From the NCBI GenBank assembly GCA_965228895.1, contig OZ245842.1:4480001-4544000 (forward strand): a DNA stretch of 64,000 nt. The letters are read 5' to 3'. This document shows positions 1-64,000 of the stretch, piece by piece (position 1 is the first letter of the stretch; every line of letters begins with the position of its first letter). Source of the DNA: Alphaproteobacteria bacterium (GTDB lineage Bacteria; Pseudomonadota; Alphaproteobacteria; SP197). The translations under genes and the position numbers were made by a program. The notes beneath the pieces are model-generated. The model was not told where the DNA came from. It saw nothing but the letters and a program-made list of their open reading frames with translations, and did no database searches.

Positions 1-370
1 TCACCGAGCGCGACAGGATCGAGATGACCCCAAACCGGTCGCCACGCGTCAACGCTGTCGCATAACCGCTCTCGCCGATGCCGAAGACCGGCACCCGGCT
101 CGCCTCGCGCGCCGCATGAATGCCGGGATCGGAAAAACAGGCGATGACAAAGGCCGACGTCCGGTTCTGCTCGCGCTCAACGGTTGTCGTAATCGGCCCG
201 GCGACCTCGGCAATATGTCGATCGGTCTCGATGCCGGGCGGGCCTTCGGCCAGGGTCATGCAGTCGACGACCGGGCCGTCCTCGAACCGCAACCCGTCGA
301 GCGCCGCCGACATGCGCTGGGTGACGTCCTCGCTGCTGTTGGGATTGATGACCAGAATGCGTTCGCTCAT
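1..370 (-). CDS. Asp/Glu/hydantoin racemase family protein (partial, runs off window start)
   Basis: Translated by hand from ATG at 370: MSERILVINPNSSEDVT...GPPGIET...FVIACFSDPGIHAARE...PVFGIGES, typical hydantoin/allantoin racemase motifs. Not in the ORF track because it is truncated. Confidence 0.85.
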   Translation of the reverse strand, partial: MSERILVINPNSSEDVTQRMSAALDGLRFEDGPVVDCMTLAEGPPGIETDRHIAEVAGPITTTVEREQNRTSAFVIACFSDPGIHAAREASRVPVFGIGESGYATALTRGDRFGVISILSRSV

Positions 371-377
371 GGTGACC

Positions 378-1718
378 TCACGACGGCCGGACAAAGCGGC
401 CGGTTCCGGCGGGTGCCGTCATGGCCTCGCCGTCGAAGACCTTGGTGCCGCGCACCCAGACATCGCCAACCCGGAAACCGAGCTCACGGCCATGATAAGG
501 CGTCCAGGGCGCCAACTCACAATGAAGCTTGTTTTCGTCCACCTTATGGCGCTCACGCCGCAGAATGGCGAAGTCGGCGTCAGCGCCGATCCTTATCGTA
601 CCCTTTTGCGGATAAAGACCGAAGTGGCGCGCCGGCGCTTCGCACAGCATGTCGGCGACCACACTCACATCGTGGCCGCGCCTGATCATCGCCTCATCGG
701 CCATGACCGGAAACAGACACTCGATACCGGGCGCGCCGGGCGCAGCCTGGAAGATGTCGTCATCCGGCTTGCGCGCAAGCGGCCACGAGCAGTGGTCCGA
801 CGAGACGAAGGCGACCTCACCGTCCAGGATCTTCTGCCAGATCAAGTCTTTCTGGTCAGGCCGGATCGGCGGGTTCACCTTGCCGCGCGCGCCCATCTCG
901 ATCACGTCGGCCTCGTCGAAAATCAGATAGTGCAGACAGGTTTCGGCCGTCGCGCGGTAACCCTGGTCGCGGTAGCTGCGCGCCATGTCGAAGCCGCGCG
1001 CCAGCGACGAGTGCACGATATGCGCACGCGCACCGGTCGCCGCGCCGATTTCCAGGATGATGCTGTTGGCCAGCAGTTCCGACAGCGGCGGCCGCGACGG
1101 ATGGTGTTCGTTCGCGCCCTGCTTACCGGCTTCCTTGAACCGCGCAATCGCATCGTCGACGATTTCCTGATCTTCGTTGTGCACGGCAACGGTCAGGCCG
1201 GTCTCGGCGATGGCGGCGAAGGCGCGCTCCATCTGGTGATGGGGAATGCGCGGGAAACGTTCGCTGGCGTGATAGGTCGACATCTTGAAGGCGCAGGCGC
1301 CGGCGTCTGTCTGGCGTGCAATCTCGTCGGTGTCGACATCCGGCTTTACGCCGCCATAAATCGCGACGTCGCAATAGGCGACCTTGTCTGCCGTCACCGC
1401 CTTTTCTGCCAACAGCGCGCCCGTCGTCACGGGGTCGGGCGAATCGAACGGCATGTCGACGATGGTCGTGACACCACCCGCCGCCGCGCTGCGCGTGAGA
1501 TCTTCCAATCCACCGAAACCGGCGATCGACCCGGCATGGGTTTGACCGTCTACAATGCCGGGAAAGACCAGACCGTCGGCGGTGACGTGTTCGGCGGCGT
1601 CCGGCACTTCGCCTTCGCCGATCGCGGCGACCTTGCCGTCGGTCACGGCCACCCAGCCGTTTTCCTTGACGCCATCGGGCAGCACGAGATCGCCCGCGAT
1701 GACCAAGTCGAACCTCAT
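378..1718 (-). CDS. Cyclic amidohydrolase (allantoinase/dihydroorotase/hydantoinase family)
   Basis: SAAAGGVTTIVDMP, VHNED, HIVHSS, ETCLHYL, KVNPPIR, SSDHCSW motifs; GGAGGAG RBS before ATG 1718. Confidence 0.85.
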   Translation of the reverse strand: MRFDLVIAGDLVLPDGVKENGWVAVTDGKVAAIGEGEVPDAAEHVTADGLVFPGIVDGQTHAGSIAGFGGLEDLTRSAAAGGVTTIVDMPFDSPDPVTTGALLAEKAVTADKVAYCDVAIYGGVKPDVDTDEIARQTDAGACAFKMSTYHASERFPRIPHHQMERAFAAIAETGLTVAVHNEDQEIVDDAIARFKEAGKQGANEHHPSRPPLSELLANSIILEIGAATGARAHIVHSSLARGFDMARSYRDQGYRATAETCLHYLIFDEADVIEMGARGKVNPPIRPDQKDLIWQKILDGEVAFVSSDHCSWPLARKPDDDIFQAAPGAPGIECLFPVMADEAMIRRGHDVSVVADMLCEAPARHFGLYPQKGTIRIGADADFAILRRERHKVDENKLHCELAPWTPYHGRELGFRVGDVWVRGTKVFDGEAMTAPAGTGRFVRPS

Positions 1719-1787
1719 GGGTCTCTCCTCCAATCGAACATCAGCCTAACAGGTCTTCGCCCGCTTCGGCATCAACGGCACGTCACA

Positions 1788-3293
1788 CTAGGACGGCGGC
1801 ACCATGCGTTGAACATGATAGGGCCGGCTTGAGAAACAAATGCAGTGATCGGCAACCAGCGGCTCAAGTGCGCGCACCAGCTCCCTGCGTTCCGCCGTCA
1901 CCGCGTTCAGCCGTTCCATGGCGCGCTCGACATCACGCTTCAGTTTCTCTTCATCGATCGTCGTGAAACGCCGATCCCGATAGACGAACCTGCCGCCCAC
2001 CATGACCGACTCGACGGCGCCGCCGTCATCGGCATAGACGATCTGATTGACCGGATCGTTCAGCGGCACATAGGTGATGTCGGCGAGGTCCAGGAACACG
2101 ATATCGGCGGCAAAACCTGTTTCCAGCCGTCCGGTAAAGTCCTCCATGCCGATGGTCCGCGCGCTGCCGGCGGTTGCCATGGTCAGCGCTTCGGCCGATG
2201 ACACCCACTCTCTGAGATCGTGGGTCATCGCGCGCGACACATAAGCGGCCAAACGCGTCGCCTCGAACATGTTCTGGTTATCCGATGAATTCGAACCATC
2301 GGTGCCAATGCCGACATTGACGCCGGCGTCGATCATCTCGCGCACCGCGGCGATGCCCGAACCCAGCCGCAGGTTACTGCCGGGATTGTGGGCGACAGAC
2401 GCGCTGCGGTCGGCCATGCGTTTCATGTCGTCGCCATCGAGCCAGACACCGTGGCCGGCGGTGAACCGTTCGGTCACAAGGCCGAGGTCATCGAAATGGG
2501 CAAGCAGCGTCTTGCCATAGTGTTCGTGACCGGCGAGCGCCTGGAGTTTCGACTCCGCCATGTGCGTATGCACGGGACAGGCGAACTCGTCGGCGAGATT
2601 CTTGCAGGCGACAAGAAAGTCGTCGGTGCAGTGCATGGGAATGGTCGGCGCGATACCGAAGCGCAGGCGGTCGGTGTCGAACGGCCACGATTTCAGCAGA
2701 TCGCGACAGGCATCGATGGCCGACTGGAATGGATCGAGCGCGAGTTTGTCGACGTCCTTGCGTAGGCCGGGCGGCAAGCTGTCGCGCAAGCCGGGAACGA
2801 TATCGTAGAACGACAGGTCGGCCATCATCGGCGTGATCAAGGCGCGCATGCCGATGTCGTCATAGGCGCGCGCCACCGCGTGCATGCCGTCGACCGTCGG
2901 CCGGGGCTGCTCCCAGGTCAGATCGTAGACGCCGGTCGCGCCGCGCCGGATCATGTCGGCGGCGTTCAGCAGCGTCGCCAGATAGCGGTCCTCATCGTTG
3001 CGCCCGCCGCTGATCCACGGCCCCGCGTTCAACAGCAGCTCCAGGGACCACTGGTCGCCGCGCCCTTTGCCGAACGCGCCGTGTCCATGGGTGTGCGCGT
3101 TGATCATGCCGGGCATCATCAACGTGCCGTCGACGCGATACTCTTCGGCGTCGTCGGGCACGGCCATGCCGGGATCACCGATGGCGGCAATACGCCCGTC
3201 GGTGCCGATCAAGAGATCGCGCAACGGCGCGGCGTGACCGTCGATATCTAAAAGTCGGCCGCCGCGCAGGACGAGAGGTCGTTCGAGACTCAT
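1788..3293 (-). CDS. Metal-dependent amidohydrolase (AtzA/MtaD/deaminase-like)
   Basis: PGMINAHTH, HTHMAES, HGVWL, HNPGSNLRLGSG, GTDGSNS motifs. Confidence 0.85.
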   Translation of the reverse strand: MSLERPLVLRGGRLLDIDGHAAPLRDLLIGTDGRIAAIGDPGMAVPDDAEEYRVDGTLMMPGMINAHTHGHGAFGKGRGDQWSLELLLNAGPWISGGRNDEDRYLATLLNAADMIRRGATGVYDLTWEQPRPTVDGMHAVARAYDDIGMRALITPMMADLSFYDIVPGLRDSLPPGLRKDVDKLALDPFQSAIDACRDLLKSWPFDTDRLRFGIAPTIPMHCTDDFLVACKNLADEFACPVHTHMAESKLQALAGHEHYGKTLLAHFDDLGLVTERFTAGHGVWLDGDDMKRMADRSASVAHNPGSNLRLGSGIAAVREMIDAGVNVGIGTDGSNSSDNQNMFEATRLAAYVSRAMTHDLREWVSSAEALTMATAGSARTIGMEDFTGRLETGFAADIVFLDLADITYVPLNDPVNQIVYADDGGAVESVMVGGRFVYRDRRFTTIDEEKLKRDVERAMERLNAVTAERRELVRALEPLVADHCICFSSRPYHVQRMVPPS

Positions 3294-3297
3294 GTCT

Positions 3298-4233
3298 TCA
3301 TCCCGCCTGGATCACCTGGTTCAGATAGTCTTCCCAGGTGTCGTTGGGTTCCCAGCCCAGCGCCTCGCGCGTTGATGCGATGTCATAAGCACTGGCGCGC
3401 GGGTCGTTGGCATAGATCGCGGGATGTTTGAGATCAGGCACCACGCCGCAGCCGCGCTCCACCGCCTCGACCGTCGGCAGACCGGTACAGGTATCGCTGG
3501 ACGTGACGAAGTAGACGCCATAACACAGACCCGGCGCGGCGAGCGCGGCGCGAAACGCGCGCGCGACATCACTGGGCGAGACGAACGCGCGGGTCGGCGA
3601 CAATCCTTCGCGCAGTTCCCGCCAAGCCGCACCCGATGCCGGCGGCGGCGGTTCAAGATTGTCGGTTTCGGCTGCGATTTCGGCCATGCTGTAGACGATA
3701 TCGGCTTGCGCCACGAGACAGGGGCGCAGGCAGACCACCTCCAGCTTGCCGCGCTTGACGATCCCCTGCGCCAGCAGTTCGATCGTGCGTTTACTGAGGC
3801 CATAGGCGCCGGTCGGCACCGCCGGATGTGCGATGTCGACCGGCAGATAGGCCGGCGGGTTGTCCGACGACAAGCCGACGGCGGCAGTACTGGAGCAGAT
3901 CACCGCGCGCTCCAGGCCCAGTTCTTCGGCGGCCTGCAGCACGTTCCAGGTGCCCTGAATGTTGACCTTGATGTAGTCCTCTTCGTTGTCGGCAACACCG
4001 TCGTCCAGCGCGGCCAGATGGACCACCGCCTGCTGGCCTTTAAGCGCCTCGGTAACGGCGCCAATGTCGAGCACATCGACGTTCGCATATGCTAAGCCTT
4101 CGTCGGCGGGCGGCGCGATATCCATCACCAGGACTTCGGCGTCGCGCGCGAGCTCCCGGACGACAAAACGGCCCAGCAGCCCGCTGCCACCGGTGACGCA
4201 AACCCGGTCGAACGGCAGTGTTGGATTAGACAA
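3298..4233 (-). CDS. NAD-dependent epimerase/dehydratase (extended SDR)
   Basis: VTGGSGLLG Rossmann motif, VHLAA, YGLSK (YxxxK). TTG start at 4233 overlaps the upstream stop and follows GAGGAG. Confidence 0.8.
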   Translation of the reverse strand: MSNPTLPFDRVCVTGGSGLLGRFVVRELARDAEVLVMDIAPPADEGLAYANVDVLDIGAVTEALKGQQAVVHLAALDDGVADNEEDYIKVNIQGTWNVLQAAEELGLERAVICSSTAAVGLSSDNPPAYLPVDIAHPAVPTGAYGLSKRTIELLAQGIVKRGKLEVVCLRPCLVAQADIVYSMAEIAAETDNLEPPPPASGAAWRELREGLSPTRAFVSPSDVARAFRAALAAPGLCYGVYFVTSSDTCTGLPTVEAVERGCGVVPDLKHPAIYANDPRASAYDIASTREALGWEPNDTWEDYLNQVIQAG

Positions 4234-5407
4234 GCTCCAGCTCCTCGGCGACACGACGGCGAAAGCGCGCCTGCGAGACCTCCCAGCGTGGCGCCGGCGC
4301 GGGCAAGCCGCGCGCGGCCGGCGAATGCATGGCGGCCTGCAGATCGGCCAACACGTCAAAATCCTGCCGGTTGATCGTATCCCATGCCTGGTGGGACATG
4401 CGCCGCCCTTCCTCCAGATCCGGGTTATCAGCATCATCGCCCAGATAATAGAAACTCAACAGCTCGCGCGTGCGTGTCGGCGACACCGGTTCGACCCGAA
4501 AGAACATGACATGCTCCGGCATGAACTCCAGCAGCGTGTTGGGGAACAGCATCGAGATGTCCTGGCTCAAAAGCTGGTCGCCCTCGAAACCTGGAAACGT
4601 ATGGAAGCCGGTATCGCCCTTGTTCTTGTCGGCGGCACCGGAGAGATAGTGGATTCCGATCACCCGGCCTTGTTCATCGATGTCCTCAAAATTCTGCGCC
4701 GCCTCGAGCGGGCCGAGCTGGGTATGGATGAACGGCAGATGATAGGTGTCCAGGTAGTTTTCGATGATCAGTTTCCAGTTGACCTCGAGGTCATAGGAAA
4801 GTGCGCCGCCAAAACGCAGAAGCGAAAGATCGGCGTGCGCCCAACGCCGGGCCAACGGCGCGATGTGCTGCTCGAAGTCAGGACCGTCGTCATCGAGGCA
4901 CAGGAAGATCTGGTCGCACCACACCGCCGAGCGTACCGGTCTCAGGCCGAACGAACCCTTGTCGAAACTTTCCGGTCCGGTCCCGTCCTTGGGGTCCCAA
5001 TAGGGAGTCGAGCGAAGCTCGCCGTCCAGACTGTAGGCCCAGCCGTGATAGGGGCATGTCATCACCGCCTTGGTGTTGCAGGCTTCGCGCACCAGCCGTG
5101 CGCCGCGATGCCGGCAGATATTGTGAAACGCCGCGATATCGCCCGATCGCTGACGCACCAGGATCAGGGGCAGACCGGCCAGGGTGACCGGATGGCAATC
5201 GCCGGCCGCGGGCAACTGATGGCCGCTCGCCACGTGAATCCAGGACTTCGAGAACAGCTTTTCGTCCTCCAAGGCAGCGAAGTCGTCACCGCAATAGGCG
5301 TCGAGCGGCAGTTCGACCGGCCGAAAATTGAGTGTCGTCACCTCAGCGTCCTCTAGCAGCGGCAAGGAATGTGCCGCGTGGTTCGTTAAGCCCAGCTTTT
5401 GTGTCAA
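4226..5407 (-). CDS. Rieske non-heme iron oxygenase alpha subunit (choline monooxygenase-like)
   Basis: CRHRG...CPYHGW Rieske motif; ENYLDTYHLPFIH mononuclear Fe site. Confidence 0.9.
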   Translation of the reverse strand: MTQKLGLTNHAAHSLPLLEDAEVTTLNFRPVELPLDAYCGDDFAALEDEKLFSKSWIHVASGHQLPAAGDCHPVTLAGLPLILVRQRSGDIAAFHNICRHRGARLVREACNTKAVMTCPYHGWAYSLDGELRSTPYWDPKDGTGPESFDKGSFGLRPVRSAVWCDQIFLCLDDDGPDFEQHIAPLARRWAHADLSLLRFGGALSYDLEVNWKLIIENYLDTYHLPFIHTQLGPLEAAQNFEDIDEQGRVIGIHYLSGAADKNKGDTGFHTFPGFEGDQLLSQDISMLFPNTLLEFMPEHVMFFRVEPVSPTRTRELLSFYYLGDDADNPDLEEGRRMSHQAWDTINRQDFDVLADLQAAMHSPAARGLPAPAPRWEVSQARFRRRVAEELELV

Positions 5408-5474
5408 ACTGTGTCATTCGTCGAATTCAGCAGCATGTCTCCGGCTCGGACGGTCATCAACTAAGAACTTCCAC

Positions 5475-6431
5475 ATGGATCATGTAGAAAAACTGAATAA
5501 ATACGAAGGTCGGCGGATGCCGTCGCTGAACGCGCTGCGCGCGTTCGAGGCGGCCGCCCGCCATCTCAGCGTCGCCCGGGCTGCCGACGAGCTGCGCGTC
5601 ACGCCGCCGGCCATCAGCGGCCAGATCAGGAGCCTGGAAGCCTATCTGGGTATCCCGCTCTTCGTCCGCGCCAACCGGCGCCTGGCGTTGACCGAAGCCG
5701 GCCGCGCCGCCCTGCCCCGGCTGAGCGACGGTTTCGACGCCTTGGCCGAGGCCGTCCGCCTGGCGCGCGCCCATGGCCGCGATCGACCCGGCGAGGATCG
5801 CCAGCGCCTGACCGTCACCATCCCGCCATCGCTCGCCACCCGATGGCTGGTGCCGCGTCTGGAGTCGTTTGCCGGTGCGTATCCCGAGATCGATGTGCGG
5901 CTGGATGCCACCATGGCCCTGCTCGACCCCGACGATGTCGAGGTCGATGTTGCCATCCGCTACGGCCCGGGCGGCTACACGGGATTGGCGTGCGAACGCC
6001 TGTTGGAGGAATGGACGGTCGCGGTGTGCAGCCCATCGGTCGCAACCCGCCTTACGTCACCCGACGACCTCAACGATGTGACGCTGCTGCACGTACACGA
6101 CACCGTCCATGGACGGGACGGCGCACCGGACTGGCGGCGCGGGCTGGAGATCCTTGGCGTGAACGACCGCGACCCGGACCGTGGGCCGACATTCAGCCTG
6201 CAGGGCCTCGCCGCCCAGGCTGCCATCGAAGGACAGGGTATTGCCCTGTTGGGTCATGCGGTCGTCGATCTTGATTTGCGCGCCGGTCGCCTGGTGGAGC
6301 CGTTTGCCACGCGCTTTCCGGTCGACCACGCGATCTGGTTCCTGTGCCGGCCGGAACGGCGCGACCAAAGCCCGGTCGCCGAGTTCCGGCAATGGTTGTT
6401 CGACGCGGTCGCGCGGGATAATCCGGCCTAG
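5475..6431 (+). CDS. LysR-family regulator, GcvA-like
   Basis: PSLNALRAFEAAARHLSVARAADELRVTPPAISGQIRSLE HTH; DVAIRYG; divergent from the Rieske operon. Start could be 5517. Confidence 0.9.
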   Translation: MDHVEKLNKYEGRRMPSLNALRAFEAAARHLSVARAADELRVTPPAISGQIRSLEAYLGIPLFVRANRRLALTEAGRAALPRLSDGFDALAEAVRLARAHGRDRPGEDRQRLTVTIPPSLATRWLVPRLESFAGAYPEIDVRLDATMALLDPDDVEVDVAIRYGPGGYTGLACERLLEEWTVAVCSPSVATRLTSPDDLNDVTLLHVHDTVHGRDGAPDWRRGLEILGVNDRDPDRGPTFSLQGLAAQAAIEGQGIALLGHAVVDLDLRAGRLVEPFATRFPVDHAIWFLCRPERRDQSPVAEFRQWLFDAVARDNPA

Positions 6432-8518
6432 CCTGCCTTACGCGGCACAACGACCGCGTCGACCGCCATGGTTTTCTCCGGCCCAGCGATCAACGGATTG
6501 ACGTCGAGTTCGGCGATCAAGTCGCCATAGGCCATCGCCAGGCGCGACAGCGCGGTCAGGCTGTGGCTCAGCCAGTCCAGTTCTACCGGCGGCGCGCCGC
6601 GGACACCGGCCAGCAGGCGGCTCACCTTCAGCCGGGCGAGCGCGCGTTTGGCATCGGCCATGTCGAAGGGCGGCAGCAGGAAGACGCGGTCTTCCATCAC
6701 CTCGATCAGCACGCCGCCGGCGGCGACCATGACCAGCGGCCCGAACTGCGTGTCGTTCACAATGCCAGCAGCAAGCTCGACGCCCTGAGGCGCCATTTCG
6801 GCGATCAGCACGCGCTCGCCAAGCCGGCCCGCTAGGTCGTCATAGGTCCGGCCGACCGCCTCGTCGCCTTCGACGTTCAGCCGGATGCCGTCGACCTCGG
6901 TCTTGTGCAGGATGCCCGGCGCCGCCGTCTTCATCGCCAGCGCGCCGCCGATGTCTTGGGCAAAACGAAGGGCTTCGTCGCGGTTGTAGGCAATCCGGCG
7001 TTGGGGCGCGCCCATGCCGAACGTCGCGACCAACGCCAGCGCTTCGTCCTCGTCAAACGGCTCGCCGGTTTTCAGGCGCTTGCGCCAATGTTGGATGCGG
7101 TCCTTGCCAACCGTGTAGTGGTCGACCTGGGGTTCGGCTTGAAGCCTATCGCGGTAGTCCATCGCATGGCGCACGGCCTTCAAAAACGTGTGCGAACCGT
7201 CAAAGATCGGGATGCCGGCGTCAGCCGCGGCGTCGAGGATCGCTTTGGGCGGTGTCCGGCTCCAATGCTGGCAGATGCCGACCGGCTTTGTCGTGTTGTC
7301 GTGCACGCTTTTGCAGATATCGACCATTTCGCCGGTCAACGTGTCGGTCATGCCAAGGTCGGAGAACATCATGGCGATCGCCGTATCCGGGTCGTCGATC
7401 AGCGCCTGAAGACAACCGCCAAAGACCTTGTCCCAGTCCTTGCCCGTGCCCCAGCAGTCGGTCGGATTGACCGGATCCAGGCCGTACTCGAGCAAGCCTG
7501 CGAGCTTGTCGGTCGTTGTCTCGTTGACATCGGAAAACGGCACGCCTTCCCGGTCAGCGAGATCGATCAGCATGCCCCGCGCACCGCCGGAATCCATCGT
7601 GCCGGCCAAGCCGCCAGCCGCCAACGAACGGTCGAGGGAGAGCAGCTGGGCGGTCGCCGCCAACTCGTCGAAACTCTCGACCCGCAGGACTCCATAGTGA
7701 TCGAACACTGCTTCATAGGCGGCGTCGTTGCCGGCCATCGCGCCCGAGTGGCTCTGCGCCAGGATGGCGCTCTTTTCCGTCCGCCCGACCTTGAGCGTGA
7801 CGACGGGAATGCCGCGATCCCGCGCCTTGCCGAGCGCCGCGCAAAAGCCTTCGGGGTCTCTGACAGTCTCCAGAAACAGCATGATGACGCGGGTCGACTC
7901 AAGCTCGAGCGCGTAGTCGATGTAGTCGGCGGCCGTCACCGTCATTTCCTGGCCGGCCGAGACCACGAGGTTGTAGCGCTTGCGCGGGTCGACGAACTGG
8001 AGAGTCAGGAAGGCAACGCCGGAATGGGTGATGAACGTCGCCGAGCCGGGATCCGGCCACTCGTTCATCATCGTCCAGGTCGCGCGCATGCCCGATGTCC
8101 GGTTCACAACACCCATGCAGTTGGCGCCGCAGATCTTCAGGTCCGCCTCGCGTGCCATATCGGTCACCCGCTGCTTCAGCTTCGGTTCGCCCGTATCGCC
8201 TTCCAGGTAACAACTGGCGAAGATCGTCGCTGCTCCAACACCGGCCTTGATCGCCTCACCGATTTGCTCCTCAAGGCGATCGTTGGCGATCGAGATGACC
8301 GCGTGATCGACCGGTTCGGGAACCTCCGACAGGCGCGGGAAACAGGCGTGACCGTCGATCTCGTCGTGATTGGGATTGACCGCGTAGACGGTGCCGGTGA
8401 ACTCAGGATTGGCGGCGTTGCGCAGGGTCCAAAGACCGAACGAGTCTTCGCGCGTGGAAGCGCCGACGACCGCCATCGTCTTGGGTTCAAGCAGAGGAGA
8501 CAGGGGGTGTTTGCTCAT
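6428..8518 (-). CDS. Acyl-CoA synthetase, ADP-forming (acetate--CoA ligase family, fused CoA-binding and ATP-grasp domains)
   Basis: [20 protein letters not shown] phospho-His, NPTD, HKTEVDG, ELDVNPL motifs. Confidence 0.85.
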
Positions 8519-8674
8519 GACGGCGGCGAGACTAGCACCGGAAACTCGGCCCGCCACCCCGATCTTCGCCCGCCGATGCCGTCATCACTTCCCGATGATC
8601 ATGCATGCGCGGTCTTTCGGCGTGAACACGGTCGGGCTAGACTGATTTCAGCGACACCGTGTGTGGAGCGCGCA

Positions 8675-10069
8675 TTGAGCTTTAAGTCCCAGATTCCTTC
8701 TGTCGATCGGCTGCTCGGTCTGCCTGACCTGCAAGCGCTGACAGCAAGTCACGGCCAGACGCTTGCGACCGACGCGGTACGCCGGGTGCTGGCCGACCTG
8801 CGGGCCCTACCCGATGACGCGACGCCTGATCTGGACGACGCGGCCTTGGTCGGTCGGATCATGGATGTGGCGCACCAACGCATGGCGCTCTCCTTGCGCC
8901 CGGTCTTCAACCTGACGGGGACTGTGCTGCATACCAATCTCGGCCGCGCATCCTTGCCAGAAAGCGCGATCGAGGCGATGGCGTCGGTTGCGCGCGGTGC
9001 CAGCAACCTGGAGTTCGACGTCGCCGCCGGCAAACGCGGCGACCGGGACGAACATATCGAGGAACGGTTGTGCCGTCTGACCGGCGCCGAGGCGGCGACG
9101 GTCGTGAACAACAATGCGGCGGCCGTCCTGCTTGCGCTCAACGCGTTGGCCGCGCGCAAGGAGGTGCCGGTCTCTCGCGGCGAACTGATCGAGATCGGCG
9201 GCGCCTTTCGCCTGCCCGACATCATGCGCCGCGCCGGTACACGCCTGGTCGAGGTCGGGACGACCAACCGGACCCACGCCCGCGACTATGAGGCGGCGAT
9301 CGGCGAACGCACCGCGCTCTTGATGAAGGTCCACACCAGCAACTACGCGGTCGAGGGTTTCACCGCGGCGGTCGCGGAGTCCGAACTCGCGGCCCTGGCC
9401 CATCAGCATGACTTGCCGCTAATGACCGATCTGGGCAGCGGTACCCTGGTCGACCTGACGGCCTATGGCTTGCCCGCCGAACCGACCGTCAGCGGCATGA
9501 TCCGGGCCGGCGCCGACCTCGTAACCTTTTCCGGCGACAAGCTGCTCGGCGGACCGCAGGCCGGCCTCATCGTTGGCCGGACCGACCTGATCGCGCGGCT
9601 GAAGAAGAACCCCATGAAGCGGGCGCTGCGTTGCGACAAGGTCACGTTGGCAGCGCTGGAAGCGGTCCTCGTCCTCTACGAAGACCCCGACAGTCTGCCT
9701 GATCGTCTACCGGCGCTGCGGTTGCTGACACGTCCGGAAACAGCGATCCGAGCACAGGCCGAGGCCTTGCTGCCGGCAATAGAAAAAACCCTCGACGCTC
9801 ACGCCGAGGTCGATGTCGTCGCGGTCAAGAGCCAGATCGGCAGCGGCGCGCTGCCGGTCGATCTGCTGCCCAGTGCCGCCCTGCGCCTGCGCAGCAACGC
9901 GCCAAAGAAACGCCAGGGCCGCGCTCTCAAGGAACTCGCTGCGGCCTTCCGCGACCTGCCGTGTCCGGTGATCGGTCGGGTCAGTGACAACGCTCTGATC
10001 TTCGACCTGCGCTGCCTGGACGACGCGGCCGCTTTCGCCGCGCAACTCGACCGGCTGGCCCTGCCGTGA
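8675..10069 (+). CDS. selA: L-seryl-tRNA(Sec) selenium transferase
   Basis: [64 protein letters not shown] (PLP lysine). TTG start after GGAG is inferred. Confidence 0.97.
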
Positions 10070-12012
10070 TCGTCGCCACGGCCGGCCATGTGGACCATGG
10101 CAAGACGGCGCTGATCCGCGCGCTGACCGGCGTCGAAACCGACCGGCTGCCGGAAGAAAAGAAGCGCGGGCTGACCATCGATCTCGGCTTCGCCTATCTG
10201 CCGCTCGAGGACGGCTCGGTTCTGGGGTTTATCGACGTGCCCGGCCACGAAAAGTTTCTGCGCAACATGGTGGCCGGTGTCGCCGGCATCGACATCGCAC
10301 TCCTCGTCGTCGCCGCCGATGACGGTGTCATGCCGCAGACAATCGAACACCTCGCGGTCCTGGATCTGCTCGGCGTGCGGGAGGGTCTGGTCGCCTTGAC
10401 CAAGACCGACATCGTCGACAGCAGCCGGGTCGCCTCGGTCAAGAACGACATCGGCGCACTGTTGGCCGATACCAGCCTCGCCGACAGTCCCGTGTTTCCG
10501 GTTGCCGCACCGGCCGGAACCGGCATCGACGACCTGCGCGACCACCTGGAATCACTCGCCGGTGCTGTAAGCGAACGACGAGACACCGGCAACTTCCGAC
10601 TGGCCGTCGACCGCAGCTTCACCATTCCGGGCGCCGGCACGGTTGTGACCGGCACGGTGTTCTCCGGACACGCTTCGACCGGTGGCCGCCTCTATGTCGC
10701 GCCCGCCATGCGCGAGGTCAGGTTGCGCGGGATACACGCCCAGGATCGCCCATCGGACGATGCGCGCGCAGGCTGGCGCTGCGCGCTTAACCTCGTCGGC
10801 ATCGAACGCGACGAGGTCGCGCGCGGCGACTGGATCGTCGCGGCGGGCGCGCCGCCGCCATCGCGTCGTCTCGACATTCGTCTTCGCGTGCTCGGCAGCG
10901 AAGACAAACCGCTGAAGCATTGGGCACCCGTTCATGTCCACCACGGCGCGGCCCACATGCACGGCCATGTCGCGGTGATCGGCGCAGGATCGATCGCACC
11001 CGGCGAGACTGGCCTTGCGCAGCTCGTGCTCGACACGCCGGCCGTCGCGGCAAGCGGCGATGCGGTCGTGCTGCGCGATCAATCGGCGCAGCGCACCCTA
11101 GGCGGCGGCCGGGTCATCGACCCAGGCGGCCCTGCCCGCGGCCGCGCGCGGCCGTCGCGGGTTGCCGCGCTCGACGCCTTGGAAACCCGCGATAACGCGG
11201 CCGCTCTTGCCGCCATGCTCGCGTTGCCGGGCGCGGGCGTGGCGCTGGAGGGATTTCGCCGCAACCGCAATCTTACGGACGATGAGGCCCGCGCACTGTT
11301 CGCCGAAGCCGACCTCAAGATCACCGGACGCAGCGACGACACGATCGGCCTGTCGCCCGCCAGATGGACCGTCCTGCTCGACACGGTCGAACAAGCGGTC
11401 GGACGCTGGCACGGCGACCACCCCGACCGGCTTGGCCCGACGCCGGAGGAACTGCGCCGCGCCGCCGCGTGGGGCCAGGACCGCAACCTGTTGCAGGAGA
11501 TACTGGCTACGTTGGTCGGCGAAGGCCGGCTTCAGCGTCGTGGCATGGTGGTCCACAAACCCGATCACGATGTCCGGCTCAACGCCAAGGACGACGCACT
11601 GTGGCAGCAGGTCCGTGCCCACCTCTCACCCGACCACGGCAGCCCGCCGGCGCTATGGCAGCTCGCCGAAACCATCGGCAGCGAGCCGGAAACGCTTGAC
11701 CGGTTTCTCGGCCGCCTCGCCGGCATGGGTCTTGTCATGCGCGTTGCGCGCAACCGTTATCTCACACCCGAAGACGCCGCCCGCTACGGCCGCGTCGCCG
11801 AGAAACTCGCGACCACCGACGAGCCCGGCCTGACCGCCGCCAGCTTTCGCGATGCCGCCGGTGTCGGACGCAACTTCGCCATCGACCTCCTGGAGTTTCT
11901 TGACCGCGCCGGTCTAACCCTTAGACAGGGTGCGCGGCGCAGCCTGCGCCGTTCCGCCGCCGATGTCTTTGGCGCGGATAGTTCGGCCACCAAAGACCGT
12001 GCCCATGCTTAA
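10066..12012 (+). CDS. selB: Selenocysteine-specific elongation factor
   Basis: [35 protein letters not shown]-terminal winged helix [19 protein letters not shown]; GTGA overlap with selA. Confidence 0.97.
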
Positions 12013-13174
12013 GTCGTTCTCTGTCGAAGCGCTCGCCGCCGGCCTGCTCGCCTCGTTTGTCGGGTTCGCCAGTTCGTTCGCCGTCATCATCCAAGGGCTG
12101 ACCGCGGTCGGCGCGACCCAGGCCGAAGCCGCGTCCGGCCTCATCGCGCTCTCGATCTCCATGGGCCTGTGCGCGATCTGGCTCAGCCTCAGATCCAAGC
12201 TGCCGATATCGGTTGCCTGGTCGACCCCTGGCGCCGCGCTCTTGGCAACCACAGGTGCGATCGAAGGCGGTTTCTCTGCGGCGGTCGGCGCCTTCATCGT
12301 CACCGGCGTGCTGCTGGTGGTTGCGGGTTTGTGGAAACCGCTCGGCCGCTGGGTCGCCGCGATCCCCGCGCCGCTGGCCAATGCCATGCTGGCGGGCGTG
12401 ATCCTAGGATTGTGCCTGGCGCCGGTCAAAGCGGTCGCCGAACTGCCGGCGCTTGCCTTGCCGATTGTCATCGTCTGGGCCGTGGTCGCGCGGTTCAGCA
12501 GGATCTACGCCGTGCCGGTCGCCGTCGTCGTGACAGCGGTGATCATCGGCGTCACCACAGACGTGTCGAGCATGAAAATGGGATCGCTGTGGCCGGAGCC
12601 GGTCCTGGTCATGCCGACCTTCCCGCCCGCCGCGATGATCGGCATAGCCTTGCCGCTCTTCATCGTCACCATGGCATCGCAAAACATTCCGGGCATGGCG
12701 GTCTTGAACGCCAACGGTTATCGGCCCAACCCCAGCCCGCTCTTCGCCACCACCGGCTTGTTCAGCCTGTTCTCCGCGCCATTCGGCGGCCATGCGGTGA
12801 ACCTGGCAGCAATCACCGCGTCACTGTGCGCCAGCGACAACGCCCATCCCGATCCGGCGCGCCGCTACTGGGCCGCCGTCGTCGCAGGCGTCGGCTATGT
12901 CCTGTTCGGTCTGATGGCGGGTGCAGCGACGGCGTTCATCGCGGTTTCGCCGCCCATCCTGATCCAGGCGGTCGCCGGCCTTGCTCTGCTGGGCGCGCTC
13001 GGCACCTCCATGGTCCAGGCGCTGAGCGAGGCCAGGGATCGCGAAGCCGCCATCGTCACCTTTCTGGTAACCGCGTCGGGCTTGGCGTTTCTCGGCATCA
13101 GCGGCGCGTTCTGGGGGTTGATCGCCGGCGGCGCGGTGATGGCGCTGACACGTTGGCGGCGCGGCAAGGCATGA
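12005..13174 (+). CDS. benE: BenE-family (benzoate/H+ symporter-like) membrane transporter
   Basis: AWSTPGAALL, PLFIVTMASQNIPG, NLAAITA, FLVTASG..FLGISGAFWGL motifs; overlaps the selB 3' end. Confidence 0.88.
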   Translation: MLKSFSVEALAAGLLASFVGFASSFAVIIQGLTAVGATQAEAASGLIALSISMGLCAIWLSLRSKLPISVAWSTPGAALLATTGAIEGGFSAAVGAFIVTGVLLVVAGLWKPLGRWVAAIPAPLANAMLAGVILGLCLAPVKAVAELPALALPIVIVWAVVARFSRIYAVPVAVVVTAVIIGVTTDVSSMKMGSLWPEPVLVMPTFPPAAMIGIALPLFIVTMASQNIPGMAVLNANGYRPNPSPLFATTGLFSLFSAPFGGHAVNLAAITASLCASDNAHPDPARRYWAAVVAGVGYVLFGLMAGAATAFIAVSPPILIQAVAGLALLGALGTSMVQALSEARDREAAIVTFLVTASGLAFLGISGAFWGLIAGGAVMALTRWRRGKA

Positions 13175-13191
13175 ACCATGGTCAACGACAT

Positions 13192-13286
13192 GGAAAGGGG
13201 TCGCATCCGGTGATGCGCCCGGTCTTCAAAACCGGTGAGACGCGTTCAACGGGTCTGGTGGGTTCGACTCCCACCCCTTTCCGCCA
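13192..13286 (+). tRNA. selC: tRNA-Sec (anticodon TCA)
   Basis: 8-bp acceptor stem GGAAAGGG/CCCTTTCC plus GCCA; 6-bp D stem CGCATC/GATGCG; anticodon arm CCGGT-CTTCAAA-ACCGG; long variable arm; 5-bp T stem GTGGG-TTCGACT-CCCAC (bacterial 8/5 fold). Confidence 0.97.
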
Positions 13287-13304
13287 AACCCTTCCGATGG
13301 GCCG

Positions 13305-15500
13305 ATGACGCCAGCCGAACCGGTGACCTCAGACATCGTGCTGGTCGGCGGCGGTCACGCCCATGTCGAGGTCATCCGCCGCTTCGCCATGGAGCCTGAG
13401 CCCGGCGTGCGTCTGACGATCGTCGCGCGCGACACCTTCACGCCCTATTCCGGCATGCTGCCGGGCTATCTTGCCGGTCACTATGACCACACCGCCTGCC
13501 ATATCGACCTGAGGCCTCTGGCACGCCTGGCCCGCGCCCGCTTGATCCACGCGCCGGCGACCGGCCTTGATCCGATCGCGCAAACCGTCGCCATCGAGGG
13601 CCGTCCGCCGATCCCCTATGACCTCGCGTCGATCGATATCGGCTCAGTGCCGACCAAACTGGGCATCGACGGCGCCGATGACCACGCCATCCCGGTCAAG
13701 CCGGTCGACCAATTCCTGACCCGATGGCAGAACGTCGAAGCGCGTTTGACCGAAACCAGCGGCCCATTTCGCCTGACGATCGTGGGCGGCGGTGCGGGCG
13801 GTGTCGAGGTGGCGCTTTCCCTACGCCACCGGCTGCGCCGTTACCTCGCCGAGAACGCTGGTGACCCCGACCGTCTCGCCGTCACCGTCATCACCGACCG
13901 CGACACCGTCCTGCATCAGCATGCCATGCCGGTTCGCCGCGCGATGATCCGCGCACTCGACCAGCGGGACGTGACGATCGTGACGGGCCACAAGGTGGTG
14001 GCGTTTCACGCCGACCGCGTTGCCTGCGATCCCCAGATGGAGATTACCAGCGACGCCGCCGTCCTGGTGACCCATGCGGCCGCCCATCCCTGGCTGGCAT
14101 CGACCGGACTTGATCTGGACGACAGCGGCTTCATCAAGGTCGGGCCAACGCTGCAGTCGGTGTCGCACGCCGGGGTGTTCGCCGCCGGCGATGTCGCGGC
14201 GTTCACCACCCAGCCGCTCGCCAAAAGTGGGGTCTATGCCGTGCGCAAGGGGCCGATCCTGGCCGACAACCTGCGACGCTTGGCGCGCGGGTTACGGCCG
14301 CAGCCCTATCGTCCGCAGGGCCGCACCCTCGCGCTGATCTCGACCGGCGACCAGAATGCGGTGGCGTCCTGGGGACCCCTTGCGGTCGAAGGCGCCTGGG
14401 TCTGGCGTTGGAAAGACCGCATCGACCGGCGCTGGATGGCGGTCTACCAGGATATCGAGCCCATGCCCGAGGATCCCGCGGATCCCATGCGGTGCGGCGG
14501 CTGTGGCGCCAAGGCGCCGGCGGTCGTCCTGGATCGCGCGCTCGAGCGCCTCGACATCAAAGCCAACGCATCACTGGTCGCCGGCCTCGATGCACCGGAC
14601 GATGCCGCCGTCTTCACGCCGCCCGCCGGTCAGGTTGCCGTGCAGACCGTCGACCAATTTCGCGCGCTCGTCGACGATCCCCATCTGTTCGGACGGCTCA
14701 TGGCGGTCCACGGTCTGGGCGATCTTCATGCCATGGGCGCAACACCCGCCGTTGCCTTAGCGCTGGTCGGCCTGCCGTTTGCCGACCCGGATCGCATGGA
14801 GTCGGATCTCGTGCAGGTGCTCTCGGGCGCGCTTCAGGTTCTGAACGACGAAGACTGCGTGCTGGCCGGCGGCCACACCAGCGAGGCCCAAGAGTTCACC
14901 TTCGGCTTGGCGTTGACCGGCTTTGCCCGTCAGGACGAGCTACTTGTGAAGGGAGGCTTGCGTTCGGGTGACGACCTGATCCTGACCAAGCCCTTGGGCA
15001 CCGGCGTGTTGTTCGCCGCCGACATGCGCGGCGCGGCCAAGAGTGCCTGGATCGAGGCGGCACTGGCCTCGATGCTGCAATCGAGTGCGATGGCCGCCAC
15101 CTGCCTGAAAACCCACGGCGCAACCGCGGCGACCGATGTCACCGGCTTCGGCCTGGCCGGACATCTCGGCGAAATGGTGCGGGCGTCGTCAGTCGATGCC
15201 GAGTTGTGGTTGGAGTCACTTCCAATATTGGCGGGCGCGCGCGACCTGTTCGCGCGCGGTATTGCCAGCACGCTGCAGCCGGCCAACTTCGAAAGCTCAG
15301 CAACCGCGCTAAGCGACGGCACCGACCCCATCCTGTTCGATCCGCAGACCGCCGGCGGCCTGCTGGCTGGCATCCCACACGACAGAACCGCCGCATGCCT
15401 GAAAGACCTCAACGACGCGGGCTATCAATCAGCCCGCGTCGTAGGGCGTGTCACGGAGTCAGGCTCTGGTCAGATCGCGATTAGAGCGGATCTCCTCTAG
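13305..15500 (+). CDS. selD: Fusion of an FAD/NAD pyridine nucleotide-disulfide oxidoreductase and selenide,water dikinase
   Basis: N-terminal LVGGGHAH, YSGMLPG, VGGGAGG, FAAGD; C-terminal CGGCGAK, DDAAV, GGHTSE, LTKPLGTG, TDVTGFGLAGHL, DPQTAGGLL. Confidence 0.93.
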   Translation: MTPAEPVTSDIVLVGGGHAHVEVIRRFAMEPEPGVRLTIVARDTFTPYSGMLPGYLAGHYDHTACHIDLRPLARLARARLIHAPATGLDPIAQTVAIEGRPPIPYDLASIDIGSVPTKLGIDGADDHAIPVKPVDQFLTRWQNVEARLTETSGPFRLTIVGGGAGGVEVALSLRHRLRRYLAENAGDPDRLAVTVITDRDTVLHQHAMPVRRAMIRALDQRDVTIVTGHKVVAFHADRVACDPQMEITSDAAVLVTHAAAHPWLASTGLDLDDSGFIKVGPTLQSVSHAGVFAAGDVAAFTTQPLAKSGVYAVRKGPILADNLRRLARGLRPQPYRPQGRTLALISTGDQNAVASWGPLAVEGAWVWRWKDRIDRRWMAVYQDIEPMPEDPADPMRCGGCGAKAPAVVLDRALERLDIKANASLVAGLDAPDDAAVFTPPAGQVAVQTVDQFRALVDDPHLFGRLMAVHGLGDLHAMGATPAVALALVGLPFADPDRMESDLVQVLSGALQVLNDEDCVLAGGHTSEAQEFTFGLALTGFARQDELLVKGGLRSGDDLILTKPLGTGVLFAADMRGAAKSAWIEAALASMLQSSAMAATCLKTHGATAATDVTGFGLAGHLGEMVRASSVDAELWLESLPILAGARDLFARGIASTLQPANFESSATALSDGTDPILFDPQTAGGLLAGIPHDRTAACLKDLNDAGYQSARVVGRVTESGSGQIAIRADLL

Positions 15501-16705
15501 GCGCGATAGCCGTCCGGCACCATCATGAAGTCGCCGACGTCGTAAAGCGCGGGATCGGTCTCTTGTAGCAAGTCTTTGCGCAGCGACTGCAGCAATTCGG
15601 CCAACGACGTCTCGTGCCACAGCCAGTCGGTGAGCTCCTTCTGATCGACCATGCCCGGCCGCGCGGTCGCCGCTTCCAGATAAAAGGCCTTCAGGTCCTC
15701 GGCCGACAAACGCAAGGCATCGGCGCTGCCGACCGTCTCGATCGGACTTTCGCGGGTGTCACCGGCGAGCCAACCGTCCAAAAAACGGGCGGCATCGGTC
15801 ATCTCTAGGCCGCTCAAGCCAACCGACGTGCGGCCGCGCCGGTCGCGGCCGACGTCATACCACGGCTGCAACTGACCGATCTCGGCCAGCACGGCTTCGC
15901 GCAGACCGGTCCGGTCTTCCGGTGCCGGCGGTTTGGGGAAACTCACCGGGCAAACCCAGCTCTCCATGCCCTCATCCGCCACTTCTTCCGGTGCGTCTTC
16001 GGGGAAGTCGACCAGCACCGGACCCTCCGGCGCGTCGAACAGGTCGAGCGCGGCCTTCAGAACCTTCGTCTGAAAGGCCGGATTGTTCGGCACGCCGAAC
16101 GGGCGCCCCAGAGGGAACGGCACCCAAAGCGCACGCGGCGGCATGAGCTTTTCGTTGTGCTCACGCACCAGCGCGATGATCACCGTCGCCAGGCCTTCGT
16201 CTTCCAAATACTTCGCTAGTCCGCCAACGGCGCACGTACAAAGCGGTCAGACGGGGGCGAGGACGACCGTGTTGACGCCGTCGGCCTTCAGGATACCGGC
16301 GAGCTCGCGAACCGCCGGCTCCATCAAGGTCGGGTCGGTCGCGCCCATGAACGAATAGTGGAAGTCGGCAACCGAACCGATCGTTCCTTCATCGGCCAGT
16401 TCGTTCAGCCGGTGCAACGGAAACGCGATGTTGACGTCCTGATGGAAACCCGTGCGGTCGTGGGTGGTCGAAACATGATCCATGACCACATCGTCGACCC
16501 TGTCCGCCGGGATCACGCGATAGTCCGCCGCGTCGGCGGCGAACGGCTGGTCACTCTTCAGCTTGAGGCCCGCCGAAGAGATCAATGCCACCCGCCGCTC
16601 CTTGGCCGGAGCCGGCTCGGTCCAGGGCTCGATCTCTATCTCGGGCACCGCCCAGTCTTCCAGGAACTCTCTTGCATCGGCGTCGAGGTCCGCCAGTCTC
16701 ACCAT
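15497..16705 (-). CDS. PrdB/GrdB-like selenoprotein (Sec at codon 153, UxxC) with a C-terminal extension, 402 aa
   Basis: ORFs 16247..16705 and 15497..16207 are in the same frame, separated only by TGA at 16247-16249. Readthrough gives VVLAPV-U-PLCTCAVGGLAKYLEDEGLATV...PPRALWVPFPLGRPFG. N-terminal VALISSAG, DVNIAFPLHRL and HYSFMG match the selenoprotein B family. GGAAGGAG RBS. Confidence 0.88.
16211..16246 (-). promoter_or_regulatory. Putative bacterial SECIS hairpin
   Basis: Directly 3' of the UGA: CCG CTTTG TA C GTGCGCC [GTT] GGCGGAC TA G CGAAG. Stems CTTTG/CGAAG, TA/TA, GT/AC and CGCC/GGCG; the apical loop starts with G after an 18-nt spacer from the UGA. Folded by hand. Confidence 0.65.
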
Positions 16706-16759
16706 GTCTTCTCTCCTTCCCCGATCCGGTTGTGAGCCTCGCGGACAAGCAGAAGCCTG

Positions 16760-18214
16760 TCAACTCACGGCTTCACGGGTCGGCAACATCATCGGCGCCA
16801 TCTCGTCGGCCGTGCGGCCCGCCCAATCGAGTTCCGACACGCGTTCCAGCATGCGCGCCTGGGCGCGCTGCAGGCGTTCGGACTCCTCCGCAAGATCGAT
16901 GGTTGTCAGCTTGCCGTCTTGTACCACCGCCTCGCCGTCCACATAGACATCGCGGACCGCGCGTTCGGCGGCGACCACCAACAGGCTGCGCAGCGGTTCA
17001 CGCACCGGCATCATCGCGGGGTGTTCGAGGTCAACGACAACAAAGTCGGCCCGGGCGCCCGGCGCCAGCCGGCCGATATCGTCGCGGCGCAGCGCCTTGG
17101 CGCCGCCTGATGTCGCGGCGTTGAAGACATCGAGATAGTCGAGGTCCGCGACACTTTCACCGATGACACGCGCGGCGACCGCCGCGGTGCGCATTTCCTC
17201 CAGCATGTTGTGCGGGTAGGTGTCGGTGCCGATCCCCATGTTGACGCCGCGCCGGACGTATTCGCCGAACGTGCGCAGCGTGATGCCGCGCCGCGAAAAC
17301 ACGGTCGGACAATGGGCGACGGCCGCGCCGCGCTCGGCCATCAGGTCGAGATCGCGGTGCGACGACCAGTGCAGCCAGGGATGGTGATCCAGAAAGATGC
17401 AGTGGGCGATGATGCTGCGTTCGTCCAGCACGCCCAAGTCGGCCATCCACTGGATCGGCGTCTTGCCGTGACGGCGCTGCATCTCCAGAAACTCGGTCAC
17501 CGACTGCGCCGCATGAATGGTCCACGGCAGGTTGCGTTCGGCGGCGTAGGCGTGGCTGTCGCGTAGCAAACCTTCGCCACACGTATCGACTTGGGACGGC
17601 GAGAGCATGCCATCGAGACGGCCGGAAGGGTGCTGGCGCGCCAGTTCGATCACCCGGCAGGCGGCATCGAACCGTTCGCGCCCGGCCTTTTCGTCCCAAT
17701 CGTATTGCAGCTTGTAGCCGTCGGATGTGTACCAGCGGGCATCGCGAAAGAACGGCGCAGCCACCGCGCGGATGCCGCTATCGGCGAGCGCGTCGAGCCA
17801 GCCATCGAAGGCCGCCGACAGATCGACCACGGTGGTGACGCCCGATAGCAGCAGTTCCGCCAACGCGACCTTCAGGCATGCCATGCGCCCCTCGTCATCG
17901 GCGGGGTCGAAAACCGGCAGATGTTCATAGAGCGAGCTGTGCCAAAACCCCGGTGAGTGGGTTTCATCGGTGATGCCCTTGCGCATGGTCTCGCTGGTCG
18001 GATGGCTGTGGACGTTGATCAGGCCCGGCATCACCAAACGCCCGGAACCGTCGATCTCCATCCCGGCCGGACCGTCATAGCCTTTGCCGACAAACGTGAC
18101 GGCACCGCCGGAGAAAGCGAGGTCGGCGTTACGCAGATAGACATGGCGTGCCTCGGCCGCATCCCAGGCGACCAGCCAGTCAATGCCACGGATAACGGTC
18201 GTCTCGCTCATCAC
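16760..18214 (-). CDS. Metal-dependent amidohydrolase (chlorohydrolase/deaminase-like)
   Basis: PGLINVHSH, TIHAAQS, AHCIFL, HCPTVF, GIGTDTYP; same strand as and 54 bp upstream of the selenoprotein gene. Confidence 0.85.
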   Translation of the reverse strand: MMSETTVIRGIDWLVAWDAAEARHVYLRNADLAFSGGAVTFVGKGYDGPAGMEIDGSGRLVMPGLINVHSHPTSETMRKGITDETHSPGFWHSSLYEHLPVFDPADDEGRMACLKVALAELLLSGVTTVVDLSAAFDGWLDALADSGIRAVAAPFFRDARWYTSDGYKLQYDWDEKAGRERFDAACRVIELARQHPSGRLDGMLSPSQVDTCGEGLLRDSHAYAAERNLPWTIHAAQSVTEFLEMQRRHGKTPIQWMADLGVLDERSIIAHCIFLDHHPWLHWSSHRDLDLMAERGAAVAHCPTVFSRRGITLRTFGEYVRRGVNMGIGTDTYPHNMLEEMRTAAVAARVIGESVADLDYLDVFNAATSGGAKALRRDDIGRLAPGARADFVVVDLEHPAMMPVREPLRSLLVVAAERAVRDVYVDGEAVVQDGKLTTIDLAEESERLQRAQARMLERVSELDWAGRTADEMAPMMLPTREAVS

Positions 18215-18318
18215 ATCTCTCCCCTGCCGCCTGAAACTTGGCCTACACTGTCACTCTATGACACGACGCGGTGCATCATTATGCTGCACCGCGTCGGCGT
18301 TGACAGGGAGGATAACCG

Positions 18319-19275
18319 TTGACCGCAACCGATCTCTACCCGCCATACGAGCCGTGGGACAGTTTCGCGCTTCCGGTCAGCGATCTTCACACGCTTCATG
18401 TCGAGCAAGGCGGCAAGGCGGACGGGGTCCCGGTTGTCTTTCTGCATGGCGGGCCGGGCGATATCTGGTCGCCGGCGATCTACCGCTTCTTTGATCCCGA
18501 CCACTATCGCGTCATCGCGTTCGATCAGCGCGGCGTCAATCGGTCGACGCCGGCCGGCGAACTCCGTGACAACACGACGCCCCATCTGATCGCCGATATC
18601 GAGGCGATCCGGCAGCATCTGGGCATTGAACGGTGGATTGTCTTCGGCGGATCCTGGGGCAGCGCCCTGGCCCTGGCCTATGCCCTGGAACATCGTGACA
18701 GCGTTCTGGCGCTTGTCGTGCGCGGTATCTATCTGGGCGATCCCGACGACGACATCTGGGGTTTCAGCCATTGTCGGAACATCCTGCCGGAGGCCTGGGA
18801 TGAACTCGCAAGCCACTTTCCGGCCGGCGACCACGACAATCTCTTCGCCGCCTGCGCGCGCGATATCGATGATGACGACGACGCACGTGCGATGGAAGTC
18901 GCCAAAGCGTTCGACGTTTTCTCCGGCTTGCTCTGCGGCAACACGACAAAGCGCGACGACATTCCCCTACACAAGTCAACCGACGCGGAGACCCTGGTCA
19001 CGTCGCGTCTGTCGCTCGCCTATTTCGCCAACGATATCTACCTGCCGCCCATGCACTTGCCGAACAACGTGCACAAGCTCGCCGGCATACCCGGCGCGAT
19101 CGTGCAGGGCCGCCGCGACCTCATCTGTCCGGCGCGCAATGCCTGGCTCTTGCACAAGGCCTGGCCGGAGGCGACGCTGACGATCAGCGACGAGGCCGGT
19201 CACGCGCCGTTCGAGGACGGAAACCGCGAGGCCCTTGTGACTGCGATGGAAACCTTGAAGGATCTGAAGCTGTGA
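18319..19275 (+). CDS. pip: Proline iminopeptidase (alpha/beta hydrolase, S33)
   Basis: LHGGPG, FDQRG, NTTPHLIADIE, FGGSWGS, VQGRRDLICP, AGH motifs. Confidence 0.88.
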   Translation: MTATDLYPPYEPWDSFALPVSDLHTLHVEQGGKADGVPVVFLHGGPGDIWSPAIYRFFDPDHYRVIAFDQRGVNRSTPAGELRDNTTPHLIADIEAIRQHLGIERWIVFGGSWGSALALAYALEHRDSVLALVVRGIYLGDPDDDIWGFSHCRNILPEAWDELASHFPAGDHDNLFAACARDIDDDDDARAMEVAKAFDVFSGLLCGNTTKRDDIPLHKSTDAETLVTSRLSLAYFANDIYLPPMHLPNNVHKLAGIPGAIVQGRRDLICPARNAWLLHKAWPEATLTISDEAGHAPFEDGNREALVTAMETLKDLKL

Positions 19276-20357
19276 ACCCGTCGCGTTTGATCGAACCGGA
19301 TGAACTGGAGCCGCTTGCCACCGGCGCCTGGATTCTGGGCGCGGGCGGCGGTGGTTCACCCTATGACGGTTACCTCAATCTCAGGCGGCTCTACCGGAAC
19401 GGCGCTCAGGTGGAACTCCTGGACCCCATGGCGCTCGACGATGACGATCTGGTCGCTGTCGTGTCGACCATGGGCGCGCCGCTGGTTGGCCAGGAACGCC
19501 TTGCCGATCCCGCCCTGTCGGTCAAACCGGTCGTCGCCATGCAGGACTATCTGGGGCGAACTTTCCGTGCGGTCATGCCGGTTGAAATCGGCGGCGGCAA
19601 CGGGCTGGAGCCGATGCTTGTCGCGTCCCAGCTCGATATCCCGGTGGTCGACGCCGACGCCATGGGCCGCGCGTTCCCGGAAGCCCAGATGACCAGCTTC
19701 GCCATTCATGGCCTTAAGATGTACCCAATGGCGCTGGGCGATATCCGGGGCAACGCCGTGATCGTCCAGAAAGCCGAAAACCCGAAATGGGTCGAACGCA
19801 CCAGCCGCGCCGTCTGCACCGCGCTGGGCAGCACCGCGCCAACCGCCAAGGCGCCGCGCACCGGCCGCGAGGTGAAGGACTGCGGCATCCTCTATTCGGT
19901 GACCCGCGCCATCAACCTGGGCCGCACGGTCCACGACGCGCGCGAGCGACATGTCGATCCCGTCACTGCCGTTCTGGACGGCGAAGGTGGCGCGTTGATG
20001 TTCACCGGCAAGATCCAGGACGTCGATCGGCGGACGACAGCCGGTTTCCTGCGTGGGTCGGCGCGCCTTGAAGGGCTCGACGGCGATCACGGCGCGACGT
20101 TCGAGGTCGACTTCCAGAACGAATACCTGATCGGCCGGCGCGACGGTCAGCCGACCGTCATGGTGCCGGACATCATCTGTCTGATGGATAGCGAGACCGG
20201 CGAAGCGGTGGGAACGGAGACCCTGCGTTACGGCCAGCGTATCGCCGTCATCGCGCTGCCGGCGCCACCGGTCCTCTCAACGCCGGACGGCCTGGCGCTG
20301 GTCGGCCCGCGCGCCTTCAACTACGACATCGACTACCGCCCGGCATTCAACGCCTGA
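19272..20357 (+). CDS. DUF917 family protein
   Basis: GAWILGAGGGGSPY, EIGGGNG, VDADAMGRAFPE, FQNEYL, VPDIIC, LRYGQR, VGPRAF motifs; GTGA overlap with pip. Confidence 0.85.
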   Translation: MNPSRLIEPDELEPLATGAWILGAGGGGSPYDGYLNLRRLYRNGAQVELLDPMALDDDDLVAVVSTMGAPLVGQERLADPALSVKPVVAMQDYLGRTFRAVMPVEIGGGNGLEPMLVASQLDIPVVDADAMGRAFPEAQMTSFAIHGLKMYPMALGDIRGNAVIVQKAENPKWVERTSRAVCTALGSTAPTAKAPRTGREVKDCGILYSVTRAINLGRTVHDARERHVDPVTAVLDGEGGALMFTGKIQDVDRRTTAGFLRGSARLEGLDGDHGATFEVDFQNEYLIGRRDGQPTVMVPDIICLMDSETGEAVGTETLRYGQRIAVIALPAPPVLSTPDGLALVGPRAFNYDIDYRPAFNA

Positions 20358-20524
20358 CAAGCCATCTCGGCCGCGCGCTGTGGTGCGGCCTCACGAACGC
20401 CGAGCAAGCCTTTGACGGGAGTCCGTTCGATCGATGCATCGACCGATCACCAAAACGTATGGAATTTCTTGATCACCGTATTTTTTTCGGTATTTATGAA
20501 ATCTAGAGACTCGGAAGTTTCTGT

Positions 20525-21157
20525 TTGGAGGCGGCGGCAAAGTTGAGCAAACGGACGGCAAGCGTGCCAAAACAAACGCCTGTCGAACGCGACGGCATCG
20601 ATGACCCAGCGGCGCTCTATGCCATCGGCGGCATGATCCGCCAGCGCCGGAGGGAACTGGGACAGACCCTTGAGCACGTCGCCTCGTCAGCCGGCATCGG
20701 CATCGGTTTCCTTAGCGACATCGAACGCAACAAGGCATCGCCATCCGTGGCGACACTCTTCAAGATCTGCGACGTCTTGGGTATCTCCATCGGTTCGCTC
20801 TTCAAGAGTGAGCAGTCCTTTCTCGTGCGCGCCGGTGAACGCGAGACCATGCGTTATGGCGGGCAGGACATTCTTTTCGAGTTGCTGAACGCGCGCCAGT
20901 CGCGATCGATCGCGGCGGTGCTCGGCCAGTTGGAGCCGAACGGCATGTCAGGCGAGGATCTGCATGTCTTGGATAGCGAGGAGGAGTTTGTCTTCGTCAT
21001 CGAAGGCGAGTTGGTGTGGGAGTTCGAGGACGAGACCCTGCACCTGAAAGAAGGCGATGCCCTGACGGTCAACCCGAACCGGCGGCATCGTTACTACAAC
21101 CCGTCTCCGGATAAGATTTGCCGCGCCCTCTGCATCATCTCACCACCGCCGAGGTGA
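20525..21157 (+). CDS. XRE-family HTH plus cupin transcriptional regulator
   Basis: IRQRRRELGQTLEHVA...FLSDIERNKASPS HTH; EEFVFVIEGEL...LKEGD...HRYYN cupin. Start codon uncertain. Confidence 0.85.
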   Translation: MEAAAKLSKRTASVPKQTPVERDGIDDPAALYAIGGMIRQRRRELGQTLEHVASSAGIGIGFLSDIERNKASPSVATLFKICDVLGISIGSLFKSEQSFLVRAGERETMRYGGQDILFELLNARQSRSIAAVLGQLEPNGMSGEDLHVLDSEEEFVFVIEGELVWEFEDETLHLKEGDALTVNPNRRHRYYNPSPDKICRALCIISPPPR

Positions 21158-21163
21158 ACGTAA

Positions 21164-22639
21164 ATGCCTCACCCGCAGAACCGTCTGCCCCAGGTTTCCC
21201 GCGAGCCCGTCACGGTCTTGTGGAATGGCAAACACGTGCCCGGCCTCAAGGGCGACACCCTTGCCGCAACGCTCTATGGCCATGGCATTCGCGCGGTGGC
21301 GAGGTCGCGGAAGTTCCATCAGCCGCGAGGGTTGTCGGGAAGTTTTGTCGCCGGTCACCTGGCAACGGTGGACGGCGTTCCACACTGCCGCCTTGACCGT
21401 ACCGCCACAGCGGAGGGCCAACGGGTCGATCTCGAGAACGTCTGGCCGTCCGCCCGGTTCGACCTCATGTCCCTGGCACGATTTCTCCCGCGAAAGATGG
21501 TGCGCGCGGGTTTCGAACATCCGCGCTGCATACCCGACGGCTCGTTCGCATGGAAGATCTGGGAGCGAACGCTATGGCAGATGGCAGGTGAAGCGGATGC
21601 ACCGGCTCCTTCGAGCGCCAGCGAGACTTTGGCCAGGCATCTGAAGGCCGACACCCTGGTGATCGGCGGCGGACCAGCGGGCATAAAGGCCGCGACATCC
21701 GCATCTGGCAGCGTGGTTCTGGTGACCCGGTCCAGGGAACTCGGCGGGATGGCGTTTGGCGCCGACAACACGTACCCGCCTCTACCGGAAACCGTGACCG
21801 TCCTGACCAACCACGAAGTCTACGCTTTGTTCGACGAGGCCCGAATCGCCATGGCCGCGCCCAACAACCCGCGGGAACCGTGCGTTCTCATCGAAGCCGA
21901 CAAGGTTATCCTCGCGACCGGCACCTGCTCGACGCCGCCGCTGGTGGCTGGTGCGGCTCTGCCCGGCGTTCTCGATGCGCGGACGGCATTACATCTTGCG
22001 GCGCGCTACGGCGTGCCTCCCGGCAAGCGCACCGTGGTCATCGGCACGGCGCGCGGCGGAGCCGTCGCGGAGCGGCTGGTCGCACTGGGATGCGACATCA
22101 TCGACGTCATCGATGTTGCAGATGTCGACCGCATCGACGGACGCGACTGCGTTTCGGCGGTCCGCGCCGGCGGACGAAGCATAGCCTGCGACGCGGTCGT
22201 TCACGCCAGCCCATGGCGCGCCGATCCCACCTTGCCGTTTCAGGCATGCGCCGATGGCGAGCTTCGGTTGGCCGCCGGCAACCTGCCCGGCCATGTCTCC
22301 CAAGTCGGCGCCTGTAGCGAACCGGATGAGGCCGTCTCGTTTGGCCGCGCCCTAAGTCGAGACGCCCTTGTCTGCCCGTGCATGGACGTGACTGTCGACG
22401 AAATCCTGGACCTGATCGATCGCGGTATCGGTCATGTGGAGGAGCTGAAACGGCGCTCGACCTGCGGAATGGGTACCTGCCAGGGGGTGCCATGCTGGAG
22501 TTATCTGGGCGCCGTCCTTGCCGATGCGACCGGGCGGTCCCTCGACGACATCGGCCATCCGACCTATCGGCCGCCCCGCGCGGCATTGACCGTGGGACAG
22601 GCGGCCGGGTTGGCGGAAATCACGGAGGTCGAACCATGA
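21164..22639 (+). CDS. Sarcosine oxidase/proline dehydrogenase alpha-like subunit with C-terminal BFD-like Cys cluster
   Basis: GDTLAATL...RSRKFHQPRG N-terminus, VIGGGPAG, C-terminal VCPCMDVT...CGMGTCQG.PC, RPP. Confidence 0.75.
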   Translation: MPHPQNRLPQVSREPVTVLWNGKHVPGLKGDTLAATLYGHGIRAVARSRKFHQPRGLSGSFVAGHLATVDGVPHCRLDRTATAEGQRVDLENVWPSARFDLMSLARFLPRKMVRAGFEHPRCIPDGSFAWKIWERTLWQMAGEADAPAPSSASETLARHLKADTLVIGGGPAGIKAATSASGSVVLVTRSRELGGMAFGADNTYPPLPETVTVLTNHEVYALFDEARIAMAAPNNPREPCVLIEADKVILATGTCSTPPLVAGAALPGVLDARTALHLAARYGVPPGKRTVVIGTARGGAVAERLVALGCDIIDVIDVADVDRIDGRDCVSAVRAGGRSIACDAVVHASPWRADPTLPFQACADGELRLAAGNLPGHVSQVGACSEPDEAVSFGRALSRDALVCPCMDVTVDEILDLIDRGIGHVEELKRRSTCGMGTCQGVPCWSYLGAVLADATGRSLDDIGHPTYRPPRAALTVGQAAGLAEITEVEP

Positions 22640-23805
22640 GCCTGCCGAACCGCAGTGAGATCGTTGTCGTCGGCGCCGGCATTCAAGGACTTTTGCTTGC
22701 CTTCAATCTCGCGGATCGTGGCAAGACGGATGTCCTCGTTCTGGACGCGGGCTACTGGCAGGGCGGTTCATCGGGACGAAATGGCACGCTCGTGCGCGGC
22801 GGTTTTTCGTCGCCCGAATGGACAGGGCTGTTCCAGCACTCGGTCGAACAGTGGAAGGGCCTTTCCTCGCGCCTGCGCCGCAACGTCATGTTTACCCGCC
22901 GGGGATACACCATCATCGCGGAATCCGATAAGACGCGCACGATGCTGGATGGCGCCTTCGACACGCAGAAGGCGCTGGGTGTCAAATCGGAGATGCTGAC
23001 GGAACGACGCCTGAGAGATCTTCTGCCGGCGATCCAACACGGCCGCATCAAAGGCGCCATTCATCTCGCTGAGGGCGGGACCGCGCCGCATCATGCCGTC
23101 ATGAAGGCGGCGTTGGACGCGGCGCGGGAAAAGAGTGTCCAAATTCATTATCAAACGGCGGTGACGGGTATCGAGACGACGGCGGGCAGGGTATCCGCCG
23201 TGTTGGTCGGCGATCAGCGGATCGAGTCCGACCTGACCGTCATCGCCGCCGGCGGCTTCTCCACCGACCTCGCCCGGATGGCGGGCGTGGACCTCGACGC
23301 CATGCCTTTCCGTATCGAGGCGGCCGCGACCGAACCGCTGCGGCCCTTGATCTATCCGGCGATCGCCCTGATCGATCGCTTGACCTATCTCCATCAAACC
23401 GCGCGCGGTGAAATCGTCGGCGGCAGCGAATTGCCGGGTGAGCGTGGCAAGCGCAATCTCAAATCCACCGCCTATGTCTTGCCGCGTTACGCCAAGCATC
23501 TCCTGGAGATGTTCCCGCAACTACGCGACATTCGTATCCTGCGGCAGTGGTCCGGCCTTCTCCATCCGGCACCCGACGGCGGACCGCTGCTGGGAGTCCA
23601 TCCTGATATCCGTGACCTCTGGTTCTCGGCAGGATGGACATACGGAATCGCGGGCGCGCCAGGCGCGGCGGACCTGTTGTCGAAGGCCATGCTGACGGGC
23701 AAGGTCGACAGCCGGATGGCTGCCTTCTCGGTCGATCGTTTTCGGCGCGGAAAGCCTTGCCTGGAAGCGTCCGCCGTCATCGACAACGCCAGCGTGGCGG
23801 CGTGA
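22636..23805 (+). CDS. FAD-dependent amine/amino-acid oxidoreductase (DAO family, SoxB/proline dehydrogenase beta-like)
   Basis: EIVVVGAGIQG, GSSGRNG, ILRQWSG...PDGGPLLG, GWTYG; ATGA overlap with the upstream gene. Confidence 0.85.
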   Translation: MSLPNRSEIVVVGAGIQGLLLAFNLADRGKTDVLVLDAGYWQGGSSGRNGTLVRGGFSSPEWTGLFQHSVEQWKGLSSRLRRNVMFTRRGYTIIAESDKTRTMLDGAFDTQKALGVKSEMLTERRLRDLLPAIQHGRIKGAIHLAEGGTAPHHAVMKAALDAAREKSVQIHYQTAVTGIETTAGRVSAVLVGDQRIESDLTVIAAGGFSTDLARMAGVDLDAMPFRIEAAATEPLRPLIYPAIALIDRLTYLHQTARGEIVGGSELPGERGKRNLKSTAYVLPRYAKHLLEMFPQLRDIRILRQWSGLLHPAPDGGPLLGVHPDIRDLWFSAGWTYGIAGAPGAADLLSKAMLTGKVDSRMAAFSVDRFRRGKPCLEASAVIDNASVAA

Positions 23806-23839
23806 CCTCGTAGCGTTTTCGATTTAGACACGGCCTCGA

Positions 23840-23955
23840 TTACGGAATCTTCGAGCCACGGGCCTCGCGCACGCTTTCGCCGAGGCGGGCGATGCCGGCT
23901 TCGATCTCCTCGAGCGTGAGGTAACCAAACGCCAGGCGAATGAAGGAGCCGGCGT
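23840..23955 (-). pseudogene. Remnant 3' end of a PLP-dependent aminotransferase
   Basis: Encodes AGSFIRLAFGYLTLEEIEAGIARLGESVREARGS, 29/34 aa identical to the C-terminus of 24866..25990; the similarity stops upstream of 23955. Confidence 0.75.
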
Positions 23956-24251
23956 TGACGTGACGCTTGAGATTGAGGAAGGCGCCTTCCACGTCTGGCA
24001 TCACGCCGCGCCCGTGGTGCCCGAGGCACAGTCGGCGATATCGCGCATCGGCGCCTTTGTTTTGAAACACACGAGCTGATCGCCAATCCTGAGAAACCTG
24101 ACGAGGAGAACGCGGTTGTTGCTGCGAACCACTGGGCACCCACTCAACAACAGCTTGTGGCTACAAGCGGCCCTCCGCGTCGAACCGGAAGGATGTCCGC
24201 CTTCCACCCAAACGCTGACACCGTGGACCCGCTCTAGGACCACTATTGACC

Positions 24252-24725
24252 CTACGCGGACGTGTGCTCGTCGAGTGCTTTCGTCATCAGGACGAAAGGG
24301 CCCTCAGGGTACGATTGGAATTCGACAAACTCATATCCGAGAGCCTCGTAGAATGGCCGCGCGGTAACTGAGGAATGAACCATCAATTCTGAGATCGCAT
24401 TTTGTCGCGCGATCTCTTCAATCTCGGCAACAAGTACTTTCCCCAACCCTTGTCTCTGATAGGTGGGCTCTATGAACATCGAACGCAGATAGTCACGTCT
24501 TAGCCCCGCCGTGCCAACAAGGTCGACTCCTACAAAGCCAAGAAGAATGTGTTCATTTGCAATTCTTTCAGCGACCGGCTCCGGCTCAAAAATTGAGCAC
24601 AACAAGTCAATTGACTGTTGATCGTAATCTTTGGAATTCGACACGCGAATAGTACGCCGGATCAGTCCACTAAGCGGAACCGCATCGGCATCCGTTGCTT
24701 TGCGAATTTCGATCGGCTTCATCAC
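24252..24725 (-). CDS. GNAT N-acetyltransferase
   Basis: MFIEPTYQRQGLGK acetyl-CoA motif, ARPFYEALGY; visibly AT-richer than its neighbours. Confidence 0.88.
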   Translation of the reverse strand: MMKPIEIRKATDADAVPLSGLIRRTIRVSNSKDYDQQSIDLLCSIFEPEPVAERIANEHILLGFVGVDLVGTAGLRRDYLRSMFIEPTYQRQGLGKVLVAEIEEIARQNAISELMVHSSVTARPFYEALGYEFVEFQSYPEGPFVLMTKALDEHTSA

Positions 24726-24865
24726 GGCAACTGTATCCGGTCAAATGCGACGTCCGCAATCGGCCATCCTCCGGCAGGCGGAGCCACAATCGGGACGTCC
24801 GGGTTGCTCCGACCAGCGGGCATCATGGTCCGTCGGGCCGCACGCTCAGTTGATGAGTACGCACC

Positions 24866-25990
24866 TTAAAGCGTTGCAGAACCACGCGCCTGCCGCACGC
24901 TCTCGCCAAGACGGGCGATGCCGGCCTCGATTTCGTCGACGGTCGGGTAGCCGAAGGCCAGGCGAATGAACGGGCCGGCGTCGTTACGGATATGGAAGTC
25001 CGATCCGTGGGCGATGCTGACCTCGTTTTCCTCCGCGATCTCCTGCACGCGGCCGGGATCGACGTCGTCCGGCAAGCGCACCCAGATGAAGAGGCCGCCG
25101 GGCGGATGGGAGAACGAACATTCGTTGCCGAGATGCCGGTTAAGCGCATTCAGCATGGTGTCGCGCTTTTGCTTGAGCGCATCGTTGGCCATCTCGACAT
25201 GCTGCCAGAGCTTGTCATGCAGATATTCGTAGGTGATGGCCGCCGCGAGCGTATTGGGACCGGCGTCGTGGCGGCGCGCCAAGACCCGTTCCAGGAGCGC
25301 CGGCGACGCGGTCAGATAACCGAGCCGGACACCGGGCGCGAAGATCTTGGAAAGCGAACACAGGTAAATGTGCCGGGGATCGTCGTCGAGGGCGTAGAGC
25401 GCCGGCTGTTTGTCGCCGTCGAAATGCACATCGCCATAGCAGTTGTCTTCGACGACGATGCAATCGTAACGCCGTGCGAGCTCGATCAGCTTCAGCCGCC
25501 GCTCGCGCGACATGACCGCGCCGGTCGGGTTTTGGTATGTCGCGAGCGTGTAGATGAAGGGCGTTGGGCGACCCTCCTGGGCCAACCGCTCCAACGTCTC
25601 CGCCAGAGCATCCATGCGCATGCCCTCCTCATCGAGTGGCACGCCGACCATTTCGATGCCCATGGCATCAAAGGCCCTGATGCTGCCGACATAGGAGTAT
25701 TCCTCCATCACGACGAGGTCGTTGCCCTGGCTCGCGACTTCGGCGGCCAGCGTCACCGCCTGCATCGAGCCGTTGGTCAGGACGATGTGATCGGGATCGA
25801 TACGCACGCCCTCACGGTCGAACTCGCGCTCGGCCATCAGCCGGCGCATGCCTTCATGACCGAGCTTCCCGGGGTATTGGTTGAGATCCGCGGCCATGGT
25901 CGGCAGAACGCGGGCCGCCGCCTCGCCGAAGGCGTCGGCCGGAAAGGTCTCAGGGTTCGTGTTGCCGGTAGCGAAACTGAAACGGATCAC
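24866..25990 (-). CDS. PLP-dependent aminotransferase class I/II (MocR/2-aminoadipate transaminase-like)
   Basis: TNGSMQA, YQNPTG, VEDNCYG, SLSKIFAPGVRLG, GGLFIW. GTG start at 25990 after GGAG; the ORF-track extension lies in a repeat. Confidence 0.9.
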   Translation of the reverse strand: MIRFSFATGNTNPETFPADAFGEAAARVLPTMAADLNQYPGKLGHEGMRRLMAEREFDREGVRIDPDHIVLTNGSMQAVTLAAEVASQGNDLVVMEEYSYVGSIRAFDAMGIEMVGVPLDEEGMRMDALAETLERLAQEGRPTPFIYTLATYQNPTGAVMSRERRLKLIELARRYDCIVVEDNCYGDVHFDGDKQPALYALDDDPRHIYLCSLSKIFAPGVRLGYLTASPALLERVLARRHDAGPNTLAAAITYEYLHDKLWQHVEMANDALKQKRDTMLNALNRHLGNECSFSHPPGGLFIWVRLPDDVDPGRVQEIAEENEVSIAHGSDFHIRNDAGPFIRLAFGYPTVDEIEAGIARLGESVRQARGSATL

Positions 25991-26006
25991 GGCGTGATGT
26001 CTCCCG

Positions 26007-26142
26007 TAGAGCGGATCATGGTTAGGTGGAACCGTTTGACGGTCCCATCTAACCATGTGAATTCGCTCTCATCTATGAGAAGAGCAGATTCACCTCCTCC
26101 GACGGAATCGCGAAGCGATTCCGTCAAAACAGGATCTGCTCT
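26007..26142. repeat. Double-hairpin dispersed repeat, copy 1
   Basis: TAGAGCGGATC...GAATTCGCTCT then AGAGCAGATTC...GGATCTGCTCT; homologous to the copies at 36585 and 36759. Confidence 0.9.
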
Positions 26143-26248
26143 TGGACGAAGATTCATACTGGCATTGTCGCGGCGACTCAGCTAGCGATGCCTTCCGCTG
26201 CTGGTGGACCAGCTTTCTTTTGCCAGACCCGCGAATGGAGATGACGTG

Positions 26249-27160
26249 ATGAAAGTCGGCTATATCGGGCTTGGCGTCATGGGCGGGCCCATGGCGCTCA
26301 ACATCGCCAAAGCCGGGTTCGACCTGGTGGTGAACGATATCGATCGCGCCAAGGCCGAACCACAGACCGACGCCGGCGCGGTCTGGGCATCGACGCCGCG
26401 TGAGGTTGCCGAGGCCGCCGACATCATCCTGACATCGGTGCCCGGCCCGCCCCAGGTCGCCGCCGTCGCCGATGGTCCTGACGGCCTGTTGGCCGGCCTA
26501 AGCGATGGCAAAGTCTGGGCGGACATGACGACCAACCGGCCGTCCTTCGTCCGCGAGCTCGGCGACAAGGTGGCCGCCAGGGGTGCCGACATGCTGGACG
26601 CACCGGTGACCGGCGCGGTCGACGGCGCGCGGCGCGGCGAACTCACCATCTTTGTCGGCGGCGAGGCGGAAATCCTGGCCCGTTGCCAACCGATCTTCGA
26701 TGTCATGGGCAAGACCGTCGCAAGCGGCAAGCTTGGCGACGGCAATGTCGTCAAGCTGATCACCAACCAGCTTTGGTTCACCCATGCTCGTATCCTGGGC
26801 GAAGGTCTGGCGCTCGGCGCCAAGGCAGGCGTTGACATCCTGGTCCTGTGGGAAGCGATCAAGGCCAGCGTCGGCGACAGTTTTGTCGCCCACCACGATG
26901 CGCCCTCCATCTTCGCCGGTCACTACGATCCCTCGTTCTCGGTCGCGCTGTGCCTGAAAGACCTCGGGCTGACGACCGAGCTGGCGCGCGACATCGGCGT
27001 TCCCGTCGCGTTGACGGAAAAGGTCGAGGAACTCTTCGGCGACGCGAAGACAGCCTATGGCGGCGACGCGCCGGAGTTGACCGTCGTCAAACTGGTCGAG
27101 GACGCCGCCGGTGTCAGCCTGCGCGCCGAGGGTGACTGGGTACCGCATTGGGAGAAATGA
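26249..27160 (+). CDS. NAD(P)-dependent beta-hydroxyacid dehydrogenase (3-hydroxyisobutyrate dehydrogenase family)
   Basis: VGYIGLGVMGGPMA, LDAPVTG, KLITNQL, KDLGL. Confidence 0.88.
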   Translation: MKVGYIGLGVMGGPMALNIAKAGFDLVVNDIDRAKAEPQTDAGAVWASTPREVAEAADIILTSVPGPPQVAAVADGPDGLLAGLSDGKVWADMTTNRPSFVRELGDKVAARGADMLDAPVTGAVDGARRGELTIFVGGEAEILARCQPIFDVMGKTVASGKLGDGNVVKLITNQLWFTHARILGEGLALGAKAGVDILVLWEAIKASVGDSFVAHHDAPSIFAGHYDPSFSVALCLKDLGLTTELARDIGVPVALTEKVEELFGDAKTAYGGDAPELTVVKLVEDAAGVSLRAEGDWVPHWEK

Positions 27161-27170
27161 ACACAACACC

Positions 27171-27674
27171 ATGTCCGGCAAACACGCCCTTGAACTGCGC
27201 CATGTCGATATCAACAACTTCCGCGATGTCGGCCAGCTGAAGGTCGGCAAAAAACAAGCACGCTTCGTATGGAGCGGCGGCAGTCCCGTGGTCAACTGGC
27301 AGATCCTGGCTGACGCCGCCTATATCCCCGACTGCGAGCCGCGCGCGGCTTACGTAAAGAACAAGCTGGTCGGTCTCGTCGTGTGGTGCCGGCACCATCC
27401 CGGCGGCCGTTTTCTTGAACCGGCCATTCCCGGCGAATATGCCATCGATCACGTGATGATCGACAAGCGCCACCAAGGAAAGGGATTCGGCCGCCAACTC
27501 ATCGACGCGATCGTCGCCGAGTTGTTGGAACAACAAGACTGCCGGCGCATCGTGTTGTCGGTCGATCCAGACAACAAGAGCGCCATCAAGCTATACAAGC
27601 GCGCGGGGTTCCGTATCTATGGCCACGACGACGACGGCGATGTCTTGATGGAGTACATTTTGGATGAACGATAG
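27171..27674 (+). CDS. GNAT N-acetyltransferase (polyamine acetyltransferase-like)
   Basis: IDHVMIDKRHQGKGFGR, DNKSAIKLYKRAGF. Confidence 0.85.
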   Translation: MSGKHALELRHVDINNFRDVGQLKVGKKQARFVWSGGSPVVNWQILADAAYIPDCEPRAAYVKNKLVGLVVWCRHHPGGRFLEPAIPGEYAIDHVMIDKRHQGKGFGRQLIDAIVAELLEQQDCRRIVLSVDPDNKSAIKLYKRAGFRIYGHDDDGDVLMEYILDER

Positions 27675-28161
27675 CCGTCAGGGGGAACCTGACCTCCATC
27701 TGCGCGATGTCGATCTCGGCAACTACTACCCGATCATGATGCTGGAACTGGCCGACGATCAGCGCGACTACGTCTGGACCAACAGCGGGCCGCTGGCGGA
27801 AGCCGCCTATGTGCCGGGCTTCAGGCCGCGCGCGCTGTACCTGGGCAATGACCCGATCGGCCTTGGCCTTTGGGGGCCCTACTATCCCAGTTATGCCTAT
27901 GAAAGTGCGCCCGAAACCGGTGCCTACATCATCGACCACGTGATGATCGACAAACACCATCAAGGTCGGGGCTTCGGCCGTCGGCTGGTCGAAATGATGA
28001 TCGCCGAGATGCATGGCATCGCCGATTGCAAGCGCATCCTGCTCGCTGTCGATCCACGTAACGCAAACGCCATCGCGCTCTATCAAAAGCTGGGTTTCGA
28101 CGATGTCGGCCGCACCCACGAGGATGACGTCCTCATGGAACTGAAGGCAACGGCGACCTGA
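27664..28161 (+). CDS. GNAT N-acetyltransferase, tandem paralog
   Basis: IDHVMIDKHHQGRGFGR, NANAIALYQKLGF. Confidence 0.85.
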   Translation: MNDSRQGEPDLHLRDVDLGNYYPIMMLELADDQRDYVWTNSGPLAEAAYVPGFRPRALYLGNDPIGLGLWGPYYPSYAYESAPETGAYIIDHVMIDKHHQGRGFGRRLVEMMIAEMHGIADCKRILLAVDPRNANAIALYQKLGFDDVGRTHEDDVLMELKATAT

Positions 28162-28164
28162 CCG

Positions 28165-28818
28165 TCACCAACTGACCGACAGTGGCGTGTCCGGCCCCAG
28201 GTCGATCGACCGGCCCTGATGCCGGTGATCGAGCTCGATATGAACATGCGGCGCCATCGCAACCTCGACGCGGCACAGCTTGTGATGCGACAGCATTGTC
28301 AGGGCCGGCGAAACAGAGGGCGTGACCGTTGAGGTGACCACCACATCGCTCACAGCCTTCGCGCCGCAGGCATGACTTGGACCGCTGCCGTGAGCCGCTA
28401 GATCGGGCGGCACGACGAAGACCAGCGGCACGCCGCGCGTCGCTGGTTCATCGGCCAGCAGAATGGCCGATGGCTCGGGCAGATATGCCGGCCGATAGGG
28501 GATGTAGGGAAAGGGAACAGCGCCACCGGCTTCCGGGCCGCCACGCAACGCGATACCGAACGGCGAGGCCGCTGTTTCCCGCCACCGTGAGCGCTCATCG
28601 AGTTCCGTTGGCTGTGTCGTGGCCGAACAGACTTCCGCGCGGTCCGCCACCCACAGGAGTTCCAGATAGCCATTCTCAAAGAAGACACACCGATTGGCGG
28701 TGCCTTGTCCCGGATGATTACGCTGCGTCGAAACCGCAAAACCGGCTTCGGCCAGACGCGCCATCGCGTCTTCGTGCGCGTCGGTCAGGACGAAGATGTG
28801 ATCGAGACGATAACCCAC
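28165..28818 (-). CDS. VOC/glyoxalase-like (Glyoxalase_3) protein
   Basis: LDHIFV, HPGQGTANRCVFFENGYLELL. Confidence 0.8.
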   Translation of the reverse strand: MGYRLDHIFVLTDAHEDAMARLAEAGFAVSTQRNHPGQGTANRCVFFENGYLELLWVADRAEVCSATTQPTELDERSRWRETAASPFGIALRGGPEAGGAVPFPYIPYRPAYLPEPSAILLADEPATRGVPLVFVVPPDLAAHGSGPSHACGAKAVSDVVVTSTVTPSVSPALTMLSHHKLCRVEVAMAPHVHIELDHRHQGRSIDLGPDTPLSVSW

Positions 28819-28847
28819 AATGCCACCTCAACCGGGCGGCAGGTCGG

Positions 28848-30500
28848 TCAAGACGTACGCGCCTTGGCGTCGATCTCGAAGAGGTCGCCGCGTTCGCGCA
28901 GCACCGTATCCAGCCAGTCCGTGCGCATCTCCGGCACCGAGGCCAAAAGCTTGCGGGTGTAGTCCTCTTTCTGCGGCGGCGTGAAGATATCCTCGGTCGG
29001 CCCCTGCTCGACGACGCCGCCCTTCCACATCACCACGGTTCGGTCGGCGATATTGCGGACGATGCCGAGGTCGTGGGTGATGAACATGTAAGCGATGTCG
29101 GTTTCTTTCTGCAGACGCTCCAGCAGTTCCAGAATGCCAGCGGCGACCACCTGATCCAGGGCCGACGTCACCTCGTCGCAGATAATCATCTCGGGATCGG
29201 CGGCAAGCGCGCGCGCGATGCACACGCGCTGCTTCTGTCCGCCGGAAAGCTGACCCGGAAACCGCTCGGCATACTCCGGACCCATGTCAATCTGGGCCAG
29301 CAGCTCTCGCACGCGCTCGTCGCGCTTCTTGCCGGTCAGCCCGAAGTAGAAGGACAACGGTCGGCCAATGATCTCGGCCACGGTCTGGCGCGGGTTAATC
29401 GCGACATCCGGCATCTGATAGATCATCTGGACCTTGCGCAATTCGTCGCGCTTGCGGTCCTTCAGCGCATGGCTGAACGCCTGACCTTCATATTCGACCA
29501 CGCCCTTGAACGGCGGCAACAGGCCGGTGACAACACGCGCCAGCGTCGACTTGCCGCTTCCCGACTCGCCCACCACGGCCACGGTTTCACCTTTGGCGAT
29601 GTGGACGTTGATGTCCTCCAGCACGTTGACCTTGCCGTCATAGCTGGCCGAGACATCCTTGATCGCCAGAAGCGGCGGATCGGGCATCTTAACGTCGACC
29701 TTCGGCTTCGGTTCGCCCTTGCGCGCGGAGATCAGCTCCTTCGTATAGGGCTCATGCGGATCTTCCAGGATCTGTTGGGTCTCGCCGACTTCGATCAGGT
29801 CGCCGTAACGCAACACCATGATGCGGTCGGCAATCTGGGCGACGACGGCGAGGTCATGGGTGATGTAGAGCGCTGACGTGTTGTTGTTGCGGATGAGGTC
29901 ACGCACAGTCGCCAGAACCTCGATCTGCGTCGTCACGTCGAGCGCCGTGGTCGGCTCGTCCAACACCAGCAGGTCGGGTCCGCAGGTCATCGCCATGGCC
30001 GACATGACGCGTTGCAGCTGGCCGCCGGAGACCTGATGAGGATAACGGGCACCGATTGTTTCGGGCGACGGCAGGTCTAGCCGGGTATAGAGCTCGATCG
30101 CACGGGCCGTCGCGTCCTTCTCGTTCATCACCTCGTGACGGATCGCAGTCTCGCAAACCTGGTCGTTCAGACGTTTTGCCGGATTGAACGACGCCGCCGC
30201 ACTCTGCGCGATGTAGGCGGCGCGCACGCCGCGCATCTCACGGCGCAACTCCTCATCCAGCGTCATCAGATCGGTGCCATCGAAGAAGATCTTGCCGCCG
30301 GTAATTTTGCAGCCCGGACGTGCATAGGCCATGGAGGCCAGGCCGATGGTCGACTTGCCGGCGCCGGACTCACCGATCAGGCCGAGCACCTCGCCACGTT
30401 TCAATTGCAGATCGACATCGTTGACGATCCGATTTGTGCCGCCTTCGCCGCCCTGGGCTTCGATTCTCAGGGCCTGCATTTCGAGAAGATAGTCGCTCAA
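28848..30500 (-). CDS. Peptide/opine ABC transporter, fused double ATPase
   Basis: Two Walker A motifs (GESGAGKS, GESGSGKS), YPHQVSGGQLQR, LSGGQKQR. Confidence 0.92.
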   Translation of the reverse strand: MSDYLLEMQALRIEAQGGEGGTNRIVNDVDLQLKRGEVLGLIGESGAGKSTIGLASMAYARPGCKITGGKIFFDGTDLMTLDEELRREMRGVRAAYIAQSAAASFNPAKRLNDQVCETAIRHEVMNEKDATARAIELYTRLDLPSPETIGARYPHQVSGGQLQRVMSAMAMTCGPDLLVLDEPTTALDVTTQIEVLATVRDLIRNNNTSALYITHDLAVVAQIADRIMVLRYGDLIEVGETQQILEDPHEPYTKELISARKGEPKPKVDVKMPDPPLLAIKDVSASYDGKVNVLEDINVHIAKGETVAVVGESGSGKSTLARVVTGLLPPFKGVVEYEGQAFSHALKDRKRDELRKVQMIYQMPDVAINPRQTVAEIIGRPLSFYFGLTGKKRDERVRELLAQIDMGPEYAERFPGQLSGGQKQRVCIARALAADPEMIICDEVTSALDQVVAAGILELLERLQKETDIAYMFITHDLGIVRNIADRTVVMWKGGVVEQGPTEDIFTPPQKEDYTRKLLASVPEMRTDWLDTVLRERGDLFEIDAKARTS

Positions 30501-31348
30501 TGCTCCGCCTCCTCAAACTCTGCGGCCACCGACCGGTTCTGTTTGGCCAAGATGAAATCGACCAGAAGGTTGACGCCCACGGTCAGGATACCAATGGCTG
30601 CTGCGGGATAAAGCGGCGCGGCGATGCCATAGGTGATGGCGGCGCTGTTCTCGCGCACCATGCCGCCCCAGTCCGCGTAGGGCGGCTGGATACCGAGGCC
30701 CAGGAAGCTCAACGACGCGATGAACAGGAACGCAAAGCTGAAGCGCAGGCCGAACTCGGCGATCAACGGCGTTACCGTGTTCGGCAGAACTTCACGGCGC
30801 ATGATCCACCACAGGCCCTCGCCGCGCAGGCGCGCCGCCTCGACAAACTCCATGACCGCCACATCCATCGCTATCGCGCGTGACAGACGGAAGACGCGGG
30901 TCGAGTCGAGGACCGCGATGACCAGGATCAGGATGTAGATCTCAGACCCCAACACGGAGATGACGACCAGCGCCAGGATCAAGGTCGGGATCGCCATCAG
31001 GGCGTCGACGATGCGGCTCAACACCTGATCGATGGCACCGCGTAAGACGGCCGCCGTGAAACCGGCCAGAATGCCCATGGTAAACGACAGGATCGTTGCG
31101 ATCAGAGCAACCGTGATGGTCGTCTGCGCGCCATAGATCATGCGCGTCAACATGTCGCGGCCAAGCTGATCGCCACCCAGCCAGTGCGCGGCGCTGGGCG
31201 GCTCCCACACGCCGGTGACCAGGGCGGTCTCGCCATAGGGCGCGATCCACTGGGCGCAGATCACGACGAACGCGTTGATCAAGATGATGATGACGCCGAT
31301 CTTCGACGTGATCGGCATTTCGCGAAAGAGGGCCAGTGCTTTTTTCAT
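30497..31348 (-). CDS. Peptide ABC transporter permease (DppC-like)
   Basis: HWLGGDQLGRD, FVEAARLRGE EAA loop, LSFLGLGIQPP. Confidence 0.92.
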   Translation of the reverse strand: MKKALALFREMPITSKIGVIIILINAFVVICAQWIAPYGETALVTGVWEPPSAAHWLGGDQLGRDMLTRMIYGAQTTITVALIATILSFTMGILAGFTAAVLRGAIDQVLSRIVDALMAIPTLILALVVISVLGSEIYILILVIAVLDSTRVFRLSRAIAMDVAVMEFVEAARLRGEGLWWIMRREVLPNTVTPLIAEFGLRFSFAFLFIASLSFLGLGIQPPYADWGGMVRENSAAITYGIAAPLYPAAAIGILTVGVNLLVDFILAKQNRSVAAEFEEAEH

Positions 31349-31354
31349 GGCGAC

Positions 31355-32302
31355 CTACTTCGGATGCCGCAAACGCGGATTGGCGAGAATCGACAGGATG
31401 TCGGCAGTCAGATTGAGTCCGACATAGGTCATGGCGAAGATCAGACCACAGGCCTGCACGATCGGTACGTCGCGTTTCGACACCGCGTCGACCATGTATT
31501 GCCCCATGCCCGGATAGGTGAAGACCACCTCGACCACGACAACGCCGACAACCAGATAGGCCAAGTTCAAAACCACGACGTTAATGATCGGCGACAGCGC
31601 GTTGGGCAGGGCGTGCTGCACGACAACACGCCAATTCTTGATGCCCTTAAGATGCGCCATCTCGATGTAAGGACTGTTCATCACCGAAATGACCGCCGCG
31701 CGCGTCATGCGCATCATGTGCGCCAAGACGACCAGGGTAAGCGTTATCGCCGGCAAGATGAGCGCCGCCAGCAACTCGCCGAAATCCATACGGTCGTTGA
31801 TGTTGGACAGGCTGGGCAGCCAGCCAAGCTTGACCGCGACAAACAGGATGAGGACGTAACCGACAAAGAACTCGGGCACCGAGATGATCATCAGCGTGGA
31901 AACCGAGATCGACTTGTCGAACGCCGTGCCCTGCTTGATCGCGGCGATCAGGCCCAGGGTAATCGCGAACGGAACGGCGATGATGGCGGCCAGGCCGGCC
32001 AATGTCAGCGTGTTGCCGAATCGCTCGAAGACCTGCTCGGCGATGGGGCGACGGTTGCTCAAAGAACTGCCGAGATCGCCTTGCAGGAAGTTGCCGAGCC
32101 ATTCGAAGTAACGGATATAGGCCGGACGATCGAGACCCAGTGATGCGCGAATCGCCGCCAGGTTTTCTTCGGTCGCGGCTTGCCCCAGGATCGCCGCGGC
32201 AACGTCGCCGGGAAGAATTTCCGTGCCGGCGAAAATAATCACCGATACGACGATCAGGGTTAGGAGGCCGAGCGCCAGGCGCCTTACGATCAGCCCAAAC
32301 AT
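31355..32302 (-). CDS. Peptide ABC transporter permease (DppB-like)
   Basis: LGLDRP, GDLGSS, YIEMAHLKG, HALPNA, NPRLR. Confidence 0.92.
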   Translation of the reverse strand: MFGLIVRRLALGLLTLIVVSVIIFAGTEILPGDVAAAILGQAATEENLAAIRASLGLDRPAYIRYFEWLGNFLQGDLGSSLSNRRPIAEQVFERFGNTLTLAGLAAIIAVPFAITLGLIAAIKQGTAFDKSISVSTLMIISVPEFFVGYVLILFVAVKLGWLPSLSNINDRMDFGELLAALILPAITLTLVVLAHMMRMTRAAVISVMNSPYIEMAHLKGIKNWRVVVQHALPNALSPIINVVVLNLAYLVVGVVVVEVVFTYPGMGQYMVDAVSKRDVPIVQACGLIFAMTYVGLNLTADILSILANPRLRHPK

Positions 32303-32597
32303 AACGCCCCCTTCGCTCTAAGGGACGTAAACTGCGCGGCGCGCGGTACCAACCGCACGCGCCAACGCACACCGGGTCTTGCTCTCAAAACGCTCCCCCT
32401 TTTTATTCGGGGTCCCTCCGGTACGGCACATTGCATGCCCCATGAGCCGACTCGGGACCTCTCGCTTGGCGATATTGAAGCCGATTGTCCAAACCTTGGG
32501 AACCCCCAATGTCAGGAGGGTCGTTCCACCCACATGCTGAAGGCCTCGGATTGCAAGGCTTTTGAAGGGAAATTGACCACTCTTGCTGACAGCCGCG

Positions 32598-34181
32598 TCA
32601 CGCGGTGACGGGAACGTACCATTCCTCGCCCCGCACGGTGGTGACGTATTCCGGCCAGTGGAAACCGACTGGCGGATCGAAATCGGGCGGCAGCAACGGC
32701 GGTACCCATTTGGCGCCGCCGCGCCCGCCGCCGGTCCGTTCCTCGAACTCGGCACGCGCCTTGTCGAGTTCGTCCGGCTGGGTCAGAAGATCGATGACGG
32801 TGGCGCCAATCGTCTTGGCCGCGCATATGACTGTCGGGTCGATGGTCGGCGCATAACCGCCCAGCGCGTTCCACGACCATGCGGGATAATCATACCCGGC
32901 CTTCGGCGCTTTCAGCGTGCAACGGCCGACAATCAGACGCACGGTCGGCGTATGCCAGGTCCAGTCGACATAGTCGTCGGACGTGTAGTTCAGTTGCCAG
33001 GGCGGCAGTTGCCGTCTGAGTTCCGCCTCACCGTCCTCGGGATCGTTCAACGTGACCATCTCATCCAGTACCGGCTGTTCCATGGGTTCGAAACCCAGGT
33101 TCGTTTGTATCTCCCGGCAAAAGGCGATGGCCTCGTCATCATATTGAGGTGGGCCGACCAGCTCGAGATTGCGGTAACACAGACGCGCCATCGCGTGGTT
33201 GGGTAAACCGACCCGCGTCTTGGTGACCCATGCCTTGGTCACACGGCAATGAGTCATCGCCGCGACATGCTCGGCGTTCTGGTCGAGGACCTCGGCGATG
33301 CGTTGCTGCATCTTCAGATCCGGCGAACGCCAGGAGTACTGGATCTGGCTGAAGCGCGGCGCCAGGTTGTCGGACGTCGCGTCGCCGGTGCCCAGGATCG
33401 CCTCGTTTAGCGTCCAGGTGCCGGTGTGCGGCAGCATGGACTCCTTCGTGTACTTCGTCGTCGTGTACATCAGGCACAGCGCATCGTTGGCGCCGGGCGC
33501 ACGCGCCACCGTGTGCGCGCTCGAGCCGCCGGCCGCCACCATGCCGCGCCACGTCTCCGGCTCTTCGCAGTCGAACGTATAGATGCAGCTCCAATAGCTG
33601 CCGCAATGGGTGTCCCAAATCGCCGTGTTGGCGCGCAACGTGCCGTAGGACGGATGAAACGACACCGCGGCGTCCATGTCGTCGTAGTAACCTTTGGCGG
33701 CATGCACCGGCTTGGAGCCGCAGACCTTTTCCGCCGGCTCGCCCATGAACTTCAGCCGGCCCTGGATGTCGTGGCTCTCCATCGCCGACTTGGCCGCCAG
33801 GATGCCGCCCAGCGCGGCCATGCCGAGCGCCGAATGGGGGTCGGTGTGGCCGGCGGCGGCACGATGCACACCATCGCGCGGTTTCTTGTAGGGCACGCGG
33901 TCCTGACAGTTGCCGGGCACCGCGTCATACTCGGCATAGGAACCGATGGTCGGCCCGTCGCCGTTCTGCCACGTCGCGCAAAACGCGGTCGGCATGCCGC
34001 CGGTGCCTTCCTCCACATCGAAACCTTCCTGGCGCAGACGGTCGACATACCAAGCCGCAGACTTGTACTCGCGCCACGCAGGCTCGTGGAAATCCCAGAT
34101 CGTCGCGTGCCAGTCCGACAAGGTCTGACGGTTGCTGTCGACCCAATCGAGCGCCGTTAGTTTTTGTTCCGAGATAGCCAT
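32598..34181 (-). CDS. M20 amidohydrolase (p-aminobenzoyl-glutamate hydrolase subunit B-like)
   Basis: EPAWREYKSA, GGMPTAF, AEYDAVPG, GEPAEK, SDDYVD motifs. Confidence 0.8.
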   Translation of the reverse strand: MAISEQKLTALDWVDSNRQTLSDWHATIWDFHEPAWREYKSAAWYVDRLRQEGFDVEEGTGGMPTAFCATWQNGDGPTIGSYAEYDAVPGNCQDRVPYKKPRDGVHRAAAGHTDPHSALGMAALGGILAAKSAMESHDIQGRLKFMGEPAEKVCGSKPVHAAKGYYDDMDAAVSFHPSYGTLRANTAIWDTHCGSYWSCIYTFDCEEPETWRGMVAAGGSSAHTVARAPGANDALCLMYTTTKYTKESMLPHTGTWTLNEAILGTGDATSDNLAPRFSQIQYSWRSPDLKMQQRIAEVLDQNAEHVAAMTHCRVTKAWVTKTRVGLPNHAMARLCYRNLELVGPPQYDDEAIAFCREIQTNLGFEPMEQPVLDEMVTLNDPEDGEAELRRQLPPWQLNYTSDDYVDWTWHTPTVRLIVGRCTLKAPKAGYDYPAWSWNALGGYAPTIDPTVICAAKTIGATVIDLLTQPDELDKARAEFEERTGGGRGGAKWVPPLLPPDFDPPVGFHWPEYVTTVRGEEWYVPVTA

Positions 34182-34308
34182 GGCCGTTCCTCTCCAGGTT
34201 CGCGCGTTGCGGCCAAGCATGGGACGGCCGGCGCACGGCGGTCAATCGGCGGTTGGGGCACGTTGACCGGCTTGCTAGCATCGCGACGGACCAGCCGGAG
34301 GAACGCTT

Positions 34309-35271
34309 GTGCCCAACCAGCCCCTGAAACCCATCGGCAGCGAGGCGATCGCGCCCTTTACCTATCCCGATACCCTGTTGCGCGCGCAGCGCCAGGAGGG
34401 GCCGGAGGGCCTCGACATCGCCCTCTTCGGCATGCCCTTTGACGGCGGCACAATCGCGCGTGACGGCGCGCGCCACGGCCCCAGCCAAATGCGCCAGATG
34501 TCGATCAACATCCGCGGCTGCAACATGGCGACCGGCGCTGCGCCGTTCGCTGATTGCCGCATTGCCGATATCGGCGACGCGCCGGTCAACTCCTTCGACC
34601 ACGAGCAGAGCGTCGACACGATGACGGCATTCTGCAAAGAGATTGCCGACGCGGGCGCTTGGCCGCTGGCCGCCGGCGGCGATCACTTGATCACGCTCCC
34701 GGTGCTGCGCGGCACGGTCGATTCGGCCAACCCGGTCGGCCTGGTGCACTTCGATGCGCATCCCGACACCCACGACGCCATCTTCGGCACCAAGCTCAAC
34801 CACGCGACACCGTTCCGCCGCGCTATCGAGGAAGGTCTGGTCGATCCCAAACGCCACATCATGATCGGCCTGCGCGGGACAACGCGCGAAACCGACGCGG
34901 CCCTCGACTGGGCGCACGAACAGGGCATCACCATGATCGATGCCGACATGTTCTTCGACCTCGGCGCCAAGGCGACGGCGGAAAAAGCGCGCGCGGTCGT
35001 CGGCGACGGTCCGGTCTATGTCACGCTCGATATCGATGGTGTCGACCCCGCCGACATGCCGGGCACCGGCTCGCCGGAACCGGGCGGCATGCGCATGCGC
35101 GACATGCAGGTCATCCTGCGCGGTCTACGCGGTTTGGATATCGTCGGCGGCGACGTCAACGAGGTCTCGCCGCCGCTGGATCCGACCGGCTACACCGCGC
35201 TCAATGCCGCCCATCTGATGTTCGAAATTCTGTGCCTAATGGGCGAAAACCGAGCGGCACGAGGGATTTAG
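34309..35271 (+). CDS. speB: Agmatinase/ureohydrolase family
   Basis: GMPFD, GARHGP, GGDHLIT, HFDAHPD, TLDIDGVDP..PGTGSPEPGG, EVSPPLD. Exact substrate not established. Confidence 0.8.
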   Translation: MPNQPLKPIGSEAIAPFTYPDTLLRAQRQEGPEGLDIALFGMPFDGGTIARDGARHGPSQMRQMSINIRGCNMATGAAPFADCRIADIGDAPVNSFDHEQSVDTMTAFCKEIADAGAWPLAAGGDHLITLPVLRGTVDSANPVGLVHFDAHPDTHDAIFGTKLNHATPFRRAIEEGLVDPKRHIMIGLRGTTRETDAALDWAHEQGITMIDADMFFDLGAKATAEKARAVVGDGPVYVTLDIDGVDPADMPGTGSPEPGGMRMRDMQVILRGLRGLDIVGGDVNEVSPPLDPTGYTALNAAHLMFEILCLMGENRAARGI

Positions 35272-35274
35272 CGA

Positions 35275-36570
35275 CTATCCGCTTAGCCAGGCGAACTTGG
35301 CGATGAAGATGGCCGCCAGCACCAGGACCGCCGGTTTGGCGTCGCTGAAGCGGCCGGAGGCGAGCTTCAAGACCGCATAGGTGACGAAGCCGAGCGCCAG
35401 GCCGTCGGCGATCGAGAAGGTGAACGGCATGGCGATCGCCAGGACGACACCCGGCGCATACTCCGTCACGTCGTTCCAGTCGATTTGGGTCAGCGCCTGG
35501 GTCATCAAACACGCGACAAACAAGAGCGCGGGCGCCGTCGCGTAGACCGGCACCGTATCGGCCAGTGGCGACAAGAAAAGTGCGAACATAAACAGGATCG
35601 CGACAACCACAGCGGTGAGACCGGTGCGCCCGCCTGCCCTGACACCGGCGGCACTTTCGACATAGCTGGTAACCGGCGATGTGCCGACAAACGCGCCGGC
35701 CACCGTCGCGGTCGAATCGGCGATCAAGGCGCGCTTCAGGCGCGGCAGCTTGCCGTCGGCATCCAGCAGATTGGCGCGGTAGGCGACGCCGATCAGCGTG
35801 CCCGACGTATCGAAGAGATCGGTGAACAGAAAGGCGATGATGATGGCGATCAGCGCCACATCGAACGCGCCGGCAATATCAAGCTGGAGGAACACCGGCG
35901 ACGGGTCCGGCGGCATAGCGGCGATTCCCTGGAAGTCGCTGACCCCCATCGCGATACCGACAGCCGTTACCGCAAGGATGCCGATGATGATGGCGCCCGG
36001 CACCTTGAGCGCGTCGAGCGCGGCAATGACGATGAAACCGGCCAGGGCCAGGATCACCGTGGTCTGCGTCAGATCGCCCATGGCGACCAGGGTGACGGGG
36101 TCGTCGACCACGATGCCGGCGTTCTTGACCGCGATGATGCCCAGGAACAGGCCGATGCCGGCGGCGGTCGCCATCTTCAAAGACTTCGGGATCGAGTTGA
36201 TGATCCACTCGCGCACCGGCAGGACGGAGATGATGACGAAGGCCACGCCGGAAATGAAAACGGCGCCCAATGCGACCTGCCACGTATGGTCCATGCCGAG
36301 CACGACGCCATAGGTGAAGAAGGCGTTCAGCCCCATGCCCGGCGCCTGGGCGATCGGGTAGTTGGCATAAAGGCCCATGATCGCGCAGCCGATCGCGGCT
36401 GCGATGCAGGTGCCGACAAAAACGGCGTTAAAGTCCATGCCGGCATCCGACAGGATCGCCGGGTTGACGAAGATGATGTAGGCCATGGTCAGGAACGTCG
36501 TGATCCCGGCCAGCACCTCCGTGCGCACGGTCGTGCCGTGCTCTTCCAGTTTGAAGAAGCTGTTCAGCAT
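35275..36570 (-). CDS. NCS2/AzgA-family nucleobase permease
   Basis: TEVLAGITTFLTMAYIIFVNP, APGMGLNAFF, FDTSGTL, YVESAAGV..GGRTGL. Confidence 0.92.
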   Translation of the reverse strand: MLNSFFKLEEHGTTVRTEVLAGITTFLTMAYIIFVNPAILSDAGMDFNAVFVGTCIAAAIGCAIMGLYANYPIAQAPGMGLNAFFTYGVVLGMDHTWQVALGAVFISGVAFVIISVLPVREWIINSIPKSLKMATAAGIGLFLGIIAVKNAGIVVDDPVTLVAMGDLTQTTVILALAGFIVIAALDALKVPGAIIIGILAVTAVGIAMGVSDFQGIAAMPPDPSPVFLQLDIAGAFDVALIAIIIAFLFTDLFDTSGTLIGVAYRANLLDADGKLPRLKRALIADSTATVAGAFVGTSPVTSYVESAAGVRAGGRTGLTAVVVAILFMFALFLSPLADTVPVYATAPALLFVACLMTQALTQIDWNDVTEYAPGVVLAIAMPFTFSIADGLALGFVTYAVLKLASGRFSDAKPAVLVLAAIFIAKFAWLSG

Positions 36571-36584
36571 GGCTTGCCCCCGGC

Positions 36585-36721
36585 TAGAGCGGATCGTGTT
36601 TAGGCGGAACCGTTAGACGGTTCCGCCTAAACACGTGAATCCGCTCTCCCTCTATGAGTAGAGCAGATTCACCTGCTTTGACGGAATCGCAAACCGATTC
36701 CATCAAAACTGGATCTGCTCT
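36585..36721. repeat. Double-hairpin dispersed repeat, copy 2
   Basis: Perfect 18-bp arm GTGTTTAGGCGGAACCGT-TAG-ACGGTTCCGCCTAAACAC inside AGAGCGGAT/ATCCGCTCT, followed by a second hairpin. Confidence 0.92.
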
Positions 36722-36758
36722 GGGGCCGCCTACCCCAAGGCAGCCGCAGGCGGCACCG

Positions 36759-36895
36759 TAGAGCGGATCATGGTTAGGTGGAACCGTCTTACGGTTCCAC
36801 CTAACCATGTGAATCCGCTCTCCATCCAAGAATAGAGCAGATTCACCTGTCTCGTCGGAATCGCGAAGCGATTCCACCAAAACAGGATCTGCTCT
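36759..36895. repeat. Double-hairpin dispersed repeat, copy 3
   Basis: Perfect 18-bp arm ATGGTTAGGTGGAACCGT-CTT-ACGGTTCCACCTAACCAT; second hairpin GGAATCGC-GAA-GCGATTCC. Confidence 0.92.
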
Positions 36896-37046
36896 ATCAG
36901 CCCGGCCAATCCGCTGCCCAGAGCTTGATCCACAGTCCCAAGCTGCTTATAGATGGACCTACCAACTGGCACTTGGTCGTTTGTGAAGGGCCGCCGCTTG
37001 ACCGCATCCCCGGTCGCGCGGAACGCAAACGAGGGAGTTCGGTGCC

Positions 37047-38015
37047 ATGTTGCCGGTTATCGATGTTTCCAACCTGTCTTCTGCAAACCTTAACGAGCGC
37101 CGGGGCGTCGCGCGCGCCCTTGGCGATGCCTATGGTGAAGCAGGCTTTGCCTATATCGCCGAACACGGCATTCCGCAGGCCATCCTGGACGACGCGCTCA
37201 ATGCCATGCGCGCCTATTTCGCACGACCCGAGAGCGAGAAACGTCTGCTGGCGAGGCGCGAAGGCCAGTATCGCGGCTACGTCCCCGTCATGCCGTTTGG
37301 CCAGAACGCCGATGACGCGCCGCCTGCCCTCTACGAAGCCTTTTTGATCGGCCACGACCCCGATCCCGACCATCCGGAAGTCCACGCTACCAAAGGACTC
37401 TTCGGTCCCAATGTCTGGCCCAGCGAACCCACTGGTTTCCGTCAGGCGATGACCGCCTATTGGGATGCGGTTTCCGGTTTGTCGGACCGGCTTCTAAGAG
37501 CCTTTGCGCTGACCCTCGATCAAGACGAGATGGTCCTGATCGAAAAGTTCAAGCATCCGCTGACCAACATCTCGTTCCTCTACTACCCGCCGCGGCCGGG
37601 GACCGAAGAACACGCCCCCGACGACATGAATGGCCATCGCGACACCAACGCGATCACCATTCTGCTGCCAAGCGCTGTCGGCGGGCTGGAGGTCGCGGCA
37701 CCGGGCGGCGGCTGGATGGAGGCGCCGCCCAAACCGGGCTGCTTTGTCGTCAACATCGGCAACATGATGGAGTGCTGGTCCGGCGGACGGCTGAAGTCGA
37801 CCTATCACCGTGTGCATCCGCCGCGCGACAAGGAGCGCTATTCAATCGGCTATTTTGCCGTGCCGGATTTCGGCACGGTCGTCGAGCCGCTGCCAGGTCT
37901 GCCGGTCACCGGCGCACCCGACGACATGGCGCCGCGCCATGCCGGCAAGGATCTGGCGGCCTTCGTCAAGAAGTTTGACGATGATGTGGACCGCGCCAAG
38001 CGCGGCGCTGCCTGA
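37047..38015 (+). CDS. 2-oxoglutarate/Fe(II) dioxygenase (isopenicillin N synthase family)
   Basis: LPVIDVS, HRD (HxD), VVNIGNMME, STYHRV, RYS. Confidence 0.9.
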   Translation: MLPVIDVSNLSSANLNERRGVARALGDAYGEAGFAYIAEHGIPQAILDDALNAMRAYFARPESEKRLLARREGQYRGYVPVMPFGQNADDAPPALYEAFLIGHDPDPDHPEVHATKGLFGPNVWPSEPTGFRQAMTAYWDAVSGLSDRLLRAFALTLDQDEMVLIEKFKHPLTNISFLYYPPRPGTEEHAPDDMNGHRDTNAITILLPSAVGGLEVAAPGGGWMEAPPKPGCFVVNIGNMMECWSGGRLKSTYHRVHPPRDKERYSIGYFAVPDFGTVVEPLPGLPVTGAPDDMAPRHAGKDLAAFVKKFDDDVDRAKRGAA

Positions 38016-38069
38016 GACGTTCGTGGATTAGTTGGCATCACCGACCTACTCCCCAACCCGGCAGCCGGG

Positions 38070-38777
38070 TCAGCTTGCTTTGGCGGCGTCCTTGTAAGCC
38101 TTCTTTAGCTTGTCGAGCGTGAAGCCTGGTTTCTGGCAGGCATCAAGAATGACCGCCTCGCGGCGCGCCTGAAGGTCGGCGGTCTTGACGACGTCGCGCG
38201 CGACGTCGTCTGGAATGACAACCGCGCCATGACAATCGGCATGCACGAGGTCGCCATCGCGCACCACCATGCCCAGCACGTTGACGTCGACGGCAAAGTC
38301 GACGAGATGCACGTGGGCATGCGACGGGCCGACCAGCCCGGCAATAGCTTGGAAATCGTCGGCAAACATGTCGAGATCGCGGATGCTGCCGTTGGTCACC
38401 GTTCCCAGACAGCCAAACGCCTTGTGGATGTTGGAGTTAACCTCGCCCCAGAACGCGCCGAAGCCGGCTTGCGCGCCATCCAGATCCTGCACCACGCTGA
38501 TCGCCGGTTTCGGGCCCTTGTCCAGGTAGGCCCAATAACCATGACGTTGGTCGAGCGCCTGTTTTGCCGTTGCCGATGACGGTTCCTTCGCCCGGCAGGT
38601 GGCCGTCTTGGCATAGCCGACGATGGGCTTCATCTGAGGCCGCAAACAGAAGAACGGCTCGACGATGAAACCCTTCGACTGGTAGTCGGGTGCCAGAATG
38701 TCGAGTGTGTTGCAGATGGTCGGCGTGTCGATCTCGGTGAGCGCGGCAAGCTCTTTGGCGTTCAAGCGTTTGGTCAT
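38070..38777 (-). CDS. RraA/HMG aldolase family protein
   Basis: DTPTICN, AFWGEVN, TNGSIRD, GDLVHADCHGAVVIP. Confidence 0.85.
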   Translation of the reverse strand: MTKRLNAKELAALTEIDTPTICNTLDILAPDYQSKGFIVEPFFCLRPQMKPIVGYAKTATCRAKEPSSATAKQALDQRHGYWAYLDKGPKPAISVVQDLDGAQAGFGAFWGEVNSNIHKAFGCLGTVTNGSIRDLDMFADDFQAIAGLVGPSHAHVHLVDFAVDVNVLGMVVRDGDLVHADCHGAVVIPDDVARDVVKTADLQARREAVILDACQKPGFTLDKLKKAYKDAAKAS

Positions 38778-38840
38778 AGCGGTTCCCTGTGCGGCTGAGT
38801 TGGCGAACTTAGAGCATGTCTTCGCGCGATGGCACAAACG

Positions 38841-40076
38841 TCATGCAGGACAAGGCAGAATGTCGAACGGAAACTTGCCGCCCAGATTACGTGCGCCCGT
38901 CTTTTCGATGACAAACGTATCGATCAGGCCGGTGTTCCACAGCGTCTCGAAGTTGCCGACGAAGCCCTCCTCCCACACGACATCGTCGGGCGGGTCTTCG
39001 TCATAGGAGAAGTTGAACTCGTCGACCCAGTCGGGCGGCAGGGCGATGCCGAGTTCGTAGCCGATGCACCAGCCAGGCGTACCGGCCATGCCGACGTCTT
39101 TGTAGTAGCGGCGTAGCTCCGCGTTGACCTCGCGTACCGGCCTGTCCGCGCGCGCTTCCTTGGCGAACACGTCCCACGACCCCGCCGACTTCTTGTACCA
39201 GTCGCACAGGTCGGCCGGCGGCTCGCCCACCCAATAGCCGCGCAGCAGATTGCCGTGATAGCGGAAATAGACACCGCAGGCATCGATCTTCACATGTTCG
39301 TTCGCCTGGATGACGCGGCGGCGCGGCATCTGGTGGCCGCCGATCGTGTTGCCGGATTGAATCATGATCGGGATGGCCGAGAGTTCGCCACCGGCATGGT
39401 GCATGGCATGCGCCATTTCAGCCTCGACGTCGAGTTCGGTGACGCCCGGCTTTATGGTGCGCCTTGCCGCCTCGTGCCCGAGCGCGCAGATTACCATGGC
39501 CCGCTCGATATGGGCGATCTCGGCCGGCGACTTCACGCGCCGCGCGTGACGCAGGATCATGCTGGCGTCGACGACGTCGCAGCCGGCGTCGCGGAACGCC
39601 GCCTCGATGGATTCGCTGACCAGTCGGTTCGGCTGGAAGCTGCGCATCTCAAGCCCAACCCGTGTGCCCTGCTTGATCAGGCCGCTTTTCCGAAGCTCGC
39701 GCACGATGAACGGTGGCTGGCCTTCGGGGCTGCGGTCATCGAAGAAACGTATGTCTCGGACAACCGAGGTCTTGTAGAGCAGCGGGTCCTCGCCAATGGC
39801 GTCGAAATGAATCGGCTCGTCCCAGTCTTGCGCCAGCGCCGTGCCCAAACACGCACCCCAGTTGGACGGCGCGTGGGTGCGGTACCATGCCGCGAAGTAC
39901 CCATGCAGCCAGCACATATGCGCGGGCGACGTGGCATAAAGGATGTCGATCCCATCGGCCGCCATCATGGCTTTCGCCTTGGCCCAGCGAGCCTCGTATT
40001 CGCTGCGGTGAAACGCCAGTTCGACCGCTTCGGCTGTCGCACGGTCGAAACTTCCGGACACCCGCGGCTGCGCCAT
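38841..40076 (-). CDS. M24/creatinase-fold hydrolase (ectoine hydrolase DoeA/EutD-like)
   Basis: EYEARW, RRVKSPAEI, IKPGVTE, GYELGIALPPDW; canonical metal ligands are incomplete. Confidence 0.75.
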   Translation of the reverse strand: MAQPRVSGSFDRATAEAVELAFHRSEYEARWAKAKAMMAADGIDILYATSPAHMCWLHGYFAAWYRTHAPSNWGACLGTALAQDWDEPIHFDAIGEDPLLYKTSVVRDIRFFDDRSPEGQPPFIVRELRKSGLIKQGTRVGLEMRSFQPNRLVSESIEAAFRDAGCDVVDASMILRHARRVKSPAEIAHIERAMVICALGHEAARRTIKPGVTELDVEAEMAHAMHHAGGELSAIPIMIQSGNTIGGHQMPRRRVIQANEHVKIDACGVYFRYHGNLLRGYWVGEPPADLCDWYKKSAGSWDVFAKEARADRPVREVNAELRRYYKDVGMAGTPGWCIGYELGIALPPDWVDEFNFSYDEDPPDDVVWEEGFVGNFETLWNTGLIDTFVIEKTGARNLGGKFPFDILPCPA

Positions 40077-40212
40077 GCCATTCACTCCCACGTTGATCGG
40101 ACAGGCCGCTAACGCAGCACAGGCCCGCACGGGCGGCAAGTCCCGATGGCCGCCTTGACAGACCCGCGCAGTTCCCGTGAGGTCAGCGCACATAATCAGG
40201 GAGCGGAAGACC

Positions 40213-41643
40213 ATGACCGAGTGGTGGCGGAAGACGGCTGGAGAACTGGCGACGGCGATCGCCGCGAAGAAGGTCAGCGCCGAGGAGGTCATGGAAAGCC
40301 ATCTCGACCGCGTCGACCAGGTGAACGGCAAGCTGAACGCCATCACGGTCAGAATGGACGAGGAGGCCCGCGCCGGCGCGCGCGCCGCCGATGCGGCGAT
40401 CGCCGCGGGCGAGTCTCTGGGTCCGCTGCACGGCGTGCCCGTCACGATCAAGGAGAACGTCGACCAGAAGGGCTACGCCACCACCAACGGCGTCGAGGCC
40501 TTTGTCGAGGTTGTCGCCGATGACGATTCGCCTGTCGTCGCCAATCTACGCAAGGCGGGCGCCATTCCCATGGGCCGCACCAACACACCGGAGTTCTCAC
40601 TGCGCTACTTCACCGACAACATCCTGCGCGGTCTGACCCATAATCCCTGGGCCAAGGACCTGACGCCTGGCGGCTCCTCCGGCGGCGCCGGCGCGGCGGT
40701 CGCGTCGGGCATGGGCTCGATTGGCCACGGCAACGACTTGGGTGGCTCCGTGCGCTATCCGGCCTACGCTTGCGGCATCGTCGGTATCCGACCATCCATG
40801 GGCCGGGTGCCCGCCTTCAACCCAACCCAGACCGAGGAGCGGCCGCCGACCATCCAGCTCATGAGTGTTCAGGGACCCCACTGCCGCAACGTCGCCGACA
40901 CGCGCCTGGCGCTGGCCGCCATGGCAGCGCGCGATCCGCGCGATCCCTGGTGGGTGCCCGCACCGCTTGACGATGCCGCGCCCCGCACGCCGCGCCGCGC
41001 CGCCATCTGCGCCGACCCCGGCGGCGTGGGCGTCGACAAGGATGTGGCGGACGCGGTGCGCAAGGCAGGCGACGCGCTTGCCAACGCGGGTTATGACGTC
41101 AAGGAGATCGACGGGCCGGACATCATGATTGCGGCCCGCCTTTGGATGCAGCTCCTGATGACGGAAGCCGGCATCATGATGGAGCCGGCGATCCGCAACT
41201 ATGGCAGCGACAAGATCAACCGGGTCTACGACCTCTATCAAGAAAGCCAGCCGGCGTTCTTCGGCAACGACGCGCCGGATCAGAGCCTGGAAGGTTACCT
41301 GCGCGCACTTGCCGCCCGTGCCGGCGTGGTACGCGATTGGACGATGTTCCTGGAGGAGCACGATCTGTTTGTCGGTCCGGTCTCATGCGAACCGCCGTTC
41401 AAGATCGGCGCCGACGAGACGTCCGCCGCGCGCACCGCCGAGATCTGGCGCGCCAACCGGCTGACCTATGGCATGAACCTGACCGGCCTGCCCTCCGCCG
41501 CCGTGCCGACCGGGCCGGTCGAGGGCGTGCCCATGGGTGTTCAGATTATCGCCCAGCGTTATCGCGAAGACCTGGCGCTCGATGCCGCGCAAGCGGTCGA
41601 AGACGCCTGCGGTATCGCGACACCGATCGATCCAGCCTGGTAG
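40213..41643 (+). CDS. Amidase (amidase signature family)
   Basis: GPLHGVPVTIKEN, GRTNTPEF, PGGSSGG, GNDLGGSVRYPA. Confidence 0.93.
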   Translation: MTEWWRKTAGELATAIAAKKVSAEEVMESHLDRVDQVNGKLNAITVRMDEEARAGARAADAAIAAGESLGPLHGVPVTIKENVDQKGYATTNGVEAFVEVVADDDSPVVANLRKAGAIPMGRTNTPEFSLRYFTDNILRGLTHNPWAKDLTPGGSSGGAGAAVASGMGSIGHGNDLGGSVRYPAYACGIVGIRPSMGRVPAFNPTQTEERPPTIQLMSVQGPHCRNVADTRLALAAMAARDPRDPWWVPAPLDDAAPRTPRRAAICADPGGVGVDKDVADAVRKAGDALANAGYDVKEIDGPDIMIAARLWMQLLMTEAGIMMEPAIRNYGSDKINRVYDLYQESQPAFFGNDAPDQSLEGYLRALAARAGVVRDWTMFLEEHDLFVGPVSCEPPFKIGADETSAARTAEIWRANRLTYGMNLTGLPSAAVPTGPVEGVPMGVQIIAQRYREDLALDAAQAVEDACGIATPIDPAW

Positions 41644-41649
41644 AGGACT

Positions 41650-42834
41650 TTATTCGGCAGCCGTCGCCTGTGACGGCTTACGGTCCGCGGCCAGGGTGCG
41701 CGCCAGATACTTCGAGAACTGGGCGACCGTCCCTTCGAAGTGGGATAGCGGGCCGCGGGCGGCCTTGCGCGAGCGCATGACCTTGGCGAGCTCTGTCGTC
41801 GCCAGCGCATCCTCCTCGTTAACCTTGGCGATGAGGTCACGGCGCTGGTCGGCGATATCAGGGTTGTCGGCGACAACCTCATTCCACACGAGATAACCGC
41901 CCAGGACCTTCGTCTTCTCGACACCGTCCGGGCGGAACGACAGCCAGTTGTTGGTGCCCGGCCGCATCGCCATGGTGAACGCCGGGAAGACATAGACCAT
42001 GTACCCGGTCTCGAGCTCTTCTTGCGTCAGTCCTGAGAGGTCGCCGACCGGATTCATCGCATGCGTCTTGCCGCCCAGGAACGCGTCGCCCATGCGGCAA
42101 CGTTCGTGGGTGAATGAGTTATCAGTCGCCGGGTTCTCGGGAATATAGGTTCCCTTCGCCGGCATCTGGACGCCCACCGTGTCGGCATGCAGGCCGATGT
42201 GGTGGTAGTACTCCATGGAGTTTTCGGCGCTGAGTTTCCAGTTGCCGTTCCACGTGGTCTCGTAATGGAAGATCTCCGTCTGATCGGCGATGCGGTAGTT
42301 GGCCGATGCCTTCTCCATCGACGCCATGACCGGTTGCAGCGGTTCGGCGTCGTCATCCAGATTGACGAACAGAAAACCCATCCAGTTGTCGAGACGATAC
42401 TCTGGCAAACTGCACGCCTTTTTATCGAACGCCGCCGAGCCCTCCATGTGCGGGGCGGCGACCAGCCGGCCGTCGGTGCCGTAGACCCAGGCGTGATAGG
42501 GGCAGACGAAGCGTTTGGTGTTGCCGCGGTCCTGCACCACCGGCATGTATCGGTGACGGCACACGCTGTTCAAAGCGCGCACCCGCCCGTCGGTGCCGCG
42601 CACGATGATCACCGGCTCGCCCATCACATCGATGGTGTAGTAGTCGCCGGGTTCGGGCACATATTCGTCGCGGCCGACACACAACCACGACTTCTCGAAG
42701 ATCTCGCGAACCTCCAGCGCGTGTAGATCAGGATCGAGGTAGGCCTCGCGCGGCAGCGACCAGCACGCATTGTCCGGTGTCGTCAAATAGGCGCCGAGAT
42801 CATCGAGCAGGTCGTCGAGGGACTTTACCATCAC
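41650..42834 (-). CDS. Rieske oxygenase alpha subunit
   Basis: CRHR...CPYHAW; ENSMEYYHHIGLH; NEED. Confidence 0.9.
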   Translation of the reverse strand: MMVKSLDDLLDDLGAYLTTPDNACWSLPREAYLDPDLHALEVREIFEKSWLCVGRDEYVPEPGDYYTIDVMGEPVIIVRGTDGRVRALNSVCRHRYMPVVQDRGNTKRFVCPYHAWVYGTDGRLVAAPHMEGSAAFDKKACSLPEYRLDNWMGFLFVNLDDDAEPLQPVMASMEKASANYRIADQTEIFHYETTWNGNWKLSAENSMEYYHHIGLHADTVGVQMPAKGTYIPENPATDNSFTHERCRMGDAFLGGKTHAMNPVGDLSGLTQEELETGYMVYVFPAFTMAMRPGTNNWLSFRPDGVEKTKVLGGYLVWNEVVADNPDIADQRRDLIAKVNEEDALATTELAKVMRSRKAARGPLSHFEGTVAQFSKYLARTLAADRKPSQATAAE

Positions 42835-44099
42835 TAGGCGCAGGTTGCCGCGTTGTCGGCGACCGGTTTGCCGCCCATACGGCCGAGATACCAGGCAACG
42901 AAACCGATCGTGCCGCGTTCCCTCAGCGAATAGACGCCGGGCTCATAGCGGCGCGAGTTCACGCCGAGCTGGTTGTCGCCGATGATCTTGGTGTCCTCGA
43001 CCGTGGTCACGTCCCACATCCACACCAAACGATCGAGGTCGAAGTCTTTGTCCTCGATCGCGTCGTCACGGACCAGCCAACTGACCAGCACATCGGTGTG
43101 GGTTGGCGTGACCGGCGTAAAGCGGAACAGCGTCGCGTGGTCGTTGGCCAGATAGACATAGGTCAGCGGGCCGAAGATCAGCAGCGTCTCACCGCCATCC
43201 CATTGTTTGAGGTCACCCATCAGCGGCGCTACCGGTTGGCCGTCCTCCGACAGCGTGACGTAGCCGTCGCGGATCGGCTGGCGGAAGACGCCATAGGGCT
43301 GCTTCTGGTTCTGCCCCTCGCCCCACGGCCGCAAACCGCGCGTGACGTGTCCCTTGGCTTCCCACTCGGCGGCCCATGCCTCGACAACCTTGTCACGCGC
43401 AGGCCGGTCGCGGTTGCCGTCGTTCACATAGGCATTGACCATGGTGTACTCGGGGTGCGCGGGCGCACAGTGATAACACTCGCGGAAGTTCTCGACCGCC
43501 AGCTTCCAGTTGCCATCGGTCGGATAACGCTTGATCGCCACGACCTTCGCGGCGTCAAGCCGGTAGGGTTCCATAAACGGCGCGAACGCCTGTTCCATTT
43601 CCGAAAAGTCGATGACGTCGGGGTCGTCGTCATCCGCCAGGTTGATGAAGATCATGCCCTGCCAGACGCGGACCTGACAGCGGTGTAAGGGCCAGGCGGC
43701 GGGATCGAAGTCATCGGGCATCTGCGTCGCGCGCATCAGCTCGCCTTCCAGGTTCCAGACCCAGGCGTGATAGGGACAGGTCAGCGTGCGGACATTGTCC
43801 TTTTCCTTAAGGCAGATACGGCTGCCGCGATGGCGGCAGACGTTGAAGAAGGCCCGCACCTCCTTATCCCGCCCACGCACCAGAATGATGGACTCACCGG
43901 CGATCTCATAGGTGATGACGTCGCCGGGGCTCGGGATCGCCGACACATGGTCGACGAAAAGCCACTGCTTGGCGACGATACGCTCGAGATCGCGCTCAAA
44001 GATCGACGGATCCGTATAGAACGGCTGTTCCAACGACATGCCCGGCGTTTGGCGGGCGACCAAGTCTTCCAGCGACAGCGCAGGTTCGATCGACATCAC
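42834..44099 (-). CDS. Rieske oxygenase alpha subunit (glycine betaine/stachydrine N-demethylase-like)
   Basis: NVCRHRGS...CPYHAW, ENFRECYHCAPAHPE, WDVTT.ED...NQ.GVNS..Y.PG.Y as in GbcA/Stc2-type enzymes. Confidence 0.88.
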   Translation of the reverse strand: MMSIEPALSLEDLVARQTPGMSLEQPFYTDPSIFERDLERIVAKQWLFVDHVSAIPSPGDVITYEIAGESIILVRGRDKEVRAFFNVCRHRGSRICLKEKDNVRTLTCPYHAWVWNLEGELMRATQMPDDFDPAAWPLHRCQVRVWQGMIFINLADDDDPDVIDFSEMEQAFAPFMEPYRLDAAKVVAIKRYPTDGNWKLAVENFRECYHCAPAHPEYTMVNAYVNDGNRDRPARDKVVEAWAAEWEAKGHVTRGLRPWGEGQNQKQPYGVFRQPIRDGYVTLSEDGQPVAPLMGDLKQWDGGETLLIFGPLTYVYLANDHATLFRFTPVTPTHTDVLVSWLVRDDAIEDKDFDLDRLVWMWDVTTVEDTKIIGDNQLGVNSRRYEPGVYSLRERGTIGFVAWYLGRMGGKPVADNAATCA

Positions 44100-44191
44100 G
44101 GACCTCCACGAGCCATTTCCCGCGCACTTTCCCGCCGCATGGGGGCGGTCGTCAACAACAATGACAGGTACGAAGACCCGGAATCGTTAGG

Positions 44192-44803
44192 TCAGCGCTC
44201 GGCGAGCGCGAGGCGCAACCCCAACCCGGCAAAGGCGGCCGCGAAGCCGCGCCGGATAACCAGCATCACGGTCGGGCGCTCAACGATGTAATAGCGCGCG
44301 TAGGCAGCAAGCAGGCCATAGGCGACAAAGACAACGAAGGTCAGCGCCATGAAGACCAGGGCCAACGTCACCATGTGCAGAGTCGGATGGGCGGCAACCG
44401 GATCGACGAACTGCGGCAGAAACGCCACAAAGAAGATCGAGAGCTTCGGGTTCAACAGATTGATGGCGATGCCGCGGCGCACGATCTGACCCATGCGCCG
44501 CTGTTTGCCCGCCTCACCGACGGTCAGGGCACCGCCTTCACGCCACGCGCTCCATGCGAGATAAAGGAGATAGGCAACGCCGGCATACCGGACGATGTCG
44601 AACGCGAGCGCACTGGTATGAACGATCGCGGCCAAGCCCAGAATAGATGCCGCGATATGGGGCACGATGCCGAGCGTGCAGCCAAAGGCTGCGTAGATAC
44701 TGGCCCGCCGGCCAAGGCCGATCCCGTTGGCAAGCGTATAGATCACACCGGTTCCAGGCGCGATCACGATCACCAACGCGGTCACCAAAAATTCCCAGCT
44801 CAT
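44192..44803 (-). CDS. LysE/RhtB family exporter
   Basis: APGTG, YAGVAYLLYLAW, NLLNPK..FF.AFLPQF. Confidence 0.9.
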   Translation of the reverse strand: MSWEFLVTALVIVIAPGTGVIYTLANGIGLGRRASIYAAFGCTLGIVPHIAASILGLAAIVHTSALAFDIVRYAGVAYLLYLAWSAWREGGALTVGEAGKQRRMGQIVRRGIAINLLNPKLSIFFVAFLPQFVDPVAAHPTLHMVTLALVFMALTFVVFVAYGLLAAYARYYIVERPTVMLVIRRGFAAAFAGLGLRLALAER

Positions 44804-44909
44804 AGGGTCGGCCTACCTTGGCTCCGGCGATCGGTCAATGGCCTAGCCCATCACAAGAACCAGCATGACCGTCTGGACACGCAGGCGGATTCAGGGAAAA
44901 CGGGGAACC

Positions 44910-46478
44910 TCAAACAGCATCGTCGCCAACGGCGGCCGCCAAGCGTTCGCAAAAGGTCTGCACCACCTTCAGTCGCGCAAAGCGTTTGTCGTTGCCTTCA
45001 ACCAGGGTCCAAGGCGCGACTGAAGTGCTGGTGTACTGCACCATGTCGTTGACCGCCTGTTCGTACTCGACCCATTGGTTTCGGTTGCGCCAGTCCTCTT
45101 CGGTCAGCTTCCAGCGCTTATAGGGCGTCTTTTCGCGCGCCTTGAAGCGGGAGAGTTGCTCGTTCTTGCTGATGTGGATCCAGTACTTGATCAGGACGAT
45201 GCCGTGATCGATCAGCTGCTCTTCGAAGTCGTTGATTTCGGCGTAGGAGCGTCGCCATTCGTCTTCGGTGGCGAAACCGTTAATGCGCTCGACCAGCACG
45301 CGGCCATACCACGACCGGTCGAACACCGTAACGAGACCGGCGCGCGGCAGCCGCCGCCAAAACCGCCAAAGATAGTGCTGCGCGTTCTCTTCATCGCTTG
45401 GTGCGGCGATACCGTGGACCTGCAGATTGCGGGCGTCGAGGCCTTCGTTGATCCGGCGGATGGCGCCGCCCTTACCGGCCGCGTCAGGCCCTTCGAACAC
45501 CAGGATGCTGGAGACCTTGTCGGCCTTTGCCTTCAGGTGCAGACGATGCAGTTCGGCCTGCTGCTCGACCAGTCGGCTGACGTAATCGTCCTTGTCGAGA
45601 CGCTTGGTCATGTCGAGCTGGCTCAGGATGGTAATCGACGTTGCCGCGTTGAAACCGGCGCCGTTGTTCTTCTTATGCGACGTGCCCGACTTGTCCTTGC
45701 CGTTCTTCTTGTTTTTGGTGTCCTGCTGAGCGGCTGCACAGGCGCCGGGAAGAATCCCGTCATCCACCTGACCCAACCGGCGTTCCAACGCATCGCGCAG
45801 GATGGTCGCCACGGTGATCGAGCGATAGTTCGCATCGGTGCCTTCGATCACCGTCCACGGCGCAATGCCCCGGTTGGTCCGCGTAATCACATGCTCGGCC
45901 GTATCGATGAACCGGTCGTAGAGGCGCCAGTTCTCCCAATCCCGCTCGGTGACGCGGGCCTTGGTCAACGGATCGCGTTCCAGGTTTTTAAGACGCTCTT
46001 CCTGGGCGCCATGGCTTAGATGCATCCAGAATTTCTGGATCTCCGCACCGTCGCGGGCGAGCGCCCGTTCAAAGCGCACGATGCGGGTCATCTCCTTCAG
46101 GAACGTCGCTTCGTCCATGGTGCCATGGGCGTGCTCGACAACCGGGCGGGAGTACCAAGCGCTCAGAAACATGCCGACGCGCCCGCGCGGCGGCAGGTCG
46201 CGCCAGTAACGCCAAAACTCCGGGCGCTGGTGTTCGTCGTCGGTCGCCTCGTCATAGGCGCGGGTGATCAGCCAGCGCGGGTCCATCCACTCGTTGAGCA
46301 GACTGACCGTCTCGCCCTTGCCACCGCCATCGACTCCGGCGAACACCAGGATGACCTGAAATTTCCGGCTCTTGCGCAGCTCATCCTGCAGCTCAAGGAG
46401 ATCCTGACGCATGGCGTCCGACGACTTCCGGAAGTCTTTCCGCGAAATCGCGCGCCCAAGCTCGGCCGTTTCAAACAT
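44910..46478 (-). CDS. pap: Polyphosphate:AMP phosphotransferase (two PPK2 domains)
   Basis: Two PPK2 P-loops (AGVDGGGKG, EGPDAAGKGG), FDRSWYGRVLVER, WKLTEEDWRNR. Confidence 0.92.
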   Translation of the reverse strand: MFETAELGRAISRKDFRKSSDAMRQDLLELQDELRKSRKFQVILVFAGVDGGGKGETVSLLNEWMDPRWLITRAYDEATDDEHQRPEFWRYWRDLPPRGRVGMFLSAWYSRPVVEHAHGTMDEATFLKEMTRIVRFERALARDGAEIQKFWMHLSHGAQEERLKNLERDPLTKARVTERDWENWRLYDRFIDTAEHVITRTNRGIAPWTVIEGTDANYRSITVATILRDALERRLGQVDDGILPGACAAAQQDTKNKKNGKDKSGTSHKKNNGAGFNAATSITILSQLDMTKRLDKDDYVSRLVEQQAELHRLHLKAKADKVSSILVFEGPDAAGKGGAIRRINEGLDARNLQVHGIAAPSDEENAQHYLWRFWRRLPRAGLVTVFDRSWYGRVLVERINGFATEDEWRRSYAEINDFEEQLIDHGIVLIKYWIHISKNEQLSRFKAREKTPYKRWKLTEEDWRNRNQWVEYEQAVNDMVQYTSTSVAPWTLVEGNDKRFARLKVVQTFCERLAAAVGDDAV

Positions 46479-46631
46479 GACGTTCCCCCGCGCGGGCGGG
46501 TCCTCCCGGGACGTCATCGCGCCCTGGGATCGGCCCGCCCGTCATTGAGACGTCATACTATAGCAAGATAAGGACGCTCCAGTTGACCTAGCTCAATGCG
46601 CGCCAAGCGATCGCACGCCAAGCGCGCGGAT

Positions 46632-47870
46632 TCATGACGCCAGACGCTCCAGGTACCAGCTGGCAAAGCTGCTGGAATAACTCTCCTGCGGCGCGTAGGG
46701 GCCCGGCAAATAGCGGGTCGAGTTCACGCCCTTCTGGTTGTCGATGATGATCTTGGTGTCCTCGATCGTCGTCACGTCCCACATCCACTTGAGGCGCTCG
46801 AGGTCATAGTCCTTTTCCTCAGCATCGGCACGCACATGCCAAGTGACGACCACATCGGAGTGGGTCGCGGAAACCGGCGTGAAGCGGAACATGCACAGAT
46901 GGTCGGCGCACAGATAGGCATAGGACAGCGCGCCGAAGGTGAACGCGGTCTCGCCGCCGTCCCAATCCGTGAGATTGCCGAGCAACGGCGCGACCGGTTT
47001 GCCGTCTTCGGATAGGGTGACATACCCCTCGCGGATTGGCTGGCGCCAATAGCCATAGGGCTGACGCCGGTCCGCGCTGCTGGTCTCGTCGTGACCAACC
47101 GGATGGCCGAGGGCGACCGTCTCCTTCTCCCACTCCTTGACTACCGGCTCATAGGTCTCCCAACCCTTATCGCTAGCGCGCACATAGGCGTTGACCATGG
47201 TGTATTCGGGATGGGCGGGGATGCAGTGGTAACACTCCCGGAAGTTGTCGACGACAAGCTTCCAGTTGGCTGCCGTTGGATAGACCTCGCGATGCACGAT
47301 CTTGGTGTCCTCCAGGCGTTGGAGCACAACAAAGCGCTCGAGGTCGTCGGCCATGTCGTCGAACGACGCGACGTCGGGGTCACCTTCCGCCGCCATGCAA
47401 ATGAAAATCAGGCCGTGCCAGACGCGCACCTGACACTTGTGCAGCGGGAACTTGCCCTTGTCGAAATCGTCGGGCATGCCGCGCGCGCCGACCAGCTTGC
47501 CGTCGAGGTCATAGACCCAGGCGTGATAGGGGCAGGTCAACGTCCTGACATTGCCGGATTCCTTCAGGCAGATATGGCTGCCGCGATGGCGGCACACGTT
47601 GAAGAACGCGTTGACGGCGCCGTCCTTGCCGCGCACGACGATGATCGATTCCTTGCCGATGTTGTAGAGCAGGAAGTCGCCCTTGTTCGGGATCTCCGAG
47701 GTGTGATCGACATAAATCCATGACTTGCCGACGATCTTCTGCAGGTCGCGCTCGAAGATGTCGGGGTCGCAATAGAACGGCTGCTCCAGGGTGAACCCCG
47801 GCTTCTGCCGCTTGATGAGGTCCTCAAAGGACACAACGCCGCCGCCATTGTGCATCGCCGTCGCCTCCAC
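46632..47870 (-). CDS. Rieske oxygenase alpha subunit (GbcA/Stc2-like), paralog of 42834..44099
   Basis: NVCRHRGS...CPYHAW, DNFRECYHCIPAHPEYTMVNAYV, WMWDVTTIEDTKII. Confidence 0.88.
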   Translation of the reverse strand: MEATAMHNGGGVVSFEDLIKRQKPGFTLEQPFYCDPDIFERDLQKIVGKSWIYVDHTSEIPNKGDFLLYNIGKESIIVVRGKDGAVNAFFNVCRHRGSHICLKESGNVRTLTCPYHAWVYDLDGKLVGARGMPDDFDKGKFPLHKCQVRVWHGLIFICMAAEGDPDVASFDDMADDLERFVVLQRLEDTKIVHREVYPTAANWKLVVDNFRECYHCIPAHPEYTMVNAYVRASDKGWETYEPVVKEWEKETVALGHPVGHDETSSADRRQPYGYWRQPIREGYVTLSEDGKPVAPLLGNLTDWDGGETAFTFGALSYAYLCADHLCMFRFTPVSATHSDVVVTWHVRADAEEKDYDLERLKWMWDVTTIEDTKIIIDNQKGVNSTRYLPGPYAPQESYSSSFASWYLERLAS

Positions 47871-48180
47871 GAAAAATGTCTGTAAGGGGCGGGAAACCTA
47901 GCGCTTTCGGCACTTCGGCGGCAAGCGAGATTCATTCATGCCTGACATAACCTCATTTATCTGATGGGTTGATCGGCGGCTCGGCCCGACCGGTCGAGAC
48001 CCTGCCAATCGCACAGGACGTGCGGAATCGGCTGCGCCATGCGGGAAGGGAACCGCCGGATTGGGCGCGCCGCTTCTTCGCTCATCGTCGCGGTTGCTCG
48101 CGTTGACGGTCGCAAGGGTCAAATCGATGGCCAGTCCGGCATGCTCCTTCGACCGGCAAGCCGTGCTAGCCTTGGACTCG

Positions 48181-49371
48181 ATGGAACAGACCCCGCCAGC
48201 ATCTGACTGGGAAACCGATCTTCCCTTCGGCCTGCCTTTCAGTCCGGAGGAGTACCAGGACCGGCTCGCCCGCGTGCGCGCCGCGATGGCCGCCGCCGAT
48301 CTTGACCTGTTGCTCGTCACGAGCCCTGAGAACATCTATTGGCTGACCGGCTACCGCACCACCGGTTACTACGTCTATCAGCTGCTGGTCGTTCCCGCCG
48401 ACGGCGAGGCCGTCTTTGTCACCAGCAGGCTTGAAGGCGAAGCGGTTCGCGCGCTGAGCTGGATCAAGGGCAACGTCACCGTCTTCATGGGTGACGACGA
48501 GGTCGCCGCCAGCCTGGATGCGGCGCGTAGGGCTTGCGCAACGATCCGACGCTTCGGCTACGAGGAACGCGGCTTTTGGCTGCCGCCGCGCATTCTGGAT
48601 GCGTTTCGCGAGACCTTCGGACAACGTGCCGGCCTGGCGGCAGGCAACATCATGGAAGACGCGCGGCGCATCAAGTCGCCGGCTGAGATCACCTGTATTC
48701 GCGAAGCCGCGCGGATAGCCTCCGTGGGCATGGCCGCCGGTATCGCGGCCGTCGAACCGGGCCGGACCGAGAACGTCATTGCCGGGGCGGTCTTCGCCGC
48801 CATGATGGAAGCGGGCGGCGAACAGCCGGCCGGCGGCCCTTATGTGGTGGCGGGGCCGCGCGCGGCGGTGACCCATATGCTGCCGGAGCGCGCGGTCGTT
48901 CAGACCGGCGAGCCCGTCTACTTCGAGGTCGGCGGCTGTTACCGCCGCTATTCCGGCTCCCTGATGCGCATGGCCTGTGCCGGCCCGCCATCGAACGAGA
49001 TGGCCAGCCGGGCCGGCGTCATGATCGAGGCGCTGGAAGCCATGATCGCGGCGATCCGTCCGGGTGTCGCCAGCCAGGATATCGACCGCGCCGGCCGTCA
49101 GATCGTTGAAAAGGCGGGGTTCGCGGATTGCTTTCGCCACCGTGCCGGTTACTCCCTGGGCGTCGCCTTCGCGCCCGGCTGGGGTGAAGGGCTGGTGATG
49201 GACATCGCCGAGGGTAACGACAGACCGCTTGCCGCCGGCATGGTGTTCCATCTGGTGCCGATGGCCGGCTTCCGCGGCTGGGGCAACATGGGTTTCAGTG
49301 AAACCGTGTTGGTTACTGACGAAAGCTGTGAGGTTTTGACTGATATGCCGCGAGAGCTCGCCGTTTGCTGA
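48181..49371 (+). CDS. M24/creatinase-fold hydrolase (ectoine hydrolase DoeA/EutD-like)
   Basis: FSPEEYQDRL, ENIYWLTGY, FEVGGCYRRY, GYSLGVAFAPGWGE, GMVFHL. Confidence 0.8.
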   Translation: MEQTPPASDWETDLPFGLPFSPEEYQDRLARVRAAMAAADLDLLLVTSPENIYWLTGYRTTGYYVYQLLVVPADGEAVFVTSRLEGEAVRALSWIKGNVTVFMGDDEVAASLDAARRACATIRRFGYEERGFWLPPRILDAFRETFGQRAGLAAGNIMEDARRIKSPAEITCIREAARIASVGMAAGIAAVEPGRTENVIAGAVFAAMMEAGGEQPAGGPYVVAGPRAAVTHMLPERAVVQTGEPVYFEVGGCYRRYSGSLMRMACAGPPSNEMASRAGVMIEALEAMIAAIRPGVASQDIDRAGRQIVEKAGFADCFRHRAGYSLGVAFAPGWGEGLVMDIAEGNDRPLAAGMVFHLVPMAGFRGWGNMGFSETVLVTDESCEVLTDMPRELAVC

Positions 49372-49435
49372 CGTGGGCATTGAGTAGAATGCCCGAATCA
49401 ACATCACACCCATCAACAACCATGGATCAGGGCCG

Positions 49436-49894
49436 ATGGACCTAGCCGACGACGAGCTGCTGAGCTTCGCCTATGGCTCGAACATGGCGAGCCGGTATCT
49501 GCGCCAGGAATGCCCGTCGGCAACCGCCGTCATGCGCGCGGTTCTGCCCAACTACCGCATCGAGTTCCGCCGCTTCTCGACCAATTTGAAGGGCGGGATC
49601 AGCACGATCATGGAAGCGCCGGGCCATCTGGTCCATGGCGTCCTCTATCGCATCCGCCACGCCGACTTTGACGCGCTGGATGTTTTGGAGAACCTCGGCG
49701 AAGGCCTTTACCGGCGCGAGACGTTCCTGGTCCTTGGCGAGGACGGGCAATGGCATCAAGGTGACCTCTACCGTGTCGCCCATCCGGCCGGACCGTTCAA
49801 GGTGGCGCCGTCTTATCTGGCCCTGATGCTGGAAGGCGCGCGCGAACACGCCCTGCCCGATGCCTACGTCAAATCCCTCGAAGCGCTGGCCTAA
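49436..49894 (+). CDS. Gamma-glutamylcyclotransferase family protein
   Basis: FAYGSNM, VHGVLY, LDVLE, PSYL...GAREH.LP..Y. Confidence 0.85.
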   Translation: MDLADDELLSFAYGSNMASRYLRQECPSATAVMRAVLPNYRIEFRRFSTNLKGGISTIMEAPGHLVHGVLYRIRHADFDALDVLENLGEGLYRRETFLVLGEDGQWHQGDLYRVAHPAGPFKVAPSYLALMLEGAREHALPDAYVKSLEALA

Positions 49895-51174
49895 TCACCG
49901 CCGCCGGTGACAAGGTTCTGCGCCAGCGCCCGCGCTTCGGCAGCCTGTTCGTCGGTAAGGGCGTCGCCAAAGTCGGCCTCCAGCTGGTGCGCACGGATGT
50001 AGTCGAGCCCGGGATCAGTGTTCGCAAGCGCGACAATCGCCCAGGCATAAGCCAGCACCGGGTCCGCATCGACGTCTGTTCCGGTGGCGTAGCGTTCGGC
50101 CAGATCAAGTTGCGCGGCAAGCAGCCCCCAGCGCGCGGCCTCCAGCACCTGATCAAATTGGCTGACGCCTTCCGGGCGCATATAGAAGACGCCGTTCGGC
50201 TGGCTGGACAGGACATAGACCGCATCGGCCATGCCCGCTTCCTTCGCGTCTTCGAGCAAGGGCAGGCGCAGGTTGTTCATCGGCACAATGCCCCAGCCAT
50301 CCTTTGCCATCATGGCCAGGCCATAGATGGCCGGGCCATAACCGTGACGTCCGCCGACAAGATACCAGTCCGAAGCGGTCTCCTGGTCGGCCGGGCCGAT
50401 GCGCGCCAGGCGGTACATGTCGCCCATCAGGGCGCCGGCGGCGGCTTCATCGCGTTCCCCGGCAACTTCAAGCAGCTCGACGGCACGCGCATAGTCGCCG
50501 CTTCGGATGGCAAGCCGGGCTTGCTTCACCTCGTCGCTGTCGGTTTCGGGCGACATGCCGGGCCAGGTCCAGTCGGCGTAACCGGCATCGGGAACAATGG
50601 TGATGCCCCAGATTTCCGGCGGCACACCTTCGACAATGACGGCAACGCCATCAATCACGCGAACGACGCGTTGGGGCGAACCCGGCCAACCGAGCCAGGA
50701 TTCCGACATGATCCCATAGAGCCACTTGGCGCTCGGCGTCATCGCCGCGCGTACGGGGTCGTCTTCGGCCGAGAAGGTCGGTCCCTCGGGCGTTGGACCC
50801 GCCACGTCGGTCAGGATAGCCGCCACCGCTTCAACACGATGCCTCAGGTTTTCCCAAGGCGGAACGAGAATGAACTGTATCTGGCGGGTTCCACCGCTCT
50901 CGCCCGGGTAGATAACAACGCTTATGCCCTGACCTTCGATTGTGTCAGCGCCCGTCTCTCCGGCACCGCCAACAAGCAGCGGCCCGACATAGCGATCGTT
51001 AACGTTTTCGAATCGCTCGTCCGTGAAGGCACCAGTCTCGATCAGCTTGTCCGCCACGGCCCGAGGGCTGAGCGAAAACTCATCGGCTCTTGTTTGGTCA
51101 GGTGTAATGACAAGTGTGATCAAAACCGCGAGAACGGCGCAACACAAGAAAAACGCGGAGAATTGACGCGGCAT
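49891..51174 (-). CDS. Exported protein with C-terminal Sel1-like repeats
   Basis: Hydrophobic N-terminal signal/anchor; MGDMY, AIYGLAMM, AQLDLAERYATGTDVDADPVLAYAW Sel1 pattern. Confidence 0.7.
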   Translation of the reverse strand: MPRQFSAFFLCCAVLAVLITLVITPDQTRADEFSLSPRAVADKLIETGAFTDERFENVNDRYVGPLLVGGAGETGADTIEGQGISVVIYPGESGGTRQIQFILVPPWENLRHRVEAVAAILTDVAGPTPEGPTFSAEDDPVRAAMTPSAKWLYGIMSESWLGWPGSPQRVVRVIDGVAVIVEGVPPEIWGITIVPDAGYADWTWPGMSPETDSDEVKQARLAIRSGDYARAVELLEVAGERDEAAAGALMGDMYRLARIGPADQETASDWYLVGGRHGYGPAIYGLAMMAKDGWGIVPMNNLRLPLLEDAKEAGMADAVYVLSSQPNGVFYMRPEGVSQFDQVLEAARWGLLAAQLDLAERYATGTDVDADPVLAYAWAIVALANTDPGLDYIRAHQLEADFGDALTDEQAAEARALAQNLVTGGGD

Positions 51175-51418
51175 CGATCGATGTTTCGTTGAAATGGGCA
51201 AAGTCTTACGCATCACGGAACTGTCCTGCTTGATGGATCGACCATAAACGGGCAATGATTGGAGAACAGATCCGAGAACCCTTTGGGCTCACGCTTATTG
51301 ACATATCGAGTGTCAAAATGCGACTCCTAGAGGCAGATACGGGACAAGAAGCGGAACAACCGCCGTCCGAAAAAATGGAGACGAACAGTCCGTCTGGGTG
51401 AGGATACACAACGAAACC

Positions 51419-52540
51419 ATGGCCGAAGCTGGGCATAGCACGGTGGCTGGAAGTAACGAGCCGCTGGTACGTTTTGAGCACGTTCAAAAAACCTATGATG
51501 GCGAGATCCTCGTCGTCAAAGACCTCAATCTGAATATTGAGCGTGGTGAATTCATAACGCTGTTGGGGCCATCGGGCTCCGGCAAGACGACGACGTTGAT
51601 GATGTTGGCGGGTTTCGAGTCCGCGACACATGGCGACATCGTCTTGAACGGCTCGTCTCTGAAGACCGTGCCGCCGCACAAGCGCGACATCGGCATGGTG
51701 TTCCAGAACTATGCGCTGTTTCCGCACATGACGGTGTCGGAGAACCTGGCGTTTCCGCTTCAGGCCCGGCGCATGCCGAAGTCCGAGCAAAAGGAAAAGA
51801 TCCAACGCGCCCTCGATATGGTCGAGCTCGGCGCGTTCGGCACCCGCCGTCCCGGCCAGCTTTCCGGCGGTCAACAGCAGCGTGTCGCCCTGGCCCGCGC
51901 CCTGGTGTTCGAGCCACAACTGGTTCTGATGGACGAGCCCCTGGGCGCGCTGGACAAGAACCTGCGCGAGCAGATGCAGCTCGAAATCAAGCATATTCAC
52001 GAGAACCTTGGCGTGACCGTGGTCTACGTGACTCACGATCAAAGCGAAGCGCTGACCATGTCGAACCGCATTGCGGTGTTCGACGACGGTGTCATTCAGC
52101 AGCTCGCGACGCCGAGCCAGCTCTACGAACAACCGGAAAACGCCTTTGTCGCGGCGTTCATCGGCGAGAACAACCGGCTGCTGGGCACCGTCAAGGCGTC
52201 CAATGGCGGTATGTGCGAGGTCGACCTGGACAGCGGCGAGCATGTCCGCGCTCTGTCGATCAAGATCGATGGCGTCGGCAGCCGGACGACGTTGTCGCTC
52301 AGGCCCGAAAGCGTCACGATCGACCCGTCCGACCAGCAGTGCGACAACGTGTTCGACGCCAAGGTCGAAGAGCTGATCTATCTGGGCGATCACACGCGTG
52401 TGCGCGCCAATGTGTGCGGCCACGACGATTTTGTGATCAAGGTGCCACGCACGACCGGCGCACCATCGCTGGCGGAAGGCAACACAATCCGAATCGGCTG
52501 GCGGTCCGAAGACTGTCGGGCGTTGGATGCGGCCTCTTGA
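51419..52540 (+). CDS. Polyamine-type ABC transporter ATPase (PotA-like)
   Basis: GPSGSGKT, VFQNYALFPH, LSGGQQQR, DEPLGALD, TOBE-like tail. Confidence 0.93.
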   Translation: MAEAGHSTVAGSNEPLVRFEHVQKTYDGEILVVKDLNLNIERGEFITLLGPSGSGKTTTLMMLAGFESATHGDIVLNGSSLKTVPPHKRDIGMVFQNYALFPHMTVSENLAFPLQARRMPKSEQKEKIQRALDMVELGAFGTRRPGQLSGGQQQRVALARALVFEPQLVLMDEPLGALDKNLREQMQLEIKHIHENLGVTVVYVTHDQSEALTMSNRIAVFDDGVIQQLATPSQLYEQPENAFVAAFIGENNRLLGTVKASNGGMCEVDLDSGEHVRALSIKIDGVGSRTTLSLRPESVTIDPSDQQCDNVFDAKVEELIYLGDHTRVRANVCGHDDFVIKVPRTTGAPSLAEGNTIRIGWRSEDCRALDAAS

Positions 52541-52653
52541 TGAGGCCGATAACAGGGCTGCACAGCGGCCCATCGAAGGAGGCATGCGTGGCGGACGATA
52601 ACCCCGGTTCGTTCGCCGACACTCCTACTCTGAAGCAAGGGAGAAGCTACAAT

Positions 52654-53730
52654 ATGACCCGTTTGTGGAAGACAACGATGGCGGCGCTTGGTGGCGTTGC
52701 CGTGATTGGTCTGGCGGGCACGGGTCCCGCCACGGCCGAAGAAACGATAACCGTCGCCTCCTGGGGCGGCGCTTACTCCATGAGCCAGCGCGAGGCCTAT
52801 TACAAGCCGGCCGCCAAAGAGATCAACCTGACCATTCTGGAAGACGAGTGGACCGGCACGATCCCGGAAATCCGCGTCCAGGTTGAGACCGGCGAGTACA
52901 AATGGCACGTGATCGACTCCGAAGGCGGCACCATTCTGGCTGCCTGTGACGAAGGTCTTGCTTACGAGTTCGACTACGAGATGTTCGGTGGCCGTGACGG
53001 ATTCCTACCGAACGCCGCGCTTGATTGCGGTGTCGGCACGATCTCCTGGGCGACGATCTATGCCTATGACGGCGACGTCTACTCCGATCCGGCGTCCGCG
53101 CCATCGACGGTTGACGACTTCTTCGATGTCGAGAAGTTCCCGGGCAAGCGTGGCCTTTATGCCAACGGCTTCGGTCACACCATGCAGATGGCGCTGATCG
53201 CCGACGGCGTGTCCGCCGCCGAGCTGGCCAACTACATGAACGACAATCCGCAGGAAGCCATTGATCGGGCGTTCGCCAAGCTCGACTCAATCAAGGACCA
53301 CGTCATCTATTGGGACTCCGGTGCCATGGCGCCGCAGCTTCTGGCGGATGGTGAAGTGGTCATGACCACCGCCTGGAACGGCCGTATCTACAACGCGGTT
53401 GTCGAAGAAGGCAAAAACTTCAAGATCGTCTGGGACGGTCAGGGCATCGACTATGACTATTGGATGATCCCGGCCGGCCATCCCGAGACCGATCTGGGCT
53501 TGAAGTTCATCGAGTACGCAAGCCGTCCCGACGTCATGGCCCGTCAGTCCCAGTACATCTCGTACGGACCGACGACCTATGCCGCGGGTGAACTGATCAA
53601 CCCGGACATCGCCCAGCATCTGCCGACTGCACCGCAGAACACGGGTAATGCCTATTGGGTCGATACGGTCTGGTGGGGCGACCACGTTGAAGAGCTCACA
53701 GAGCGTTTCAACGTCTGGCGCAGCCAGTAA
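52654..53730 (+). CDS. ABC transporter substrate-binding protein (PotD/PotF-like)
   Basis: Signal peptide, ITVASWGGAY, DFFDVEKFPGKRGL, AWNGR. Confidence 0.9.
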   Translation: MTRLWKTTMAALGGVAVIGLAGTGPATAEETITVASWGGAYSMSQREAYYKPAAKEINLTILEDEWTGTIPEIRVQVETGEYKWHVIDSEGGTILAACDEGLAYEFDYEMFGGRDGFLPNAALDCGVGTISWATIYAYDGDVYSDPASAPSTVDDFFDVEKFPGKRGLYANGFGHTMQMALIADGVSAAELANYMNDNPQEAIDRAFAKLDSIKDHVIYWDSGAMAPQLLADGEVVMTTAWNGRIYNAVVEEGKNFKIVWDGQGIDYDYWMIPAGHPETDLGLKFIEYASRPDVMARQSQYISYGPTTYAAGELINPDIAQHLPTAPQNTGNAYWVDTVWWGDHVEELTERFNVWRSQ

Positions 53731-53743
53731 GACAAGACTGGTC

Positions 53744-53802
53744 CGAGGTACGCGGGGTCATTGCTCCGCGTACCTCGTGATCACCGCAAGACCTCGGTGA
53801 TC
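53744..53802 (+). other. Intercistronic stem-loops after the binding-protein gene (mRNA stabiliser or partial terminator)
   Basis: CGAGGTACGCGG...CCGCGTACCTCG 12-bp stem followed by GATCACCG...CGGTGATC. Confidence 0.6.
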
Positions 53803-53819
53803 GTTCAGGGAGCGAAAGC

Positions 53820-55085
53820 GTGAGCGCTACGGCAGATTCAGGCAATGTGATGATGACAGCGGACGGTGTTCCGCTGAAGATCAAGCTGCGCCGTGCCGAA
53901 CGGATGCGCAAAGTCTGGGCTCTCGCCCTCATCGCACCGCTCTTCCTGTTTCTACTCGTAACCTTCATCTATCCGATCGCCGAGCTCCTGACGCTGAGTG
54001 TCAAGGAACCGGCCTTCGTCGAGACGCTGCCTGAGACCACGCCCATGCTGGAATCGTGGGACGGTCAAGGCTACCCGCCGGACGAGACCATCGCATCGTT
54101 CGCGCGCGAGATCGCACAGGCGCGCGAAGACCGCACGCTGGGCGCTGTCGCGCGGCGTTTGAACTACGACATTTCCGGCTACCGCTCTTTAATCATGAAG
54201 ACGTCGAAAAAGATCGGCGAGTCCTTGAGTCTGCCGGACGATCAGATGCTCGACGCCTTTATCGATATCGACAGGCGATGGGAAGACACGACCTATTGGG
54301 CACCGTTGAAAACGGCGACACCGCCGTTGACCGACTATTATCTGCTTTGGGCTGTCGACCACACGCGCGATGTCGACGGCAACATCGTGTCCGTTGACGA
54401 TAACCGCAAAATCTATCTCGATGTCCTCTGGCGTACGGTCGAGATCAGCATCTTTGTCACGCTCATCTGCTTCCTGCTCGGCCTGCCGATCTCGTATCTT
54501 CTGGCAACTCTGCCGACAGCGAAGAGCAACCTGCTTTTGATCCTGCTGCTGCTGCCGTTCTGGACATCGCTTCTGGTGCGCACGACCGCATGGCTTGTGC
54601 TGCTGCAATCAGAGGGCCTGGTGAATGACTTCGGTCTTTGGATCGGTTTGTGGAACGAGCCGCTGGAGCTGATCCGCAACCGGCTCGGGGTCTATATCGC
54701 CATGGTGCACATCCTGCTGCCGTTCATGGCCTTGCCCATGTTCTCGGTCATGAAAGGCATCAACCCCTGGCACATGCGCGCAGCGCTGTCGCTCGGCGCG
54801 ACACCGTTCGCCGCCTTCATGAAGGTCTATCTGCCGCAATGCGTGCCTGGCATTGGCGCCGGTTGCCTGCTCGTCTTCATTCTGTCGCTGGGTTACTACA
54901 TTACGCCGGCCCTGGTCGGCGGGCCCGACGATCAGATGATCAGCTATTTCATCGTGTCGAACACCAACCAGACCCTGAACTGGGGCTTGGCCGCGGCGCT
55001 CAGCGTGATCTTGTTGGCCATGACGCTGGTGATGTTCTTGATGTACAACCGCCTTGTCGGCGTCGACAAGCTGAAGCTGGGATAG
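53820..55085 (+). CDS. ABC transporter permease (PotB-like, long periplasmic loop)
   Basis: LLPFWTSLLVRT, HILLPFM, AALSLGA, LGYYITPALVGG. Confidence 0.92.
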   Translation: MSATADSGNVMMTADGVPLKIKLRRAERMRKVWALALIAPLFLFLLVTFIYPIAELLTLSVKEPAFVETLPETTPMLESWDGQGYPPDETIASFAREIAQAREDRTLGAVARRLNYDISGYRSLIMKTSKKIGESLSLPDDQMLDAFIDIDRRWEDTTYWAPLKTATPPLTDYYLLWAVDHTRDVDGNIVSVDDNRKIYLDVLWRTVEISIFVTLICFLLGLPISYLLATLPTAKSNLLLILLLLPFWTSLLVRTTAWLVLLQSEGLVNDFGLWIGLWNEPLELIRNRLGVYIAMVHILLPFMALPMFSVMKGINPWHMRAALSLGATPFAAFMKVYLPQCVPGIGAGCLLVFILSLGYYITPALVGGPDDQMISYFIVSNTNQTLNWGLAAALSVILLAMTLVMFLMYNRLVGVDKLKLG

Positions 55086-55089
55086 AACG

Positions 55090-55917
55090 ATGGCGCTACC
55101 CGCTTACGCTGGCCCTTGGGATCGTGTCTGGTACTACATGTTCCGGCTGATCTGCGTTGCGATCTTCTTTTTCCTGATCGCGCCGATCATTGTCATCATG
55201 CCGCTGTCGTTCAACGCGGAGCCCTACTTCACCTATCCGATGCCGGGCTTCTCGATCCGGTGGTATGAGGACTTCTTCACCAATCCCCAATGGCTCTTGG
55301 GTCTGAAGAACAGCGTCATCATCGGCTTTTTCGCAACGCTCATCGCCTCGGTGCTCGGCACCCTCGCCGCACTCGGCATGAACCGTGCGGTCTTCCCGGG
55401 CAAGACGGTCATCCTGGCCGTGTTGATCTCGCCTATGGTCGTGCCGATCGTCATCACCGCCGTCGGCATGTTCTATTTCTACGCTCAGATCGGCCTGACC
55501 GGCACGTTGGCGGGTTTGATTTTGGCGCACGCCGCCCTTGGTGTGCCGTTTGTCGTCATCACCGTCAGCGCGACCCTGGTTGGCTTCGACCACAATCTGG
55601 TCCGCGCGGGCGCCAGCCTGGGCGGCTCGCCGGTCAACGTGTTCTTCAAGATCACCTTCCCTCTGATTCTGCCCGGCATCGTCTCCGGCGCGCTGTTCGC
55701 CTTCATCATCTCGTGGGACGAACTGGTGGTCGCGATCATGTTGGCGACGACCGAGGAACACACCCTGCCGCGCAGGATGTGGAGCGGTATTCGCGAGCTC
55801 TTGTCGCCGACCATCACGGCGGTCGCCACCATGCTGATCCTGATCTCCATCTTCTTGATGGTGGTGATGGAAATGCTGCGCCGTCGTACCGAGCGCATGC
55901 GCGGCATCCGCAACTAG
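55090..55917 (+). CDS. ABC transporter permease (PotC-like)
   Basis: FSIRWY, SPMVVP, AGASLGG, SWDELVV. Confidence 0.92.
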   Translation: MALPAYAGPWDRVWYYMFRLICVAIFFFLIAPIIVIMPLSFNAEPYFTYPMPGFSIRWYEDFFTNPQWLLGLKNSVIIGFFATLIASVLGTLAALGMNRAVFPGKTVILAVLISPMVVPIVITAVGMFYFYAQIGLTGTLAGLILAHAALGVPFVVITVSATLVGFDHNLVRAGASLGGSPVNVFFKITFPLILPGIVSGALFAFIISWDELVVAIMLATTEEHTLPRRMWSGIRELLSPTITAVATMLILISIFLMVVMEMLRRRTERMRGIRN

Positions 55918-55995
55918 GACCAACGTCTCTAGACTATCCCGTGTCGGGCGCCGACTTGTGGCGCGCCGATTGCCCTTTGAATGGAACCGAATGCC

Positions 55996-57192
55996 ATGGA
56001 CGATCTTCTTGTCATCGAGAACGGCGAGCGGGTCGCCGGCACCTTTTCCGAGACCGAAATGGCCGCGCGGCGGACCAAACTCCGCGCCATGATGGCCAAG
56101 AACGACATCGACGCTGTCGTCTTCACGTCGATGCACAACATCCACTACTTCAGCGATTTCCTCTATTGCAGCTTCGGCCGGCCCTATGGCCTGGCGGTAA
56201 CTCAGGATCGCGCGACCGCCATCTGCGCCAACATCGACTACGGCCAGCCTTGGCGGCGCACTGGCGATACGCTGACATATACGGACTGGCGTCGTGACAA
56301 CTATGTCCGCGCCGTTCAGGAGCTGATTGGTAAGGCGTCACGGATCGGCGTCGAACACGATCACATCTCGGTCGAGAACCTCGACAAGCTGAAGACCGCG
56401 ATGGACGGCGCCGACTTCGTCGATATCAGCAAGCTCACCATGGCGATGCGCATGCTGAAATCCGACGAGGAGATCGCGCTCATCAAGAGCGCCACCCAGA
56501 TCGCCGATATCGGCGGCCGGGCGTGCGCCGATGCGGTCGGAGTCGGCGTCGCCGAACACGAGGTGGCGCTTGCCTCAACCGACGCCATGGTGCGCGAGAT
56601 CGCCCGGCGTCATCCCGATTCCGAGATCCGCGATACCTGGGTCTGGTTCCAGTCGGGCGTCAACACCGATGGCGCCCATAACCCCGTCACCACCCGCAAG
56701 ATCGAAGCGGGCGACATCCTGAGCCTTAACTGCTTTCCCATGGTCGCCGGCTATTATGTCGCGTTGGAGCGCACGCTCTTCTGCAAGCACGCGTCCGACG
56801 AACATATGCGGCTCTGGGAGATCAACTGCGAGGTCTATCGCCGCGGTTTGGAACTGGTGAAGCCGGGCGCGCGCTGCTGCGATATCGCCAACGAACTGAA
56901 CGGCATCTACGAAGGCTACGGCGTGCTCGACAAACGCACCTTCGGCTACGGCCACTCGTTCGGTGTTCTGTCTCATTACTACGGGCGCGAAGCGGGCCTC
57001 GAACTGCGCGAGGATATCGAGACAGAGCTCAAACCCAATATGGTCGTCTCGATCGAGCCCATGATCACGATACCGGAAGGCGCGCCAGGCGCCGGCGGTT
57101 ACCGCGAACACGACATACTGGTCGTGACTGAGAACGGCGCCGACAACATCACCGGTTTCCCGGTCGGCCCGGAGCACAACATCGTCGGCTGA
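55996..57192 (+). CDS. Creatinase (creatine amidinohydrolase)
   Basis: FLYCSFGRPYG, TDWRRDNY, DTWVWFQSGVNTDGAHNPVT, LSLNCFPM, FGYGHSFGVLSHYYGREAGLELRED, GGYREHDIL. Confidence 0.92.
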   Translation: MDDLLVIENGERVAGTFSETEMAARRTKLRAMMAKNDIDAVVFTSMHNIHYFSDFLYCSFGRPYGLAVTQDRATAICANIDYGQPWRRTGDTLTYTDWRRDNYVRAVQELIGKASRIGVEHDHISVENLDKLKTAMDGADFVDISKLTMAMRMLKSDEEIALIKSATQIADIGGRACADAVGVGVAEHEVALASTDAMVREIARRHPDSEIRDTWVWFQSGVNTDGAHNPVTTRKIEAGDILSLNCFPMVAGYYVALERTLFCKHASDEHMRLWEINCEVYRRGLELVKPGARCCDIANELNGIYEGYGVLDKRTFGYGHSFGVLSHYYGREAGLELREDIETELKPNMVVSIEPMITIPEGAPGAGGYREHDILVVTENGADNITGFPVGPEHNIVG

Positions 57193-57197
57193 CGCCG

Positions 57198-59267
57198 CTA
57201 GAGAGAGTAGGGCGACGGCGTCTCGCGCCTGAACGGCGCCTCGTCCTGCCATGACCAGGTGAGTTCGCGTCCGTAGCGGTGACCGGCATGAACCGCGTTG
57301 GCGATCGTTGCCGGACCGAAACAATCGCCAATCCGTGTCACGTCGACGATACCCGCGTCGGCGAGCTTGCCCGGATCGGCGACCAGAGCATGGTAGAGCC
57401 CATCTTCCGGCAGACGCGCCGTCACCAGCACAACCGACGCCGCCTCGTGCTGTCGTTCACGGCCCGTATAGGCGCATGACAACGTCACCTCGCCGTCGGC
57501 GATGGCCGACAGCGCATGGGCGGTCACAAGGCGAACGTCTTTTTCCAGAAGTCGTGTTTGAATGAACCCCTGCTCCAGGGTGCGCTCGGCCCAGTTGGCG
57601 ACCATGTCCTCCGGTGTTACCAAAGTGACCTCGCGTCCCGCATCGGCCAGGCGTTCGGCGATGACGCCGCCCATGTAATAGTGGTCGTCGTCATAGACCA
57701 GGACCGGTCCGTCCGGCAAAGCACCATCCATGATGGCATCCGGCGTCAGCACATGCGGCAGATCGGAGCCGGGTAGCGGCCGAAACGCCGTATGCCCGAC
57801 GCCATCACCACGCCAGCGCGATCCCGTCGCGATCGCCACCCGTGTCGCGCCGAAACCGAGCACGTCGTCGGCCGTGAGTGCGCTTGCCGGATAGACCGCG
57901 ACATCCGCCATCCGGCCGATCTGATAGGTCCGGTAATCGCGTACGCGTGCCCAGGCGGCGAGCCCCGGAAATGCCGCCGTCTCGCGGGTGACACGACCGC
58001 CCAAGTTTTCCGACGCCTCGGCCAGTGTCACGGCATAGCCGCGTTCGCCCAGCACGCGAGCCGCTTCCAGGCCGGCCGGGCCGCCGCCGACGATCAGGAA
58101 ACTGTCGTCGGTGTCTTTCGCTGGAAAAATCTCCGGGTGCCAGCCGCGGCGAAAACGTTCCCCCTGAGCGGCGTTCTGGGTGCAGCGCATGGGCACGCCA
58201 ATCTGGTTATGGGCAACGCAGATGTTGCAGCCGATGCATTCACGAATGTCGTCCGGCCGGCCCTCCTCGATCTTCTTGGGCAGGAACGGATCGGCAATTG
58301 ACGGGCGGACCGCGCCGATCATATCGAGCACGCCGCGCTTGATCTGCGACACCATGGTGTCGGGACTGGTGAAGCGGCCGACACCGACGACCGGCTTCTG
58401 CGTCACCGCGCGGCAATGGCGGACATAGTCTTCCTGATACCCTTCGTTGAAAAACCGCGACGGCCCGGCATCGTTGGCGAAGGTCGCGAGGTTGAAATCC
58501 CAGAGGTCCGGCAGGTCGGCCAGAATCTCGACGATCTCCTTGGCCTCGCTGTGCGCCTCCAACCCGATCGGGCCAAGAAGTTCGTCGATCGACAGCCGCA
58601 CCGCGACCGCGCAGGTATCGCCGACCGCATCCTTGGTGTCCGCAATGAGTTCCTTCAAAAGCCGCGCCCGGTTCTCCAGGCTGCCGCCGTATTCGTCGGT
58701 TCGCGTGTTGTAACGCGGCGAGATGAAATGCGCGGCGATCGGATCGTCCTCGCCGGAATAGCAATAGACGATGTCGAAGCCGGCTTCCTTTGCCCTGAGC
58801 GCGGCGCTGCGGTGCCAGCGGCGCAGCGCCTTGATATCGGCCTTGTCCATGGCGCGCGCCTGGACCGAATGGTCATAACGCACTGGCAGATGCGCCGGGC
58901 CCATCGGAACTTCGCGCGAATAGTGGTTCGCCTCGCCCATGCCGTTATGGGTCAGCTCGATGCCGGCAAGCGCGCCGTGCTCGTGCACCATCTCGCACAT
59001 GCGCGCCAGCAACGGTGTATCTAACTCGTCCCAGATACGCACTTCCGTATCCTGGTAACCCTCTGAACTATAATGGATTTCCGCCTGCTCGGTGCAGACG
59101 ACGCCCCAGCCGCCCTCGGCTTTTTCGGCCCGCATGGCAAGCCACGTGTTGGGGTACATGTAGCCCATGCCGTTGCAGTGGGGCACCTGATAGAAACGAT
59201 TCTTCGCCGTCACCGGGCCGAGCTGGACCGGCTCGAACAGGACGTCATAGCGGGCATCGCGGGTCAT
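57198..59267 (-). CDS. Trimethylamine/dimethylamine/histamine dehydrogenase family flavo-FeS enzyme
   Basis: KNRFYQVPHC, KAEGGWGVVCTE, RTDEYGGSLENR, RPSIADPFLP, ECIGCNIC...C [4Fe-4S], VGGGPAG. Confidence 0.9.
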   Translation of the reverse strand: MTRDARYDVLFEPVQLGPVTAKNRFYQVPHCNGMGYMYPNTWLAMRAEKAEGGWGVVCTEQAEIHYSSEGYQDTEVRIWDELDTPLLARMCEMVHEHGALAGIELTHNGMGEANHYSREVPMGPAHLPVRYDHSVQARAMDKADIKALRRWHRSAALRAKEAGFDIVYCYSGEDDPIAAHFISPRYNTRTDEYGGSLENRARLLKELIADTKDAVGDTCAVAVRLSIDELLGPIGLEAHSEAKEIVEILADLPDLWDFNLATFANDAGPSRFFNEGYQEDYVRHCRAVTQKPVVGVGRFTSPDTMVSQIKRGVLDMIGAVRPSIADPFLPKKIEEGRPDDIRECIGCNICVAHNQIGVPMRCTQNAAQGERFRRGWHPEIFPAKDTDDSFLIVGGGPAGLEAARVLGERGYAVTLAEASENLGGRVTRETAAFPGLAAWARVRDYRTYQIGRMADVAVYPASALTADDVLGFGATRVAIATGSRWRGDGVGHTAFRPLPGSDLPHVLTPDAIMDGALPDGPVLVYDDDHYYMGGVIAERLADAGREVTLVTPEDMVANWAERTLEQGFIQTRLLEKDVRLVTAHALSAIADGEVTLSCAYTGRERQHEAASVVLVTARLPEDGLYHALVADPGKLADAGIVDVTRIGDCFGPATIANAVHAGHRYGRELTWSWQDEAPFRRETPSPYSL

Positions 59268-59690
59268 GGAACGGACTCCTTCGTCAACCGAGACCAAACG
59301 CTCGGGCAACCTTCACCCGTGCCTGGCGCACGGCGGATCGAGTCCACCCTGGGAACACCGCCGGACGGCGGCGCGACATCATCATGGCCGGCCCTATCGC
59401 CAAAGCAAGTCCAACAATCTCAAGACCGCAAAGCGGTAGACCGGCCGGAAGCAAGTCGTTACACTTCTTGACATATCCACGGACGCTGGCGCTTTCAAGG
59501 CGCTTCATCAGCAGAAGCGTCAATTGGGGACCCGCCGTGGTGCAGGTGCATAGCTCGTGTCGCGCCTGCGCAAGGGACCCCGTTACGCCGCCGGCATCAC
59601 CTGACGTCGCGGCGGCGCAACTCGCCTGAACGCAGGCAAACCGTCGCGGCTGTGTGCCTACCCCGCAAGCATGACCAAGGGAGGCACCCG

Positions 59691-60818
59691 ATGGATATCG
59701 ACCGATTGATCACCCTTCTTCGTTCCGGCAAGGCATCGCGCCGTCAAGTCAACCAGGCGCTTGCCGCTGTCGGCCTGAGCACGTTCACGGCAGGCATTCT
59801 GAACCGGCCGGGCCACGCCGATGACGGCCAGGCCATGTACTTCACCTGGGGCGGCAATCCCTATGAGGAGTTCTTCGCCGGGTACGCTGAGACCTATGGC
59901 GGGCTGCCCGACCTCAGCTATTTCGGCGACGAGGACGAGGCTTATGCCAAGATGCTCGGCGGCTTCGAGCCCGATGTCGTCGACCCCTGCTCCTATGAGA
60001 TCCGACGCTGGTATGACGCCGGGCTGATCACCGAGATCGAGACCGACCGTCTGACCAACTATCCCGACATCATCCCCAGCCTGAAGAACGTCCAGGACGC
60101 CCAGATCGACGGCAAAACCATGTGGGTGGCGACCGACTGGGGCATCACCTCTATCGTCTACAGGCCCGATCTGGCGCCGGAATACGTCGACAACGAAAGC
60201 TGGTCGATCCTGTGGGACGACAAGTACACGGGCAAACTGTCGAACGACAACAGCGTCATCGATGGCTTCACGGCCGGCGCCATGTATCTGGGCCTTGATC
60301 CGTTTAACCTGTCCGATGATGACATCATGCAGGTGCGTGACGCCCTGGTCGCCCAGCGCGAGCTGCTGCTCTACTACGGTCCCAGCCGCACCGACTTTGT
60401 CCAGGCCATGGCGTCCGGCGAACTGGTCGCGGGTACCGGCTGGTCATCGTCGATTATGGAACTGCGGGATCAGGGTATCGACGTTCGCATGATGGACCCC
60501 AAGGAAGGCGTGATGACCTGGGTCTGCGGCATCTGCCGACACGCCTCGAACGCCGGGCGTAGCGAGGAGATGGTCGAAAAAGCGCACGCGATCATCGACG
60601 CGGTGATCAGCCCGGAGGTCGGCTATTACTACATCATGGAAAACGGCTCCGGTTATTCGAACATGAAATCGTTCGAGATGGTGACCGACGAAGAGCTGGC
60701 CGAACGTTCCCTGCCGCGCGATCCCGAACAGATGCTGTCACGCGGCATCTTCCAGAACGCCATGGCGAACATGGATGAGATCGCGACCATGTGGGAGGAG
60801 ATCAAGGCCGGCTACTGA
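59691..60818 (+). CDS. Orphan PotD/PotF-like substrate-binding protein with a twin-arginine-like leader
   Basis: SRRQVNQAL leader, YFTWGG, DWGITSIVYR, SWSILWDDKY, PKEGVMTWVCG. Confidence 0.82.
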   Translation: MDIDRLITLLRSGKASRRQVNQALAAVGLSTFTAGILNRPGHADDGQAMYFTWGGNPYEEFFAGYAETYGGLPDLSYFGDEDEAYAKMLGGFEPDVVDPCSYEIRRWYDAGLITEIETDRLTNYPDIIPSLKNVQDAQIDGKTMWVATDWGITSIVYRPDLAPEYVDNESWSILWDDKYTGKLSNDNSVIDGFTAGAMYLGLDPFNLSDDDIMQVRDALVAQRELLLYYGPSRTDFVQAMASGELVAGTGWSSSIMELRDQGIDVRMMDPKEGVMTWVCGICRHASNAGRSEEMVEKAHAIIDAVISPEVGYYYIMENGSGYSNMKSFEMVTDEELAERSLPRDPEQMLSRGIFQNAMANMDEIATMWEEIKAGY

Positions 60819-60823
60819 TAGAG

Positions 60824-60963
60824 ACCCCCTCACCCAGCTTCGGCTAGGGCGCTAACGCGCCTAAGCCTGCGCATCCCTCTCCCCCCACTAACGTGGGGGC
60901 GAGGGACAACAAGACAGGTGATGTCGTTCCCTCTCCCGTTAACGGGAGAGGGAGGGTGAGGGT
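60824..60963. repeat. REP/RIME-like palindromic element between convergent genes
   Basis: Terminal CCCTCACCC/GGGTGAGGG enclosing hairpins TCCCTCTCCC-GTTAAC-GGGAGAGGGA and CCCCCAC-TAAC-GTGGGGG. Confidence 0.7.
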
Positions 60964-60983
60964 ATCTCATATGTCACCAGCCT

Positions 60984-62405
60984 TTACGCACCGGTCTCCA
61001 GCGCCTCTTCCACAAGGGGCTGCGGCCAGAGCTGCGGCGCTTCGGCCTCGAAAGCCCGGCTTACCTTCAACACCAAATCTTCGCGGTAGGGTGCGGCGAC
61101 AAGCTGCAGGCCGACCGGCAGGCCATTGCTCGCAAGACCACACGGCACGGACGCGCCGGGCTGGCCGGTCAGGTTGAACGGCAGGGTGAACGGCACCGCA
61201 TGGTTCCAACGGTGCAGGCTTTGTGAATGGTAGGGCGTCTCGGCGACCGGCGCGGTTGTCGGCAGTGTCGGCGTCACCAACAGGTCATAGGTCTCGTGGA
61301 ACTGCTTCATGGTGACGCCCAGCCTGGCGCGCGCCACCATGGCGGCGTTGTATTGCTCCAACGTCACGGCGAGGCCGCGCTCGGCGAGGTCGCGGAAACG
61401 CGGGTCCAGAAGATCGTGTTTGGCTTCGGGAATGCCACGCAGAATTGACGCGAACCCGGCGAGCCAGTAGTCGGTGAATTGAGGCTCCAGCGGTTCGAAC
61501 ACCGCACCGACCTCCTCGACCTCGGCGCCCAGCTTGCCAAACCGCGCGACGGCCAGGTCGACCAATTGGCGGACCTCCGGATCGACCTTGGCGCCGCCCA
61601 GGCCCGGCGCATAGGCAACGCGCCACCCCTTGACGCCGTCGTCCAGGCCGTCACGCCAATCCCTGTCGTCATAGGGCAGTGCGTACCAGTCACGCGCATC
61701 GGGCTTGGCCAATTCGTTCAGCATCAAGGCGGCGTCTTCGACCGAGCGGGTCATCGGCCCTTCCGCCGAGGTCGTGCAGAATGCCCCCTCGCGCGGATGG
61801 TCGGGCACGCGTCCGAAGTTCGGTTTGATGCCGTAGATGCCGGAATAGCCGGACGGAATGCGGATCGACCCGCCGCCGTCGTTGCCCAGCGCCAGCGCGC
61901 CGACGCCCGCCGCGATCGACGCAGCGGCACCGCCGCTCGAGCCTCCCGGGCTGTGGGCGAGCTTCCAGGGGTTGCGCGTATAGCCGAAGAGCGGCCCGTC
62001 GGTGATGCCCTTCCAGCCGTATTCCGGGCTCGTCGTCTTGCCCAGGAAAACGGCCCCGGCCTCGCGCAGCCGCGCGACCGACGGCGCGTCAAAGTCACAC
62101 GGCGTCTCGTCGGTGGTCGCCGAACCGTTGCGCAGTGGCCAACCCTTGAGCGGGATCAGATCCTTGACCGTCACCGGTACACCATCGAGCGCGCCTTGGA
62201 GTTCGCCGCTCTGCCACCGTGATTCCGACGCGCGCGCCGCCGCCAACGCCGACTCATGGTCGACGTACTGGAACGCGTTGATCTTGGGTTCGGTTTGATC
62301 GAGCCTGTCGAGCGCGGCCTGCGTCACCTCGACCGGCGTTAGAGACCCGTCGCCATAGCGCGCCACCAGTTCGGTTGCAGTCAAGTAAATGATCTCGGTG
62401 GACAT
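60984..62405 (-). CDS. Amidase (amidase signature family)
   Basis: LDGVPVTVKD, GKTTSPEYG, PGGSSGG, GNDGGGSIRIP. Confidence 0.93.
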   Translation of the reverse strand: MSTEIIYLTATELVARYGDGSLTPVEVTQAALDRLDQTEPKINAFQYVDHESALAAARASESRWQSGELQGALDGVPVTVKDLIPLKGWPLRNGSATTDETPCDFDAPSVARLREAGAVFLGKTTSPEYGWKGITDGPLFGYTRNPWKLAHSPGGSSGGAAASIAAGVGALALGNDGGGSIRIPSGYSGIYGIKPNFGRVPDHPREGAFCTTSAEGPMTRSVEDAALMLNELAKPDARDWYALPYDDRDWRDGLDDGVKGWRVAYAPGLGGAKVDPEVRQLVDLAVARFGKLGAEVEEVGAVFEPLEPQFTDYWLAGFASILRGIPEAKHDLLDPRFRDLAERGLAVTLEQYNAAMVARARLGVTMKQFHETYDLLVTPTLPTTAPVAETPYHSQSLHRWNHAVPFTLPFNLTGQPGASVPCGLASNGLPVGLQLVAAPYREDLVLKVSRAFEAEAPQLWPQPLVEEALETGA

Positions 62406-62549
62406 GGGTTCCCTCGCGAACAACTGGCGGCCGACGGGCTCTTGTCGGGGACCCTACACCATGCTTCGCAAACCTGTCGCGCCGTCGCCGCTTCACACGA
62501 ACGCGTCGCCGTGTTGCTATAGGGACCACCCTGCCTGCGGAGGAAACGA

Positions 62550-62957
62550 ATGGCGTTGAAGACAACGGTGCGCGAGATGGTCGACAAGGCCAACCAGGAG
62601 ATCGAGACGGTGCCGGTCGAGACCGCCAAAGCACTGATAGACGATGACGGAACCCAACTGGTCGATATCCGCGATGTCCGTGAACTCGATCGCGAGGGCA
62701 TGATCCCCGGCGCACTGCACGTACCGCGCGGGATGCTGGAGTTCTGGGTCGATCCCGAAAGCCCCTATCACAAGGACGTCTTCGCCTCAGGCAAGAAGTT
62801 CATCTTCTACTGCGCGTCCGCCTGGCGTTCGGCCCTGGCGACAAAAGCGCTCCAGGACATGGGGCTGGAGCCGGTCGCGCATCTAGAGGGCGGGTTCACC
62901 GCATGGCAGAAGGCCGGCGGCGACGTCGTCGAGCGGCCCAAGAAGAAGAAGGCCTGA
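62550..62957 (+). CDS. Single-domain rhodanese-like protein
   Basis: VDIRDVRE, GMIPGALHVPRG, YCASAWRS active site, LEGGFTAW. Confidence 0.92.
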   Translation: MALKTTVREMVDKANQEIETVPVETAKALIDDDGTQLVDIRDVRELDREGMIPGALHVPRGMLEFWVDPESPYHKDVFASGKKFIFYCASAWRSALATKALQDMGLEPVAHLEGGFTAWQKAGGDVVERPKKKKA

Positions 62958-62981
62958 CGCCCGACATCCGGCCGGGCGTCA
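62955..62981. terminator. Hairpin between convergent rhodanese and sigma factor genes
   Basis: TGACGCCCG...CGGGCGTCA 9-bp stem whose ends are the two stop codons; no U-tract. Confidence 0.4.
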
Positions 62982-63566
62982 ACCGACGTCGCCGAGCCCG
63001 GTGCGAAGTTTCTTGAGGGCCAACCGCAGCCGCGACTTGACCGTGCCCAACGGCAGGTCGAGTTCGTCGGCGATCATGGTGTGCGACTTGTCGTCATAGA
63101 ACGCCATGTTGAGCAGTTTCGCTTGTTCCGGCGGCAGTTCGCCGATCGCCGCCCGCAAGATGTCCGCCAGCTGGCCCGCATTCACCTGTTCGTCAGGTTT
63201 GGGCGCGTCGTCTTCGGGATCCGGCGCTGTCGCGGGGTCGCCCATGTCGACCTCCGGCCGCTTTTGCCGGCGCAAGGCATCAATGCGTTTGTTGCGCGCG
63301 ATGGTAAAGACCCAGGTGCTGACGGCGGCCTTTCTGGCATCGAACTGGTCGGCGCGCCGCCATAGGGTCAGCATCACCTCTTGCATCAAATCCTCGGCCA
63401 GAACGTCGCTCGCGCCCAGGCGGCGCAGATAGGATTTTATGCGGGGTCCGAAGTGGTCGAACAACTCGCCGAACGAGTCCTTGTCTCGCTCGCGTGCGAT
63501 GGCCGCCATGCAGGCTGCCCACCGCTTGCCATTTCTTGGCCCGGCGCCCTGTTTGCCCGTCGTCAT
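62979..63566 (-). CDS. rpoE: ECF sigma factor, Rhodobacter/Caulobacter RpoE (ChrR-partner) type
   Basis: LFDHFGPRIKSYL, AEDLMQEVM, STWVFTIARNKRIDALRR, LPLGTVKSRLRLAL. Confidence 0.85.
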   Translation of the reverse strand: MTTGKQGAGPRNGKRWAACMAAIARERDKDSFGELFDHFGPRIKSYLRRLGASDVLAEDLMQEVMLTLWRRADQFDARKAAVSTWVFTIARNKRIDALRRQKRPEVDMGDPATAPDPEDDAPKPDEQVNAGQLADILRAAIGELPPEQAKLLNMAFYDDKSHTMIADELDLPLGTVKSRLRLALKKLRTGLGDVG

Positions 63567-63664
63567 GGCAACATCAGACAGCATGACGCGAACCGCTACA
63601 ATCGGCGATCGCGCGAACGATAGGGTGACACCAGCGGGTTCCTAACGTGTTTGTCGAAAGGTGA

Positions 63665-63690
63665 TACGGCCCCCGCACGGCGCCAGATCA
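63665..63690 (-). promoter_or_regulatory. Putative RpoE-dependent autoregulatory promoter
   Basis: Minus strand TGATCT-N16-CGTA about 100 bp upstream of rpoE, close to the TGATCC...CGTA consensus of RpoE-ChrR systems. Confidence 0.6.
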
Positions 63691-63712
63691 CCCCGTTTGA
63701 GCGCTTGCGTCC

Positions 63713-64000
63713 TCACACATGCGTCGCGGAACCGCCTCTGCCACCGATAAACAGCAGGACGATGCCGCCAACGACCAGAACGATGCCCGCGACCTGCCAA
63801 AGGCTCAGTACCTCGCGCAGCAGGAAATGGGCGACCAGCATGGTGATGACGATCGTGCCGATGACGATCGCCGGAATCGCGACATTCGCGGCCATCGGCT
63901 TGATGCCGCCGACATTGCCGAACAGATAGAAATAGCCGATCTCAGCACCGCCGATGCAAAGCCCCGCCGCCAGGGCGAACAGATAGGTCGATGAGGAGAG
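63713..64000 (-). CDS. EamA/DMT-family membrane protein (partial, begins beyond the window end)
   Basis: Hydrophobic C-terminus LVAHFLLREVLSLWQVAGIVLVVGGIVLL typical of DMT transporters. Confidence 0.7.
   Translation of the reverse strand, partial: LSSSTYLFALAAGLCIGGAEIGYFYLFGNVGGIKPMAANVAIPAIVIGTIVITMLVAHFLLREVLSLWQVAGIVLVVGGIVLLFIGGRGGSATHV

Follow-up and report, generated by a model that had tools for sequence, protein, structure and literature searches.

A Predicted PrdB-Like Selenoprotein Encoded Across an In-Frame UGA Beside the Selenocysteine Decoding Genes of an Alphaproteobacterium

Two open reading frames on the minus strand of the 64,000-nucleotide stretch of DNA under analysis (the window) appear to form one gene, in which an internal UGA is predicted, almost certainly correctly, to encode selenocysteine (Sec). 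The preliminary description had proposed a single selenoprotein gene built of the two frames and the UGA, with a SECIS hairpin and the decoding machinery adjacent, and every test that was run agreed with this proposal. The joint explanation, which we regard as very probable, is of one gene whose hairpin guides insertion of Sec at residue 153 of a protein with a PrdB-like and a helical domain, likely a reductase of some small molecule. The features of the gene are as follows.

15497..16705, minus strand: PrdB/GrdB-superfamily selenoprotein gene, 402 residues (sequence and translation with TGA read as U)
16705..16703, minus strand: start codon ATG of the selenoprotein gene
16247..16249, minus strand: predicted Sec codon UGA (U153) in the motif V-U-P-L-C-T-C (TGA column in 85/85 complete copies)
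15499..15497, minus strand: stop codon TAG of the selenoprotein gene
16711..16718, minus strand: Shine-Dalgarno-like AAGGAGAG, with 5 nt between its end and the ATG (read from the sequence)

Reading frame and conservation of the UGA codon

Translation from the ATG at 16705 with TGA read as U gave 402 residues, including ...LAPV-U-P-L-C-T-C-AVGGLAKYLEDEGLATV.... Inspection of the minus strand bore out the described junction: the TGA at 16249..16247 is followed by 13 in-frame sense codons (P L C T C A V G G L A K Y), beyond which the 236-aa ORF 15497..16207 opens at TTG 16207. Decoding of the TGA creates the expected UxxC motif at the junction. The segments HYSFMG, LEDEGLATV and PPRALWVPFPLGRPFG, which had been named as a family pattern, fell on invariant or near-invariant columns of an alignment of 14 sequences. 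The additional Cys said to extend the motif to UxxCxC was present in the gene's own clade but did not hold for the family as a whole, where this residue was Arg in 72, Cys in 12 and Val in 1 of 85 copies.

Homologues divided at this point by TAA, TAG or a change of frame had been named as the observation that would count against readthrough. A search of homologues found no such division, with TGA at the Sec column in all 85 complete gene copies (74 loci), drawn from Alpha-, Beta-, Gamma- and Deltaproteobacteria and Chloroflexi (five phylum-level groups), and TGC, encoding Cys, in one further homologue (L083); full-length database homologues with Cys at the Sec column also exist. Across 41 related genomes, 37 of the 41 matched places contained a single TGA within an otherwise full-length match, and among long-form matches in a class sample of 401 genomes, 27 of 32 had one TGA and 5 had no stop. 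Conservation of the hairpin, the TGA column and the frame on either side extended to relatives with as little as approximately 45% protein identity. Few codons of the gene were better conserved, as protein or as nucleotide sequence, than the 13 that separate the TGA from the earliest possible downstream start. One relative (G005/L009) carried an additional TAG at codon 281, and this copy may be a pseudogene. For the family, 455 loci were confirmed among species-representative genomes, and 251 cluster representatives scored at E<=1e-30.

Downstream hairpin and decoding genes

A hairpin follows the UGA within the coding sequence (position 1 is the U of the UGA).

16210..16244, minus strand: SECIS-like hairpin, positions 6-40 (fold, pair conservation and fixed synonymous sites)
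16235..16219, minus strand: conserved upper stem, positions 15-31 (pair conservation)
16228..16226, minus strand: apical loop G22-U23-U24 (fold)

The fold check suggested in the preliminary description gave -16.6 kcal/mol for the 42 nt from the UGA, with a GUU apical loop whose G lies 18 nt past the UGA, in agreement with the 18-nt spacer described. The z-score was -2.25, with 4 of 200 shuffled sequences equally stable, and folding of an 81-nt stretch gave a z-score of -1.70; as a single sequence the hairpin is only moderately unusual.

Comparison among relatives provided further evidence for the structure. Pair 16-30 was Watson-Crick in 85/85 copies, being C-G in 72, U-A in 12 and G-C in 1, and its type shifted along with the encoded residue (Arg, Cys or Val). 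Pairs 18-28, 19-27 and 20-26 were nearly invariant, and one relative (L012) carried a compensatory change from G-C to A-U at pair 15-31. This covariation represents few independent events, because related sequences inherit common changes. The loop began with G in 85/85 copies and with GU in 84/85. The third bases of codons 157-159, which form the 5' arm, were fixed at 97%, 99% and 92% and were the most frozen synonymous sites of the gene; the 78 other conserved four-fold codons used for comparison averaged 58% and did not exceed 82%. The attributes expected of a SECIS element, namely a downstream hairpin, a G in the apical loop and covariation, were all found, with weak support for the lower stem, in which pairs 7-39, 8-38 and 9-37 were unpaired in 42-54 of 68 rows and which was poorly conserved outside the clade represented in the window.

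No SECIS family of Rfam was matched at the gathering thresholds, the tRNA-Sec being the only match. The hairpin was also compared with the SECIS element of E. coli fdhF, in which the loop positions are G23/U24. Both lie directly 3' of the UGA within the coding sequence, and both carry G-U in the apical loop, at approximately 22-23 nt when counted from the UGA's U and below a 5'-side G that is unpaired, but their sequences are unrelated.

The decoding genes occupy the plus strand of the window.

8600..10069, plus strand: selA, selenocysteine synthase, end firm and start at approximately 8600-8690 (Pfam SelA 1.1e-161, and Se-cys_synth_N)
10066..12012, plus strand: selB, Sec-specific elongation factor (TIGR00475, 451.2 bits, cut-off 242; SelB winged-helix domains)
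13192..13286, plus strand: tRNA-Sec, anticodon UCA (ARAGORN; Rfam RF01852, 82.4 bits, gathering score 47)
13305..15500, plus strand: pyridine-nucleotide-disulfide oxidoreductase-SelD fusion, the latter a Cys-type selenophosphate synthetase (TIGR03169, TIGR00476)

The fusion scored 460 bits against TIGR03169 (cut-off 310) and 276.9 bits against the selD model TIGR00476 (cut-off 125). It is convergent with the selenoprotein gene, and the stop codons of the two overlap by 4 nt. The decoding machinery is thus adjacent, as had been stated, with selA, selB, tRNA-Sec and the selD fusion all at most 8 kb from the gene.

Targeted family searches of the same genome turned up two further genes interrupted by a single in-frame TGA, one of the UGSC family and one SelW-like. 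The hairpin of the UGSC gene has a GUC loop at positions 23-25, a spacing almost identical to that in the PrdB-like gene. A genome-wide search for TGA-joined frames, scored by GC3 and codon usage, was dropped as noisy after returning 178 and then 118 candidates. These were mostly adjacent in-frame genes and antisense frames, and the PrdB-like gene was absent from the best 70 listed.

Domain structure and relation to known families

The full-length protein passed the gathering cut-off of Pfam PF07355 (33.6 bits, cut-off 22) over residues 12-150, which places it in the GrdB/PrdB superfamily; no other PF07355 match occurred in the genome. Of the GrdB profile only the C-terminal half is matched (positions 200-345 of 347), and the match stops immediately before the Sec residue. 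The best curated match was the NCBIfam PrdB model TIGR04483 (6.7e-30), which aligned with residues 32-222, through the UGA, but its score of 104.3 bits did not reach the curated cut-off of 300. Likewise, TIGR01917 (GrdB) gave 34.1 bits against 602.2 and TIGR01918 (the 'various selenoprotein B' subfamily) 40.1 bits against 65.45; the GrdB, GrdF and GrdH models together gave 34-47 bits against cut-offs of 602-800, and no NCBIfam model was passed by the full-length protein. The relationship to PrdB and GrdB that had been proposed stands at the level of the superfamily, but a closer one was not upheld by any curated model.

In the predicted model of the full-length protein (mean pLDDT 80.7), U153 lies between a strand (146-150) and a helix (154-169). 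A whole-model search with Foldseek found no PDB match at E<=0.001, and for residues 32-240 VIA-align in its wide mode returned nothing beyond generic Rossmann-like matches, led by a LacI-type regulator (Z 9.3, rmsd 3.0, 135 aligned) with many short-chain dehydrogenases tied (Z 7.4-9.0). The C-terminal domain was modelled separately with a pLDDT of 92.8, and no fold relative was recognised for it (best VIA-align Z 5.5; best Foldseek E against the PDB 1.3), a result that does not imply a new fold. A sequence search of solved structures found nothing relevant, the best match being a designed protein (E 0.46). Between the domains, C252-P253 was invariant in 48/48 aligned sequences.

The protein shares with the PrdB of D-proline reductase, for which the Clostridium sticklandii type is the reference (Kabisch et al. 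1999, as cited in PMC13188914), the UxxC motif, the Sec column and the overall size of the first domain. It differs in having approximately 165 additional C-terminal residues, which make up the helical domain without a PDB match, and in lacking a surrounding prd operon. Full-length relatives are labelled 'glycine/sarcosine/betaine reductase selenoprotein B family protein' by NCBI. The GrdB motif is given as UxxCxxC in a 2026 review, and differs from the UxxCxC of the clade studied here and from the UxxCxR of most of the family.

A close correspondence was also seen with a family known from ocean metagenomes. A 'proline reductase PrdB' selenoprotein family was reported in the Sargasso Sea survey with 42 Sec genes (Zhang, Fomenko & Gladyshev 2005, PMC1088965), and in the GOS survey with 235 Sec and 110 Cys genes (Zhang & Gladyshev 2008, PMC2398784). 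In both surveys it was one of the commonest selenoprotein families in surface ocean water (PMC1088965, PMC2398784). Compared by description with the accounts in Table 2 of PMC2398784 and Tables 1-3 of PMC1088965, the present family has the same pfam07355-type domain, Sec-first UxxC, SECIS element after the UGA and predominance of Sec forms with a minority of Cys homologues. The match is one of described features. The companion families UGSC and SelW-like, typical of the marine set, are also present in this genome. By these features the gene fits the PrdB family catalogued since 2005, and the find, though genuine, is not new. 'Hidden', as the gene had been called, is an accurate word for its annotation and not for the literature, where the marine family whose criteria it fits has been known since 2005 (PMC1088965, PMC2398784). 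Our literature search for 'selenoprotein' together with 'PrdB-like' found no publication.

Alternative readings, gene context and probable function

The immediate upstream neighbour of the gene lies on the same strand, separated by a gap of 54 nt.

16760..18214, minus strand: TRZ/ATZ ('chlorohydrolase') family amidohydrolase (Pfam Amidohydro_1 3.6e-43; NCBIfam NF004801, 374.7 bits, cut-off 416)
18306..18278, minus strand: promoter-like site near the amidohydrolase gene

In 9 related loci (71-95% identity) the amidohydrolase gene occupied this position immediately upstream, again on the same strand, and it is probably an operon partner, co-transcribed in the gene's own clade. Context varied over the family, with xanthine-dehydrogenase-family and GST genes in place of the amidohydrolase in another clade.

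Were the TGA an ordinary stop, the locus would encode two proteins of 152 and approximately 236 aa, or a decaying pseudogene, and the hairpin would be incidental. Public gene callers do split the gene nearly everywhere, these organisms do use TGA to terminate genes (it ends 49 of the 85 complete copies), and one relative has the additional TAG noted above. Yet across several phyla the interruption is always TGA at the same codon, with no case of TAA, TAG or a frameshift, intact homologues carry Cys in its place, the 13 codons that no second protein would include are among the best conserved, the RNA shows a compensatory change and suppressed synonymous variation, and a complete set of Sec machinery adjoins the gene; termination at this codon is accordingly very improbable. 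Equally remote, in our estimation, is that the product is a true B subunit of D-proline reductase (PrdB) or a GrdB, GrdF or GrdH acting with a pyruvoyl subunit as in Clostridia. In its favour are the TIGR04483 alignment, which includes the Sec column, the PF07355 score above the cut-off, the name 'proline reductase PrdB' in the marine literature, and a prolyl aminopeptidase gene 1.6 kb away on the opposite strand (TIGR01249, 275 bits, cut-off 260). This aminopeptidase was, however, retained in just 3 related loci, all curated models failed, PrdB lacks the C-terminal extension, and no PrdA-like gene was present among the scanned neighbours. Profile searches of the genome (one contig, 98.7% complete) for PF09338 (PrdA/GrdE) and PF04723 (GrdA) gave no match, which is suggestive only, since the positive controls gave no signal in any genome.

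A role in selenium metabolism itself, for example in releasing reduced selenium or handing it to SelD, would explain the frequent position beside selD. In 28 of 80 loci, and in three gene arrangements, the gene next to the homologue coded for SelD, fused or unfused; of the sampled genomes, 18 of the 30 that have the long form also had a TIGR03169 domain above the cut-off, versus 34 of the 371 that do not, and in 7 of those 18 genomes the two genes lay within approximately 4 kb. Such adjacency is nevertheless expected without a functional tie, because selenoprotein genes often neighbour the genes for their synthesis. No SelD gene was nearby in the other 52 of 80 loci, the 34 genomes have the fusion without the PrdB-like protein, both the Sec trait and common ancestry confound the co-occurrence, and no biochemical hint points this way. 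We consider this role improbable, though less so than the two preceding readings. Somewhat less improbable again, but still unlikely, is the proposal that the long, stand-alone PrdB-like forms constitute a separate enzyme class, distinct from proline and glycine reductases, with a Sec/Cys redox centre, an invariant Cys on a flexible linker and a helical domain of no recognised fold, or alternatively that they cleave C-N or C-S bonds reductively in a step after TRZ/ATZ amidohydrolases and molybdenum hydroxylases.

Under the preferred explanation of a single gene with a hairpin-guided Sec, translation would begin with the ATG at 16705. On reaching the UGA (16249..16247), SelB with Sec-tRNA(Sec) would be recruited by the hairpin, which starts a few nucleotides 3' of the codon and carries G-U in its apical loop (positions 22-23); Sec would enter as residue 153, and the ribosome would continue to the TAG at 15497. 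The product would have, over residues ~30-240, an alpha/beta domain of the GrdB/PrdB superfamily resembling PrdB, in which U153 and C156, in the loop at the strand-helix junction, could pair as a selenenylsulfide redox couple. A flexible linker with the invariant Cys-Pro (C252) would come next, and then a helical domain (residues ~265-400) of no recognised fold. The protein is most likely a Sec-dependent reductase acting on some small molecule and, judged by the NCBI curated models, most likely neither a D-proline nor a glycine reductase. Because the fold match of the N-terminal domain is generic and the gene context is not conserved, the enzymatic function can be approached by inference only. 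The protein would belong to the long, stand-alone branch of the selenoproteins named marine 'proline reductase PrdB' in the literature.

The expectation that standard pipelines would call two hypothetical proteins was confirmed, as 112 of the 120 best database matches were C-terminal halves of ~230-260 aa. The best 150 cluster representatives were mostly half-proteins, two of them 152-aa N-terminal halves ending at the TGA, and such entries were mostly nameless or called 'hypothetical protein'. The find itself is unsurprising for selenoprotein specialists, but the gene is a clean and well-supported case for annotation repair, and a dedicated family model with a marked Sec column would mend many entries. 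As far as their accounts of the family extend, the marine surveys treat it as proline reductase, with no mention of a missing PrdA or of an extra C-terminal domain (PMC1088965, PMC2398784). The name 'PrdB' reflects homology alone, and the protein described here fails the PrdB and GrdB models, has no detected partners and carries an uncharacterised domain.

Reading frame across an in-frame TGA

The PrdB-like gene occupies the minus strand, where it appears as two listed open reading frames (ORFs) on either side of a TGA:

16247..16705, minus strand, upstream ORF of 152 aa, ending at the TGA (mechanical ORF list)
16249..16247, minus strand, in-frame TGA (read from the sequence)
15497..16207, minus strand, downstream ORF of 236 aa (mechanical ORF list)

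The junction reads ...GTC CTC GCC CCC GTC TGA CCG CTT TGT ACG TGC GCC GTT GGC GGA CTA GCG AAG TAT TTG GAA... on the minus strand, and the TGA is followed by 13 sense codons that lead to the TTG at 16207, the start of the listed 236-aa ORF. Translation of 16705..15497 with TGA as U gave 402 residues, with V-U-P-L-C-T-C at residues 152-158, and direct reading of the sequence placed a Shine-Dalgarno-like stretch (AAGGAGAG) 5 nt upstream of the ATG. The preliminary description was correct in all its coordinates and counts for the two ORFs, the TGA and the 13 codons when these were compared with the sequence, the ORF list and this translation. The joined protein passed the Pfam model PF07355 (GRDB) over residues 12-150, a match that stops three residues before the selenocysteine (Sec), and the NCBIfam PrdB model TIGR04483 spans the junction (residues 32-222 of the joined protein, 6.7e-30). 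Invariant columns near the junction in an alignment of 14 sequences include P151, C/U153, C156, E168, G171, T174 and P189-R191.

Among close relatives, a match was found in 27 of 41 related genomes, at 41 matched places; exactly one TGA lay within the match at 37 of these places, one of which had an additional TAG, and no stop was present at the other 4. Across the class, evenly sampled at 401 genomes, matches at E<=1e-20 were present in 40. Long-form matches (homologues of about 400 aa with an extra C-terminal domain) contained one TGA in 27 of 32 cases and none in 5, and the short matches, which covered only residues ~30-230 (n=19), contained one TGA in 9 cases, none in 9 and a TAG in 1. A scan of species-representative genomes confirmed 455 relatives, and 80 loci were retained, in MAGs labelled Alpha-, Beta-, Gamma- and Deltaproteobacteria (Desulfobacterales), Dehalococcoidia/SAR202 and others. 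When these loci were searched for the motif, 75 carried TGA at the Sec column (78 sites) and one, L083, carried TGC; the motif was not located in 4.

Stricter extraction gave 85 complete gene copies from 74 loci, and the Sec column was TGA in all 85. Nowhere were homologues split by TAA, TAG or a frame change at the junction, the pattern that had been named in advance as speaking against readthrough. The terminal stops of the same copies were TGA (49), TAG (22) and TAA (14), and TGA therefore also serves as an ordinary stop in these genes. In 11 loci (L015-L019, L026, L036, L054, L087, L088 and L093) the gene is duplicated in tandem, and both copies have a TGA and a hairpin of their own. The TGA at 16249..16247 is very probably a selenocysteine codon within a real single gene. 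The orthologue at locus L009 (G005:C4:226389-227573) has the conserved TGA and a TAG at codon 281, which points to a pseudogene or else to a fault in the assembly; its genome, G005, also carries a second, partial copy.

The hairpin after the UGA

Folding of the 42 nt from the UGA bore out the proposed hairpin, giving a single structure of -16.6 kcal/mol (88% of the ensemble, z -2.25). Conservation of the structure was followed in a gap-free alignment of 68 distinct sequences, in which position 1 is the U of the UGA. Hardly any variation was seen in the upper stem (15-21 with 25-31): pairs 19-27 and 20-26 were invariant, pair 18-28 was C-G in 67 rows with a single U-G, pair 15-31 was G-C in 67 rows and A-U in 1 (L012, a double change), and pair 16-30 was C-G in 55 rows and U-A in 13, with none unpaired. 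In the true register 71% of cells were paired, compared with 29-51% in slid registers. The lower stem (7-12 with 34-39) was real in the window's clade and badly kept outside it. The apical loop began with G in 85/85 copies and with GU in 84/85, and the nucleotide pattern of the hairpin was lost in L083, the Cys-form homologue.

Over all 85 copies, pair 16-30 was C-G in 72, U-A in 12 and G-C in 1, and its type followed the encoded residue (Arg CGC, Cys UGC and Val GUC, respectively), the 3′ partner varying where the change is silent, in a Gly or Ala codon. The UxxCxC motif reported earlier is present here, and its extra Cys, which is clade-specific, therefore reflects one half of a base pair in the SECIS; as a family-wide feature it did not hold (Cys in 12/85, Arg in 72/85, Val in 1/85). 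In codons 157-159, which form the 5′ arm, the commonest third base reached 97%, 99% and 92%, compared with a mean of 58% and a maximum of 82% at the gene's other conserved four-fold codons (n=78). These frozen synonymous sites confirm an RNA-level constraint on the 5′ arm.

Sec machinery and further probable selenoprotein genes

As the preliminary description had observed, the decoding machinery is adjacent, with four Sec-pathway genes within 8 kb of the selenoprotein gene:

end at 10069, selA
10066..12012, selB
13192..13286, tRNA-Sec
13305..15500, plus strand, pyridine-nucleotide-disulfide oxidoreductase/SelD fusion, N-terminal TIGR03169 above cut-off

The SelD active-site loop reads CGGCGAK in translation, so the SelD part of the fusion is of the Cys type. 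The stops of this gene and the convergent selenoprotein gene lie within a palindromic CTAG (15497..15500), a 4-nt overlap. A GC-rich inverted repeat (~15415..15445) lies downstream of the selenoprotein gene's stop, within the 3′ end of selD. Between selB and tRNA-Sec stands a gene for a BenE-type benzoate transporter (11930..13174, plus strand), which was retained in no relative but the closest, L014. The longest ORF of this gene shares 83 nt with the end of selB, and its true start is therefore probably further downstream.

The genome itself (one contig, 5.53 Mb, 62% GC) contains other genes with one in-frame TGA:

G000:C1:2832180-2832602, plus strand, UGSC-family gene (131 bits, cut-off 125)
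G000:C1:1134364-1134564, minus strand, SelW-like/Rdx gene

These genes, outside the window, are likely, as judged from their sequences, to be two further selenoprotein genes. Each carries a TGA, and the PrdB-like gene would thus be one of at least three; it does not by itself account for the Sec trait of this genome. None of the 9 molybdopterin-oxidoreductase matches in the genome had an in-frame TGA. The hairpin that follows the UGA of the UGSC gene places a GUC loop at positions 23-25, a spacing nearly as in the PrdB-like gene, which fits one SelB reading both.

Protein identity, gene context and annotation

The joined protein scored below the cut-off of every curated PrdB/GrdB model: 104 bits for PrdB (cut-off 300), 34 for GrdB (602) and 40 for a broader subfamily model (65). 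It was the only PF07355 match in its genome. PrdA/GrdE (PF09338) and GrdA (PF04723) were not found there, and control genomes gave no match either, so that the absence of these partners is suggestive and not established. The full-length predicted structure (pLDDT 80.7) has an alpha/beta domain at ~32-240, with U153 modelled in a loop between strand 146-150 and helix 154-169. The linker 244-263 was of low confidence in the model, and its Cys-Pro was invariant in 48/48 sequences. Fold comparison of the first domain gave nothing more specific than Rossmann-like matches (best Z 9.3, with many ties). For the helical C-terminal domain (pLDDT 92.8 when modelled alone) no fold relative was recognised (best Z 5.5; Foldseek best E 1.3), and no solved structure is related by sequence to the protein.

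Immediately upstream, in the 9 loci of the window's clade, stands a same-strand gene for a TRZ/ATZ 'chlorohydrolase'-family amidohydrolase (16760..18214, minus strand), 54 nt away in the window and with a promoter-like site upstream of it; at 71-95% identity it is better conserved than the selenoprotein. Divergent from it are the following genes:

18319..20357, plus strand, prolyl aminopeptidase (TIGR01249 above cut-off) and DUF917/S-Me-THD-like gene

The DUF917/S-Me-THD-like gene was kept in 5 related loci and the prolyl aminopeptidase in 3; the former's product is weakly related to thiohydantoin desulfurases (107 bits, cut-off 450). Beyond these, at 20525..23805 (plus strand), an HTH-cupin regulator is followed by two genes similar to those for the alpha (2Fe-2S/FAD) and beta subunits of heterotetrameric sarcosine/opine oxidases, far below cut-offs; in relatives they are not kept beside the selenoprotein gene. 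A second TRZ/ATZ-family amidohydrolase (1788..3293, minus strand), 13 kb from the first, resembles 5′-deoxyadenosine deaminase/8-oxoguanine deaminase, below cut-offs. In a marine MAG clade labelled Rhodospirillaceae, a GST gene and two genes for molybdenum subunits of the xanthine-dehydrogenase family stand upstream and the convergent SelD fusion follows (L037, L040, L047, L052, L056, L072 and others). The neighbourhood thus changes from clade to clade, and the protein gives the impression of a redox module serving several pathways.

A SelD gene was the immediate neighbour of the homologue in 28/80 loci, in three arrangements. The fusion-type domain TIGR03169 was above cut-off in 52 of the 401 sampled genomes, comprising 18/30 with the long form and 34/371 without it, a co-occurrence for which shared ancestry and the Sec trait are confounders.

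The family has been described before: 'proline reductase PrdB' (pfam07355, UxxC) is among the most abundant selenoprotein families (PMC1088965, PMC2398784), with 42 genes in the Sargasso Sea survey, where it ranks third (PMC1088965), and 235 Sec and 110 Cys forms in GOS (PMC2398784). 'Proline reductase' selenoproteins were reported in Anaeromyxobacter and Geobacter (PMC1794560), and 131 in 110 organisms (PMC5029168). The present gene is thus a further member of a known selenoprotein family. Table 1 of a 2026 review lists for such proteins only 'glycine reductase selenoprotein B (PF07355)' and 'D-proline reductase (TIGR04483)', with no separate entry in that inventory for the long stand-alone form (PMC13188914), and no literature pairing 'selenoprotein' with 'PrdB-like' was found. 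Full-length relatives are named 'glycine/sarcosine/betaine reductase selenoprotein B family protein' by NCBI. One database protein (P0050) has W at the Sec column, presumably because the gene caller read TGA as Trp, and two others (P0190, P0215) are 152-aa N-terminal halves ending exactly at the TGA. The evidence is clear that the name 'proline reductase' does not fit the long-form branch. The systematic mis-annotation of the family is one useful point of this find, and a C-terminal domain without explanation, together with the recurring selD neighbourhood, makes the function of the protein worth testing.
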